Source: Candidatus Woesearchaeota archaeon
GTDB taxonomy: Archaea; Nanobdellota; Nanobdellia; Pacearchaeales; GW2011-AR1
Direction: 5' to 3'
DNA: 52,917 nt
Assembly (NCBI GenBank): GCA_964494915.1
Contig: CAZBTP010000002.1
Coordinates: 1-52,917, forward strand
The notes under the pieces were generated by a model that saw only the letters and a program-made list of their open reading frames with translations, made no database searches and had not been told where the DNA came from. Numbering within the stretch: the first letter of the stretch is position 1; each line of letters opens with the position of its first letter. A program made the position numbers and the translations under genes. This document shows, in pieces, positions 1 to 52,917 of this stretch.

Positions 1-9063: not shown

Positions 9064-9417
9064 TTAGGCTGCTTTTCTTCGATTCCAGTAGAGAAAGCCG
9101 CGGAGATTGTAGCCGACTCGTGCGGCTGCGTAGTTGTCTGTTTTTTCCTCGTCAATGATACCGCGCGCGTGACCTGATTCGTGATATCGTACGAAAGGAT
9201 CTTCGGTTGCGAGGTAGATTGCGTGTTCTGATGGAACGTACATACCAAGGACGTTTGGAGGGAGTTCTGTTGGAGAGACACGATGGATTATTGCGCCTGA
9301 GTCGTAGTCAACTTCAGGTTTTTGTTTGGGATGTTTGTACGGAGGTTCTTTCCTATCTTCTTGAACAATATTCTCAAGATTTCGATATACATTGCTCACC
9401 GGCGCTGTCTCAATCAT
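9064..9417 (-). CDS. Hypothetical protein with HExxH zinc-metalloprotease motif
   Basis: 117-aa ORF containing YHESGHARG (HExxH). Its composition matches the native skewed DNA. No family recognised. Confidence 0.4.
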   Translation of the reverse strand: MIETAPVSNVYRNLENIVQEDRKEPPYKHPKQKPEVDYDSGAIIHRVSPTELPPNVLGMYVPSEHAIYLATEDPFVRYHESGHARGIIDEEKTDNYAAARVGYNLRGFLYWNRRKAA

Positions 9418-9489
9418 AGTATTCTAAAAGAGAAAGGATTTATATATATTCTTACTGTAAAAGATCAATGCGTAAAAGAGGGCGGGAAA

Positions 9490-9675
9490 GTGTTATTCCC
9501 ATTTAAAAAAAAGGATACTCAAAGAGTATGGTCTGTTGTATTTATAATAATAGGTCTTCTTATTATGATTATTAAACCATTATCTAACCTAATCGATAGT
9601 ATTGGGCTTAATTCGTTTATTACTGGATTAATAATCGCTTTTGCGGGGTTTTTTTATTTTATGGATATTCAATAA
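9490..9675 (+). CDS. Small membrane protein (tentative)
   Basis: The GTG-started C-terminal part of the 9322..9675 ORF lies clear of the opposite-strand gene and has two hydrophobic spans. It sits in an AT-rich segment. Weak call. Confidence 0.25.
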   Translation: MLFPFKKKDTQRVWSVVFIIIGLLIMIIKPLSNLIDSIGLNSFITGLIIAFAGFFYFMDIQ

Positions 9676-9676
9676 A

Positions 9677-9922
9677 ATGAAAGAGGAGAAAGAAAAACTG
9701 AAAAATATTAAAGATTTAGAATATAATCATCTTTTAAACAAACAAAATGTTTTTCTAATTGTTTTTGCGACAGCAGTTATTTCGATTATCTTGAGTAATA
9801 ACTTTCCAGAAAATCTAAGCAGATGGGGTTTAGTCCTCACTTTTATTTTAGCAATTATTCTTTCTTTACTGTACTATGGTAAAAAATTAGAAGATAAAAC
9901 AAAAGAAATTAATGATTTATAA
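9677..9922 (+). CDS. Small membrane protein
   Basis: The ATG at 9677 (MKEEKEKL) follows the previous stop directly. Two hydrophobic spans. AT-rich segment. Confidence 0.35.
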   Translation: MKEEKEKLKNIKDLEYNHLLNKQNVFLIVFATAVISIILSNNFPENLSRWGLVLTFILAIILSLLYYGKKLEDKTKEINDL

Positions 9923-10036
9923 TATCTTACCAACCTAATCGATTCAACCTACTTATTCTTAATTTTGTCATGAGGGCTCGCCTATTGGATTCTTATTGAG
10001 GGTAAGATTTAATAAACTGGGTTTCTAGAGGGATGT

Positions 10037-11518
10037 ATGAAAGAGAAGAAGGAAAAACAGGAGAAGAGTAAGGATGGGAAAGATGAGAAGGGTTTGAGTG
10101 TGAGGAAAAGTGAGGACTTTTCCAGATGGTATAGCGAGATAGTTCAGAAGGCAGAACTGGCCGATTTAAGATATAATGTTAAAGGTTTCTTGGTTTTCCG
10201 GCCTTGGAGTGTTCTTTGCATGGAGAAAATGTATGCTTATTTAGAGAGGACTTTGCAGAGAAAGGGGCATAAGCCTTATTATTTTCCAACTTTGATACCT
10301 GAGAATAATTTGAAGAAAGAGAGCGGGCATATCAGAGGATTTACTCCTGAGGTATTTTGGGTAACTGAGGCGGGCGATACAAAACTTGATGAGCGGCTTG
10401 CATTAAGACCTACTTCGGAGACTGCTTTTTATCAGATGTTTGGAATTTGGATTAGGAGTTACAAGGATATGCCCTTTAAGACTTACCAAAGGGCGAATGT
10501 TTTTAGATATGAGACCAAAGCCACAAGGCCATTTTTGAGGAGCAGAGAATTTCATTGGATTGAGACGCACTGCGCCTTTGCTTCTGAAGGTGATGCAGAA
10601 AAACAAGTTAAGGAAGACATGGAGATAACTGAAGAGGTATTGCACGATATTTTTGGTCTGCCATTTATTTTTTTTGAGAGGCCTACTTGGGATAGATTTC
10701 CAGGAGCAAGAAGGACTTTTGCAGCAGATGTTTTAAATCCTGATGGAAGGGTTGTGCAACAGCCATCAACTCATTTTATTAGTGAGGAATTTTCAAAAGC
10801 ATTTAACGTTACGTTTAAGGATAAAGATGGTAAGGATAAGTTTGCGTATATGACTTGTTATGGGCCTGCTGTTTCAAGAATCTTTGCAAGCGTCGTTATT
10901 GTTCATGGCGATGATAAAGGTTTGCGTTTTCCTTGGGAGATTGCACCATTGCAAGTTGTAATTGTGCCTGTTAGTGATGATAAGATGTTGATAAAGAAAG
11001 CTGAGGAATTAAAAAGGCAGATTGAGAAAATAGCCAGTGTTGAAGTTGATTTGAGTGAGAGAAGCGCTGGAGAGAAGTTTAATTATTGGGAGATGAAGGG
11101 AGTTCCAATAAGAATTGATCTTGGACTAAAGGATTTAGCTCAAGGAAAGGTTACTATTTTTAGAAGGGATTTGGATAAGAAAGAGCTTATTTCTGAGAAG
11201 TTGTTGATGCAACATATTGAGAAATTGTCTGAAGAGATTAGCAAGAATTTAAGGGAGCAGGCAGATGATATTTTCAAAGGCAAGATCAAGGATGTTAAAA
11301 ATGTTAAGGAAATGAAGAAAGTTATTGAAGATGGAGGAATAGCGAGATGCGGATTTTGTTCTGTAAATAAGGATGGGGAGAGCTGTGCAGCGGTTGTTGA
11401 AAAAGAAGTTGGGGCAAAGGTTAGAGGCACTAAATTAGAGAAAGAAAAGGTATCTGAAAATTGCGCTGTTTGTGGGAAGAAGGCAGGGGAAATTGTTTAT
11501 ATAGCTAGGGATTATTAA
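10037..11518 (+). CDS. proS: Prolyl-tRNA synthetase, archaeal/eukaryotic type
   Basis: Class II motifs (FRYETKATRPFLRSREFHWIE, CYGPAVSRI), an anticodon-binding domain and a C-terminal Cys-containing domain ending in Y, typical of archaeal ProRS. Confidence 0.9.
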   Translation: MKEKKEKQEKSKDGKDEKGLSVRKSEDFSRWYSEIVQKAELADLRYNVKGFLVFRPWSVLCMEKMYAYLERTLQRKGHKPYYFPTLIPENNLKKESGHIRGFTPEVFWVTEAGDTKLDERLALRPTSETAFYQMFGIWIRSYKDMPFKTYQRANVFRYETKATRPFLRSREFHWIETHCAFASEGDAEKQVKEDMEITEEVLHDIFGLPFIFFERPTWDRFPGARRTFAADVLNPDGRVVQQPSTHFISEEFSKAFNVTFKDKDGKDKFAYMTCYGPAVSRIFASVVIVHGDDKGLRFPWEIAPLQVVIVPVSDDKMLIKKAEELKRQIEKIASVEVDLSERSAGEKFNYWEMKGVPIRIDLGLKDLAQGKVTIFRRDLDKKELISEKLLMQHIEKLSEEISKNLREQADDIFKGKIKDVKNVKEMKKVIEDGGIARCGFCSVNKDGESCAAVVEKEVGAKVRGTKLEKEKVSENCAVCGKKAGEIVYIARDY

Positions 11519-11694
11519 GACCCTGAACAAAATTGTATAATGAGGGTTTTCTATTGAAATAAATCCAATTTTTAATGTGATACAATTTTATGTTTAGTAT
11601 TTCTGCAATTTTATAAGCTGGATTGTGTGAGGTTGGCTCTGTTATACATAACATACTATCTGTTATTGGTAACGTACTCTTCTTAAAAGGAGTT

Positions 11695-12219
11695 TTAGTA
11701 ATCTTGTCTGATTCTGAGTCTTTCTGGGAGGTGCGAGGTGTTGTTGATTGAGACGATTCGTAGTTCGTTGTTAATGACTTCGAGGTGGTTAATGCAAGTT
11801 GGTATTTGTATAAAGTGGGCGTTGTTTGAAGAGACTTGCATTGCCTGTGTGATAAGAATCTTGTTGACATTGCCGCTCGATACTACCAAGATGTTCTTTT
11901 TTTCGTCTCTGAGGATGGTTTTGAAGAGTTTTGCAATTTCTTCAATCTTTGTTTTGTTTCTTTGAGGATTTTTCCAGATTTCGTCTGGGACTTCACGGAG
12001 TGTTGGGCTGTAGATAATTTCGACTGGTATTTCTTTTCTGATGAGCTCTGTTGTCATAATACACCGCGGGATGTCGCTCGAGTAGATTTTATTGATATCG
12101 AGTGTTTTGATGTATTTTATGAGATGATTGATTTGGAGTCTGCCGCGTGGGGTTATTGAAAGTCCATCACGAGATTTTTCTGCGTGTCTGATGATGAAGA
12201 TGTTTTTTTTCTTTTTCAT
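11695..12219 (-). CDS. Histidine phosphatase (phosphoglycerate mutase) family protein
   Basis: N-terminal IFIIRHAEKSRDG (RHG-type catalytic motif variant). The ATG at 12219 (MKKKKN) is preferred. Confidence 0.6.
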   Translation of the reverse strand: MKKKKNIFIIRHAEKSRDGLSITPRGRLQINHLIKYIKTLDINKIYSSDIPRCIMTTELIRKEIPVEIIYSPTLREVPDEIWKNPQRNKTKIEEIAKLFKTILRDEKKNILVVSSGNVNKILITQAMQVSSNNAHFIQIPTCINHLEVINNELRIVSINNTSHLPERLRIRQDY

Positions 12220-12323
12220 TGTTCGTATAATCAATTTTCATTTATAAACTCATTGGTGTGTTAGATTAAGATCTAGGAGATTTGTCTTTTATCTTAATTC
12301 AACTTGAGGATAAATTTTAGTAT

Positions 12324-12363
12324 GTTCCGAAACCTTGTAGGTTTCTCCGTCAAAATTTGCTCC
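12324..12363. repeat. 40-nt repeat with internal 7-bp hairpin, copy 1 (upstream of TA cassette)
   Basis: gttccgaaaccttgtaggtttctccgtcaaaatttgctcc. It matches 13286-13325 at 37 of 40 positions. The internal palindrome is GAAACCT-TGT-AGGTTTC. Confidence 0.7.
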
Positions 12364-12512
12364 GCTACGCTCCGCAAACTTCGGCTAATGCAGTACGTTA
12401 TATTCAATTTGAGAGCTCTTGCAAGAATGAGGACTTATACGTTACTTATCTGAAAATAGAAATATTTAAATACTTACACATAATATAATTATTTACACAT
12501 AACGCAGTAGGT

Positions 12513-12749
12513 ATGAGAATGACAACCTTAACTTTAGCTGTTCCGGATGAAATGAAGAAGAAGATGGATTCTTTTCCAGAGATGAATTGGTCCGAAGTAG
12601 CGAGACAGGCATTTAGACAGAAAATAGAAGATATGGATTTTCTTAGAAAATTCAAAGAAAAGAGCAGACTTACCGAGGCTGATGCTTTGACATTAGGTAA
12701 AGAAGTTAGTAAATCTGTAAGTGATAGATTGCGGAAAATGGCAAAATAA
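12513..12749 (+). CDS. RHH/CopG-like antitoxin (VapB-like)
   Basis: TLAVPDEMKKKMDSFPEMNWSEVARQAFRQKIE fits a ribbon-helix-helix antitoxin. It ends 2 nt before the PIN gene. Confidence 0.6.
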   Translation: MRMTTLTLAVPDEMKKKMDSFPEMNWSEVARQAFRQKIEDMDFLRKFKEKSRLTEADALTLGKEVSKSVSDRLRKMAK

Positions 12750-12751
12750 TT

Positions 12752-13162
12752 ATGGATCTCGTTATTGATGCCAATGTTCTATTTTCAGCTTTGATTAAAG
12801 ATAGTCTTGCGTACAACCTCTTTTTTAATGAGAAATTTCATTTATTCACGCCAGAATACATCTTCACAGAGCTAGGAAAGCATAAAGAAGAGATTCTTGA
12901 GAAGACAGAAAGAACAACAGAAGAATTTTTCAGGCTGATAGAAACATTAAAACAAAGAATCTCTGTCGTTCCTTTAGAAGAATTGATGCCTTACGTTGAA
13001 GAAGCAGAAAACCTCACACCAGACCCAGATGACCTCGCATACTTTGCCCTTGCGTTAAAATTGAATTGTGCAATTTGGAGTAATGATAAAAAATTGAAAG
13101 AGCAAGATAAAGTTAGTGTCTACAATACGCACGAATTGAGTAAAATAAGCGGGCGCCTCTGA
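12752..13162 (+). CDS. PIN-domain nuclease toxin (VapC-like)
   Basis: N-terminal LVIDANVLFSALIK (first acidic residue), TELGKH and SNDKKL blocks typical of PIN domains. Confidence 0.75.
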   Translation: MDLVIDANVLFSALIKDSLAYNLFFNEKFHLFTPEYIFTELGKHKEEILEKTERTTEEFFRLIETLKQRISVVPLEELMPYVEEAENLTPDPDDLAYFALALKLNCAIWSNDKKLKEQDKVSVYNTHELSKISGRL

Positions 13163-13285
13163 ATTATTGTCTGCTTCGCATATTCTTGATAAAAAGCTCT
13201 GGCTCTCAAACTCGAGATCTTTCCCTGCAGGAACATTGCATTAATCTTTCTCGTTTCATTCGGAGAGACTAACAGGAATTTAACG

Positions 13286-13325
13286 GTTCCGAAACCTTGC
13301 AGGTTTCTCCGTCTAAATTTGCCCC
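13286..13325. repeat. 40-nt repeat with internal hairpin, copy 2 (downstream of TA cassette)
   Basis: gttccgaaaccttgcaggtttctccgtctaaatttgcccc, a direct repeat of 12324-12363. Confidence 0.7.
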
Positions 13326-13374
13326 ATCCCTAAAAATCGTTGCATTTATAATCTTCTATTCTGAAATAGGGGTT

Positions 13375-13602
13375 ATGGAGACTAAAAAGAACGTCTTTCT
13401 TTGGATTCTTTATGATTTTGCTAATTCACTTGTGTCAATAGTTTTCTTCCTCTATTTTGCTCAGTGGATAGTAATCGACAGAGGTATTTCTGATTTACAT
13501 TTTAACCTGACTTTTACAATATCGGCGCTCCTTTTGCTTTTTACAGCTCCATTTACTGTGGAACAAAAATGGAACAATAAGTTTACTTGGCGAGAGCTGT
13601 GA
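13375..13602 (+). pseudogene. N-terminal fragment of an MFS transporter (UMF1/Atg22-like)
   Basis: METKKNVFLWILYDFANSLVSIVFFLYFAQWIV matches the N-terminus of UMF1-type MFS proteins. The ORF stops after about 75 aa, whereas full-length members have about 12 TM spans. Confidence 0.4.
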
Positions 13603-13813
13603 GGATAGATATGGAAGGAGGAATCATTATGTCGGAATTTCAATTCGGCATTTTGAATGGCACACAAAATATAGGTATAAGATGTTTCAAAAGGCCGAAT
13701 TCTTCAAGCGTGCAATGCTTTCATGCCCTACTATTAGGCAAGCCAGAGAAATAGTGGGAATTAAAGAAGACGAAAAGACTGTTACCTGAAAATGTATCAA
13801 TCACCAGAGTTAA

Positions 13814-14644
13814 TCAAACATTGATAATCTGGAAGTCATCAAATTCTGCATCAATGAAGTCTGTGCGTATTCCAGCATAGCCTTCATTTACTATCGGCGA
13901 TCCTTGGTTGCCCGTGTCGTTTGCTTCAAGAATCAGCTCCCAATTTCCCGTTTTATTTCTGTCTAAAAAGAGTTTTATATTTACCTTTCCATTTATCGTA
14001 GTTATCTGGCTTTTTATACCCATCCATATGTTCTTTGGAAGAAGATCGGGGTTAGTTAATCTATTATATGTCCCCGGAAATATTCTTTTAGAAGCGAAAG
14101 TATAATATCGGCCATTGAGTTTCTTTTTTATTATGGCGTTGCCGTCTACTCTTAAACCTGAATAATAAAGATTGTTGCCGTTTTGATATCTGCTTACTAA
14201 AAGAACTCCGTTATGGGCGTCTCGATTAGGGCTAGCGCTTAATTGATCTTTCACAATTTTAAAATAGACTATCTCATGAAAATTGGTCCATTTACTTCTT
14301 GTAAAGAGTCTGAAGATATTCTGAGGATGATACCCATTATCGGTGTCTAAAGGATTGCTAGACAAGTATGTTAAGCGCCAAGGATCGTTAGTTGGAAGTT
14401 CGTTTTGAATTGTTTTTCCAGTACCATCTAGGAGAATCAACTTTGCTCCTGAATTTAGCCACCAATATGGGCTAGTACTAGAATCCTGATTTGCAGCTTC
14501 AACTAAAATACCATTAACCTTGAAGGTATAGTGAAACGGCGATGTTGCTTGTGCGGCAGTTGTCGCTTCAACTGGAATACCCATGAGAACAATAGTAAAG
14601 AAAATGAATACTCCCCAAACTCCCTTTTTTAATAATATCATCAC
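13814..14644 (-). CDS. Secreted protein, possible LamG/concanavalin-like beta-sandwich
   Basis: Signal peptide (VWGVFIFFTIVLMGIPVEA). The C-terminal block GYAGIRTDFIDAEFDDFQI resembles jelly-roll lectin/glucanase folds. The family call is tentative. Confidence 0.4.
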   Translation of the reverse strand: MMILLKKGVWGVFIFFTIVLMGIPVEATTAAQATSPFHYTFKVNGILVEAANQDSSTSPYWWLNSGAKLILLDGTGKTIQNELPTNDPWRLTYLSSNPLDTDNGYHPQNIFRLFTRSKWTNFHEIVYFKIVKDQLSASPNRDAHNGVLLVSRYQNGNNLYYSGLRVDGNAIIKKKLNGRYYTFASKRIFPGTYNRLTNPDLLPKNIWMGIKSQITTINGKVNIKLFLDRNKTGNWELILEANDTGNQGSPIVNEGYAGIRTDFIDAEFDDFQIINV

Positions 14645-14978
14645 AAAAAGCTGAATGAAATGGGTTTTATAAATTCATAGGGCGCTTCAAAGATGATTTC
14701 ATAGCCTATAAGTTTCAGCCATTTTTATTTCTCCATAGTAACCTGACTTTACAAGATAAATAGAGATAATTTTTAGTTTATGTAAAATCAGGTCACTACC
14801 GCTCTTCGGTACACAAATACATATTTAATCGAGGATAAAAACAAGCCTTATTTTATGGAAATGCTGTAACTTGTAAACTTGGGGTAGTAATAATCGGCTT
14901 CTTCAGTAATAGACTATATGTCATTGTTAAGTAATTACAGATGCAAAGATTTAAATAGATGTATATGGCCCACAAGAT

Positions 14979-16427
14979 ATGAATACATTAATGAGGAAAA
15001 TCTTATCAATAAAGAATCGAAGGAAAAATAGAAAAAAAGTCGCGGTAATAGGTATGGGTTATGTAGGCTTTCCTTTAGCATGCGCAATTGCTCAAAACGA
15101 AAAATATGAAGTTTACGGATTAGACATTGATCATGAAAAAATCGAAAAGATAAAAAATAGAATATCTCCTGTTGAAGATCGACAGGCAGAAAAGGATATC
15201 AAGAAAGTTAAAATTAACGCCACTCTAGATCCTTCGATTCTTAAGGATATGAAGTATATTGTAATTTGTGTTCCTACTTCAATAGATCATAAGAAAAATC
15301 TAGATCTTACTTCTGTTAAGAAGGCCGCATATACCATTGCCAAGAATTTGCGCAAGGGACAGATTATCGTGTTAGAGTCCACAGTAAATCCTGGAGTTTG
15401 CGAAGAAGTTGTCCTTCCCATTCTGGAAGAAACTGGTTTAATGGGCGGACTTGATTTTGAACTTGTTCATTGTCCTGAAAGAATTAATCCTGGAGATAAA
15501 AACTGGAATGTGCGTAATATTCCAAGGAATATGGGCGGATTAACAAAAGAAGGCACGAAAAAAGCTGCTTATTTTTACAGATCTTTTATCAATGCAAAAG
15601 TTAATGAAATGTCCTCTCTTAAAATAGTTGAGTCAACAAAACTAGTTGAAAACACATTCCGAGATATTAATCTCGCTTATGTTAATGAGCTTGCGAAATC
15701 TTTTGACAAATTAGGCATTGATGTAGTCGAGGTTATTCAAGGAGCTTCAAATAAGCCCTTTGCTTTTATGGCGCATTTTCCTGGATGTGGTGTTGGCGGA
15801 CATTGCATTCCTGTTGATCCTTATTATTTGATTGATTATGCAAAAAGAAACGGATTTGGTCATAATCTTCTTAAGACGGCAGGAAGGATAAATAACAGCA
15901 TGCCTAAATATACTGTTGAAAAATTAATAGCAAAACTGAAAGGTATCAACATTTCTCCAAAGGAGGCTAAAGTAGGAGTTTTAGGGGTATCGTACAAAGC
16001 AGATATAGCAGACATACGAGAAAGTCCTGCTCTTGAAATAATAAAATATCTTAAGAAAATTGGCTGTGATGTTTTTGTGTATGACCCTCACTGTCCTGAC
16101 CAATCAAATGCGGAGTTAAAGGAAATTTTGAAAGAGTGTGTTGGAGTCATTGTAGCGACAAGTCATAAAGAATTTATCAAAATAAATGATTGGAGAAATG
16201 TTAGGATTGTTATTGATGGGATGAATTGTTTAGAGGGAAAAAGTATCGAGAAAGCTGGAATACTCTATGATGGTATCGGCAGAGGAATTAAGAAAGAAAC
16301 TCCTGAAAAATCTCTTCTCTATGAGAATAAAACCAGTTATACCTCGAAAACAAAGCAGGTTATTTTCGAAAAGCCCTTTGTTTTGCTTGGCAAAATTGGG
16401 AAGGGTCTAAAAAATGAACAAAATTAA
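14979..16427 (+). CDS. Nucleotide-sugar 6-dehydrogenase (WecC/WbpA/TviB-like branch)
   Basis: Rossmann VAVIGMGYVGFPLA and catalytic GGHCIPVDPYYL. I associate that form with UDP-HexNAc dehydrogenases, not the GGxCFxKD form of Ugd/HasB. Confidence 0.8.
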   Translation: MNTLMRKILSIKNRRKNRKKVAVIGMGYVGFPLACAIAQNEKYEVYGLDIDHEKIEKIKNRISPVEDRQAEKDIKKVKINATLDPSILKDMKYIVICVPTSIDHKKNLDLTSVKKAAYTIAKNLRKGQIIVLESTVNPGVCEEVVLPILEETGLMGGLDFELVHCPERINPGDKNWNVRNIPRNMGGLTKEGTKKAAYFYRSFINAKVNEMSSLKIVESTKLVENTFRDINLAYVNELAKSFDKLGIDVVEVIQGASNKPFAFMAHFPGCGVGGHCIPVDPYYLIDYAKRNGFGHNLLKTAGRINNSMPKYTVEKLIAKLKGINISPKEAKVGVLGVSYKADIADIRESPALEIIKYLKKIGCDVFVYDPHCPDQSNAELKEILKECVGVIVATSHKEFIKINDWRNVRIVIDGMNCLEGKSIEKAGILYDGIGRGIKKETPEKSLLYENKTSYTSKTKQVIFEKPFVLLGKIGKGLKNEQN

Positions 16428-17706
16428 AAGCGAATTGATTAGGACAATAGTCGCATCTCTTATGTTTTGTTTAGTTGTCTATTTGGTTATATCTTTTAAA
16501 ATTTATACTTTTTCTGAATTTGGTTTTTTATATGTTTACACTATTTTCATCACTACATTCATGCTGAGCAGAATTGTAGGTTCTTTTTTTTATAGATCTT
16601 ATAAAAGAAGACTAAACGACGAGCAAAAAAAGAAACTAAGGGCCGGATACGAACCCAGTTTGAGTATTGTCATACCTTGCAAAAATGAGGGAAAAGAAAT
16701 TTATTCTACCATGCAGAAATGCCTTCAATCAGACTATCCTAAGAATAAAGTCGAGATTATAGCAATTAACGACGGTTCGACAGACAATACATTAAATGAA
16801 ATGCTACGTTTAAAGAGAGATTATCCTGACAGAAAAGTAAAAGTGATAAACTTTAGAAAAAATAAAGGTAAAAGAAGAGGTATGTATGTGGGTTTTAAAA
16901 AAGCTACGGGCGAGATTATCCTTCAGATAGACAGTGATAGCTATCCTGCCCCTAACGCATTTAAAAAGATCGTTGTTCCTTTTTTAGATGAAAGAGTTGG
17001 TGCTACTGTAGGACATACGGATCCTTCAAATAAAGATAAAAATTTAATGACAAAGATACAGACCGCATATTATTTCATGTCATTTAGAGCTATGAAAGCG
17101 ACAGAGAGTATTTTTGATATGGTCTTCTGCTGTTCAGGATGCTTTTCGGCTTATAGGCGCGAATATGTTTTACCCGTTCTTGATGCATGGCTAGATGAGA
17201 AATTTATGGGTAAAGAGATTATTTTCGGTGATGATAGAGCTTTAACAAATTGGATTATAAGAGAAGGATATAAAACAATTTATGTCGCAGATGCAATTGC
17301 ATATACTGCTGTTCCAGAAAAACTAAAACAATTTTTCAAACAACAAGTGAGATGGAAAAAAGGCTGGTTTATTAATTCCATGAGAATTCTTCCCGAAGTC
17401 ATAAAAAGAGATAAATTTGTGGCCTTCACTTATTTTCTTCCTTTGATTATTCTTACATTAACTACGCCCTTTCTTGCATTAAAAGCCTTGATAATTAATC
17501 CTATTTTCTTTGGTATTTCTTCCCATCATTATGTTATCGGCATAATACTAGTTTCTTTTCTGCTATTTGCGCACTATGGCCTCTATTCTAAAGAGCGTTA
17601 CGGAAAATACATGATCTTATGGTCTATTCTTAACATGACTATCTTTTCCTATATTCTCCTTTATGCGCTTTATGATTTGAGAAATATGGCCTGGGGCACA
17701 AGATGA
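16414..17706 (+). CDS. Processive family-2 glycosyltransferase, hyaluronan/chitin/NodC synthase type
   Basis: IAINDGSTD, QIDSDS, CCSGCFSAYRRE, FGDDRALTNW and KQQVRWKKGW (QxxRW), with TM spans at both ends as in class I HAS. The start overlaps the upstream gene by 14 nt. Confidence 0.8.
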   Translation: MNKIKSELIRTIVASLMFCLVVYLVISFKIYTFSEFGFLYVYTIFITTFMLSRIVGSFFYRSYKRRLNDEQKKKLRAGYEPSLSIVIPCKNEGKEIYSTMQKCLQSDYPKNKVEIIAINDGSTDNTLNEMLRLKRDYPDRKVKVINFRKNKGKRRGMYVGFKKATGEIILQIDSDSYPAPNAFKKIVVPFLDERVGATVGHTDPSNKDKNLMTKIQTAYYFMSFRAMKATESIFDMVFCCSGCFSAYRREYVLPVLDAWLDEKFMGKEIIFGDDRALTNWIIREGYKTIYVADAIAYTAVPEKLKQFFKQQVRWKKGWFINSMRILPEVIKRDKFVAFTYFLPLIILTLTTPFLALKALIINPIFFGISSHHYVIGIILVSFLLFAHYGLYSKERYGKYMILWSILNMTIFSYILLYALYDLRNMAWGTR

Positions 17707-18629
17707 AAGACAATTATTTAGCTATAATAAAGACCTTATTTTTTGCACTTATAGTTTTATTTGTAATAGTTATTACAGCAGGTTTATACTATGCTGATGA
17801 AGGGACTCATTTGAATGTTTGGAACTCTCTAAATTCAATTGAGACTGATATAAATCACCTGTTTAATGCAGAAGAGAGTTTACTTAATTACACACAAGGA
17901 GCCTCCTGCGAGTTTAGGGAACGGGGGAGAACGATAATCTTAAGACTTGATGACGTTGCCGCTTGGAGGTATAAAGAAATCTCAAGACAGATTGTTTATG
18001 AAGCTTTGGATAGAAAGATGGGAATTACTCTGGGCGTTATACCATATAATCTTGGAAGAGATCCACATGTAACAAAATGGCTAAAAGAGATAAGGACAAA
18101 TCCTTTGCTTGAAATTGCATTGCATGGGTTTAATCACGAAGAAAATGAATTTATGAATTTAACTAAAGAAGAAGCCTTGGATAAGATAGTTATGGGCAAG
18201 AACGAGATCGTGGAATCTATAGGTGTTGTTCCTGTTACATTTATTCCGCCTTACAATGAATATTCAAAAGAGCTTAGAGAAGCTTTACTTGAACAAGGCC
18301 TGAGAATATTTTCTGCAAAGGAAAATGAATACGTTATTGATGAAGAATTTATTTCAGTTGGATACAATGCTAGGACGTATGACTTTTACACAAAAAGATT
18401 TATTCCCGTTGAAGAGATAATCTCTGATTGTAAAGCATCTTTAGATAAAACAGAAACATGCGTCGTAATGATTCATCCTCAAGATTATTTATTAGAACCA
18501 CCAAGAGAGAATATAGATGAAGAAAAGTATCAAGAATTTTTAAGAACTCTAGATGAGCTGGAGAAATTAGAAGCTGAATTCAAGACATTTAAAGATCTTT
18601 TAGAATGCAGTTATAGCTTAAGAAATTAA
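17703..18629 (+). CDS. Polysaccharide deacetylase-like protein (divergent CE4/DUF2334-like)
   Basis: N-terminal TM, then RLDDVAAW and HGFNHEE, which resemble the Asp and His metal-binding motifs of polysaccharide deacetylases. ATGA overlap with the GT2 stop suggests translational coupling. Confidence 0.55.
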   Translation: MKDNYLAIIKTLFFALIVLFVIVITAGLYYADEGTHLNVWNSLNSIETDINHLFNAEESLLNYTQGASCEFRERGRTIILRLDDVAAWRYKEISRQIVYEALDRKMGITLGVIPYNLGRDPHVTKWLKEIRTNPLLEIALHGFNHEENEFMNLTKEEALDKIVMGKNEIVESIGVVPVTFIPPYNEYSKELREALLEQGLRIFSAKENEYVIDEEFISVGYNARTYDFYTKRFIPVEEIISDCKASLDKTETCVVMIHPQDYLLEPPRENIDEEKYQEFLRTLDELEKLEAEFKTFKDLLECSYSLRN

Positions 18630-18656
18630 TATCTGTAAGTCTTATTAAATATTGTT

Positions 18657-21038
18657 CTAGATCTTGTGACAGGCTTTTAGGTCTTTTTCGAAGTCTTTAA
18701 GTTCTTTGGGGATTAGAATATCTTGAAGGGGTTCTCTGAGCGAGATTCCTTTTTCTTGCTTTGATTTCCAGACTAATTTGTTGAATCTCACGAGAATGTT
18801 GACTTGCTCTGATTCTTTTTCTCTCTGTTTTCCTGTCGGGAATGATGTAGACGCCGGGTCTATTTTGAGTGCATTGCCTATGACTGTTGTTAGTTGAGGG
18901 ATGATTGGGTAGAAGAGGATTATGAGGCGTTCGAGTATTGTGTGTAAGGTGTAGTGTGCTGATGCGGTTTCTTCTTTTGTGAATTGATTTTGTTCGTTGT
19001 ATGCCCGGCTTTTTACTAGTTCGAGATAGTGTGAGGCGAAGGTTTCCCATAGATATTCGCGTAGCTTTAGGGCAGGTTGATGGAAGTTGTATCTGTCATA
19101 GGCTTCGCGTATTTGAAGGGTGAGGTCTTCGCTGTGCGCAATAAAAAGAAGGTCGAGTGCTGTTCGCGTAGGTTTTTTCGTTGGTTTTTTAAACTGGAGG
19201 ATAAAACGCGTCATGTTTAGTAGTTTGTTGATCGTTTTTGCTTCTGCGCGGATTTTTTCACGTGAGACAAGGAAGTCTTGTTTTGTGAGATCGCCTTCAA
19301 TTGCTGCCCAGAGTCTTAGGGATTCTGCACCGTCTTCTTTGATGATTGTTTGTGGATCGATAGCATTACCAAGAGATTTTGACATCTTTCTCCCTTTTTC
19401 ATCGAGGATGTGTTGATTAATCCAGACGTTCTTGAAGCAGGGTTTTTTTGTCTCGAGATAACAGCGCAGGAGTGTATAGTATAACCAGGTTCTGATTATT
19501 TCTTTTCCTTGGGGGCGTAGTGTTGCTGGATATGCATGTTCAAAGAACGGATTATCTTGTTGATAGTTTAGAATAAAAAGTGGTGAGATTGAGGAGTCCA
19601 TCCAGGTGTCGAATACACGCTCTTCTCCTTTCCAGGATAGGGATTTGAAGTTAGCGAAGGTTCCTATTATTTTATTTTTTTTCATAACAAGAGAATCGCG
19701 AGGAGGTTTTTCTTTCCATGGCTGATAGTATTTTCCAGGAGGCGGGAGTGTGGTAAGTTCATTATGATACCAGAGAGGGATTGGTGTCGCGTAATATCTT
19801 CTTCGTGAGATCGGCCAGTCTATGACAATCGAGTCTATCCAGTTTTCAAGGATTTTTAGCGCTTCTGGAGGGTGGAATTCTATTTTCTTCGCAATTTTCT
19901 TTAGGTCTTCACGAAATTCTAACTGTTTTAGGTAAAATTCTGGCATTGCGATAAACTCGATTTCTGCTCCAGAGCGTTCTGACACGGGTGTTCTGTGCGT
20001 AATCTCGCGTTGTTTTACTAGGAGGGCTTGTCGTTCTAGTTCGAGGAGGATTTGTTCTCGAGCTTTTTTTAGTGGGAGTCCTTGAAGAAAGGAGGCGTGT
20101 TCGTTCATTGTTCCATCTTTGTTTATTGCTATTACTGGTGTGAGATGCATTTCTCGGAAGAATTGTATGTCTGAGAGATCGCCTGCTGAACACATCATGA
20201 CGAGGCCGGTTCCTTTTTCAGGGTCTGCGAGTGAGTGGGGTTGTATTGGTACTTCTGTATTGAAGAGAGGTGTTATCGCATGCTTTCCTTTTAAGTGAGC
20301 ATAGCGCTTGTCTGTTGGGTGATAGATGACCATGCCGCATGTGCATATTAGTTCGGGGCGTGTTGTTCCTATGATTATTTTTTCTCCTGTTTCTTTGACT
20401 TTCCAGATAATGTCGTTGAATGTGCTTGGGAGATCGCGATACTCAATTTCTGAATCGGCAATTGTTGTTTGTAGAACAGGGTCCCAGTTGTTGATGCGGG
20501 TCGCTTCGTAGATGAGTCCTTTTTTATATAGATTGATGAAGGTTGCTTGCGTTAGGGCGCGATACTCTGGAGCGTCTGTTTTGTATATAGCTCCGATATG
20601 ATCTCCTTCTTTGTAAGAGGTGAATGATATCCCGAGACGTGAGAATGTCTTTATTGTATCTGTGGATGTTTCTTTGAGTAATTGTTCACAGAGTTCGATA
20701 AAGCGATCTCTTCCTATTTTGAATGGGGAAACGTTAAATTTTTTTTCTGTTGCCATTTCGATGGGGAGGCCATTGCGATCAAGACCGAGTGGAAAAAGGA
20801 CTTCGTTGTTGCACATTCTTTTAAAGCGTGCAAAAAAATCCATGTAGCAGTAGGTTATTGCTTGTCCGATATGTATTGCTGAGTTTACATAAGGTGGTGG
20901 GGTGTCTATTGAATATATTTTTTTCTTTGTTTTTTTAGAAAGACGAAAACGCTCTTCTTCGTACCAGCGTTCTGTTATTGTTTTCTCGATGTCCGAGTTC
21001 CAGTTTTTGATGTCTGTAAGGTTGATTCCTTTTTTCAT
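18657..21038 (-). CDS. valS: Valyl-tRNA synthetase (class Ia)
   Basis: HIGH-region variant PPPYVNSAIHIGQ, KMSKS (GRKMSKSLGNAI), CP1 editing block GTTRPE...GTGLVMMCSAGDLSD, and DWPISRRRYYATPIPLWY. The 793-aa size and CP1 pattern fit ValRS better than IleRS or LeuRS. Confidence 0.7.
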   Translation of the reverse strand: MKKGINLTDIKNWNSDIEKTITERWYEEERFRLSKKTKKKIYSIDTPPPYVNSAIHIGQAITYCYMDFFARFKRMCNNEVLFPLGLDRNGLPIEMATEKKFNVSPFKIGRDRFIELCEQLLKETSTDTIKTFSRLGISFTSYKEGDHIGAIYKTDAPEYRALTQATFINLYKKGLIYEATRINNWDPVLQTTIADSEIEYRDLPSTFNDIIWKVKETGEKIIIGTTRPELICTCGMVIYHPTDKRYAHLKGKHAITPLFNTEVPIQPHSLADPEKGTGLVMMCSAGDLSDIQFFREMHLTPVIAINKDGTMNEHASFLQGLPLKKAREQILLELERQALLVKQREITHRTPVSERSGAEIEFIAMPEFYLKQLEFREDLKKIAKKIEFHPPEALKILENWIDSIVIDWPISRRRYYATPIPLWYHNELTTLPPPGKYYQPWKEKPPRDSLVMKKNKIIGTFANFKSLSWKGEERVFDTWMDSSISPLFILNYQQDNPFFEHAYPATLRPQGKEIIRTWLYYTLLRCYLETKKPCFKNVWINQHILDEKGRKMSKSLGNAIDPQTIIKEDGAESLRLWAAIEGDLTKQDFLVSREKIRAEAKTINKLLNMTRFILQFKKPTKKPTRTALDLLFIAHSEDLTLQIREAYDRYNFHQPALKLREYLWETFASHYLELVKSRAYNEQNQFTKEETASAHYTLHTILERLIILFYPIIPQLTTVIGNALKIDPASTSFPTGKQREKESEQVNILVRFNKLVWKSKQEKGISLREPLQDILIPKELKDFEKDLKACHKI

Positions 21039-21123
21039 TTATTCTCAACGAAGAAAGGTATTAAAAATCTTCGTGTTATCATAAGGGAAGTACAAAAAGA
21101 CTCGTAGGAGAAGGCGGGGGAAC

Positions 21124-21738
21124 ATGAATAGAAAAATTGCTTTGAACCAATTAAGAGAATTAAAAAATCTGGGATCTAAAGATATGAGATTAGCTGCTGA
21201 AGGATGGGATCAACCGTGGAAGACTCTTATCGCTATTACAATGTCTGCTCGGACTAGGGATGAAGTAACTATTCCAGTTGCCATAAAATTATTTAAGAGA
21301 TATAATAGTTTGTATAAACTTGCCCATTCTGATGTTAAGGAGGTTGAAAATATCATTAAACCTGTAAATTTCTATAAAAACAAATCTAAAAATATTATTA
21401 ATTGTGCTAAACTTCTCGTTAAAGAATATAAAATGAAAGTTCCTTTATCTTTCGATGAGTTACTCAATCTACCCGGTGTTGGTAGGAAGACCGGAAATGT
21501 TTTTCTTTCCGAATATGGAAATCATGGTTTGGGAGTTGATACACATGTTTCATATATCTCGAGAAAATTAGATTGGACTAAACATAAGAATCCTTCTAAG
21601 ATAGAAGAGGATTTAAAGAAATTATTTCCTAAGAGCTACTGGAATAAAGTAAATCCAACTTTGGTAAGGTTTGGAAAAACTTACACTAGCAAACGAAAAA
21701 AAGATGCATTGTTATTGCAAACTAGCAAGATAAAATAA
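21124..21738 (+). CDS. nth: Endonuclease III-like HhH-GPD DNA glycosylase lacking the Fe-S cluster cysteines
   Basis: HhH-GPD motif LPGVGRKTGNVFL with the catalytic Lys, plus VDTHV Asp. The C-terminus (FGKTYTSKRKKD...) has no Cys-x6-C-x2-C-x5-C loop. Confidence 0.7.
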   Translation: MNRKIALNQLRELKNLGSKDMRLAAEGWDQPWKTLIAITMSARTRDEVTIPVAIKLFKRYNSLYKLAHSDVKEVENIIKPVNFYKNKSKNIINCAKLLVKEYKMKVPLSFDELLNLPGVGRKTGNVFLSEYGNHGLGVDTHVSYISRKLDWTKHKNPSKIEEDLKKLFPKSYWNKVNPTLVRFGKTYTSKRKKDALLLQTSKIK

Positions 21739-21769
21739 CTTTATCCGGGGCGAGATAAACAAAAACTGC

Positions 21770-22507
21770 TTAGAAAACTTGAGGGGTAATGGTGTTATTT
21801 TTTGTTGTAAGGTATTCTTCACATTTTTTTAGTCTCTCGAATGTTCCTATGTCTGCTATGAATTCATTGGTAAAGTATGCGTACATACCCATCCCTCTTT
21901 TTAGAATGAGGGTGTAGAGATCGTTTTCGATATTGAATTCTTCTTTTTCTATCGCATCTATAACATTGAGGATGCTCGGTTCGAAGATACATAACCCCGT
22001 ATTGGTGAGATCTCCTGCGTTTGTGTGATCATCATTTTTTGAGATAAAATGTGTTACTTTGTTGCCGCTATCGATTTTTAAGATGTCTGAGTCATCGGGG
22101 TGCGATGATTTGTGTGTCAGTACTGTTATGTGCGCGTTTTTTGTTTCGTGAAACTTCTCCATTTTTTTAAGGTCTACTTCGCAGATGACATCTCCTGATA
22201 TATAGGCACATCTTTTTTCGATGTATTTTTTTGCGTATCTTACTGCACCACCGCTTCCTAGCCTCTGTGGCTCGTTTGAATGGATTATCTTTATTTGGAA
22301 AGAAGAGCCGTCTTTGAAGTAGTCTACTACTTTTTCTGCTTTGTGACCGTTGAGCATGATGATCTCGTTTATTTCATTTTTTTTTGCCCAGTCAACAAGA
22401 TGGTGGAGTACGGGTTTTCCACATATATGCACCATTGGTTTTGGTATGTCCTTCGTTAGAGGATAGAGCCTTTCTCCTTTTCCGCCTGTGCTAATGAGTA
22501 ACCTCAT
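21770..22507 (-). CDS. Sugar-phosphate nucleotidyltransferase (HddC/ManC-like)
   Basis: N-terminal LISTGGKGERLYPLTKDIPKPMV (NTP_transferase signature). 4-nt overlap with gmhB. Confidence 0.65.
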   Translation of the reverse strand: MRLLISTGGKGERLYPLTKDIPKPMVHICGKPVLHHLVDWAKKNEINEIIMLNGHKAEKVVDYFKDGSSFQIKIIHSNEPQRLGSGGAVRYAKKYIEKRCAYISGDVICEVDLKKMEKFHETKNAHITVLTHKSSHPDDSDILKIDSGNKVTHFISKNDDHTNAGDLTNTGLCIFEPSILNVIDAIEKEEFNIENDLYTLILKRGMGMYAYFTNEFIADIGTFERLKKCEEYLTTKNNTITPQVF

Positions 22508-23061
22508 TTTTTTAGGATTATTTGTGTTACTGCCTCGTAGAGGTCTTTTGTTATGTAGTGGGGAGTTGCGTCATTGAAACCGCCTTTTCCTCCGTAGCCT
22601 GTTTCCACAAGTATTGTTTTGCATCCAGCGCGTTCGCCTGCGAGTATATCTCCTATTTGATCTCCGATCATGTAAGATTCGCTTAGCGTCTCTAAACCAA
22701 AGTCTTTTTTTGCTTGTAACAACATACCTGGTTTTGGTTTTCTACACTCGCATTCGATTGTGTACTTCGCGATAACTCCTTTTGGATGATGGGGGCAATA
22801 GTAGATTCTGTCTAGTTTTGCTCCTTTTTCGAGGAGGAGTTGTTCGAGATGTTTGTTTATTTCTATGACTTCCTCTTCGGTGCAGAGTCCCCTTGCGACA
22901 ACTGGTTGATTTGTAACGACAACTACGCGATAGTTATGCTCGTTTAGTTTTTTTATCGCCTCTTCTGTTTGTGGAAGTAATTCAAGATCTTCTTTTTTTG
23001 AGAGGAGATGTTTCTCTTTACAGATTACACCATCCCTGTCGATGAAGACTATTCTGTTCAT
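22504..23061 (-). CDS. gmhB: D,D-heptose 1,7-bisphosphate phosphatase (HAD-IIIA)
   Basis: FIDRDGVI, VVVTNQPVVARG, YYCPHHP...CECRKPKPGM and IGDQIGDILAG, the characteristic GmhB motif set including the Zn-binding Cys/His. Confidence 0.75.
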   Translation of the reverse strand: MNRIVFIDRDGVICKEKHLLSKKEDLELLPQTEEAIKKLNEHNYRVVVVTNQPVVARGLCTEEEVIEINKHLEQLLLEKGAKLDRIYYCPHHPKGVIAKYTIECECRKPKPGMLLQAKKDFGLETLSESYMIGDQIGDILAGERAGCKTILVETGYGGKGGFNDATPHYITKDLYEAVTQIILKK

Positions 23062-23171
23062 TTTCTTTTTTATATCGCTTCTATGTTTGTCTCTGTTATT
23101 TAAGTTTTCTGTAGTTGAGTTTCTTTTCTTTGTGGCGATAGTTTTTTATACTCGTATTTCTCAGAGAGGAG

Positions 23172-23339
23172 ATGGCTGATAATCAGATCCACATGCCTGG
23201 TGCCTTTGGCGGACTTGTTCGCTATAATGAGGAATATGAGAGCAGGATTATGCTTACGCCTACTCAGGTAATTGTATTTCTTGTGTTTGTTGTTCTGTTT
23301 GTTCTCGTGCTTAAACTTCTATGGCCGGTGAACGGTTAA
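23172..23339 (+). CDS. secG: Preprotein translocase subunit Sec61-beta (archaeal SecG)
   Basis: 55-aa ORF absent from the track: MADNQIHMPGAFGGLVRYNEEYESRIMLTPTQVIVFLVFVVLFVLVLKLLWPVNG. It has the GL.RY.EE...I.L.P motif followed by one TM span. GAGAGGAG lies just upstream of the ATG. Confidence 0.6.
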   Translation: MADNQIHMPGAFGGLVRYNEEYESRIMLTPTQVIVFLVFVVLFVLVLKLLWPVNG

Positions 23340-23343
23340 TTCT

Positions 23344-23706
23344 ATGTTTCCCCCACTTGGTGGCCTTGATCCTCGGAAAATGCAGGTCATGTTGAAACAG
23401 CTTGGGATTAAACAGGAGGATGTTGAAGCTGATCGCGTTGTTATCGAAGGTCATGATCGGCTTATTGTGATTGAGCGGCCTTCTGTTCAGAAGATAATGA
23501 TGCAAGGTGAAACAAGTTGGCAGATTAGCGGGAACGTTCGTGAAGAGATGCGTGATATACTGAGTGAGGATGATATTGCGCTTGTTATGGAGAAAAGCGG
23601 CGCTTCGCGTGATGAGGCGGCGCGAGTACTCCGGGAGACTCAGGATATTGCTGAGGCGATTGTACGACTCTCAAAAACTTCTGGTTTGTCGACGAAAGGT
23701 ATTTAA
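23344..23706 (+). CDS. nac: Nascent polypeptide-associated complex protein (NAC alpha)
   Basis: NAC domain (PRKMQVMLKQLGIKQEDVEADRVVIEG...VIERPSVQKIMMQGETSWQISG) plus a C-terminal UBA-like segment (EDDIALVMEKSGASRDEAARVLRE). Confidence 0.8.
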   Translation: MFPPLGGLDPRKMQVMLKQLGIKQEDVEADRVVIEGHDRLIVIERPSVQKIMMQGETSWQISGNVREEMRDILSEDDIALVMEKSGASRDEAARVLRETQDIAEAIVRLSKTSGLSTKGI

Positions 23707-23756
23707 AGGGCTGTGACATAGAATCCCTACGGCAACTTGTAGTGTGACGCTTCTGT

Positions 23757-24182
23757 ATGGAAGAGATAATAAAAGAGAAGATTAGTGCGGACCACCTCCT
23801 CTACGTGAGTCTTAAATACACAAAGACGTGTGATGTTATTATTAATCTGCTGTCGCGTTGGAAGACAATGATTGAACTAGGTCTTGAGCGATTGATTGAT
23901 AAGCTTAAGAAGGAGAAGAAGTGGAAACTGACTTCGGATGCACCACGGGCGAAGATTATTCCGCTTAAGAAGATCTATGCACATAATCCTGATGTCATGA
24001 AGACGCTTCTGCTTTATGAGTTCTTTCGTGATCTTGATTTACTCGAAAAGGTGCGCGAGAATGAATTTCGGAAAGGAGTGAATCTGAAGGTTACTTACCG
24101 AGGGGAGATTGTTAATATTAATCTGAATACATTGAAGGAATACGCGGGTATTCTCGAAAGGTTTATAAGCTTTGTCAGATAA
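23757..24182 (+). CDS. Hypothetical protein
   Basis: 141-aa ORF with native composition between nac and minD. No family recognised. Confidence 0.4.
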   Translation: MEEIIKEKISADHLLYVSLKYTKTCDVIINLLSRWKTMIELGLERLIDKLKKEKKWKLTSDAPRAKIIPLKKIYAHNPDVMKTLLLYEFFRDLDLLEKVRENEFRKGVNLKVTYRGEIVNINLNTLKEYAGILERFISFVR

Positions 24183-24214
24183 CTCTTGCTTGCACCGTTG
24201 TATGGTGGTTTGTT

Positions 24215-24973
24215 ATGAGTCGTATTATTACAATTACTTCTGGGAAAGGTGGAGTTGGGAAGACAACTACCGCGGTGAATATTGCTGCGGCACTGAATGG
24301 ATTTAAGAAGGATGTTATTCTTGTTGATGCAAATCTTACAACGCCGAACATTGGACTGCATTTGGGAGCACCGATTGTACCGGTGAGTCTGAATCATGTC
24401 CTTTTAGGAAAGTCAGCGGTTGCTGATGCTATCTATGAACATGCCTCTGGGACAAAGATTATTCCGAGTTCGTTGTCAATAAGTGATTTACAGCATCTTG
24501 ATCATACTCGTTTAAAGGACGTGGGAAAGAAGCTGCGGAAAATGGCTGATGTGATTATCTATGATTCTGCTGCGGGATTGGGTGATGAGGCTGTTGCTGC
24601 TATTGAGTCTGCTGATGAACTGATTATTGTAACAAATCCAGAGATACCTGCTGTTACTGATGCATTAAAGACAACAAAACTTGCTGCACAGCTTGGTAAA
24701 CCTATCCGTGGTGTTATTGTTACTCGTGTGCGTTATACAAAGACAGAGATGCCCTTGGAGAATATTAGTGATATGCTCGAGCTTCCTTTGCTTGGCGTGA
24801 TTCCTGAGGATGACCGCGTGCAGGCTTCGCTTGTTGCGAAGGATGCTCTTGTTCATGCGTATCCAAGATGCAAAGCGGCACGTGCGTACAGAAAGATAGC
24901 GGCACGACTTATTGGCAACAACACGTACAAAGAGAATTTGAGTTTCTTTGACATCCTTTTCGGGCGCTACTAA
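24215..24973 (+). CDS. minD: MinD/ParA-family P-loop ATPase
   Basis: Deviant Walker A ITITSGKGGVGKTTTAVNIAAAL and the later DSAAGL block. Confidence 0.8.
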   Translation: MSRIITITSGKGGVGKTTTAVNIAAALNGFKKDVILVDANLTTPNIGLHLGAPIVPVSLNHVLLGKSAVADAIYEHASGTKIIPSSLSISDLQHLDHTRLKDVGKKLRKMADVIIYDSAAGLGDEAVAAIESADELIIVTNPEIPAVTDALKTTKLAAQLGKPIRGVIVTRVRYTKTEMPLENISDMLELPLLGVIPEDDRVQASLVAKDALVHAYPRCKAARAYRKIAARLIGNNTYKENLSFFDILFGRY

Positions 24974-25038
24974 TATCTTTGTATCTGCTTAGAATTATAA
25001 AGTTACTAGGACAACTTTATGTTACAACTTTGATAATG

Positions 25039-25087
25039 TCAAGATGTTACGACATCTTGAGCATGCTCAAGAACCGGGTGTTCTTGA
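25039..25087. terminator. Two adjacent perfect hairpins in a convergent intergenic region
   Basis: TCAAGATGT-tacg-ACATCTTGA (25039-25060) and TCAAGAAC-cgggt-GTTCTTGA (25067-25087). Both stems start with TCAAGA. The role as terminator or binding site is inferred only. Confidence 0.3.
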
Positions 25088-25238
25088 CATTGCCCAATTA
25101 TCTCAATTACGAAGGATTTAATTTAATGAATGCTAATAATAATATCACATATGATACCTTGGCTATTTTTTCAAGGTAAATTTTAAAGATTAGCAGATTT
25201 TAGCTTTAGAAAGCTGAGTAATTACGTACTTTTAGAGA

Positions 25239-25946
25239 TTATTTGCAACAGACCGCATAGACTCGAATTACGCCATCGACTTGGGTGGGGCATATAAAGT
25301 TATTACACTGATGCGCTTCTTGAGGGAGCTTGCACGAACCAAGCCAGAAAATAGGAGCAGGATAGGTGGTATCGGCTGTACTTGTAAGAAATGAAGGATT
25401 ATCAACATAAGGGTAGTCCAGATCCGAGTCAAAAAAACCGAAGACCCCTGTACTTGGCATTGGCAGCCTCGTGTATGTACAACGAGTCCCTCCTCCTGTG
25501 ACTACATATCCGGTAGGACACTGAGCAGTATGGCTTAAGCTAGCTTTGGGAGGAAGATTAGTATATTGAGCAACAGCGGCGACTGTTATACAACTTAAAG
25601 CGCTTCCTGGGGAGGTTGTACTATCATCGGTCTCACAGATGACGCTTCCATCGTCATTTACCTGTCGGATTGAGCTGCCAGGTCCGCATGTTCCAGAGAC
25701 CTTTCGCTGAAATGCCAGTGCTGAACTTCCTTGGAGCTTTTCACTATCGTCGCTCTTGTCAATAATACCATTTGCATTGCTATCGACAATATCTTTATTT
25801 ATAAGATCATTTACTATTTCACTTAATGAGTGATAGCCAATAGTGGGGGACACCTTTGTTGCAACAACGAACCCTGTTAAGGCGGCGATTGTAATTATTC
25901 CTAGGATAACGAGATGTTTCTTTTTTATGGTGAGTTGTAGTTTCAT
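25239..25946 (-). CDS. Membrane-anchored Cys-rich extracellular protein
   Basis: N-terminal anchor (LVILGIITIAALTGFVVA) and a C-terminal half with about 10 Cys. Its composition is more balanced than the flanking skewed DNA. Confidence 0.4.
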   Translation of the reverse strand: MKLQLTIKKKHLVILGIITIAALTGFVVATKVSPTIGYHSLSEIVNDLINKDIVDSNANGIIDKSDDSEKLQGSSALAFQRKVSGTCGPGSSIRQVNDDGSVICETDDSTTSPGSALSCITVAAVAQYTNLPPKASLSHTAQCPTGYVVTGGGTRCTYTRLPMPSTGVFGFFDSDLDYPYVDNPSFLTSTADTTYPAPIFWLGSCKLPQEAHQCNNFICPTQVDGVIRVYAVCCK

Positions 25947-25949
25947 AGT

Positions 25950-26285
25950 TTACTGGACGCTCGTGCCTGTTGCAACCTCCTGTTCAGGTTCAAGAATAAC
26001 AACGTGCGTTTTATCTTCGCTTACTGCTGCGAGGATCATCCCCTCGCTGACAACGCCACGTACTGTTACTGGTTCTATATTTGTAATAAAAAGTGCTTTT
26101 TTTCCTTCCAATTTCTTTTTTGTATAGTGTTGTTTTAATCCTGCGACAATTGTTTTTTTCTTATCCATCTCTAGATCAACTGTTAACACAAGGAGTTTGT
26201 CTGCATTTGGATGATCGTCAACCTTCGCAATCTTGCCAATTCTTAAATCAAGTTTTTGAAAGTCTTTTATCGAGATGGTGTTCAT
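25950..26285 (-). CDS. tRNA-binding OB-fold protein (CsaA/Trbp111/MetRS C-terminal-like)
   Basis: FQKLDLRIGKIAKVDDHPNADKLLVLTVDL...VAGL...VRGVVSEGMILAA is the typical EMAP/tRNA-binding domain pattern. Confidence 0.75.
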   Translation of the reverse strand: MNTISIKDFQKLDLRIGKIAKVDDHPNADKLLVLTVDLEMDKKKTIVAGLKQHYTKKKLEGKKALFITNIEPVTVRGVVSEGMILAAVSEDKTHVVILEPEQEVATGTSVQ

Positions 26286-26319
26286 GGCGTTTATGCGTGA
26301 GACAGCTTTATATACTTTT

Positions 26320-26922
26320 TTACTCTTTCGTGAATGTTACGTCTTTTGTGACTTTTTGTTTGTTACCATTGACGTCATACGAGACTTCGTATCGTACTGT
26401 TCTTTGTTCGCCTGTTTTGGTATTTTTTCCGAACAGTTTTTTGAGTGGAATATCGAAATTGCAGGCGGCGAATATGTTTGAGTAGTACGCGAGCATTTCT
26501 GTTGGAGAGGAGACACTTGCTATTGCGCTGAGAAATTTTTGTCTGCCTTTTTCATCGAGGAATACGTAGTCTCCTGAGCCATATACTTTTGGTGTTATGC
26601 ATGAGTTGTTTTCTTTTCCCTTTGCGATTTCTTCGTTCTTTTTGAATTCGGACGTACTCCCACTGAGGAAGATAACTCTGGCTTCTATGATTTCGATGTA
26701 TTGCTCTGCGTCTTTTATAGGGTAGAATACTCGTAGTCGCGTTGGTGCTGTTTCTGGAATGTTGGTGAGGTTGTTCAATATACCGCCTGTGAGAACTGGT
26801 TTCACATCATCTGTTGTTCTTCCGGTTATTAAAAGAGGGGTGTTGTTTTGCGTGATTGTGAGGATGAGTGCAACTATTCCTGCGAGGATGATGATTGCGA
26901 TGATGTAGTTTTTTGATGTCAC
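26320..26922 (-). CDS. Membrane-anchored hypothetical protein
   Basis: N-terminal TM (YIIAIIILAGIVALILTI) followed by a soluble domain of unknown family. It lies next to the pilin gene. Confidence 0.4.
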   Translation of the reverse strand: MTSKNYIIAIIILAGIVALILTITQNNTPLLITGRTTDDVKPVLTGGILNNLTNIPETAPTRLRVFYPIKDAEQYIEIIEARVIFLSGSTSEFKKNEEIAKGKENNSCITPKVYGSGDYVFLDEKGRQKFLSAIASVSSPTEMLAYYSNIFAACNFDIPLKKLFGKNTKTGEQRTVRYEVSYDVNGNKQKVTKDVTFTKE

Positions 26923-26996
26923 TTATTTCGAGAGAACTCCCCATATATAAAAATTCTTCGCATTTTAACAAAGGAATAAAAAAGAAAAGGGTTTGT

Positions 26997-27452
26997 TTAT
27001 GCAGTTATTTTTTCAGCGATTGTTCCGGTTGATGTAAGATCTACTAAACTGCCACTCTTACGGTAGTTGATAACAATGTCGCCTTTGAACGTGTTGCCTA
27101 CTGTTAATGCACTTGAGCAGGGTATGACCATTGTTGTTATGGAACTTGTGCTTACTGATAATGATGTTCCGTTAATACCGCAGCCTGTTACGTTTATACT
27201 TTGAAGTGTAAAATCTTCACCACCATTATTTCGTAATTCGAGAACAACTCCGGGACTACCGCTTCCTGTGTTTGCTTGTACATTCCACGCGTTTATATAG
27301 AATGGTGCTGTCACTATTGCAGAGCCAGAAACATACTTGCCAGGACTGAATACTCCGAAATAGGCGAGGACACCAATGGCGATAATAGCTGCTAATATAG
27401 CCCAGCCATAGGTCATCAAGAACTCCATCGCTGCTTGTCCTTTATGGTTCAT
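26997..27452 (-). CDS. Archaeal type IV pilin-like protein (class III signal peptide, DUF361-like)
   Basis: MNHKGQ/AAMEFLMTYGWAILAAIIAIGVLAYF: a short basic leader, a KGQ cleavage context and a hydrophobic helix. Confidence 0.7.
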   Translation of the reverse strand: MNHKGQAAMEFLMTYGWAILAAIIAIGVLAYFGVFSPGKYVSGSAIVTAPFYINAWNVQANTGSGSPGVVLELRNNGGEDFTLQSINVTGCGINGTSLSVSTSSITTMVIPCSSALTVGNTFKGDIVINYRKSGSLVDLTSTGTIAEKITA

Positions 27453-27529
27453 TCGTACCTCCTTTATATCTTCACGTACTTACCTTATATAACGCCGTAT
27501 TTATAAACTTTCTTATTCTTAAGGAGCGT
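27453..27529. promoter_or_regulatory. Divergent promoter region with TATA-like boxes on both strands
   Basis: tttataaa at 27500-27507 lies about 23 nt upstream of ATG 27530, with aaggag at 27521-27526. On the other strand, ttatataagg (27483-27492 region) and aaaggagg precede the pilin ATG at 27452. Confidence 0.35.
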
Positions 27530-28144
27530 ATGAAAAAGAGGGTTATTGTTGGTATTTTTTTTGTTTTTGTTATTCTTTTGATTATTTTTTTTGGTTTGCG
27601 TGAAGAACTTCGGCTGTTGTTCCAGGATGAGAATGCTCGCGGCTTGCTGCCTCGTTCTGGTGGCGAGGAGGATATTGTTGAGGAGCGTGATGATGTTGGC
27701 CCCCGTGATGTTCGTGAGGATGCTCGTGAAACTGCTGATTCTCAAGAAGGAATGCAACGAGAAGGAACACAAAAAGCAGGATCTCTGTTTGGGGGTGTTG
27801 ACGGTGGTGTTGATGGAGGTGTTGCATCGTCATCGACGTGTACGCTCATTCGACCGGGAAATATACCTGATGTTTCTTGTTCGGTTCGTTTTATTCGTGA
27901 ACGAGAGGTTTCATTGATTATTGTTAATCAGCTTGGGCAGGATATTGTTGCAAATCTTCAGCTTGTTCGTTGTTCGCCTGGGGAGAATGTCGCGAGTGTT
28001 GCGAATAATCAGGGCCGGGATTTTGTGTTTTCTTGTGATAATACTGGCAGGAGTGAATTCGAGGAGGATTTGACTGTTACGTATACTATTAATGGACAGC
28101 GTGTTCGTGTGTATGGTTTTGTTAAAGGCCCTGTTAGCTTATAG
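27530..28144 (+). CDS. Membrane-anchored protein with acidic linker and Cys-containing C-terminal domain
   Basis: N-terminal TM (VIVGIFFVFVILLIIFFG), an acidic low-complexity stretch and GGVDGGVDGG, then a beta-rich C-terminus with 4 Cys. Confidence 0.4.
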   Translation: MKKRVIVGIFFVFVILLIIFFGLREELRLLFQDENARGLLPRSGGEEDIVEERDDVGPRDVREDARETADSQEGMQREGTQKAGSLFGGVDGGVDGGVASSSTCTLIRPGNIPDVSCSVRFIREREVSLIIVNQLGQDIVANLQLVRCSPGENVASVANNQGRDFVFSCDNTGRSEFEEDLTVTYTINGQRVRVYGFVKGPVSL

Positions 28145-28228
28145 CGAGAGACCAAAATAATCCCTCATTCTATTTTGTTCTCTCGAATATAGCAACAGAC
28201 AATATTGGGGAATTAGTAAAGTCTATTG

Positions 28229-29152
28229 CTATATGACTAAATGACGGACGCCGTAGATATCGAGGTGAGGATCATCGAGCTTAAACCAGGAAGGCATGCC
28301 TTGGATTTTGTATGCGGGCGGATTTGAACTTGAGACGTAGATGTAGTCTACGGCTGACTTGTCTTGGATGCCAACTCCCTGCTGTGTAAAGTTTGCAAGA
28401 TTTATGAGCGATTCAATGCCATAGGCATTTGGGTTTGTTTTTCCTTCGAGGCGATTGAGAAAACTGGGGCTGGCTGGGGTGGTAATGTAGTCTGATGAAG
28501 AAAGATGATTCGTGAGATTCGTGACATCGGTGCCGGCGGCGAATCCTGTATAAGGTGTTCTTTGTATTTTGTTGACGACAAGACCGTTACTATGGATAAG
28601 GTAGAGCGGATCTTCGAATCCTTCGATTACGATGTTTGTTGAGATAACTTTTTGTGTATTCCATTGTGCGAGATTTCCTTTATCTTGTATTATCAGGTGT
28701 ATTTTTGCGTCGATACGAACACCCCAAGGGGTATCTTGGGTTACGGTTACTGATTCGATTGTATAGTTTGTGATAAGGCTTACTTTGTCGGATAGATTTG
28801 TTATACGAGCATTCCAGTCAGCGAGACGATAGTTTGTCATAAGTGTCGCTGTTTGGTTTTTTATTGTTCCGTTTATGAGTGCTTCAGTAAGCGCGAGCGC
28901 TGCATTATCGATAAAGGTGCCATTTGTTGTAATATAATTCTCGAGTGAGAGGATTGCGCGAAATCCTGAGATGTAGATTTGTCGTGTGATGTCTTTCTCT
29001 AATGAGAAGACGAAGTTGTTCATTGATGTGACGCGTTGTGTTAGTGTTTCACGCTCTTGAAAACCTGAACGTACTGTATATGATATGACAAATATCGAGA
29101 GGATGATTATTGTTGCGAGTGTAAAAAATATTCCTTTTTTGTTCACCGCCAT
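28229..29152 (-). CDS. Prepilin-like protein (class III signal peptide-like N-terminus)
   Basis: MAVNKKG/IFFTLATIIILSIFVISYTV. The ATG at 29152 gives a 10-nt overlap with the upstream gene, the same spacing as the 31014-31023 junction. The mature domain is N-glycosylation-sequon-rich (NxS/T). Confidence 0.5.
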   Translation of the reverse strand: MAVNKKGIFFTLATIIILSIFVISYTVRSGFQERETLTQRVTSMNNFVFSLEKDITRQIYISGFRAILSLENYITTNGTFIDNAALALTEALINGTIKNQTATLMTNYRLADWNARITNLSDKVSLITNYTIESVTVTQDTPWGVRIDAKIHLIIQDKGNLAQWNTQKVISTNIVIEGFEDPLYLIHSNGLVVNKIQRTPYTGFAAGTDVTNLTNHLSSSDYITTPASPSFLNRLEGKTNPNAYGIESLINLANFTQQGVGIQDKSAVDYIYVSSSNPPAYKIQGMPSWFKLDDPHLDIYGVRHLVI

Positions 29153-31023
29153 GTTCGTACTTGTACCTCTGTTGACCATAGATAGGGAACGCCTGATATG
29201 TCGAGCGTGTCTATGCCGAAACTGTCTTGTGATACAATGAGATCTATTTTTCCGTCGGCTTCTGCATCGAATTGTTTCATGAGTCTATCGACTGCATCGT
29301 CGATTGCGTCGTTTGCAGGATCCCAGCTGTCTGCTCCATCGCCAATAACGATGTTTTTTGTTGTGCCATCTTGGAAGGTGAGTGTAATGGTTCCTCCCCT
29401 TGCTTTGTTTTTCGTGTCACCATAGCTTACGAAACTTTTTATGAAATAGGTGAGGATTCCGTATGATGATGTGTTTGAGATGCCATAGCCTGGTCCAAAG
29501 TCGAGTGAGAAGTTGTTTGTGCCCTCGAGAAAGAGACCTGCTGCCTTGTTTGGCGAATACCCAAATCGACTGAATGCTGGGATGTAGGCCTCTGGTGGGG
29601 CGTTGTAGAGTGTTACGGCGTTTGCTGTTGCTCTTTGTGAAGTGTTTCCTGCAAGCGAGAGCCAGCCAAGTTGCCAATCTGCGAGTAATGCGAGTGAATT
29701 CTTCGGAAGATGAAAGCGCCAGGTTAGGTTTCGGTAGAATGTATTCTGAAGGAGATTTGTTGCGTTTTTGAGTGGTATTCCTCCTGTGAGATCAATAGAG
29801 CCAAAAGGCGGTGAGGGTTGCGTTGCGTCTACTAGAACATACGAGTTTTTTCGGAGGGCTGTTTGTTGATTTGTTGAACCCATCTTTACAATGACAAAGA
29901 AGTATTCGTTTGTTAGACTCTGGGGAGATAATCCTCCAGCAGTTAATGCTGTTTGTATCTCGCTTTTTGTGAAGTTTATTAGTCCACTTGCTGCTGGTGC
30001 TTTTGTTCCAATGAGAATTGTTTGCGGTCCTTTTCGTATGTAGGCGGTTGACGAATGTGTCGCATTTAGAATAATTTCAAGCGCATTTACTTGTGTTGGA
30101 ATAAAGAGGGCTTTTTCGTGATAGAGGACACCTCGTGTGTTTAGGAGATTGAAGGGATAGCTGTTTCCGTAGGTAAATGTTTGTAGGTCTGGCGTGGTAT
30201 ATTCGACTACGATATGGGAGGCTCCGTCATCACCGCCTGTTGTGCTGTCGAGAATTGCTGTATTGTTTCCTGCGTGTACGAGAGCGGTGATATTTATGAT
30301 GGTAAAATACTGGATGTCGCCATCGAATACTTTTATTCCGTTGACGTATAATTTTGTCGGTTGACCGACCCATGCAGGTTCGGCGAGCCACCAGGCGTTG
30401 TTGATTGTTGCGTTTGTGGGGACTGGGATTGTGTAGGTTATGTTCGTTGCTGCTGGACCACAGTAATCTCCCCAGGAGTAGGTTCTCCATTTTCCACACA
30501 TAAGATCGCCTCGTATTGAGAGCACTGTACTTTTTGCACTAATTTGTTTTAACCATGCTTTTGATACGTATCCTTTTGATGGGCCCGCGAGTGAGACGCC
30601 ACTTACTGTTTCACGCGCTACGGAGATCTCGCGCGCTGTTGTGTAGGGTGTTGTATTTATTGATGCTGTAAGATTGTTGTCATACCATATTCCGATATTT
30701 TCTGTTGTATTGAGTGTTTTTAACACGTCTTGTGCGAGTGCTTGCGCTGTGCTGCTATTTGTTGTATAGAGCGCACCAATTTGTTCGATGAGGCTGCTGT
30801 TGGTATCATTGATTACCTTTGCTGCAATAAGCGATTGAATAAGACTTGAGTTCATCTCTCCGACTTTTAATGTTGAGAGTACTTTGATAATATCCCCTGG
30901 TAGTTTTGTTGTTGATCTGGAGGATTCAAAGACAGGGTAGGCAACAAAGGTAACTGCGAGTAGGATAATGAGTGCGATGAGCGCGTCGATACTAAAAAAG
31001 AAGCCGTTGCGATTCATGCCCAT
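29143..31023 (-). CDS. Large (626 aa) prepilin-like extracellular protein
   Basis: MGMNRNG/FFFSIDALIALIILLAVTFVAY followed by about 590 aa of Thr/Asn/Ser-rich, beta-rich sequence with many NxS/T sequons. Confidence 0.5.
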   Translation of the reverse strand: MGMNRNGFFFSIDALIALIILLAVTFVAYPVFESSRSTTKLPGDIIKVLSTLKVGEMNSSLIQSLIAAKVINDTNSSLIEQIGALYTTNSSTAQALAQDVLKTLNTTENIGIWYDNNLTASINTTPYTTAREISVARETVSGVSLAGPSKGYVSKAWLKQISAKSTVLSIRGDLMCGKWRTYSWGDYCGPAATNITYTIPVPTNATINNAWWLAEPAWVGQPTKLYVNGIKVFDGDIQYFTIINITALVHAGNNTAILDSTTGGDDGASHIVVEYTTPDLQTFTYGNSYPFNLLNTRGVLYHEKALFIPTQVNALEIILNATHSSTAYIRKGPQTILIGTKAPAASGLINFTKSEIQTALTAGGLSPQSLTNEYFFVIVKMGSTNQQTALRKNSYVLVDATQPSPPFGSIDLTGGIPLKNATNLLQNTFYRNLTWRFHLPKNSLALLADWQLGWLSLAGNTSQRATANAVTLYNAPPEAYIPAFSRFGYSPNKAAGLFLEGTNNFSLDFGPGYGISNTSSYGILTYFIKSFVSYGDTKNKARGGTITLTFQDGTTKNIVIGDGADSWDPANDAIDDAVDRLMKQFDAEADGKIDLIVSQDSFGIDTLDISGVPYLWSTEVQVRTWR

Positions 31024-31493
31024 ACCTCGACTGTTATTGAGATTGGTTTGTTTTTGTAGATCGTTAATCTTGATAGTTTTGCAAGATGGTTCGGCGTATT
31101 CGGCGTAAGACCAATACCGTTGAGCTGTTGTCCGTTGATCGTTATTTGTTCTGAGAATGTAATATAATAATCATAGCGTAGTCTGGTGATGGCTTTTGTT
31201 TTTTTATAGTCTTGAATTGAGAGATTATAGAATGATTCGAGTTTGGTTTCATTTATTTTATTGTTTGTCAGCAATCCGATTTGAGAGAGCGTTGTTGTGT
31301 TCCACGTTGGAGGAACTCCCTCTGAGAGGAGTATTGTCGCGAGCATGTCAGCTTCTGCAATTAATTCTGGGAGAGCCTCTTGGTCTGACGAGGCGTTTAG
31401 GGTATAGAGATAAAAAAAGATAATTCCTCCTACAAAGATGATCGCCGCGATAAAGAGGTCGAATCCCCATGCTTGTGCTTTTGCATTCATCAT
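31014..31493 (-). CDS. Prepilin-like or ArlF/G-like small membrane-anchored protein
   Basis: MMNAKAQAWG/FDLFIAAIIFVGGIIFFYLY. 4-nt overlap with the upstream KaiC-like gene. Confidence 0.45.
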   Translation of the reverse strand: MMNAKAQAWGFDLFIAAIIFVGGIIFFYLYTLNASSDQEALPELIAEADMLATILLSEGVPPTWNTTTLSQIGLLTNNKINETKLESFYNLSIQDYKKTKAITRLRYDYYITFSEQITINGQQLNGIGLTPNTPNHLAKLSRLTIYKNKPISITVEVWA

Positions 31494-32227
31494 CCCTTTT
31501 CTTTGTTTATAGAAACAGGATTCGGATCGATTACAATGCCTTTTTCATCTTCGATTGTAAAGTGATAGAGTTTTTTTGAGTGGTTTGTTCCCCTCATCTT
31601 CAATATCTCAATAAAGCGTTGACGTTCATTTCCTATTCTCTTGTAATAGAGGACGATGATTGCGTCGCTCTCGAATTCAAGGGGCTTCGGTGCTACTTTT
31701 ATTCCTTGAATCGGGACTTCTTCGAATGTGAGGAGCGAGGTGCAATTCCAGTCTCGGATCGTACCGAAGAGAGAGAGCGCTGCTTCGCGTTGCGAGGCTT
31801 TATCTTCAAAGAGTTCTGCAAATGCGGTAATGCTGTCGATAACCATTCTCGTTACTTTTTGTTTTATGATAATATTTTCAATTACACCTCCCCCTTCTTC
31901 GAGCATTGTTTTTATCTTTCCTGGCGTGTATTCGAGGAAGGTGAATAATCCTTCTTTTTCATACGCTTCTAAATCCCAGTCGAATTCGAGCATGTTCGTG
32001 TAGAATTGTTCTCTTTTTTCTTCGAATGTTACGTAGAGACAGTGTTCGCCTTTTTTTATGCCGCCGACTAAAAATTGGGCTGCAAAGACAGACTTTCCAC
32101 TTCCTGATCCGCCCACGAGTAAGTTTGTTGTGTTTTTTTCGAAACCGCCCTCGATGAATTCGTCAAAATGAGGGATGTCTGTTGGTACGCGCACAATTCG
32201 TTCTCGTTTATTCTTTTTTATTGGCAT
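31490..32227 (-). CDS. KaiC/RecA-superfamily single-domain ATPase (ArlH/FlaH-like)
   Basis: Walker A LLVGGSGSGKSVFAAQF, HCLYVTFEE and a Walker B-like MVIDSI. At 245 aa it is the size of ArlH. Confidence 0.75.
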   Translation of the reverse strand: MPIKKNKRERIVRVPTDIPHFDEFIEGGFEKNTTNLLVGGSGSGKSVFAAQFLVGGIKKGEHCLYVTFEEKREQFYTNMLEFDWDLEAYEKEGLFTFLEYTPGKIKTMLEEGGGVIENIIIKQKVTRMVIDSITAFAELFEDKASQREAALSLFGTIRDWNCTSLLTFEEVPIQGIKVAPKPLEFESDAIIVLYYKRIGNERQRFIEILKMRGTNHSKKLYHFTIEDEKGIVIDPNPVSINKEKG

Positions 32228-32273
32228 TATGACATTGTGATAGGAATCCCATATAAAAACTTATCGTGGTTTT

Positions 32274-33188
32274 CTATTTGAAGAAGTCTGCGAAATAGCT
32301 TAGGAGGACGGTTCGTGAGACGAGATATACGAAGGTGCTGCATATGATGAGCGGTACTACGTATTTGAGCCCTTCTCTTTCTTTTCCTTTGCTTACCAGT
32401 CCGACGACTAGCGAGGCGAGAATATCTATGGCGATAATAAATGATAATGAAAAGTACATAATAAAGGTTGGGGAAACAGAGAGCTTTGTGAGTGTGAAGG
32501 GGAGGTTAATGTTTGCTTGTCCGATGGGAAGGTCTGCGAAAAGTGCTGATAGTATACTCACCAGGACAGATGAAAGACCAAAAAGGATTGGTGCTCCGAC
32601 TGCTACTGCGAAAAATATAAAGATAACATACATAAGGACGTTTGATGCCGCGCGTTTTTGTACAAAGATACGTTCTCGCATGTTTACTGCTGTTTCTTCG
32701 AGGAGGATCGAGATATTTCCTCCTGAGATTATGCCTGAGCTTATGAGCAGGATTGTTTTTTTTATTTCCTCTGATTGGATACGCTCCCCCATATTGCGGA
32801 GCGCATGTGTTATCTCTTTTCCTGCGATAATGTCTTTTCCTAATCGTAGGATTTCTTGATCGAGCGGCGAGAATTCTTTTCTGGAGCTGAGCAGTAATGC
32901 TTTATCGATTGTTATGCCTGCTCGAAGATTCGATGCCATTAGTGCAATGAAATCGGGAAATACTTCCTCCATCTTTTTAAGTTCTTTTGTCTGACGGAGT
33001 TTTTTTTGTATTGAGAAGAATAGTATGGTGAGCGTGAGTATGCTTATCGAGATTATAAGTGTTGTTCCTATACTTCTGGAGATCAGGAAGGTAATGGCTC
33101 CTATGATCAGCGTTGCTAAACCTGTTCCTATGATTATTTTTTGTGAGGGATTTGCTCTGCGTCCTTTCTCTGTTTTTTGTGTTTCCAT
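32274..33188 (-). CDS. Type II secretion system F-domain platform protein, half-size (TadC-like)
   Basis: One T2SSF-like domain (FPDFIALMASNLRAGITIDKALL...) flanked by TM spans. The ATG at 33188 sits 1 nt after the upstream stop (33190-33192). Confidence 0.7.
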   Translation of the reverse strand: METQKTEKGRRANPSQKIIIGTGLATLIIGAITFLISRSIGTTLIISISILTLTILFFSIQKKLRQTKELKKMEEVFPDFIALMASNLRAGITIDKALLLSSRKEFSPLDQEILRLGKDIIAGKEITHALRNMGERIQSEEIKKTILLISSGIISGGNISILLEETAVNMRERIFVQKRAASNVLMYVIFIFFAVAVGAPILFGLSSVLVSILSALFADLPIGQANINLPFTLTKLSVSPTFIMYFSLSFIIAIDILASLVVGLVSKGKEREGLKYVVPLIICSTFVYLVSRTVLLSYFADFFK

Positions 33189-33189
33189 T

Positions 33190-34077
33190 CTAGATGAGAC
33201 TTGGCCTGATTGATTTGATGACTCCGAGGAACATTGTTTGAATGATAATAACGCCAACTAATAAACCGATGAAGAGCAGTGTGCTTATTGATTGTGATAA
33301 CTGGACGAGTGAGGAGATGATCGTAAGGAAGGTTATTGAGAGTGCTGGAAGGATGACTGAAATGAGCATGTAGAACATGATCATTGGATTTAATTTATTG
33401 CCGTAGTTTTGGATTTGGATGAGTTGTTCTTGACTTAATGCGTGGATACTCTCGCGGATAACAATTGAGATGTCGCTTCCTGCACGCATTCCGTTGCTGA
33501 TCTGCCAGAGTGTTCGGCGGAAAAATACCGATGGATTTGCTTCGCCTAGCTCTTCGAGTACTTGGATTTGTGGATAGCCTGCATTAATCCTCCGTACTGC
33601 TTTTTTGAACTCATCACTAAGCGCTCCGTAATCTGAAGAGGAGATGTTTACCATAATTCTGAAGAGCGGTACTCCTGATTGTAGTTGCACATGGATATCT
33701 TGTAATGCTGAGATGAGGTGACGTTCAATGTCTCTTTGTTTTCTCGTGACATAGACGCGAGGGTATACTATTCGACTAAAAAAGATAAAGAGACCTGCGA
33801 GAAATGCAATGGCTATGGCAAATATAATTGCGCGTTCTACTTTCGTGATTACAAAGATTGTTGAGCTTAGTATAAAGAAGACGATGAAGGTTAGTATCGC
33901 TCCTTGAAGAGAGATTGCGAGATATTGTTCTCTCGTGAGCTCGATGTTTGTCTGAGCGAGAAGGTTACCGAGGGTTGATTTTTTTCGATAGCTAAAAAAA
34001 CGAGTCAGTGGTGCTGAACGTTTCTTTAATTTGTCTATGGGGGATATGGTGAATGGTATATGAAACTTCATTCTCAC
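33190..34077 (-). CDS. Type II secretion system F-domain platform protein, half-size (TadB-like)
   Basis: One T2SSF-like domain (IERHLISALQDIHVQLQSGVPLFRIM...) plus TM spans. 4-nt overlap with the ATPase gene. Confidence 0.7.
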   Translation of the reverse strand: MRMKFHIPFTISPIDKLKKRSAPLTRFFSYRKKSTLGNLLAQTNIELTREQYLAISLQGAILTFIVFFILSSTIFVITKVERAIIFAIAIAFLAGLFIFFSRIVYPRVYVTRKQRDIERHLISALQDIHVQLQSGVPLFRIMVNISSSDYGALSDEFKKAVRRINAGYPQIQVLEELGEANPSVFFRRTLWQISNGMRAGSDISIVIRESIHALSQEQLIQIQNYGNKLNPMIMFYMLISVILPALSITFLTIISSLVQLSQSISTLLFIGLLVGVIIIQTMFLGVIKSIRPSLI

Positions 34078-35621
34078 CTCTGGAGGAGCGTTTGTACATC
34101 GCCTTTGCTTAGTGCTTGGAGTACGAGGGGTTTATTTTTGTAAACGAGATTCATTATTTTCCCTATTTCAGGAAGACTTCTAATCTTTTTGGATACAAGT
34201 ATTGTGATAATCTGTTGTCGTTCATTGAGAGATTCTTGGATTTCATGCTGTGACATTCCTGTTTGACGACTGATTTCTTCAAAAAAGCGCGAGCTTTCAC
34301 TGTGTCGTACGATTTCGTCGCGTTCGGCACTCCAACGGTAGAGTATATTTGCTTTTGCTCCGCTCTTATCTGCATCGAACTCTGCTATTTGTAACACTCG
34401 ACGGATACCTTTTCTTCGATCACGGAACATAACTACATTGAGGTTTACTGCACGTAAGAGATTTGGAGGAACGTTGATTGGAGGATTTACGAGACGCGCT
34501 ACTGTTTCTGCTGCAGAATCTGCGTGTACGGTTGCATAGACTGCGTGGCCTGTGTGCATTGCTTCGAAGAGAACCATTGCTTCCTGCTGTTTTCGCATCT
34601 CCCCAAGAATAATGCGGTCTGGTCTCATGCGTAGGGAGTTTACGAGTAGATCAAGCATGCTTACTTCTCCTTTTCCTTCTGGATTTGAGATCCGTGTTAC
34701 GAGCGGCGTCCAGTAAAGGAAATTCGGGAGCATAAGCTCGCGTGTATCTTCGATGCTGATTATTCGTTGGTTTGGTGGGATAAAGGGGAGACAGGCGTTG
34801 AGGAATGAAGTTTTTCCTGATCCTGTACCGCCTGAGATAAGAACGTTTAGTTCATATTCGATTGCAAGCCAGAGGAGCGCGGCAGTTTGTACATCGCAGG
34901 TTTTGTTGGTGATCATGTCAACAATTGTGTAAGGATCTCGTGCGAATTTTCTAATTGTGATTGTGTTTCCTTTGGTGTTTATTGGGTAGAGTACTGCGTT
35001 GATACGATCGCCGCTTACGAGGTGTGCGTCGAGGAGAGGGTTCAGGATTGTGATTTGTCTCCCAATACGGCGTGCGATGATATTGGCGTAGTTTACAATG
35101 TCTTCTTCATTCTCGATGGTGATGTTTGTTGTCAACCAGTTATGTTTTCGACTATAGACGCGGATTGGTTCTTTTGCTGCAGGAATGACGATTTCTTCGA
35201 GATTAGGGTCTGCGACAAAAAACTCTATAACACCGAGACCAAGCATTTCTTGCATTAGCGACCCTAATAAAAATGCCTCAACGTCGCTTTCTATATGGGG
35301 TAACTTTTCGCGGAGTAATTTGCGCGCATCTTCCATAAATCTTGTTTTTATTGATGAGAAGAGTGTTGGATCTGTGAGTTCTTTTGTTGTGATGGTTGTT
35401 GCCATGATTAATTCGTTTCTTATATCGTCAAGAAGTCTGGCGGTTGGAGGGCTTATCTCTGGGATGGAGAGATTGTATACTGTATCGAGCGGGTTACGTA
35501 TAATGTAGACTTCAACCTTTGCACCATCAACTTCAACGGTATAGCGATCGATAATTTCTTTCTGTATTTCCTTGCTTTGTTCTTCTTTTTGTTGCATGAT
35601 TGATCTTAGTTTAGTGTTCAT
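34074..35621 (-). CDS. Type IV filament assembly ATPase (GspE/VirB11 superfamily; FlaI/PilB/TadA-like)
   Basis: Walker A LISGGTGSGKTSFLNA, Asp box IISIEDTREL, Walker B RPDRIILGEMR and His box TGHAVYATVHA. Confidence 0.85.
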   Translation of the reverse strand: MNTKLRSIMQQKEEQSKEIQKEIIDRYTVEVDGAKVEVYIIRNPLDTVYNLSIPEISPPTARLLDDIRNELIMATTITTKELTDPTLFSSIKTRFMEDARKLLREKLPHIESDVEAFLLGSLMQEMLGLGVIEFFVADPNLEEIVIPAAKEPIRVYSRKHNWLTTNITIENEEDIVNYANIIARRIGRQITILNPLLDAHLVSGDRINAVLYPINTKGNTITIRKFARDPYTIVDMITNKTCDVQTAALLWLAIEYELNVLISGGTGSGKTSFLNACLPFIPPNQRIISIEDTRELMLPNFLYWTPLVTRISNPEGKGEVSMLDLLVNSLRMRPDRIILGEMRKQQEAMVLFEAMHTGHAVYATVHADSAAETVARLVNPPINVPPNLLRAVNLNVVMFRDRRKGIRRVLQIAEFDADKSGAKANILYRWSAERDEIVRHSESSRFFEEISRQTGMSQHEIQESLNERQQIITILVSKKIRSLPEIGKIMNLVYKNKPLVLQALSKGDVQTLLQR

Positions 35622-36189
35622 TGTACTTCTTTTTTTCTTGTATGTTGTCGGTGTTATCCGCGAGTGCTAGTTCTGGTTCTCCCCAGCGAGGGTAGATAAT
35701 TGTTGCCATATCTCCTTCTTCTAGTATTTTTGCCCACTCCATAACGTTTTCAGAAGTGACGTGGAAGAGGCGTGCAATAACGGAAAAACGGAGTCGTTTT
35801 TTTTCTCGTAGGAGTTCATAGAGCGCGTCTATGTCTGTTTTTATGCCGTGGTGGTTTCCTTGTTGGGCGTGTATTGTTTCTATAGAGCCATGGGGGAATT
35901 TTTCTTCTTGCTTGATTGCAAATACGTGTCGTACGTAGCCGAATATAAATATTATGATAATTGAAAGCCACTCAAGGATGATAATCATTTGCGAGTAGAG
36001 CGGTGTTCGTGGGTAGGTTGTCTTTAATTCTTCTCCTAGTTCGTTTTTTCCTATTGAGAAACCAGAGAGGCCTGTTTCGAAGAAACCAGGAATACTTGTT
36101 CCATAGATGCTAAAATGAGTTATTGAATGTAGTATTGCTAGGATCAGTAGGAGTAGTGCAATAACTTGAAAACGGTCACCTCGTTTCAT
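35611..36189 (-). CDS. Membrane protein with C-terminal winged-helix-like domain
   Basis: Three hydrophobic spans, then IDALYELLREKKRLRFSVIARLFHVTSENVMEWAKILEEGDMATI, which is wHTH-like. It is the first gene of the ATPase operon. Confidence 0.4.
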   Translation of the reverse strand: MKRGDRFQVIALLLLILAILHSITHFSIYGTSIPGFFETGLSGFSIGKNELGEELKTTYPRTPLYSQMIIILEWLSIIIIFIFGYVRHVFAIKQEEKFPHGSIETIHAQQGNHHGIKTDIDALYELLREKKRLRFSVIARLFHVTSENVMEWAKILEEGDMATIIYPRWGEPELALADNTDNIQEKKKYNEH

Positions 36190-36236
36190 CCTTTGGAAAA
36201 AGCAAGAATCTTTAAATATCTTTGTTTACGTTTCTT

Positions 36237-36671
36237 ATGATGATGCTTTTTATTTCTCAGAGGGCGAAGAAGGGTCAGATTAGTACCGAATATGTTATTG
36301 TCCTTGCCTTTGTTCTGTTTCTTATTGCTGGACTTCTTGGTATTGCTTTCTTTTATGCCTCAGAGATTAAGGATGCACTTCGATTAAACCAGCTTGAGCG
36401 CTTTGCAAAGAAAGTAACGACGACTGCTGAGAGTGTTTTTTATGCAGGCGAGCCTTCAAAGACGAGTATTACGGCATATCTTCCTGATGGGGTTTACGCT
36501 GTCGATGTTTCTCCTTATGACTTGATCTTTACGGTGTCGACGCGGTCTGGTGTTGCAAAGATAGCTTATACAAGTAGTGTTGCGCTTACTGGCAATATTT
36601 CTGCTGGTGGCGGTGTTAAAAAGATTGTTATTAGTGCATTACCTACTCGCGTCAATGTGACGTCGGTCTAA
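36237..36671 (+). CDS. Archaeal type IV pilin-like protein (class III signal peptide)
   Basis: MMMLFISQRAKKGQ/ISTEYVIVLAFVLFLIAGLLGIAFFY. tttaaata at 36211-36218 lies upstream of ATG 36237. Confidence 0.6.
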   Translation: MMMLFISQRAKKGQISTEYVIVLAFVLFLIAGLLGIAFFYASEIKDALRLNQLERFAKKVTTTAESVFYAGEPSKTSITAYLPDGVYAVDVSPYDLIFTVSTRSGVAKIAYTSSVALTGNISAGGGVKKIVISALPTRVNVTSV

Positions 36672-36672
36672 C

Positions 36673-37068
36673 ATGGGAGAGAGAGCACAATCAGCAGCTG
36701 AATTTATTATTCTTGCGAGCGTGTTGCTCTTTTTCTTTCTTATTCTTTTTTTCGTTTTTCAGGAGAATATTTCACAGCGGGCGAGGATTCAACGAGAGGG
36801 GACTTTACGAGAGGCTGCATTTTCTATCCAGAACGAGATTACTCTTGCGGGCCAGGCGAGTGAGGGATATGAACGTACTTTTCTTATTCCTGCTCTGATT
36901 ATTAATCGTAACTATAGTGTTATGATTGTCGATACAACGTTGCTTTATCTTATCACGACCGATAGTGATTATAGTATTACGCTCCCTATTCAGAACACTA
37001 CAGGGCAGCCGCGGCAGGGAGGCAATACTATTAAAAAGATTAACTCTACGATTTATTTGAATAGTTGA
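36673..37068 (+). CDS. Archaeal type IV pilin-like protein (class III signal peptide)
   Basis: MGERAQS/AAEFIILASVLLFFFLILFFVF. It starts 1 nt after the previous stop. Confidence 0.6.
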   Translation: MGERAQSAAEFIILASVLLFFFLILFFVFQENISQRARIQREGTLREAAFSIQNEITLAGQASEGYERTFLIPALIINRNYSVMIVDTTLLYLITTDSDYSITLPIQNTTGQPRQGGNTIKKINSTIYLNS

Positions 37069-37348
37069 TTATCTGATTTTATTTGATAACCTCCTTATGT
37101 CTAAAACTATACTTTTTAATTGCCTTTTTGTTTTTCTATAATATAAAAGAGAAATTGTAATGATGATTATAGAAATCCCTAATCCAAAAGCCAGCCGATC
37201 TACATCCCATATAAACGTCCCTAATGTGCCTCTCTGTCCATCCAACCAATAGACATTCTTGATTTATAATACTTTTTCTTAGCGTAACATGCGATCATAA
37301 TGGTTGTGCGTTTGTTGTCAGAGTAAGAAAAAGAGATAGTGATCTTAA

Positions 37349-37679
37349 CTAAGCCGCTAAAATACGAACTCCTTTAGACCTTAGTTGGGAACATAACTCT
37401 ATTGCTTTTTTATCTAATCTATTACCCCTAACATCCAATCTCTCCAACGACCCCAATCCACCTATATTCTCAGGAAGACAAGTTAATTTATAGTATATAA
37501 TCTATAAAGGGTTAGCCTTTTTAGGTGCTAACCCTATGTTGTTTTTATCCAAGAAACAACATTAGTTAATAAGAAAGAGAAAGAAAATAAACCTTTTCTA
37601 TCAGTTAAACAAGTCTTTCAAGACCATTGGTTTAGTTATAAGTTGAATCATCATCCAGCGATGATCCTTGATTTGTCAT
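37349..37679 (-). pseudogene. Decayed second copy of the LRR gene, with its interior replaced
   Basis: The 3' part (37349-37488) translates to ..LTCLPENIGGLGSLERLDVRGNRLDKKAIELCSQLRSKGV.., homologous to the C-terminus of 37909..38382. The 5' part (around 37655-37723, including ATG 37679 and the upstream TATA region) matches 38357-38425. Stops follow after 15 codons. The middle holds the 55-nt element plus unrelated sequence. Confidence 0.55.
37491..37545. repeat. 55-nt element, identical to 52863-52917, with a 9-bp stem hairpin and TATA-like box
   Basis: tagtatataatctataaagggttagcctttttaggtgctaaccctatgttgtttt is 55/55 identical to the last 55 nt of the window. The hairpin is AGGGTTAGC-(10 nt)-GCTAACCCT. 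Confidence 0.8.
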
Positions 37680-37694
37680 TGTGTAGAAACATAA

Positions 37695-37912
37695 AATCCC
37701 ATATATAAGTATTGTTGTCTTGGTGAATTTGTCGAATTAATCCCAAATACAGACTTTGGCGAGCATACTCATGAAGAACACACAGTGCATGTAATCTTGA
37801 AAGGAAGCTTAGTTTAATTGATCTGGATGGTACAACTCGTAGAGTCTCATTCAGTCCTAATGGTTGTGTGTTTGTTGTCAGCGTAAGAAAAAGAGATAGC
37901 GATCTTAACTAA
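37695..37912 (+). pseudogene. Cupin-domain gene fragment, N-terminally truncated and frameshifted
   Basis: ..FGEHTHEEHTVHVILKGSL (cupin G.H.H...E motif) runs into a stop. The +1 frame continues SLIDLDGTTRRVSFSPNGCVFVV..DLN*. There is no start codon in frame. The 3' tail is part of the duplicated unit also seen at 37298-37352. Confidence 0.35.
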
Positions 37913-38382
37913 AACCTGTAAACAGAAACTCCTTTAGACCTTAGTTGGGAACATAACTCTATTGCTTTTTTATCTAATCTATTACGATTAACATACAATA
38001 TCTCCAACAACCCCAATCGACCTATCCCCTCAGGAAGAGACGTTAATTCATTAAAATCAACATACAATTCCTTCAATGAAGGTAATCTACCTATACTCTC
38101 AGGAAGAAAAGTTAATTCATTATCACCAACATCCAATGTCTCCAACAACTCCAATCTACCTATATTCACAGGAAGAGCCGTTAATCCTAGACAGGAACAG
38201 TCTAGATAAGCAAAATGATTTTTCTTTATTCTTATTTTTTCGGGGTTTTCTCGTAAATAGTCTTCGGCGTTTTTTCCTACAGATCTAAATAATTCAGAAA
38301 CTACTTCGTATTCTCCTCTTTGAACGCTATGACCCAAGAAGTCAACTAGATCATCTAGCGAGGAAGATCCTTGATTTGTCAT
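37909..38382 (-). CDS. Leucine-rich repeat (LRR) protein
   Basis: Four or five ~23-aa LRRs (LTALPVNIGRLELLETLDVGDNELTFLPESIGRLPSLKELYVDFNELTSLPEGIGRLGLLEILYVNRNRL). ATG 38382 (MTNQGSS) avoids overlap with the alaS 3' end. Confidence 0.65.
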   Translation of the reverse strand: MTNQGSSSLDDLVDFLGHSVQRGEYEVVSELFRSVGKNAEDYLRENPEKIRIKKNHFAYLDCSCLGLTALPVNIGRLELLETLDVGDNELTFLPESIGRLPSLKELYVDFNELTSLPEGIGRLGLLEILYVNRNRLDKKAIELCSQLRSKGVSVYRF

Positions 38383-38431
38383 TGTGTAGAAACATAAAAT
38401 TCTATATATAAATATTGTTGTCTTGGAACAA

Positions 38432-40231
38432 TTATTCGAGACGCGCCTTAATCCTTCGCACACCTGCAGCAATGCCTTCTTCTTTTATAATAACGAATCT
38501 GCCGAGCATACGTGTATTACTCACATGCGGTCCAGTACATATCTCCTTACTAAACCACCCACGCTTATCTTTCTGGTCAATAACACTATAGACGAAAACC
38601 AATTCAGGGTACTTCGCACCGAATTCTGCTTGTGCGCCTGATTCGAGCGCCTCGTTGAGGGGCGCTTCTTCTTTTACGATCTTTAAATTAGCCTGAATCT
38701 TTTCGTTCACAAACGTTTCAACACGCTTCACTTCGTCATCTGTTAGCTTTCGAGGAAAGTTAAAGTCAAAACGCAATCGTTCTGACGTGATATTTGATCC
38801 TTTCTGTCGTATGTTTTTATCAATTACTTGTCGTAACGCTTCATTGAGGAGGTGTGTTGCCGTGTGGAGTTTTTTTGTGGTTTCACTTTCATCGGCGAGA
38901 CCTGATTTGAATATGCCTGCGTTCATTGTCCGAGAGAGATCTTGATGTCGTGAAAATTCTTGATTGTATTCTTCGAGATCTACTTTTTTTCCTTCTTCTG
39001 CTGCAAGTTCTTGTGTCATTTCGATTGGGAAGCCGTAGGATTGGAAGAGTAAAAATGCTTCTCTGCCGGTGATGATTTTGTCTTTTACCATCTCTCGGAA
39101 TTTTTTTAGTCCTTTGTCGAGCGTTGCTTGAAATCTCTGTTCTTCAGTCGTGAGCTGTTCATAGATGAAATTTTTATTTCGTTCTAGTTCTTGATAGTCT
39201 GGGTAGAGATTGATAATTACTTTTGCTATGTGAACACAGAATTGTTCTTTTATTCCGAGTATTCTTCCGTAGCGTATTGCGCGGCGTATTAATCTTCGTG
39301 TGATGTATCCTTGACCGATGTTTGAGGGCTGAATTTTATGATCGTCACCAAGAATAAAGGTTGCTGCTCTGAGGTGATCTGCGATGATTCTCATTGGCCG
39401 CTCATTTTTTTTGTATTGCTTTCCAGATACTACTTCTATTTCTTGGATTATTGGTTGAAAGATGCTTGTTTGGTAGACATCGTTTGTTTTGTTGAGAAGT
39501 GTAATTGTTCTCTCGACACCCATGCCTGTGTCGACATTATGACGGGATGCTTTTTCATAGGTATTGTTTTTTGTCTTTATGTATTCCATGAATACGTCGT
39601 TCCAGATTTCGACCCAGCGTTCATCGTTCGGATTAAATTTTCTTGGTGGTTTTTCTTCGCCTGTCCAGTAGAACATTTCAGTGTCTGGGCCACATGGTCC
39701 TGTTGCTCCTGCTGGTCCCCACCAGTTGTCTATTTTTCCTAAAAACGCGATTCGTTCTTTTGCTAGGTTATGTGAGATCCACATGTTTGCTGATTCGTTA
39801 TCGCGCGGCGCATCATTGTCGCCTTTGAAGACTGTTATCGCGAGTTTCTCAGGCGAGAGTTTTAGTACTTCAGTTAGAAATCTGAAACTATATTCGATTG
39901 CTTCTTTTTTAAAATAATCTCCTAGGCTCCAGTTTCCTAACATTTCGAAGAAGGTGTGGTGGACTTTGTCTCCTACTTCTTCTATGTCTTGTGTCCGGAT
40001 ACATTTTTGTACACTTACGAGGCGCGTGCCTAATGGGTGTTTTTGTCCAAGCAGGAAGGGTATTAAGGGGTGCATTCCTGCTGTTGTGAATAGCACTGTT
40101 GGATCGTTTTCTGGTATGAGCGATGATGATGGTATCTCTCGATGATTGTGCTTTTTAAAGAATTCGATGTATGCTCGGATGAATTCTTGCCGCGTTCGTA
40201 TTTGCGGTGCGTGATGTAATCCGCGTTGCAT
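38432..40231 (-). CDS. alaS: Alanyl-tRNA synthetase, short bacterial-type (catalytic + editing domains, no C-Ala domain)
   Basis: N-terminus FFKKHNHREIPSSSLIPENDPTVLFTTAGMHPLIPFLLG, RTQDIEEVGDKVHHTFFEMLGNWSLGDYFK, and editing-domain motifs HTATHLLNEAL and CTGPHV. Only 599 aa. Confidence 0.85.
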   Translation of the reverse strand: MQRGLHHAPQIRTRQEFIRAYIEFFKKHNHREIPSSSLIPENDPTVLFTTAGMHPLIPFLLGQKHPLGTRLVSVQKCIRTQDIEEVGDKVHHTFFEMLGNWSLGDYFKKEAIEYSFRFLTEVLKLSPEKLAITVFKGDNDAPRDNESANMWISHNLAKERIAFLGKIDNWWGPAGATGPCGPDTEMFYWTGEEKPPRKFNPNDERWVEIWNDVFMEYIKTKNNTYEKASRHNVDTGMGVERTITLLNKTNDVYQTSIFQPIIQEIEVVSGKQYKKNERPMRIIADHLRAATFILGDDHKIQPSNIGQGYITRRLIRRAIRYGRILGIKEQFCVHIAKVIINLYPDYQELERNKNFIYEQLTTEEQRFQATLDKGLKKFREMVKDKIITGREAFLLFQSYGFPIEMTQELAAEEGKKVDLEEYNQEFSRHQDLSRTMNAGIFKSGLADESETTKKLHTATHLLNEALRQVIDKNIRQKGSNITSERLRFDFNFPRKLTDDEVKRVETFVNEKIQANLKIVKEEAPLNEALESGAQAEFGAKYPELVFVYSVIDQKDKRGWFSKEICTGPHVSNTRMLGRFVIIKEEGIAAGVRRIKARLE

Positions 40232-40260
40232 AGACTCTTAGGATTTGTGTGATATATAAA

Positions 40261-40605
40261 TTATGCGCTTGCTTGTAATGCACTTAACTTTCTTTTGATC
40301 ATTTGTATTTCATCATTGAGCGAGAGCTCTTCTTTTTCTTCATTCGTTGGCTCTTGTTTTTTTTCTCGCTCGCTTGGGAGTTGGTAGGCGGTTTGCGGGA
40401 GGACTTTTTCTAGTTGCATGAGCAGTGTTATACAGCTTTCGACTTCGTTTTTTATTGAGATTCGTAAAAGAAATTCGTCGTTTCGTAGTTTTTTATAGTT
40501 TCTAAATGCTTGGAGCGCGTTCAGTGTTGCGAGCTGTGTTCTTAAGAGACCTTTTACCGAGTATAAACGCTCAGGTATTGAGACTCGTACGTATTCAGAA
40601 TTCAT
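40261..40605 (-). CDS. Hypothetical helical protein
   Basis: 114-aa ORF with native C/A-ending codon usage for a minus-strand gene. It starts 1 nt after the upstream gene's stop. No family recognised. Confidence 0.4.
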   Translation of the reverse strand: MNSEYVRVSIPERLYSVKGLLRTQLATLNALQAFRNYKKLRNDEFLLRISIKNEVESCITLLMQLEKVLPQTAYQLPSEREKKQEPTNEEKEELSLNDEIQMIKRKLSALQASA

Positions 40606-40606
40606 G

Positions 40607-41266
40607 TTAGTCGACCTTTTCGAAGATATTTGTGCTTACGTCATCTACTCGTGCTTTGATTTGCACGAGTTCTCGCTCCCATGCTGCAAGTTCTTGTTCT
40701 TCGCGCATTTTAACTTCTCGAATTTTCTTCATAAGGGCATCGATTTCTTCTAGTTTTCTTCGTGCATCACCCAAGGCGCGGCGTGCTGAGCGGAATTTTT
40801 CGAGGCGGATGTATACGTCGCTCTGTTGGAATGGAGGCGTGTTTGTTTCTTGGATTCTTGTCATGTCTGATATTACTGGCGGACTTGATTGTTCATTCGG
40901 TGGTGTTATGCGTGTTGATGGCGGTCCTCGGTCTGTTGGTAATTGTGTTGGGTACCATTCTTCCATCTCTACGACTTTCGCTTTCTCTGAGGTTTCATGT
41001 TCGTTCGGAGGTGGTAGTAGTATTGCATTCTCTTGTTTATACTCTCCGTCTGCTACTACCTCTTTAATTACTGCTTCTGTGAATTTGTTGTGGGAAGGAG
41101 CGTTAGGAAACGAGGGTAGTGCGTGTGGCTCAAATGATTCGGAATCTTCTTCTGGCTCAGGAAACGTTGGATGGGGTCGTGGTAGCTCGCTGAACATACC
41201 GGGTGGTGTTCGGGGATAAGGTAAATCAGGAAGGGCTTTACGATCCTCTTTTTTGTTCCAAAACAT
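40607..41266 (-). CDS. Hypothetical protein: Pro-rich N-terminal half, C-terminal coiled coil
   Basis: 219 aa. The N-terminal half is rich in P/E/S. The C-terminus RLEKFRSARRALGDARRKLEEIDALMKKIREVKMREEQELAAWERELVQIKARVDD is predicted coiled coil. The opposite-strand ORF 40632..41219 is a shadow ORF. Confidence 0.45.
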   Translation of the reverse strand: MFWNKKEDRKALPDLPYPRTPPGMFSELPRPHPTFPEPEEDSESFEPHALPSFPNAPSHNKFTEAVIKEVVADGEYKQENAILLPPPNEHETSEKAKVVEMEEWYPTQLPTDRGPPSTRITPPNEQSSPPVISDMTRIQETNTPPFQQSDVYIRLEKFRSARRALGDARRKLEEIDALMKKIREVKMREEQELAAWERELVQIKARVDDVSTNIFEKVD

Positions 41267-41388
41267 ACCTCTTTATTTTTAAATTGATTTATATAAGTTT
41301 AGATTAACTTAATAAGGACAACAATTTTTCATTTAACGTTTTTGGTTTATGGAAAGGTATTTAAGAGATTTTTTGTACTCTGTATTAT

Positions 41389-42144
41389 ATGCATAAACAG
41401 AAACGTAGCGGGCTGCCGAGGAGGAAGAATTATGAGCATCTGCATCTACTAGCGCTGCTTAAAAAGATTGTTTTGCGTTATGGTGGTGTTGATGCTGAGC
41501 ATCTTGTTGATATTCTTGAGCGTAAAAAAGATGTTAATGAGTTTTTTATTGCAAAGAAACTTGGCTTTACTATCAATCAAACGCGGAATATTCTCTATAA
41601 GCTTGCTGATGCTGGGTTGGTTAGCTTTATTCGAACAAAAGATAGGAAGAAAGGAGGATGGTATACTTATTTTTGGACGCTTGAGGTTGAGAAGAGTCTC
41701 CAGAAGTTTAAGACGAAACTTCTTGATGGGATTCAGGATCTTCATCAGCAGCAACAGAATAGAAAAACGAGCAGATTTTTCTTTTGCAATAACTGCGGAC
41801 TTGAATATACCGAAGAGCAGGCGCTCCAATATACTTATACGTGTCCTGAATGTGGGGAGACCTTGTCTATTCGTGAGGCAGAGGATTTTGTTGATGGCTT
41901 GAGAAAAGAGATCAAAAAACGGAGTGATCTTTTGCATGAGGTTGACGACGCTTTGCGTCGCGTTTCTGAAAAATACGAACTGGCGCGGGAGCGACGGATT
42001 GCGATAGAAAAGAAGAATCGGGAACGTGAGCTGAAACGGAATCGAGCGCGGCGTCGAGCTCAGATTCGTACGAGCAATAAAAAAGTGCGTTCGCCTTCAA
42101 AAAAGCGTATGAAGAAATCTATGAAATCAAGGCGGAAGAAGTGA
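41389..42144 (+). CDS. tfe: Transcription factor E (TFIIE-alpha homologue) with long basic C-terminal tail
   Basis: wHTH (EFFIAKKLGFTINQTRNILYKLADAGLVSFIRTKDRKKGGWYTYFW), a zinc ribbon (CNNCGLEY...CPECGETL) and a K/R-rich tail. Confidence 0.7.
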   Translation: MHKQKRSGLPRRKNYEHLHLLALLKKIVLRYGGVDAEHLVDILERKKDVNEFFIAKKLGFTINQTRNILYKLADAGLVSFIRTKDRKKGGWYTYFWTLEVEKSLQKFKTKLLDGIQDLHQQQQNRKTSRFFFCNNCGLEYTEEQALQYTYTCPECGETLSIREAEDFVDGLRKEIKKRSDLLHEVDDALRRVSEKYELARERRIAIEKKNRERELKRNRARRRAQIRTSNKKVRSPSKKRMKKSMKSRRKK

Positions 42145-42845
42145 TGAGACCTTACTCCATCCGTCGAACGCGTACGCTTCGCGATCGAGCAGGAAATCTT
42201 TCAGCTGTTGCTTCTTTTATTATTCTTAGTGTTATTGTTTTTCTCTTTGTTTATATTTCATTGTTTTTTGATGAAAGGGTTTTTACTTATCTTGCTCTAA
42301 AACCGAGCAGTATTGCTCGTGGTGAGTCGTTATGGACGCTCGCGAGTCACATGTTTGTTCATGGCGGGCTTGGTCATCTTGTTCTGAACATGCTGGTTTT
42401 GTTTTCGTTAGGGACACTTGCGGAGCGGATCATCGGGAGAAAGCGTTTTATTCTTTTGTATATTAGTGCAGGTATTCTCGCTGGTTTGTCTTCTGTTGTT
42501 TTCTCTCTTCTTTTTGGTACGACTTCGATTGGCGAGCGCATTTTTGGAGGACCTGATGTTTATATGGTTGGGGCTTCTGGTGCGATTTTTGCGCTTGCAG
42601 GACTCTATGTTGTCTTACTTCCGCACATTCGTTTTATGATTATTTTTTTGCCTTTCTTTTCTCTGCCTGCTTGGCTGATGGTGCCTTTAACGCTCATTTT
42701 TATGTGGGTTATTAGTATTCTTGGAAACTGGCCTATTGGCAATGTTGCTCATGCGAGCGGCTTTTTGGTAGGTATGGTGTATGGTTTTTATCTACGCTTT
42801 AGCTATCATAAAAAGGTTCTTCTCCTTCGTCGGATGATTCGGTAA
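42141..42845 (+). CDS. Rhomboid-family intramembrane serine protease
   Basis: HMFVHGGLGHLVLNM, catalytic GASGAIFALAG and a downstream His (NVAHASGFLVG). ATGA overlap with tfe. Confidence 0.8.
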   Translation: MMRPYSIRRTRTLRDRAGNLSAVASFIILSVIVFLFVYISLFFDERVFTYLALKPSSIARGESLWTLASHMFVHGGLGHLVLNMLVLFSLGTLAERIIGRKRFILLYISAGILAGLSSVVFSLLFGTTSIGERIFGGPDVYMVGASGAIFALAGLYVVLLPHIRFMIIFLPFFSLPAWLMVPLTLIFMWVISILGNWPIGNVAHASGFLVGMVYGFYLRFSYHKKVLLLRRMIR

Positions 42846-42846
42846 C

Positions 42847-43440
42847 ATGGGCATAAAAAGTAGATTAAACGCGAAGCAACAATTTCGAGAAGCGCTTCTG
42901 TACATTCGAGAATCTATTTTTTATATTCTTACTATTTGCATTCTCTTTATTGCTAGTATTTTCGTTGGTTTTATTTTCTATGAACAACTTTCTCCCTTTA
43001 TCCTGCCTATCCTTGCACGGATTCTCGAGCAATCACGGGATTTGGGTACCTTGGAGATGATTTTTCATATCTTACAAAATAATTTTTTTGTTGCATTTAG
43101 TGTTGCTGTTCTTGGGATTGTGTTTGGTATTGCTCCATTATTTGTTACGATTGGAAATGGGATTCTAATCGGGTATGTTCTTGCGCGCGTCTATATTCTC
43201 TCGGGACTTGCGAGCTGGTTGGAACTCCTCCCCCATGGTATTTTTGAACTTCCTGCAGTTCTCTTTTCACTTGGTCTTGGTCTTAAACTTGGGTTTAGCT
43301 TTTTTCAAGGACAGGGGAACGTGAAGAAGCTTCTTACCCAACGGTTTTATCAGACGATGAATGTTTTTCTTATGATTATTATTCCGCTCTTGATTATTGC
43401 GGCTTTTATTGAGGGGATTCTTATCGCTTTTTTACGATGA
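42847..43440 (+). CDS. SpoIIM-like membrane protein
   Basis: LPHGIFELPAVLFSLGLGLKLG is characteristic of the stage II sporulation protein M family. About five TM spans. Confidence 0.65.
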   Translation: MGIKSRLNAKQQFREALLYIRESIFYILTICILFIASIFVGFIFYEQLSPFILPILARILEQSRDLGTLEMIFHILQNNFFVAFSVAVLGIVFGIAPLFVTIGNGILIGYVLARVYILSGLASWLELLPHGIFELPAVLFSLGLGLKLGFSFFQGQGNVKKLLTQRFYQTMNVFLMIIIPLLIIAAFIEGILIAFLR

Positions 43441-43481
43441 GGTATACATAGATTTAAAACTTCACATTTTCTTTGAACGTC

Positions 43482-44018
43482 ATGGTTTCAGAGCATGTGA
43501 GCGAGAAAAATATTGATGAACTTGATGCAGATCTCGAGATGCAGAGTATTCGGAAGGTTGAAGCTGCACTTTTTGTTGCGGGAAGGTTTCTTTCTCTCCC
43601 TGAGCTTGTTTCGTTGACTGATTTAAGTCCTATTCTTTTGAGGAAGGTTCTTAGTGATCTACAGGATAAATATCGCGAGTCTGGGATAGCTGTTGTTCAG
43701 AAGGACAATCAATGGAAGATGGATGTTGCTGAGGATTTTGTTTCCCTTGTGAATAAACTTGCAACGGGTTCTTCGGAGTTCTCAAGAGCGGAGCAGGAAA
43801 CCTTGGCGATGATTGCCTATAAGCAGCCTATTAAACAATCAGTTATTATAAAGATACGCGGTAACAAGGCATATGATCATATTCGGCGATTTGTTGAGCG
43901 GGATCTTATTCATAAGAAAAAGATGGGGCATACTGCCGAACTTACTTTAAGTGATAACTTTCATGATTACTTCCACCTCACGGCTGGGGAGGAAAACGAT
44001 GGCGCTCAGTTTCATTGA
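43482..44018 (+). CDS. scpB: Segregation and condensation protein B
   Basis: IRKVEAALFVAGRFLSLPEL and EQETLAMIAYKQPIKQSVIIKIRGNKAYDHIRRFVERDLI (tandem wHTH ScpB pattern). The ATG at 43482 is preferred to the TTG at 43473. Confidence 0.8.
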   Translation: MVSEHVSEKNIDELDADLEMQSIRKVEAALFVAGRFLSLPELVSLTDLSPILLRKVLSDLQDKYRESGIAVVQKDNQWKMDVAEDFVSLVNKLATGSSEFSRAEQETLAMIAYKQPIKQSVIIKIRGNKAYDHIRRFVERDLIHKKKMGHTAELTLSDNFHDYFHLTAGEENDGAQFH

Positions 44019-44071
44019 TATAATCTTTTTTTTCTATATGTTTATCGGAACCTATATGCTTTCTCTTTTTA

Positions 44072-44701
44072 TTATAAATATCTTTCTAAGTCTCTTATAT
44101 TGGAGATTTCTATGGATTCTTTTTCGTTTATTATAACAATCGGAGTTTTTTCTATTGAGTATTTTTCTTTTATTTTTTTAATGTGTTCGGACTCTAAATC
44201 TGCGTCAAATGAATAAACCATTATTCTCTCTGGAGCAGTATTTTTAAAAGTGCTTAAAATGAAACCTACTTTTTCGCTTTCTTCCTGAATTTCTTTCTTG
44301 TTAGAGTAAAAGAATAAAATCGTAACAAAATCTTTTTCGCATTCAGTTTTTAATTTCTTTATGAGTTCATAATGTTTTAGCTCCAAGGCGGTATAAATAG
44401 ACTTTTGCTCTAGGACGCGATAATCGTCTTTTCTGAATCTTATTTCTAACAAATTTATTTTAATTCCTGTTTCATCCAGCAGTTCGGACGCTTTTAGCAA
44501 AACAGAATCATCGCAATTTAATATTGAAAGTTGATTAATTTTGTTTAACGATTCTAAAATTACGCTGTTCTTGCTTTTGATGTTGTTGTAATTTAAATAA
44601 GAAACTGATAAGGATGTTAATATTATTATTAAAAACATTATATTTGTGAGTATAAACGCGTAAAACATTTTTTTTAGATAGTAATTTCTGGTTGGTTTCA
44701 T
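44072..44701 (-). CDS. Membrane-anchored hypothetical protein, co-transcribed with GT2
   Basis: N-terminal TM. AT-rich island composition. 4-nt overlap with the upstream GT2 gene. Confidence 0.4.
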   Translation of the reverse strand: MKPTRNYYLKKMFYAFILTNIMFLIIILTSLSVSYLNYNNIKSKNSVILESLNKINQLSILNCDDSVLLKASELLDETGIKINLLEIRFRKDDYRVLEQKSIYTALELKHYELIKKLKTECEKDFVTILFFYSNKKEIQEESEKVGFILSTFKNTAPERIMVYSFDADLESEHIKKIKEKYSIEKTPIVIINEKESIEISNIRDLERYL

Positions 44702-45960
44702 TTTTTATACCTCCATACAACTTTTTTCCCGAATAAAACATAAAATGTCGACATTATCCACCAAAAAGCGAAGAAGAATGAATAAAGGACTATAAAAAGT
44801 ATAAAATTAAGGCGAAGACTTTCTTTGAATCCAACCTCTCTTCTTGAGAAAGACAAATAAAACCAGAGTAAACATAGGAATAGCAAACTCATTAAGAATA
44901 TCTTATGACTAAATGCTCTTATAAAAAATGTTTCAATAACAATTTTGTTAAACTCAATTATGTCTTCAAATTGAAAGTTGACGGAATATAAGGAGATTAT
45001 TTCTTTTTTTATATTATTTAATGTTTTGATAAGTACGGTGATTGTTAGTGCTACAGCAAGCACTACCGTAGATATTGCGACTGGCAAGACTACAACACCC
45101 ATTGCCCCTTTTTTAGGGCCAAATAATTTTTTTCTGTATGTCCATAGGTTTGTTATTAGTCCTGTGTACCATCTTCTTCTTTGCGCTGTTAAATCTTTTA
45201 GATTTGCTGGTCCGAGAGTATAAATTGCAGCACCTGGTGCGTTTTCAATTATGTAGTCGTAAGATTGAATTCTTAAAGCTACTTCTAAATCTTCTGTAAT
45301 ATTGTTTTCGTCAAAACCGCCATGTTTATCAAAAAAAGATTTTCTATATCCAGAAAATGCGCCGGGAGTTATATGAATTGCATTCATTGTAGCGAAACTC
45401 TTTCTTAAAAAAACTCCCATGTAATATTCTATATGCTGAACTCTTTGCCATATTGTTTTTGGTTTGAAAACACCCATAGCAGGAGTTACTGCCATTGTAT
45501 ATTTATTGGAAAAAAGTTTGGTCATTTTTCTTAGTGCATCTGAAGAAACAAAAGTGTCTGCGTCCATTGTAAAAATTAATTCGCCAGAGACTTTTTTCAG
45601 ACCCAGATTAAGCGCTGTTCCTTTTCCTCCATTTTTCTTCGTGAAAACTCTTACTTTAGGAAATGAATTTGATTCAAATTTTTTTGCTAGAGAATATGTT
45701 TTGTCAGCACTTCCGTCGTCAATTACAATTATTTCATAATTTTTTTGTGGGTAGTCGAGACTTAGAGCCGACTTTATTGTTTTTGCTATACTTTCTTCTT
45801 CATTAAAGGCAGGAATTATTATACTGACTTTGTAATTTGTATTTTCTTCAGGTTCTTTTTTATTTTTATAGAAGCTTAATAAATTTATCATGTAAAATGA
45901 AGCAGCAAAAAGTCCGATGTAGCCTAGAGTATAGGCCAATATCTCATAAAGACCCGTCAT
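44698..45960 (-). CDS. Processive family-2 glycosyltransferase, BcsA/PgaC-like
   Basis: IVIDDGSADKT, TMDADTF, ITEDLEVALR (TED motif) and TAQRRRWYTG (QxxRW), with TM spans at both ends. Confidence 0.75.
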   Translation of the reverse strand: MTGLYEILAYTLGYIGLFAASFYMINLLSFYKNKKEPEENTNYKVSIIIPAFNEEESIAKTIKSALSLDYPQKNYEIIVIDDGSADKTYSLAKKFESNSFPKVRVFTKKNGGKGTALNLGLKKVSGELIFTMDADTFVSSDALRKMTKLFSNKYTMAVTPAMGVFKPKTIWQRVQHIEYYMGVFLRKSFATMNAIHITPGAFSGYRKSFFDKHGGFDENNITEDLEVALRIQSYDYIIENAPGAAIYTLGPANLKDLTAQRRRWYTGLITNLWTYRKKLFGPKKGAMGVVVLPVAISTVVLAVALTITVLIKTLNNIKKEIISLYSVNFQFEDIIEFNKIVIETFFIRAFSHKIFLMSLLFLCLLWFYLSFSRREVGFKESLRLNFILFIVLYSFFFAFWWIMSTFYVLFGKKVVWRYKK

Positions 45961-46060
45961 CTTCTATTTTTTCTCCCTTGTTCATGTTGAAGTAATCGTG
46001 AAATTGTTCGGTCAGTGTAAGTTCTATAGTGTGACTGATTTTTTCGGAAATGTGTCCAAA
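45944..46060 (-). pseudogene. Divergent fragment homologous to the 3' end of scpB, inverted relative to the resident scpB
   Basis: ..FGHISEKISHTIELTLTEQFHDYFNMNKGEKIEDDGSL* aligns with the resident ScpB C-terminus ..KKKMGHTAELTLSDNFHDYFHLTAGEENDGAQFH*. Nucleotide similarity is about 70% by eye. No upstream ScpB sequence is present. Confidence 0.5.
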
Positions 46061-46170
46061 AGGCATTGATCTGTATAGAAATTGACCAATATAAAGATTA
46101 TGTAGAACTATAGAGAACTTTACAAAACTCCTCAGAAAGCTATAGCACATCAACTAAGTTCTTCGGTGTG

Positions 46171-46420
46171 CTATCGTAACAAATTTTCTTTACAACCTCG
46201 CGCGGAATTTTTCTGATAAAATTCAATAACTCCCTTAGCCATCTCCTTTACACTTTTGAAAACTTTGTTGTTCAGAAATTTCTTCCGGAGGTAATTCCAG
46301 AAATTTCCTTTCGGATTCAAGTCTGGCGAATATTCTGGGAGAGATATTCGATTCAATCTTGGATTATTACCAACAAACCTTCGAGAATACGAAGTGAACG
46401 ATTACCACAATACATAAAAA
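46171..46420 (-). mobile_element. IS630/Tc1-mariner family transposase remnant (C-terminal part, upstream region frameshifted)
   Basis: LPEYSPDLNPKGNFWNYLRKKFLNNKVFKSVKEMAKGV matches the IS630 DDE C-terminal block (LPPYSPELNP.E..W..LK). Upstream frames contain stops (..LLVIIQD* in another frame). No terminal inverted repeats were identified. Confidence 0.6.
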
Positions 46421-46446
46421 CTCTTTCGTATTGGAAGAAAAAGAGC

Positions 46447-46977
46447 ATGGACGAACTAATTCAAGATCTTTCTGATGAGCATGTTGTTGAGGCGATAGAA
46501 GATGGGAGGATTGTTCGGGTTTCTGAGCTGTATGCAAAACGTGAGGGTTTACCGATTATACGGAGGTCTCGTGCAGACTTCGTACGAGAACAGATTAGTT
46601 CGCCCTCTGTTGAGGATCGTTCTCTTCAGAAATCACAAGAGCAGGACAAGAACCTCTCGCGACATTCTTTTGTTGAATCTTTACAGAAACCGAAGGATTG
46701 GAAAGAGAATCAGGTTATGTCTGAGCTTGTTGATAACTTTGGTTGGCGTGTTTCAATTGGACGAAAACATAGGGGGATAACAAGAAAACAACTTGCGAAA
46801 ATGATTAATGAATCTGAGGAGCATATTAAAATTTTCGAGTATGGACGTCTGCCTTCCTATGATTTTGTTCTTATTAATAAACTTCAGGATGCTTTGGGCA
46901 TTAGTCTTCGGAGGGATGGGAAGAATTTTACAAAACCAATAAAGGACCTTTTATCTGTTTCTGGGGCATCTTCATAA
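46447..46977 (+). CDS. HTH (XRE-type) domain protein
   Basis: C-terminal RKHRGITRKQLAKMINESEEHIKIFEYGRLPSYDFVLINKLQDALGISL. No N-terminal zinc ribbon. Confidence 0.55.
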   Translation: MDELIQDLSDEHVVEAIEDGRIVRVSELYAKREGLPIIRRSRADFVREQISSPSVEDRSLQKSQEQDKNLSRHSFVESLQKPKDWKENQVMSELVDNFGWRVSIGRKHRGITRKQLAKMINESEEHIKIFEYGRLPSYDFVLINKLQDALGISLRRDGKNFTKPIKDLLSVSGASS

Positions 46978-48678
46978 TCTTTTCTGTTTCATCTTCTTCA
47001 CTTCTTTTTCAATCTCTTCTAACGAATTAATATCTCGCACCGAGCGATCGGGGCGGTAGTGCGTTATTCTTGGAAATCTGAGCGCATATCCTGATGAATA
47101 ACTCGGGCTTTTTTGTATATTTTGGTAGGTTACTGATACAACAACCTTTGGTGTCACGCGTACTTCATTTCCTTTTTCTTCCTGTATTAATTTTTTTAGT
47201 AGGTGTGTGATTTCTTCGTAGGATGTTCCTTCTGTCTCTTTTTCTTTTAAGCCTGATGAGACTTTACCGACTTCGAGAAATTTTTCACCATCACGGCAGG
47301 CTACTATGTAACTTGTGAGCCATCCACCGCGTTTTCCAGATCCATACTCAGCACCTACGATCACGAGATCTAGATCTCGAACACTTGGCTTTAATTTTAC
47401 CATATAACCAACGTGTCTTCCTTGATGGTAGGGGGAATCTAATCTCTTTATCATAATTCCTTCTTCTCCTCCCTTTAACGCTTCCTTATAAAACTGTTCG
47501 GCTTCTTTTATATCACCTGTTACAATCTGTTTTGCTAACTGAAATGCCCATTGTTCTGAGTGTATGATCTTTTCTAATACCTTACGCCGTTTAGTAAATG
47601 GCACCTTCATGTAACTCTTTCCATTGTAGTAGAGTACATCAAAGACATTTACTTCAACAGGTAGTTCTTTCATCAGTTTATCGATATCGTATTTTCTTTT
47701 TATTCGCTGACTTATTGCTTCAAAGGGCATGTATCTCTTTTCCTTTCTGTTATATCCTACTACTTCTGAATCGAGGATGAAACTCTCTCCTTTCACGTGT
47801 TTTTTTATGGCCTGAACAACATCGGGAAATTGTTTTGTTACATTCTCCAATTTACGCGTGAATAAGAGGTATTCATGACCTTTTTTATGAAGCAACATCC
47901 GGAAGCCGTCATACTTATTTTCAAGTGCAGCGGGTTTTCCACAAATACGGAACGCTTCTTCGAGGTTATCAGCTTTTACCGCTAACATTGTGTTCAGCGG
48001 TTTTCCGGGTACAATATATATCTGTTGTAATGCTGTTTTTCCTTTTCGCGCAGCTGCAAATACAATCGCGAGATCGTTTGATAGATCATATGCATTTCCA
48101 ACGAGTTGAATAGCGTCTTCTTTTTTTTCGAAGAAGGCTTCAGCAAGTGCATCTCGTACGAGTGCGTCAGCAATACCAATGCGTAAATCTTGTGCGAGTG
48201 TTCTTACAATATACTTTGCTTCTCCTGCAGAAGCATCGCTTAATAATTCAGATACAAGATCGATTTTTTTTCCTATCGTGCCTTTTCCTTCAATTCCTAC
48301 AAGTTTTTGTAGATTTGAAAATACTTTTTTAACACTTAACTGTCCTGTAAATAGTCGTGATTGTTTCTTTTTATTGACGAGTAACGCTGCAATCTCTCCG
48401 AGATCACCGATTTTTCGAAAGTGTTCATGAATCTCATGTTCGGTAATAGTATATGCAACACTCAATATTTTTATTGTTATTTGCCGTGAAATCCCATACT
48501 CGCGAGGATCATAATCAGGAAAGACTTTTCCCTTCAACAAATAAATCCATTCGTCTTCACCCTGTTTTGCCAGTATTTTTAAAAATGATGCGAGGATCGT
48601 CGTTTTCTCTAATTTTCCTGGTGTTGCATAGAGTTTATCGTATACTTCTACAAAAGAAGTGTACTTCATCTCGGTCAT
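46972..48678 (-). CDS. lig: ATP-dependent DNA ligase
   Basis: Adenylation motif I ENKYDGFR, plus EGIMIK, DLVIVGAEYGSGKRGG and an OB-fold C-terminus. At 568 aa it is typical of archaeal Lig. Confidence 0.9.
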   Translation of the reverse strand: MTEMKYTSFVEVYDKLYATPGKLEKTTILASFLKILAKQGEDEWIYLLKGKVFPDYDPREYGISRQITIKILSVAYTITEHEIHEHFRKIGDLGEIAALLVNKKKQSRLFTGQLSVKKVFSNLQKLVGIEGKGTIGKKIDLVSELLSDASAGEAKYIVRTLAQDLRIGIADALVRDALAEAFFEKKEDAIQLVGNAYDLSNDLAIVFAAARKGKTALQQIYIVPGKPLNTMLAVKADNLEEAFRICGKPAALENKYDGFRMLLHKKGHEYLLFTRKLENVTKQFPDVVQAIKKHVKGESFILDSEVVGYNRKEKRYMPFEAISQRIKRKYDIDKLMKELPVEVNVFDVLYYNGKSYMKVPFTKRRKVLEKIIHSEQWAFQLAKQIVTGDIKEAEQFYKEALKGGEEGIMIKRLDSPYHQGRHVGYMVKLKPSVRDLDLVIVGAEYGSGKRGGWLTSYIVACRDGEKFLEVGKVSSGLKEKETEGTSYEEITHLLKKLIQEEKGNEVRVTPKVVVSVTYQNIQKSPSYSSGYALRFPRITHYRPDRSVRDINSLEEIEKEVKKMKQKRL

Positions 48679-48693
48679 GTAAGAAAAACGTGC

Positions 48694-48818
48694 TTTTCCT
48701 TTTTAACTCTTGTGACATGCCTTCCATTTGTTTTCAGGTTAGAGGAAATGAGTTTTCTAATAGGAACGTATTTACGATAAAAATTGCTCGCCAGAAACGT
48801 TCAGATAATGTTATATCT
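48694..48818. repeat. ~125-nt direct repeat, copy 1
   Basis: ttttcctttttaactcttgtgacatgccttccatttgttttcaggttagaggaaatgagttttctaataggaacgtatttacgataaaaattgctcgccagaaacgttcagataatgttatatct matches 49341-49465 at about 90% (offset 647). Confidence 0.75.
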
Positions 48819-48849
48819 AACGATCTAGAAATTAGGATGTAAAGAATGT

Positions 48850-49239
48850 TTATAGAGATTCTAAAAATGCTTTGTAAATATCTTCAGATGGTTTAATTCC
48901 GGTTACTTCCTGCAAGCTTCTTAAATCGTCGAACCGTCCTTCTCTGACATAAATTGCATATCCTTCTTGAACAACATCTTCAGATAATTCTGGTTCAATT
49001 CCTGTCATTTTCTGCAAGCTTCTTAAACAGTGGAACCTTTCTTCTCTGACATAAATTGCATATCCCCATTGAACAACATCTTCAGATGGTTCAATTCCTG
49101 TTACTTCCTGCAAGCTTCTTAAATGGTCTAACCGTCCTCTTCCGACATAAGTTGCATATCTTTTTTGGATTTTTCTTTCTACTACTGCTCTATCATACCC
49201 CATTAATTCAGCAACATCCAATATATCTTCTAAGACCAT
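48850..49239 (-). CDS. Protein built from three ~33-aa tandem repeats
   Basis: Repeat unit YA.YV.RGR.D.LRSLQE.TGI.PSEDVVQ.G appears three times, giving about 99-nt periodicity in the DNA at roughly 48880-49180. No family recognised. Confidence 0.45.
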   Translation of the reverse strand: MVLEDILDVAELMGYDRAVVERKIQKRYATYVGRGRLDHLRSLQEVTGIEPSEDVVQWGYAIYVREERFHCLRSLQKMTGIEPELSEDVVQEGYAIYVREGRFDDLRSLQEVTGIKPSEDIYKAFLESL

Positions 49240-49340
49240 TTTAATCTACTCACAAGCAATATAAACTAAACTTTATAAAACTTTCGGTCATTAACTACTA
49301 AGAAGTTACTACGATAAAAAGGGCGGGCACTTCCTAAAAT

Positions 49341-49465
49341 TTTTCCTTTTTAATTGTTGTGACATACCTTCCATTTGTTCTCAGGTTAGAGGAAACGAGT
49401 TTTCTAATAGGAACGTATTTACGATAAAAATTACTCGCCAGAAACGTTTAAATAATGTTATATCT
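49341..49465. repeat. ~125-nt direct repeat, copy 2
   Basis: Matches 48694-48818. This copy keeps an intact tttaaata box about 25 nt upstream of ATG 49477. In copy 1 the box reads ttcagata. Confidence 0.75.
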
Positions 49466-49476
49466 GATGATATAAC

Positions 49477-49785
49477 ATGCATCAAGCGCAAGGAAATAAG
49501 GAATTGAAAGGAATATTGAGATTTCCTAGATTAGACACTGTTTTAATGGTTGAGGAATTTATTAGGGAACATGACGGCGAATACAAAAAAAGAGCATTGT
49601 GGGAAAATCTCCCAAAAAGAACAATGTATCAAACATTTTGCGTGATTATTGATTATTTGCTTTATTCTAGAAAGATTTCTATAGATGCTGAAGGAAAAAT
49701 TGGATGGATTTACTATCCTGAAAAAAAATCAGATATAGAAAAATATAAACATTTATTCTGGAGGAAAAATGGGACTGCCATCTAG
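49477..49785 (+). CDS. Hypothetical small protein, possible antitoxin by position
   Basis: 102-aa ORF overlapping the start of the degraded toxin-like gene by 17 nt. Possible wHTH. The family was not recognised. Confidence 0.4.
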   Translation: MHQAQGNKELKGILRFPRLDTVLMVEEFIREHDGEYKKRALWENLPKRTMYQTFCVIIDYLLYSRKISIDAEGKIGWIYYPEKKSDIEKYKHLFWRKNGTAI

Positions 49786-49998
49786 AATTAGATTTTCTGA
49801 TGAAAGAGTTCAGAAAGCTTTTGAAGATACAGAAAGGAATGCTTTTTGTGGGATACAAGTTCCTAGAAGGTTAATTCCAAAAGAGTATAACGTAACTAAC
49901 GTATAGAAATATGATCTGAGAACCAACAAATTTATGTTGTTTCTATAGTTCTTGAATGGGTAACACATAAAGAATATGAAAGAAGATTCAAATGGTAG
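49769..49998 (+). pseudogene. Degraded RelE/ParE-superfamily-like toxin (in-frame TAG plus frameshift)
   Basis: ATG 49769 reads MGLPSRIRFSDERVQKAFEDTERNAFCGIQVPRRLIPKEYNVTNV*KYDLRTNKF. A shifted frame then ends ..VSIVLEWVTHKEYERRFKW*. These pieces match my recollection of a small archaeal toxin consensus (..IPKEY...N.WKYDL...R..Y......LEW..HKEYERRF). The TAG sits where Trp (TGG) is expected. The family name is tentative. Confidence 0.5.
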
Positions 49999-50075
49999 TA
50001 TCGTGCTACAAAGAGAGGATAGTATCTCGTTAGAATGCTTTTCAATCATTTTACAATTGGTAAATTTGGTTTGAT

Positions 50076-50477
50076 TTATTTCCTTAGATCAATTACTTTA
50101 AACCCAAACTTTTCATATATTCTATCAGCGCTAATTATCTCACTTTCTTCAGAAAAAGCTACTTCACTTTCTTTAGCGAACGCCATAAGCAAAGAATCAA
50201 AGATAGTTGCTCCCCTTTCAGTATAGTCAGCGGCCTTAAAGAATAAATCCCACTTAATAAAATTTAATCCGGCGATTCTAGATATTTGAAGCAGTGTTTC
50301 TTTTAGGGGGATATTTTCTCTGATACAGACAACCATCAACTCCACGACCGTAAATGGAGAAACGTAAATAGATTTCTTATTTTCTTCATATATTCTTTTC
50401 GCCTTTTCTTTAAGCCAATCGGTATCTTTTAATAAGGCTAAGAAAAAATCAGAATCTGCGTATTTTTTTGAATGCAT
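50076..50477 (-). CDS. vapC: PIN-domain toxin
   Basis: ADSDFFLALL, VVEL, FDSLL and ISAD provide the four acidic PIN positions. It overlaps the upstream AbrB-type antitoxin gene. Confidence 0.75.
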   Translation of the reverse strand: MHSKKYADSDFFLALLKDTDWLKEKAKRIYEENKKSIYVSPFTVVELMVVCIRENIPLKETLLQISRIAGLNFIKWDLFFKAADYTERGATIFDSLLMAFAKESEVAFSEESEIISADRIYEKFGFKVIDLRK

Positions 50478-50709
50478 GCTTTTCTATCTCCTTTCTAGCT
50501 TCCTTCTTTAGAGTCTCAATCGATTTTCTTTTTAGTTTTTCTTTTCCAAGCTTACTTAAAGCTTCGATTGGATCATCATCGATTGGTTCGATGACAAGAG
50601 ATTTGTCGTAGACTCTTAATACTAAAGTCTTATTAAACTGCAAAATTTTCCTTACGTCTTCAGGAATGTATAATCTTCCTTGTTTGTCAAAAGATACTAT
50701 TTTTTCCAT
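50449..50709 (-). CDS. vapB: AbrB/SpoVT-type antitoxin
   Basis: MEKIVSFDKQGRLYIPEDVRKILQFNKTLVLRVYDKSLVIEPI is a swapped-hairpin AbrB-like N-terminus. Confidence 0.75.
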   Translation of the reverse strand: MEKIVSFDKQGRLYIPEDVRKILQFNKTLVLRVYDKSLVIEPIDDDPIEALSKLGKEKLKRKSIETLKKEARKEIEKHAFKKIRRF

Positions 50710-50804
50710 AAATATCTAATATTTCCATTGTTTATAAACTTTTCCATTGAAAATCGCGTGTTCACGATGGTAAGATTTATGTATGACTATAGTTATAGTT
50801 AAAT

Positions 50805-51005
50805 ATGGAAACAACAATTGCTATTAAGGAAAGCACTGCACAAATGCTTGCTTACATAAAGAAAAGGATGAATGCAAAGAGTATCGATGAAGTTATCGTT
50901 GAGGTAGTTAGAAAGGCCGAGAATCTCCCTAAATCAAGATTCGGTTCTCAGCCGGGCCTAAAATCCTTTAAGAGAGGAGAGAAAGCAAGATTTCATGAGT
51001 TATGA
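50805..51005 (+). CDS. VapB-like antitoxin
   Basis: TIAIKESTAQMLAYIKKRMNAKSIDEVIVEVV resembles the short archaeal antitoxins that precede PIN genes. Confidence 0.5.
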   Translation: METTIAIKESTAQMLAYIKKRMNAKSIDEVIVEVVRKAENLPKSRFGSQPGLKSFKRGEKARFHEL

Positions 51006-51093
51006 ATATATAATTGACTCTTATGCATGGGCTGAGTATTTTAAAGGTTCTCAACAAGGCAAAATTGCCAAGGATTTTATATTGTTAACATAA
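50995..51093 (+). pseudogene. Truncated PIN-domain toxin (N-terminal 32 codons only)
   Basis: An ATG overlapping the antitoxin's 3' end gives MSYEYIIDSYAWAEYFKGSQQGKIAKDFILLT*. IIDS.AW.EYF is a typical VapC N-terminus, but the ORF stops at 51091-51093. Confidence 0.5.
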
Positions 51094-51179
51094 AGCTGCA
51101 AAATATATGTACATCAGAATGACCATAAAGTTTATAAATAAGTACACTCTAATGTACTTAACTAAAATAATGAAAAAAC

Positions 51180-52430
51180 ATGGAAAAAGCCAAATTAGAA
51201 GAATTTAATCATTGGTGGATAAGTGAAAAAGTAGATAAAGATTTAGCTTTGCCTTTTAAAAGAGATATTTATCCAGAGATAGAGAAGCATTTAGATAAAA
51301 GGTTCATATTAGCATTAGTTGGGCTTAGAAGAGTTGGAAAAACCACAATAATGTATCAGCTAATACAGAAATTAATAGAATCAAATATCAAGAAGACAAA
51401 TATTTTATTCTTTTCTTTTGATGAAATTTCAGTAAAATTAAGCGAGGTTTTAGAGACATATAAAGAGATTCATTCCAAAGACATTAGAGCAGAGAAAATT
51501 TATATCTTCTTAGATGAAATTCAAAAACGCGATGGATGGGAAAATGAGTTAAAAAAATACTATGATCTCTACCCTAAACTAAAGTTTATAATAAGTGGTT
51601 CAGAATCTCTTTTCATAAGAAAAAAAACAAAAGAAACTCTTGCAGGTAGGATTTTTGAATTTACATTAACTCCTTTTACCTTTAGAGAATACCTTAGGTT
51701 TAATAAAGTAGAAGAAAACGAATTTAAATATGAAAAAAAAATTAAGCCTTTTTTTAACAAATTTGCAGAGAGGGGTGGTTTTCCTGAAACATTTTCTTTT
51801 AAAACCGATAAAGACTTTAAAGAGTATATTCTGGCTTTAGTTGTAGATAAAATAGTTTACAAAGATATTCCTAGAATGTTTAACCTTGAAGACCCCTCTT
51901 TTTTAAAGGTTCTCTTAGAATTAATCTCTACAAATCCCGGAATGTATGTTGATTATCAATCTTTAAGCAAACAATTTGGAAAAGATAGAAGGGTAGTAAA
52001 GGATTATATCAATTACCTCAAAGAAAGTTTTTTAATAACTCTTTTAGGCAATTACAGAAAAGGGAATATAACTACTCTAAGAAAGAAAAAAAGAGCATAT
52101 CCAACAGACAATGCTCTAACATACTTATACAAACCAAAGATCGAAGAAGATTTTTTTGGAAGAATGATTGAAACTCTAGCAGTAAATAAACTTAAAGCTT
52201 CATCATTCTGGAAGAATGGCGGAGAGATTGATATCGTTCATGAAAATATTCCTATTGAAGTAAAGTATCAAGAAAAAATTAATTCAGAAGATTTTGAAAC
52301 AATAAAAGAATTTATGAAGAAATTTAATAAGAAAGAAAGTCTCATGTTAACCAAGAATGAAGAAAAAGAGATCAAGTTTGGAGAAGGCATAATAAAGTTA
52401 ATTCCGGTTTGGAAGTGGCTGTTGAGTTAG
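51180..52430 (+). CDS. AAA ATPase with DUF4143-type C-terminal domain (COG1373-like)
   Basis: Walker A LVGLRRVGKTT, Walker B IFLDEIQ and the C-terminal GGEIDIV restriction-endonuclease-like block typical of this family. Confidence 0.8.
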   Translation: MEKAKLEEFNHWWISEKVDKDLALPFKRDIYPEIEKHLDKRFILALVGLRRVGKTTIMYQLIQKLIESNIKKTNILFFSFDEISVKLSEVLETYKEIHSKDIRAEKIYIFLDEIQKRDGWENELKKYYDLYPKLKFIISGSESLFIRKKTKETLAGRIFEFTLTPFTFREYLRFNKVEENEFKYEKKIKPFFNKFAERGGFPETFSFKTDKDFKEYILALVVDKIVYKDIPRMFNLEDPSFLKVLLELISTNPGMYVDYQSLSKQFGKDRRVVKDYINYLKESFLITLLGNYRKGNITTLRKKKRAYPTDNALTYLYKPKIEEDFFGRMIETLAVNKLKASSFWKNGGEIDIVHENIPIEVKYQEKINSEDFETIKEFMKKFNKKESLMLTKNEEKEIKFGEGIIKLIPVWKWLLS

Positions 52431-52553
52431 TTTACTTATATAGGCGATAGTAGAATTGAACTGCTCTATTCGGTGTAAACAATATTATCATTTCTTTTCC
52501 TAAATTAGATAGCGAGAATAAATTTACATGTAATGTCTTATCAAGAAATTATT

Positions 52554-52856
52554 TTACATCTGTGCGACAAAATCATCTTGCCAATCTGCTAGGCCAGATA
52601 AACCTTTGCCTCTTAGATAAGCACTATCTCTCTCTAATAGACTTTTCCATTCTAGCAAGAGATCTGATCTATTTGCTTTATATCTATTCAGAGTGTTACC
52701 AATTTCTCTACCTGTTTGCGGATCATAGGCAAATCTGACATCAGGGGTTGATAAAAAAACAACATTCTGTCCCTTAAAGCCATGATTATATATGTGTTCA
52801 TAAAATAGTTCTTTGGTAGGAAATGTTCGTAGGATAAAATCCCCTCCATTTAGCAT
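52554..52856 (-). CDS. Hypothetical protein
   Basis: 100-aa ORF whose ATG lies 6 nt from the 55-nt repeat. On the minus strand the repeat supplies tttatagattatata just upstream. No family recognised. Confidence 0.35.
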   Translation of the reverse strand: MLNGGDFILRTFPTKELFYEHIYNHGFKGQNVVFLSTPDVRFAYDPQTGREIGNTLNRYKANRSDLLLEWKSLLERDSAYLRGKGLSGLADWQDDFVAQM

Positions 52857-52862
52857 AACTTG

Positions 52863-52917: not shown

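What the first reader, a model, noticed from the sequence alone, without database searches (positions are those of the whole stretch)
26997..37068. Large type IV filament locus combining pilus-like and archaellum-like parts
One minus-strand operon (36189 down to 28229) encodes, in order:
- a membrane + wHTH protein
- a FlaI/PilB/TadA-like ATPase
- two half-size T2SSF platform proteins
- a KaiC/ArlH-like ATPase
- three proteins with class III-like N-termini (159, 626 and about 308 aa)

Divergent from it are two small pilins (36237.., 36673..). A DUF361-type pilin (26997..27452) lies downstream.

No recognisable archaellin, ArlC/D/E, ArlF/G or ArlX is present, and no prepilin peptidase is in the window, so this is not a standard archaellum. 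A KaiC/ArlH-type ATPase is a hallmark of archaella, not of simple adhesive pili. If the organism is a DPANN-type episymbiont, this is the obvious candidate for a host-contact or motility appendage, and it takes up about a fifth of the window.
Basis: partly seen in the sequence, partly recalled or inferred. Interest (0 to 1): 0.7.

Follow-up and report, generated by a model that had tools for sequence, protein, structure and literature searches.

The report
Conserved DPANN type IV pilus locus
This is a complete gene cluster for building a type IV pilus (a surface fibre, most likely for attachment), conserved gene for gene among Woesearchaeota/Pacearchaeota; it is not a hybrid with the archaeal swimming motor, although several of its parts belong to no named family.

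Summary
One tightly packed minus-strand operon (36189 to 28229) encodes:
- a 2-TM protein
- a T2SSE ATPase
- two single-domain T2SSF platform halves
- a single-domain KaiC-type ATPase
- three proteins with class III-like N-termini (159, 624 and 307 aa)

Two pilin genes diverge from it. A further pilin gene (26997-27452, also minus strand) forms its own unit.

Every gene has a homologue, mostly in the same order, in 15 distinct Woese/Pacearchaeota loci. The cleavage motifs are conserved.

The "archaellum-like" reading is weak:
- The KaiC protein resembles true KaiC CI domains (E 3e-65), not ArlH (E 4.5e-6; NCBIfam ArlH 70 bits against a cut-off of 215).
- The ATPase misses the ArlI cut-off (278 against 550).
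- No archaellin, ArlF/G or ArlJ signal was found.
- KaiC/FlaH-like secondary ATPases and split platforms are already described for non-motility archaeal pili (Makarova 2016; Denise 2019).

The 624-aa protein models as a pilin-like helix followed by lectin/CBM-like β-sandwiches. The 307-aa protein models confidently (pLDDT 92.7) but has no solved structural analogue.

Best reading: an Epd/Tad-like adhesive pilus with a DPANN-specific accessory set. Novelty: new variant of a known kind. Interest is moderate.

The parts
36673..37068 (+). Divergent pilin 2 (131 aa). Predicted cleavage MGERA|QSAAEF (Q+1, E+5). Remote member of Pfam DUF7266.
   Evidence: ORF; motif conserved in 18 sequences; 15 of 18 family members hit DUF7266 (best E 1.2e-5), 4 of 18 hit PF04021, and 2 homologues carry a C-terminal dockerin.
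36238..36671 (+). Divergent pilin 1 (about 142-144 aa from the ATG cluster at 36238-36246). Predicted cleavage KKG|QISTEY (Q+1, E+5).
   Evidence: PF04021 16.7 bits on the N-terminus (sub-threshold); hhalign probability 94% to pilin 2, over the N-terminus only.
36190..36237 (.). 48-nt divergent promoter region with one TTTAAATA/TATTTAAA TATA box (36211-36218), about 20 nt from each start codon. The motor-operon side carries the motif GATATTTAAAG-TTCTT-C, which recurs in related loci.
   Evidence: sequence; the same motif lies about 25 nt upstream of the first operon gene in L004, L009, L015, L018 and L019. Promoter function is inferred.
35611..36189 (-). First operon gene (192 aa). Two TM helices, then a conserved cytoplasmic C-terminal domain of about 60 residues that is weakly winged-helix-like. 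Overlaps the ATPase start by 11 nt. Proposed membrane anchor or regulator of the ATPase.
   Evidence: 17-sequence alignment; weak PF09645/HTH_11/MarR hits; no solved relative. Present before the ATPase in every locus that covers that position. The role is inferred.
34074..35621 (-). Assembly ATPase (515 aa) of the T2SSE/VirB11 superfamily. Same length and architecture as afGspE and FlaI, but not an ArlI orthologue.
   Evidence: T2SSE 3e-36. FlaI model 278 bits against cut-off 550; TadA 184 against 373; afGspE 2oap 2e-66, FlaI 2e-52, CpaF 3e-44; 63-74% identical across thousands of Nano/Pace/Woesearchaeota proteins; the 10 sampled full-length relatives also miss the ArlI cut-off.
33190..34077 (-). 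Platform half 1 (295 aa), one T2SSF domain (TadB/EpdJ-like).
   Evidence: one T2SSF stretch, 1.7e-14; paralogue of half 2, 24% identity, E 3e-10.
32274..33188 (-). Platform half 2 (about 304 aa from ATG 33188), one T2SSF domain (TadC/EpdK-like).
   Evidence: 3.2e-15. ArlJ model only 27 bits against cut-off 400. Homologue lengths of about 296-402 aa, mostly 296-339, fit the shorter start.
31490..32227 (-). Single-domain KaiC-type ATPase (245 aa) with a short polybasic N-terminal tail. Walker A, the TFEE catalytic pair, Walker B and LKMRGTxHS are (near-)invariant in the family.
   Evidence: PF06745 1.7e-58. KaiC 8zn5 3e-65, PH0186 9e-33, FlaH 4yds 4.5e-6. ArlH 70 bits against cut-off 215; motif conservation. 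Always directly after the platform genes, including in the rearranged loci L016 and L017.
31014..31493 (-). 159-aa pilin-like protein. Predicted cleavage KA|QAWGFDL. Proposed minor pilin.
   Evidence: 15 sequences; Q7, W9 and D12 invariant; no solved or Pfam relative apart from a weak full-length DUF7287 hit (E 0.07-0.1).
29143..31017 (-). 624-aa pilin-like adhesin candidate: N-terminal helix (RNG|FFFSIDAL), a small helical region, then all-β jelly-roll/CBM-like domains. Homologues of about 1000 aa carry an inserted vWA domain.
   Evidence: AF2 pLDDT 89.8. Foldseek hits to BcsB, Cry1Ac, GH2 glycosidases (β-galactosidase/β-glucuronidase), Pleurotus lectin and reelin, E down to 5.5e-8, probability 1.0, low global TM; vWA in long variants.
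28229..29152 (-). 307-aa conserved protein. KKG|IFFT N-terminus, a 73-residue N-terminal helix, then an α/β domain with no solved analogue. Proposed minor pilin or tip-complex component.
   Evidence: 154 homologues, all 'hypothetical', no Pfam domain; every named source is Nano/Pace/Woesearchaeota; pLDDT 92.7; no PDB match better than E 0.016, TM <= 0.21.
27530..28144 (+). 204-aa membrane-anchored protein between the operon and the downstream pilin gene. Present in only some related loci, so membership is uncertain.
   Evidence: homologues at the same position in L002, L012 and L013 (29-35% identity); no family hit.
26997..27452 (-). 151-aa pilin. Predicted cleavage KG|QAAMEFLMTYGWAILAAIIAIGVLAYFGVFSPG (Q+1, E+5). 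The mature N-terminus is almost invariant across loci. Monocistronic. Proposed major pilin.
   Evidence: 11 sequences. TATA-like boxes, GGAGGT 6 nt before the ATG, oligo-T after the stop. PF04021 sub-threshold for the window's protein, detectable in some homologues.

Best explanation
The locus encodes an archaeal type IV pilus machine of the split-platform (Epd/Tad-like) kind, conserved in Woesearchaeota and Pacearchaeota.

Shown:
- A secretion-superfamily ATPase, two half-size platform proteins, a KaiC-type ATPase and a 2-TM protein form a 'motor' block.
- Six proteins carry conserved class III-like N-termini.
- Every gene has a homologue, mostly in the same order, across distant relatives.

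Inferred mechanism:
1. A prepilin peptidase encoded elsewhere cuts the Q+1/E+5 pilins.
2. The hexameric ATPase, docked on the TadB/TadC-like platform, extrudes them into a filament. Its main subunit is probably the 151-aa pilin at 26997-27452.
3. The 159-, 624- and 307-aa proteins form a priming or tip complex that displays a lectin-like head (a vWA head in other lineages), so the fibre binds glycans or proteins on a host cell or surface.
4. The KaiC-type ATPase binds the assembly ATPase, as ArlH does with ArlI and as TadZ/MinD-type ATPases do in other systems, and gates assembly through its nucleotide or phosphorylation state.
5. The 2-TM protein tethers or regulates this cytoplasmic complex.
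For: - Core parts: T2SSE, two T2SSF and KaiC domains.
- Operon structure and conserved cleavage motifs.
- Conserved gene content and order in 15 distinct loci; in L016 and L017 the pilin-like block moves as a unit while ATPase-platform-KaiC stay together.
- The ATPase and its sampled nearest relatives are not ArlI.
- KaiC catalytic motifs are (near-)invariant.
- The 624-aa protein models as helix plus CBM/lectin-like β-sandwiches; homologues swap in vWA and dockerin adhesion modules.
- The 307-aa protein has a very long N-terminal helix.
- The downstream pilin has a near-invariant mature N-terminus and its own expression signals.
Against: - No prepilin peptidase in the window or within 10 kb in any related locus, so processing is unproven.
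- No short Flp/EpdE-type pilin in the window. The candidate major pilin has a globular domain, unlike Epd/Tad.
- I did not build an ATPase phylogeny with named reference clades, so 'Epd-like' rests on architecture.
- Roles of the KaiC protein, the 2-TM protein and the three non-canonical pilin-like proteins are inferred by analogy only.
- Foldseek matches for the 624-aa protein are domain-level, with low global TM (0.10-0.14).
- There are no expression or imaging data.
Confidence: 0.72

Rival explanations
1. An archaellum-like rotary motility organelle: the KaiC-type ATPase plays ArlH, and the 159-aa and 307-aa proteins play stator-like roles (ArlF/G), making a divergent swimming motor.
For: A KaiC-family ATPase is fixed next to the ATPase and platform. 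The ATPase's best NCBIfam model is FlaI, and it has the minimal FlaI/afGspE-like length. Two small-to-medium proteins have uncleaved-looking pilin-like N-termini, as ArlF/G do.
Against: - FlaI model 278 bits against cut-off 550; ArlH 70 against 215; ArlJ 27 against 400.
- The KaiC protein is far closer to KaiC CI than to FlaH and keeps the TFEE catalytic pair, whereas ArlH does not hydrolyse ATP (PMC8978795).
- No archaellin Pfam hit on any pilin.
- Profiles of the 159- and 307-aa families returned no archaellum protein (ArlF/ArlG) among solved-structure sequences at E <= 10.
- The split platform is an Epd/Tad trait, not an archaellum trait.
Confidence: 0.06
2. A type IV filament used mainly for uptake or secretion rather than attachment: a competence-like DNA-uptake pilus, or a short pseudopilus or bindosome-like structure that scavenges substrates for a metabolically reduced cell.
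For: The same core machinery (ATPase, platform, pilins) drives competence pili and the bindosome. The ATPase scores 155 bits on the BasE model. DPANN cells depend on imported nucleotides and nutrients (general knowledge). Sivabalasarma and Albers propose TFF machines functionalised with binding proteins.
Against: - BasE 155 bits against cut-off 1000.
- No substrate-binding-protein domain on any class III protein in the locus.
- The large pilin-like proteins carry adhesion-type modules: CBM/lectin-like, vWA and dockerin.
- No DNA-binding or ComEA/ComEC-like gene was identified among the locus proteins scanned against Pfam/NCBIfam.
Confidence: 0.15
3. The KaiC-type gene is a general signalling ATPase that merely shares the operon. 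It controls expression or timing and is not a physical part of the pilus motor.
For: Makarova et al. treat KaiC-family ATPases in T4P loci as predicted regulatory or modulating proteins (PMC4858521). The H. volcanii KaiC-like protein CirA is implicated in motility regulation (PMC10983859, title and abstract only). The first operon gene has a weak winged-helix signal that could be its output.
Against: The gene never separates from the ATPase and platform genes in 15 loci, even where the pilin block has moved. It is 55-67% identical across loci, close to the level of the ATPase (63-72%; 92% in the near-identical locus L004). No KaiB-like partner was noticed among the locus proteins scanned, though this was not tested specifically.
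Confidence: 0.2

Closest known systems
Epd pilus of Methanococcus maripaludis / archaeal TFF 'system 1' (clade 1 of Makarova et al. 2016; 'Epd-like' of Denise et al. 2019)
   Same: - Two contiguous platform genes, each with a single T2SSF domain.
- A secretion ATPase plus a secondary FlaH/KaiC-family ATPase.
- Several class III proteins with Q at +1 and E at +5.
- A large class III protein with a sugar-binding-type domain.
- Reported to occur in DPANN.
   Different: - No EppA peptidase in the locus.
- No short (about 70 aa) major pilin lacking a globular domain; the candidate major pilin here is 151 aa.
- The 2-TM protein and the 159- and 307-aa proteins match no named family.
- Clade membership of the ATPase was not tested by phylogeny.
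Euryarchaeal 'clade 2 / system 2' pili (Haloferax PilB3/PilB4 loci, Archaeoglobus afGspE)
   Same: - The best solved relative of the ATPase is A. fulgidus GspE (2oap, 2e-66).
- Many clade 2 loci have two tadC genes, and KaiC ATPases can be co-transcribed with the ATPase/TadC operon.
- Divergent pilin 2 is a remote member of DUF7266.
   Different: - Sivabalasarma and Albers describe system 2 ATPases as having extended N-termini and a single platform gene; here the ATPase is minimal and the platform is split.
- No PilA-family or arCOG02911 assignment could be made with the tools available.
Archaellum (ArlI-ArlJ-ArlH motor with ArlF/G and ArlX or ArlCDE)
   Same: A T2SSE-family ATPase of FlaI-like size, a KaiC-superfamily accessory ATPase encoded beside it, and class III-processed filament subunits.
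   Different: - The ArlI, ArlH and ArlJ curated cut-offs are all missed.
- The KaiC protein is KaiC-CI-like and retains catalytic glutamates.
- The platform is split.
- No archaellin, ArlF/G, ArlX or ArlCDE was detected.
Bacterial Tad/Flp pilus (CpaF/TadA, TadB, TadC, TadZ)
   Same: ATPase followed by two half-size platform genes; a secondary P-loop ATPase in the motor block; an adhesive function is expected.
   Different: - CpaF is a weaker match than the archaeal ATPases (3e-44); the TadA model scores 184 bits against cut-off 373.
- The secondary ATPase is KaiC-type, not a MinD/ParA-type TadZ.
- No Flp-type short pilin.
- The host is an archaeon.

Membership tests
Type IV filament (TFF) superfamily, archaeal T4P | Secretion-superfamily (T2SSE/VirB11) assembly ATPase | tested here: met
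   PF00437 3e-36, 125 bits against cut-off 24.9. Solved relatives are afGspE, FlaI and CpaF.
Type IV filament (TFF) superfamily, archaeal T4P | Polytopic platform protein with T2SSF domain(s) | tested here: met
   Two adjacent genes, each with one PF00482 domain above cut-off.
Type IV filament (TFF) superfamily, archaeal T4P | Filament subunits with a class III signal peptide (short basic leader, G/A at -1, hydrophobic helix) | tested here: met
   Motifs are conserved in 11-18 homologues per family. No dedicated predictor (FlaFind) was available. PF04021 is sub-threshold for the window's own proteins but hits some homologues.
Type IV filament (TFF) superfamily, archaeal T4P | Class III (A24) prepilin peptidase in the genome | not testable with these tools
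   None in the window, and none within 10 kb in 15 related loci. The rest of the genome is not available. The peptidase is often encoded elsewhere (PMC8978795).
Archaellum | ArlI-type motor ATPase | tested here: not met
   NF058587 scores 278 bits against cut-off 550. Ten sampled full-length relatives score 234-351.
Archaellum | ArlH | tested here: not met
   NF052589 scores 70 bits against cut-off 215. FlaH 4yds E 4.5e-6, against KaiC 3e-65.
Archaellum | Single two-domain ArlJ platform | tested here: not met
   The platform is split into two single-domain genes. The ArlJ model scores 27 bits against cut-off 400.
Archaellum | Archaellins and ArlF/ArlG (plus ArlX or ArlCDE) | tested here: not met
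   No archaeal flagellin or other archaellum family hit on any locus protein. Profiles of the 159- and 307-aa families returned no archaellum protein among solved-structure sequences at E <= 10. Very remote structural similarity cannot be excluded for the 159-aa protein, which was not modelled.
Epd-like pilus / TFF system 1 | Two contiguous platform genes, each with one T2SSF domain | tested here: met
   Criterion taken from PMC6668835 and the 2026 preprint.
Epd-like pilus / TFF system 1 | Secondary FlaH-like ATPase (arCOG04148) in the core block | tested here: inconclusive
   A KaiC-superfamily ATPase is present and fixed in the block. arCOG assignment could not be made, and the protein is closer to KaiC CI than to FlaH.
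Epd-like pilus / TFF system 1 | Short major pilin without a globular domain (EpdE/Flp-like) | tested here: not met
   No such ORF in the window. The pilins present are 131-151 aa. One could be encoded elsewhere in the genome.
Epd-like pilus / TFF system 1 | ATPase branches with clade 1 / Tad in a phylogeny | not tested
Only score comparisons with afGspE, FlaI and CpaF were made.
Circadian KaiC | Tandem CI-CII double domain of about 500 aa, with KaiB/KaiA partners | tested here: not met
   The protein is a single 245-aa domain that aligns to CI (residues about 10-236 against 11-247). No KaiB-like gene was noticed among the neighbouring proteins scanned, though this was not tested specifically.

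The most novel reading that the evidence does not exclude
This is a distinct TFF subtype, apparently confined to Woese/Pacearchaeota among the named sources. Its motor couples the assembly ATPase to a catalytically active KaiC-type ATPase and a membrane-tethered winged-helix protein. Its filament is primed or capped by three lineage-specific pilin-like proteins, one with a fold that has no solved analogue. The cap carries an exchangeable adhesion head (lectin-like, vWA or dockerin). On this reading it is the principal organelle by which these ultra-small archaea recognise and hold their hosts, which would contradict statements that DPANN genomes lack type IV pili (bioRxiv 10.1101/2020.05.14.094862).
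Probability: 0.35. Interest if true: 0.65.

Novelty: new variant of a known kind. Interest (0 to 1): 0.45.

Why it matters
Woesearchaeota and Pacearchaeota are abundant, uncultured, small-genome archaea thought to live attached to other cells. How they attach is unknown.

A locus of about 10 kb is a large investment for a genome of roughly 1 Mb. Its ATPase stays 63-74% identical across the group, which points to an important function. One groundwater study used the presence of pili to identify cells as CPR bacteria, on the grounds that DPANN genomes lack pilus genes. This locus shows that assumption is unsafe for these lineages.

The locus also gives concrete targets:
- a candidate major pilin for antibodies and cryo-EM
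- a lectin-like candidate adhesin for host-range studies
- a natural example of a KaiC-type ATPase fixed in a pilus motor block, useful for comparison with ArlH

The general architecture is already in the literature, so this extends known biology rather than overturning it.

Tried and rejected
- Literature search failed three times on time-outs, and so did one look-up by DOI; one search was a badly formed query. Later searches worked. Makarova et al. 2017 on KaiC hubs is not held.
- Sequence profiles of the 2-TM, 159-aa and 307-aa families against solved structures gave nothing usable. Pfam scans of all members gave only weak or scattered hits.
- Foldseek of the 307-aa model against the PDB gave only non-significant NTF2-like/PARC6-type matches.
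- hhalign between the locus's own families showed the three Q+1 pilins share only their N-termini. The 159-, 624- and 307-aa proteins are not detectably related to them, so I dropped the idea that all six are recent paralogues.
- I considered the MinD-type ATPase at 24215-24973 as part of the system, following Makarova's prediction for clades 1 and 2. No MinD/ParA-type gene appears in the annotated flanks of L001-L003, so I list it only as noticed.
- I considered a proper ATPase phylogeny. The representative library has no names, and reference sequences for the Epd, Halo, Aap and Ups ATPases could not be obtained. Instead I scored the window's ATPase and 10 of its full-length relatives against curated NCBIfam models.

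Full report
**1. What is in the sequence**

ORF listing confirms a run of eight minus-strand genes from 36189 down to 28229. They overlap or nearly abut (overlaps of 11, 4, 4, 4 and 10 nt; a 1-nt spacer between the platform halves; the largest gap is 46 nt before the KaiC gene). Pfam and NCBIfam give:

| Coordinates (strand) | Length | Assignment |
|---|---|---|
| 35611-36189 (-) | 192 aa | 2-TM protein, no family |
| 34074-35621 (-) | 515 aa | T2SSE ATPase, 3e-36 |
| 33190-34077 (-) | 295 aa | one T2SSF domain |
| 32274-33188 (-) | about 304 aa | one T2SSF domain |
| 31490-32227 (-) | 245 aa | KaiC PF06745, 1.7e-58 |
| 31014-31493 (-) | 159 aa | no family |
| 29143-31017 (-) | 624 aa | no family |
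| 28229-29152 (-) | 307 aa | no family |

The two platform halves are paralogues (24% identity).

Two pilin genes diverge from the operon (about 36238-36671 and 36673-37068, plus strand). They are separated from it by only 48 nt, which contain a single TTTAAATA box.

A further pilin gene, 26997-27452, is on the minus strand. It has its own TATA-like boxes, a GGAGGT ribosome-binding site and an oligo-T tail.

No A24 prepilin peptidase is present. The window's polytopic membrane ORFs are a rhomboid, a SpoIIM protein, an amino-acid permease and GT2 glycosyltransferases.

**2. Organism and conservation**

The ATPase has thousands of relatives at 63-74% identity, named Nanoarchaeota, Pacearchaeota or Woesearchaeota by their sources. 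The nearest genome locus, at 92% identity, is a Candidatus Woesearchaeota MAG.

I fetched 21 related loci, 15 of them distinct with useful coverage. In every one where the contig reaches far enough, every gene of the window's locus has a homologue, mostly in the same order: pilin 2, pilin 1, then divergently the 2-TM protein, ATPase, platform, platform, KaiC, 159-aa protein, large protein (about 620-1090 aa), about-310-aa protein, and nearby the 151-aa pilin.

In L016 and L017 the block of 159-aa, large, 310-aa and 151-aa genes has moved to follow the two divergent pilins. The 2-TM, ATPase, platform, platform and KaiC genes stay together. So the locus consists of a motor module, which includes the KaiC gene, and a pilin module.

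A motif GATATTTAAAG-TTCTT-C lies about 25 nt upstream of the first motor gene in the window and in L004, L009, L015, L018 and L019.

**3. The pilin-like proteins**

Alignments show conserved class III-type N-termini.

- Three canonical ones, with Q at +1 and E at +5:
  - [KR][KR]G|QIS.EY
  - [KR][GA]|QS[AS]IEF
  - KKG|QAAMEFLMTYGWAILAAIIAIGVLAYFGVFSPG
- Three non-canonical ones:
  - K[AG]|QAWGFDL
  - [KR]G|[IV]FFS.DAL
  - KKG|IFFT

The 151-aa pilin's mature N-terminus is almost invariant across loci whose ATPases are only 63-72% identical. Together with its monocistronic layout, this makes it the best candidate for the major subunit (inference).

Pfam's Class_IIIsignal model (PF04021, the former DUF361) is sub-threshold for the window's own proteins (10-17 bits against 23.7). 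It does hit some homologues. Fifteen of 18 members of the pilin-2 family hit DUF7266 (best 1.2e-5), and two carry a C-terminal dockerin.

Profile-profile comparison shows the three canonical pilins share only their N-termini. The three non-canonical proteins are separate families.

**4. The large proteins**

With a 42-sequence alignment, AlphaFold2 models the 624-aa protein at pLDDT 89.8. The model has an N-terminal helix, a small helical region and then all-β domains. Foldseek matches BcsB, Cry1Ac, GH2 glycosidases (β-galactosidase and β-glucuronidase), a Pleurotus lectin and reelin repeats. E-values go down to 5.5e-8 at probability 1.0, but global TM is low, as expected for multi-domain matches. 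Homologues of about 1000 aa carry an inserted vWA domain. I read this protein as a pilus-borne adhesin with an exchangeable head.

The 307-aa protein models at pLDDT 92.7, with a 73-residue N-terminal helix and an α/β domain. It has no PDB match better than E 0.016 and TM 0.21. Its 154 detectable homologues are all 'hypothetical'; those that carry a source name are from the same archaeal group.

**5. Is anything archaellum-like?**

- The ATPase's best curated model is FlaI, but it scores 278 bits against a cut-off of 550. The TadA and BasE models are also missed.
- Its best solved relative is A. fulgidus GspE (2e-66), ahead of FlaI (2e-52) and CpaF (3e-44).
- In a search of 1.84 billion cluster representatives, I scanned ten full-length relatives at 33-41% identity. 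All score only 234-351 bits on the FlaI model.
- The KaiC-type protein matches true KaiC CI domains at 1e-50 to 3e-65 and the single-domain PH0186 at 9e-33. It matches FlaH (4yds) only at 4.5e-6, and the ArlH model at 70 bits against 215.
- Its Walker A, TFEE, Walker B and LKMRGTxHS motifs are (near-)invariant in 16 sequences. ArlH, by contrast, binds ATP but does not hydrolyse it (PMC8978795).
- No archaellin, ArlF/G, ArlJ, ArlX or ArlCDE signal was found.

**6. What the literature already says**

- Makarova, Koonin and Albers 2016 (PMC4858521) report KaiC-family ATPases strongly associated with several non-archaellum T4P systems, sometimes co-transcribed with the ATPase/TadC operon. They report two tadC genes in clade 1 and in many clade 2 loci.
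- Denise, Abby and Rocha 2019 (PMC6668835) define Epd-like and Tad systems by two single-domain platform genes, and list a FlaH-like secondary ATPase in Epd.
- Makarova, Wolf and Koonin 2019 (PMC6393860) show DPANN T4P islands full of 'dark matter' pilins.
- Sivabalasarma and Albers 2026 (bioRxiv 10.64898/2026.04.22.720090) place split-platform 'system 1' loci, and some 4A loci, in DPANN. [quoted passage not shown] They do not mention a KaiC component in DPANN loci.
- A groundwater preprint states that type IV pilus components are missing from DPANN genomes (10.1101/2020.05.14.094862).

None of the papers I could read describes this specific gene set.

**7. Interpretation**

The locus is an archaeal type IV pilus system of the split-platform (Epd/Tad-like) kind, with an accessory set seen so far only in Woese/Pacearchaeota.

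- Shown: the core domains, the operon structure, the conserved cleavage motifs, the conservation of gene content and order, and the non-membership of ArlI, ArlH and ArlJ.
- Inferred:
  - cleavage by a peptidase encoded elsewhere
  - the 151-aa pilin as the major subunit
  - a priming or tip complex of the three non-canonical proteins, with a lectin-like head
  - the KaiC-type ATPase as a nucleotide- or phosphorylation-dependent partner of the assembly ATPase
  - the 2-TM protein as anchor or regulator
  - adhesion to a host or surface as the function

Rivals (a rotary motility organelle, an uptake or secretion filament, KaiC as a purely regulatory passenger) are scored in the report sections.

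**8. Verdict**

- The 'pilus plus archaellum parts' interpretation is only partly supported. Its key premise is contradicted by published surveys, and the KaiC protein is not ArlH-like.
- Novelty: a new variant of a known kind.
- Interest: moderate (0.45). The value lies in pointing to the likely attachment organelle of a large uncultured archaeal group and to several unnamed protein families, one of them with no solved structural analogue.

Noticed in passing
window 1-44000: The plus strand has a very strong G-over-C skew: 0.26-0.43 over 1-12 kb, then mostly 0.1-0.24 up to about 44 kb (with a dip to about 0 at 36-40 kb). It is roughly zero from 44 kb on. The sign does not follow gene orientation: the minus-strand pilus operon still shows plus-strand G excess. 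This looks like a strand-wide (replication-type) asymmetry, with a change point near 44 kb.
   Followed up: partly
window 8972-9060 (+): tRNA-Glu(UUC) is 89 nt long, while the Rfam tRNA model (71 positions) spans 87 nt. An intron or other insertion is likely.
   Followed up: no
window 24215-24973 (+): An archaeal MinD-type ATPase (TIGR01969, 237.6 bits, above its cut-off) lies about 2 kb from the pilin gene. Makarova et al. 2016 predicted that clade 1 and 2 pili use a FleN/MinD ATPase. No MinD/ParA-type gene appears in the annotated flanks of L001-L003, so a link is unproven.
   Followed up: partly
window 14979-18629 (+) and 44698-45960 (-): An apparent polysaccharide operon: a 482-aa protein that was not scanned, a membrane GT2 with a chitin-synthase-like match, and a DUF2334/polysaccharide deacetylase. 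A second membrane GT2 lies elsewhere. Together these suggest export of a surface polysaccharide.
   Followed up: no
window 36190-36237; L004, L009, L015, L018, L019 upstream of the first motor gene: The motif GATATTTAAAG-TTCTT-C recurs upstream of the first motor gene. In the window, the two divergent units are only 48 nt apart and appear to share one near-palindromic TATA box, implying very short or no leaders.
   Followed up: partly
Proteins P0283, P0286, P0287, P0292-P0299 and others: Many ATPase relatives are 1000-1240 aa and match the 515-aa query in two pieces, broken near query residue 293 with an insertion of about 480-700 aa. This would fit inteins in the ATPase core. The window's gene has no such insertion.
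   Followed up: no
L002 8110-8934 (-), L021 3840-4655 (-); L009, L015, L018, L019 large-protein homologues: Adhesion modules are swapped between lineages. Pilin-2 homologues gain a C-terminal dockerin. The large pilin-like protein gains a vWA domain, with a DxSGS (MIDAS-like) motif visible in the consensus, in the ~1000-aa forms.
   Followed up: partly
L016 3045-9084 and L017 2678-9233: In these two loci the block of 159-aa, large, ~310-aa and 151-aa genes sits downstream of the two divergent pilins instead of after the KaiC gene. This gives one 'pilin' operon and one 'motor' operon.
   Followed up: yes
window 31490-32227 (-) and homologues in L001-L020: Nearly all KaiC-type homologues carry a lysine/arginine/histidine-rich N-terminal tail of very variable length, about 10 to 110 residues (the L013 form is very short). 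Its role (membrane or nucleic-acid contact?) is unknown.
   Followed up: no
window 37909-38472 (-): A 187-aa leucine-rich-repeat protein (LRR_8 8e-14) lies next to the pilus locus, overlapping the start of a short (599-aa) alanyl-tRNA synthetase gene.
   Followed up: no
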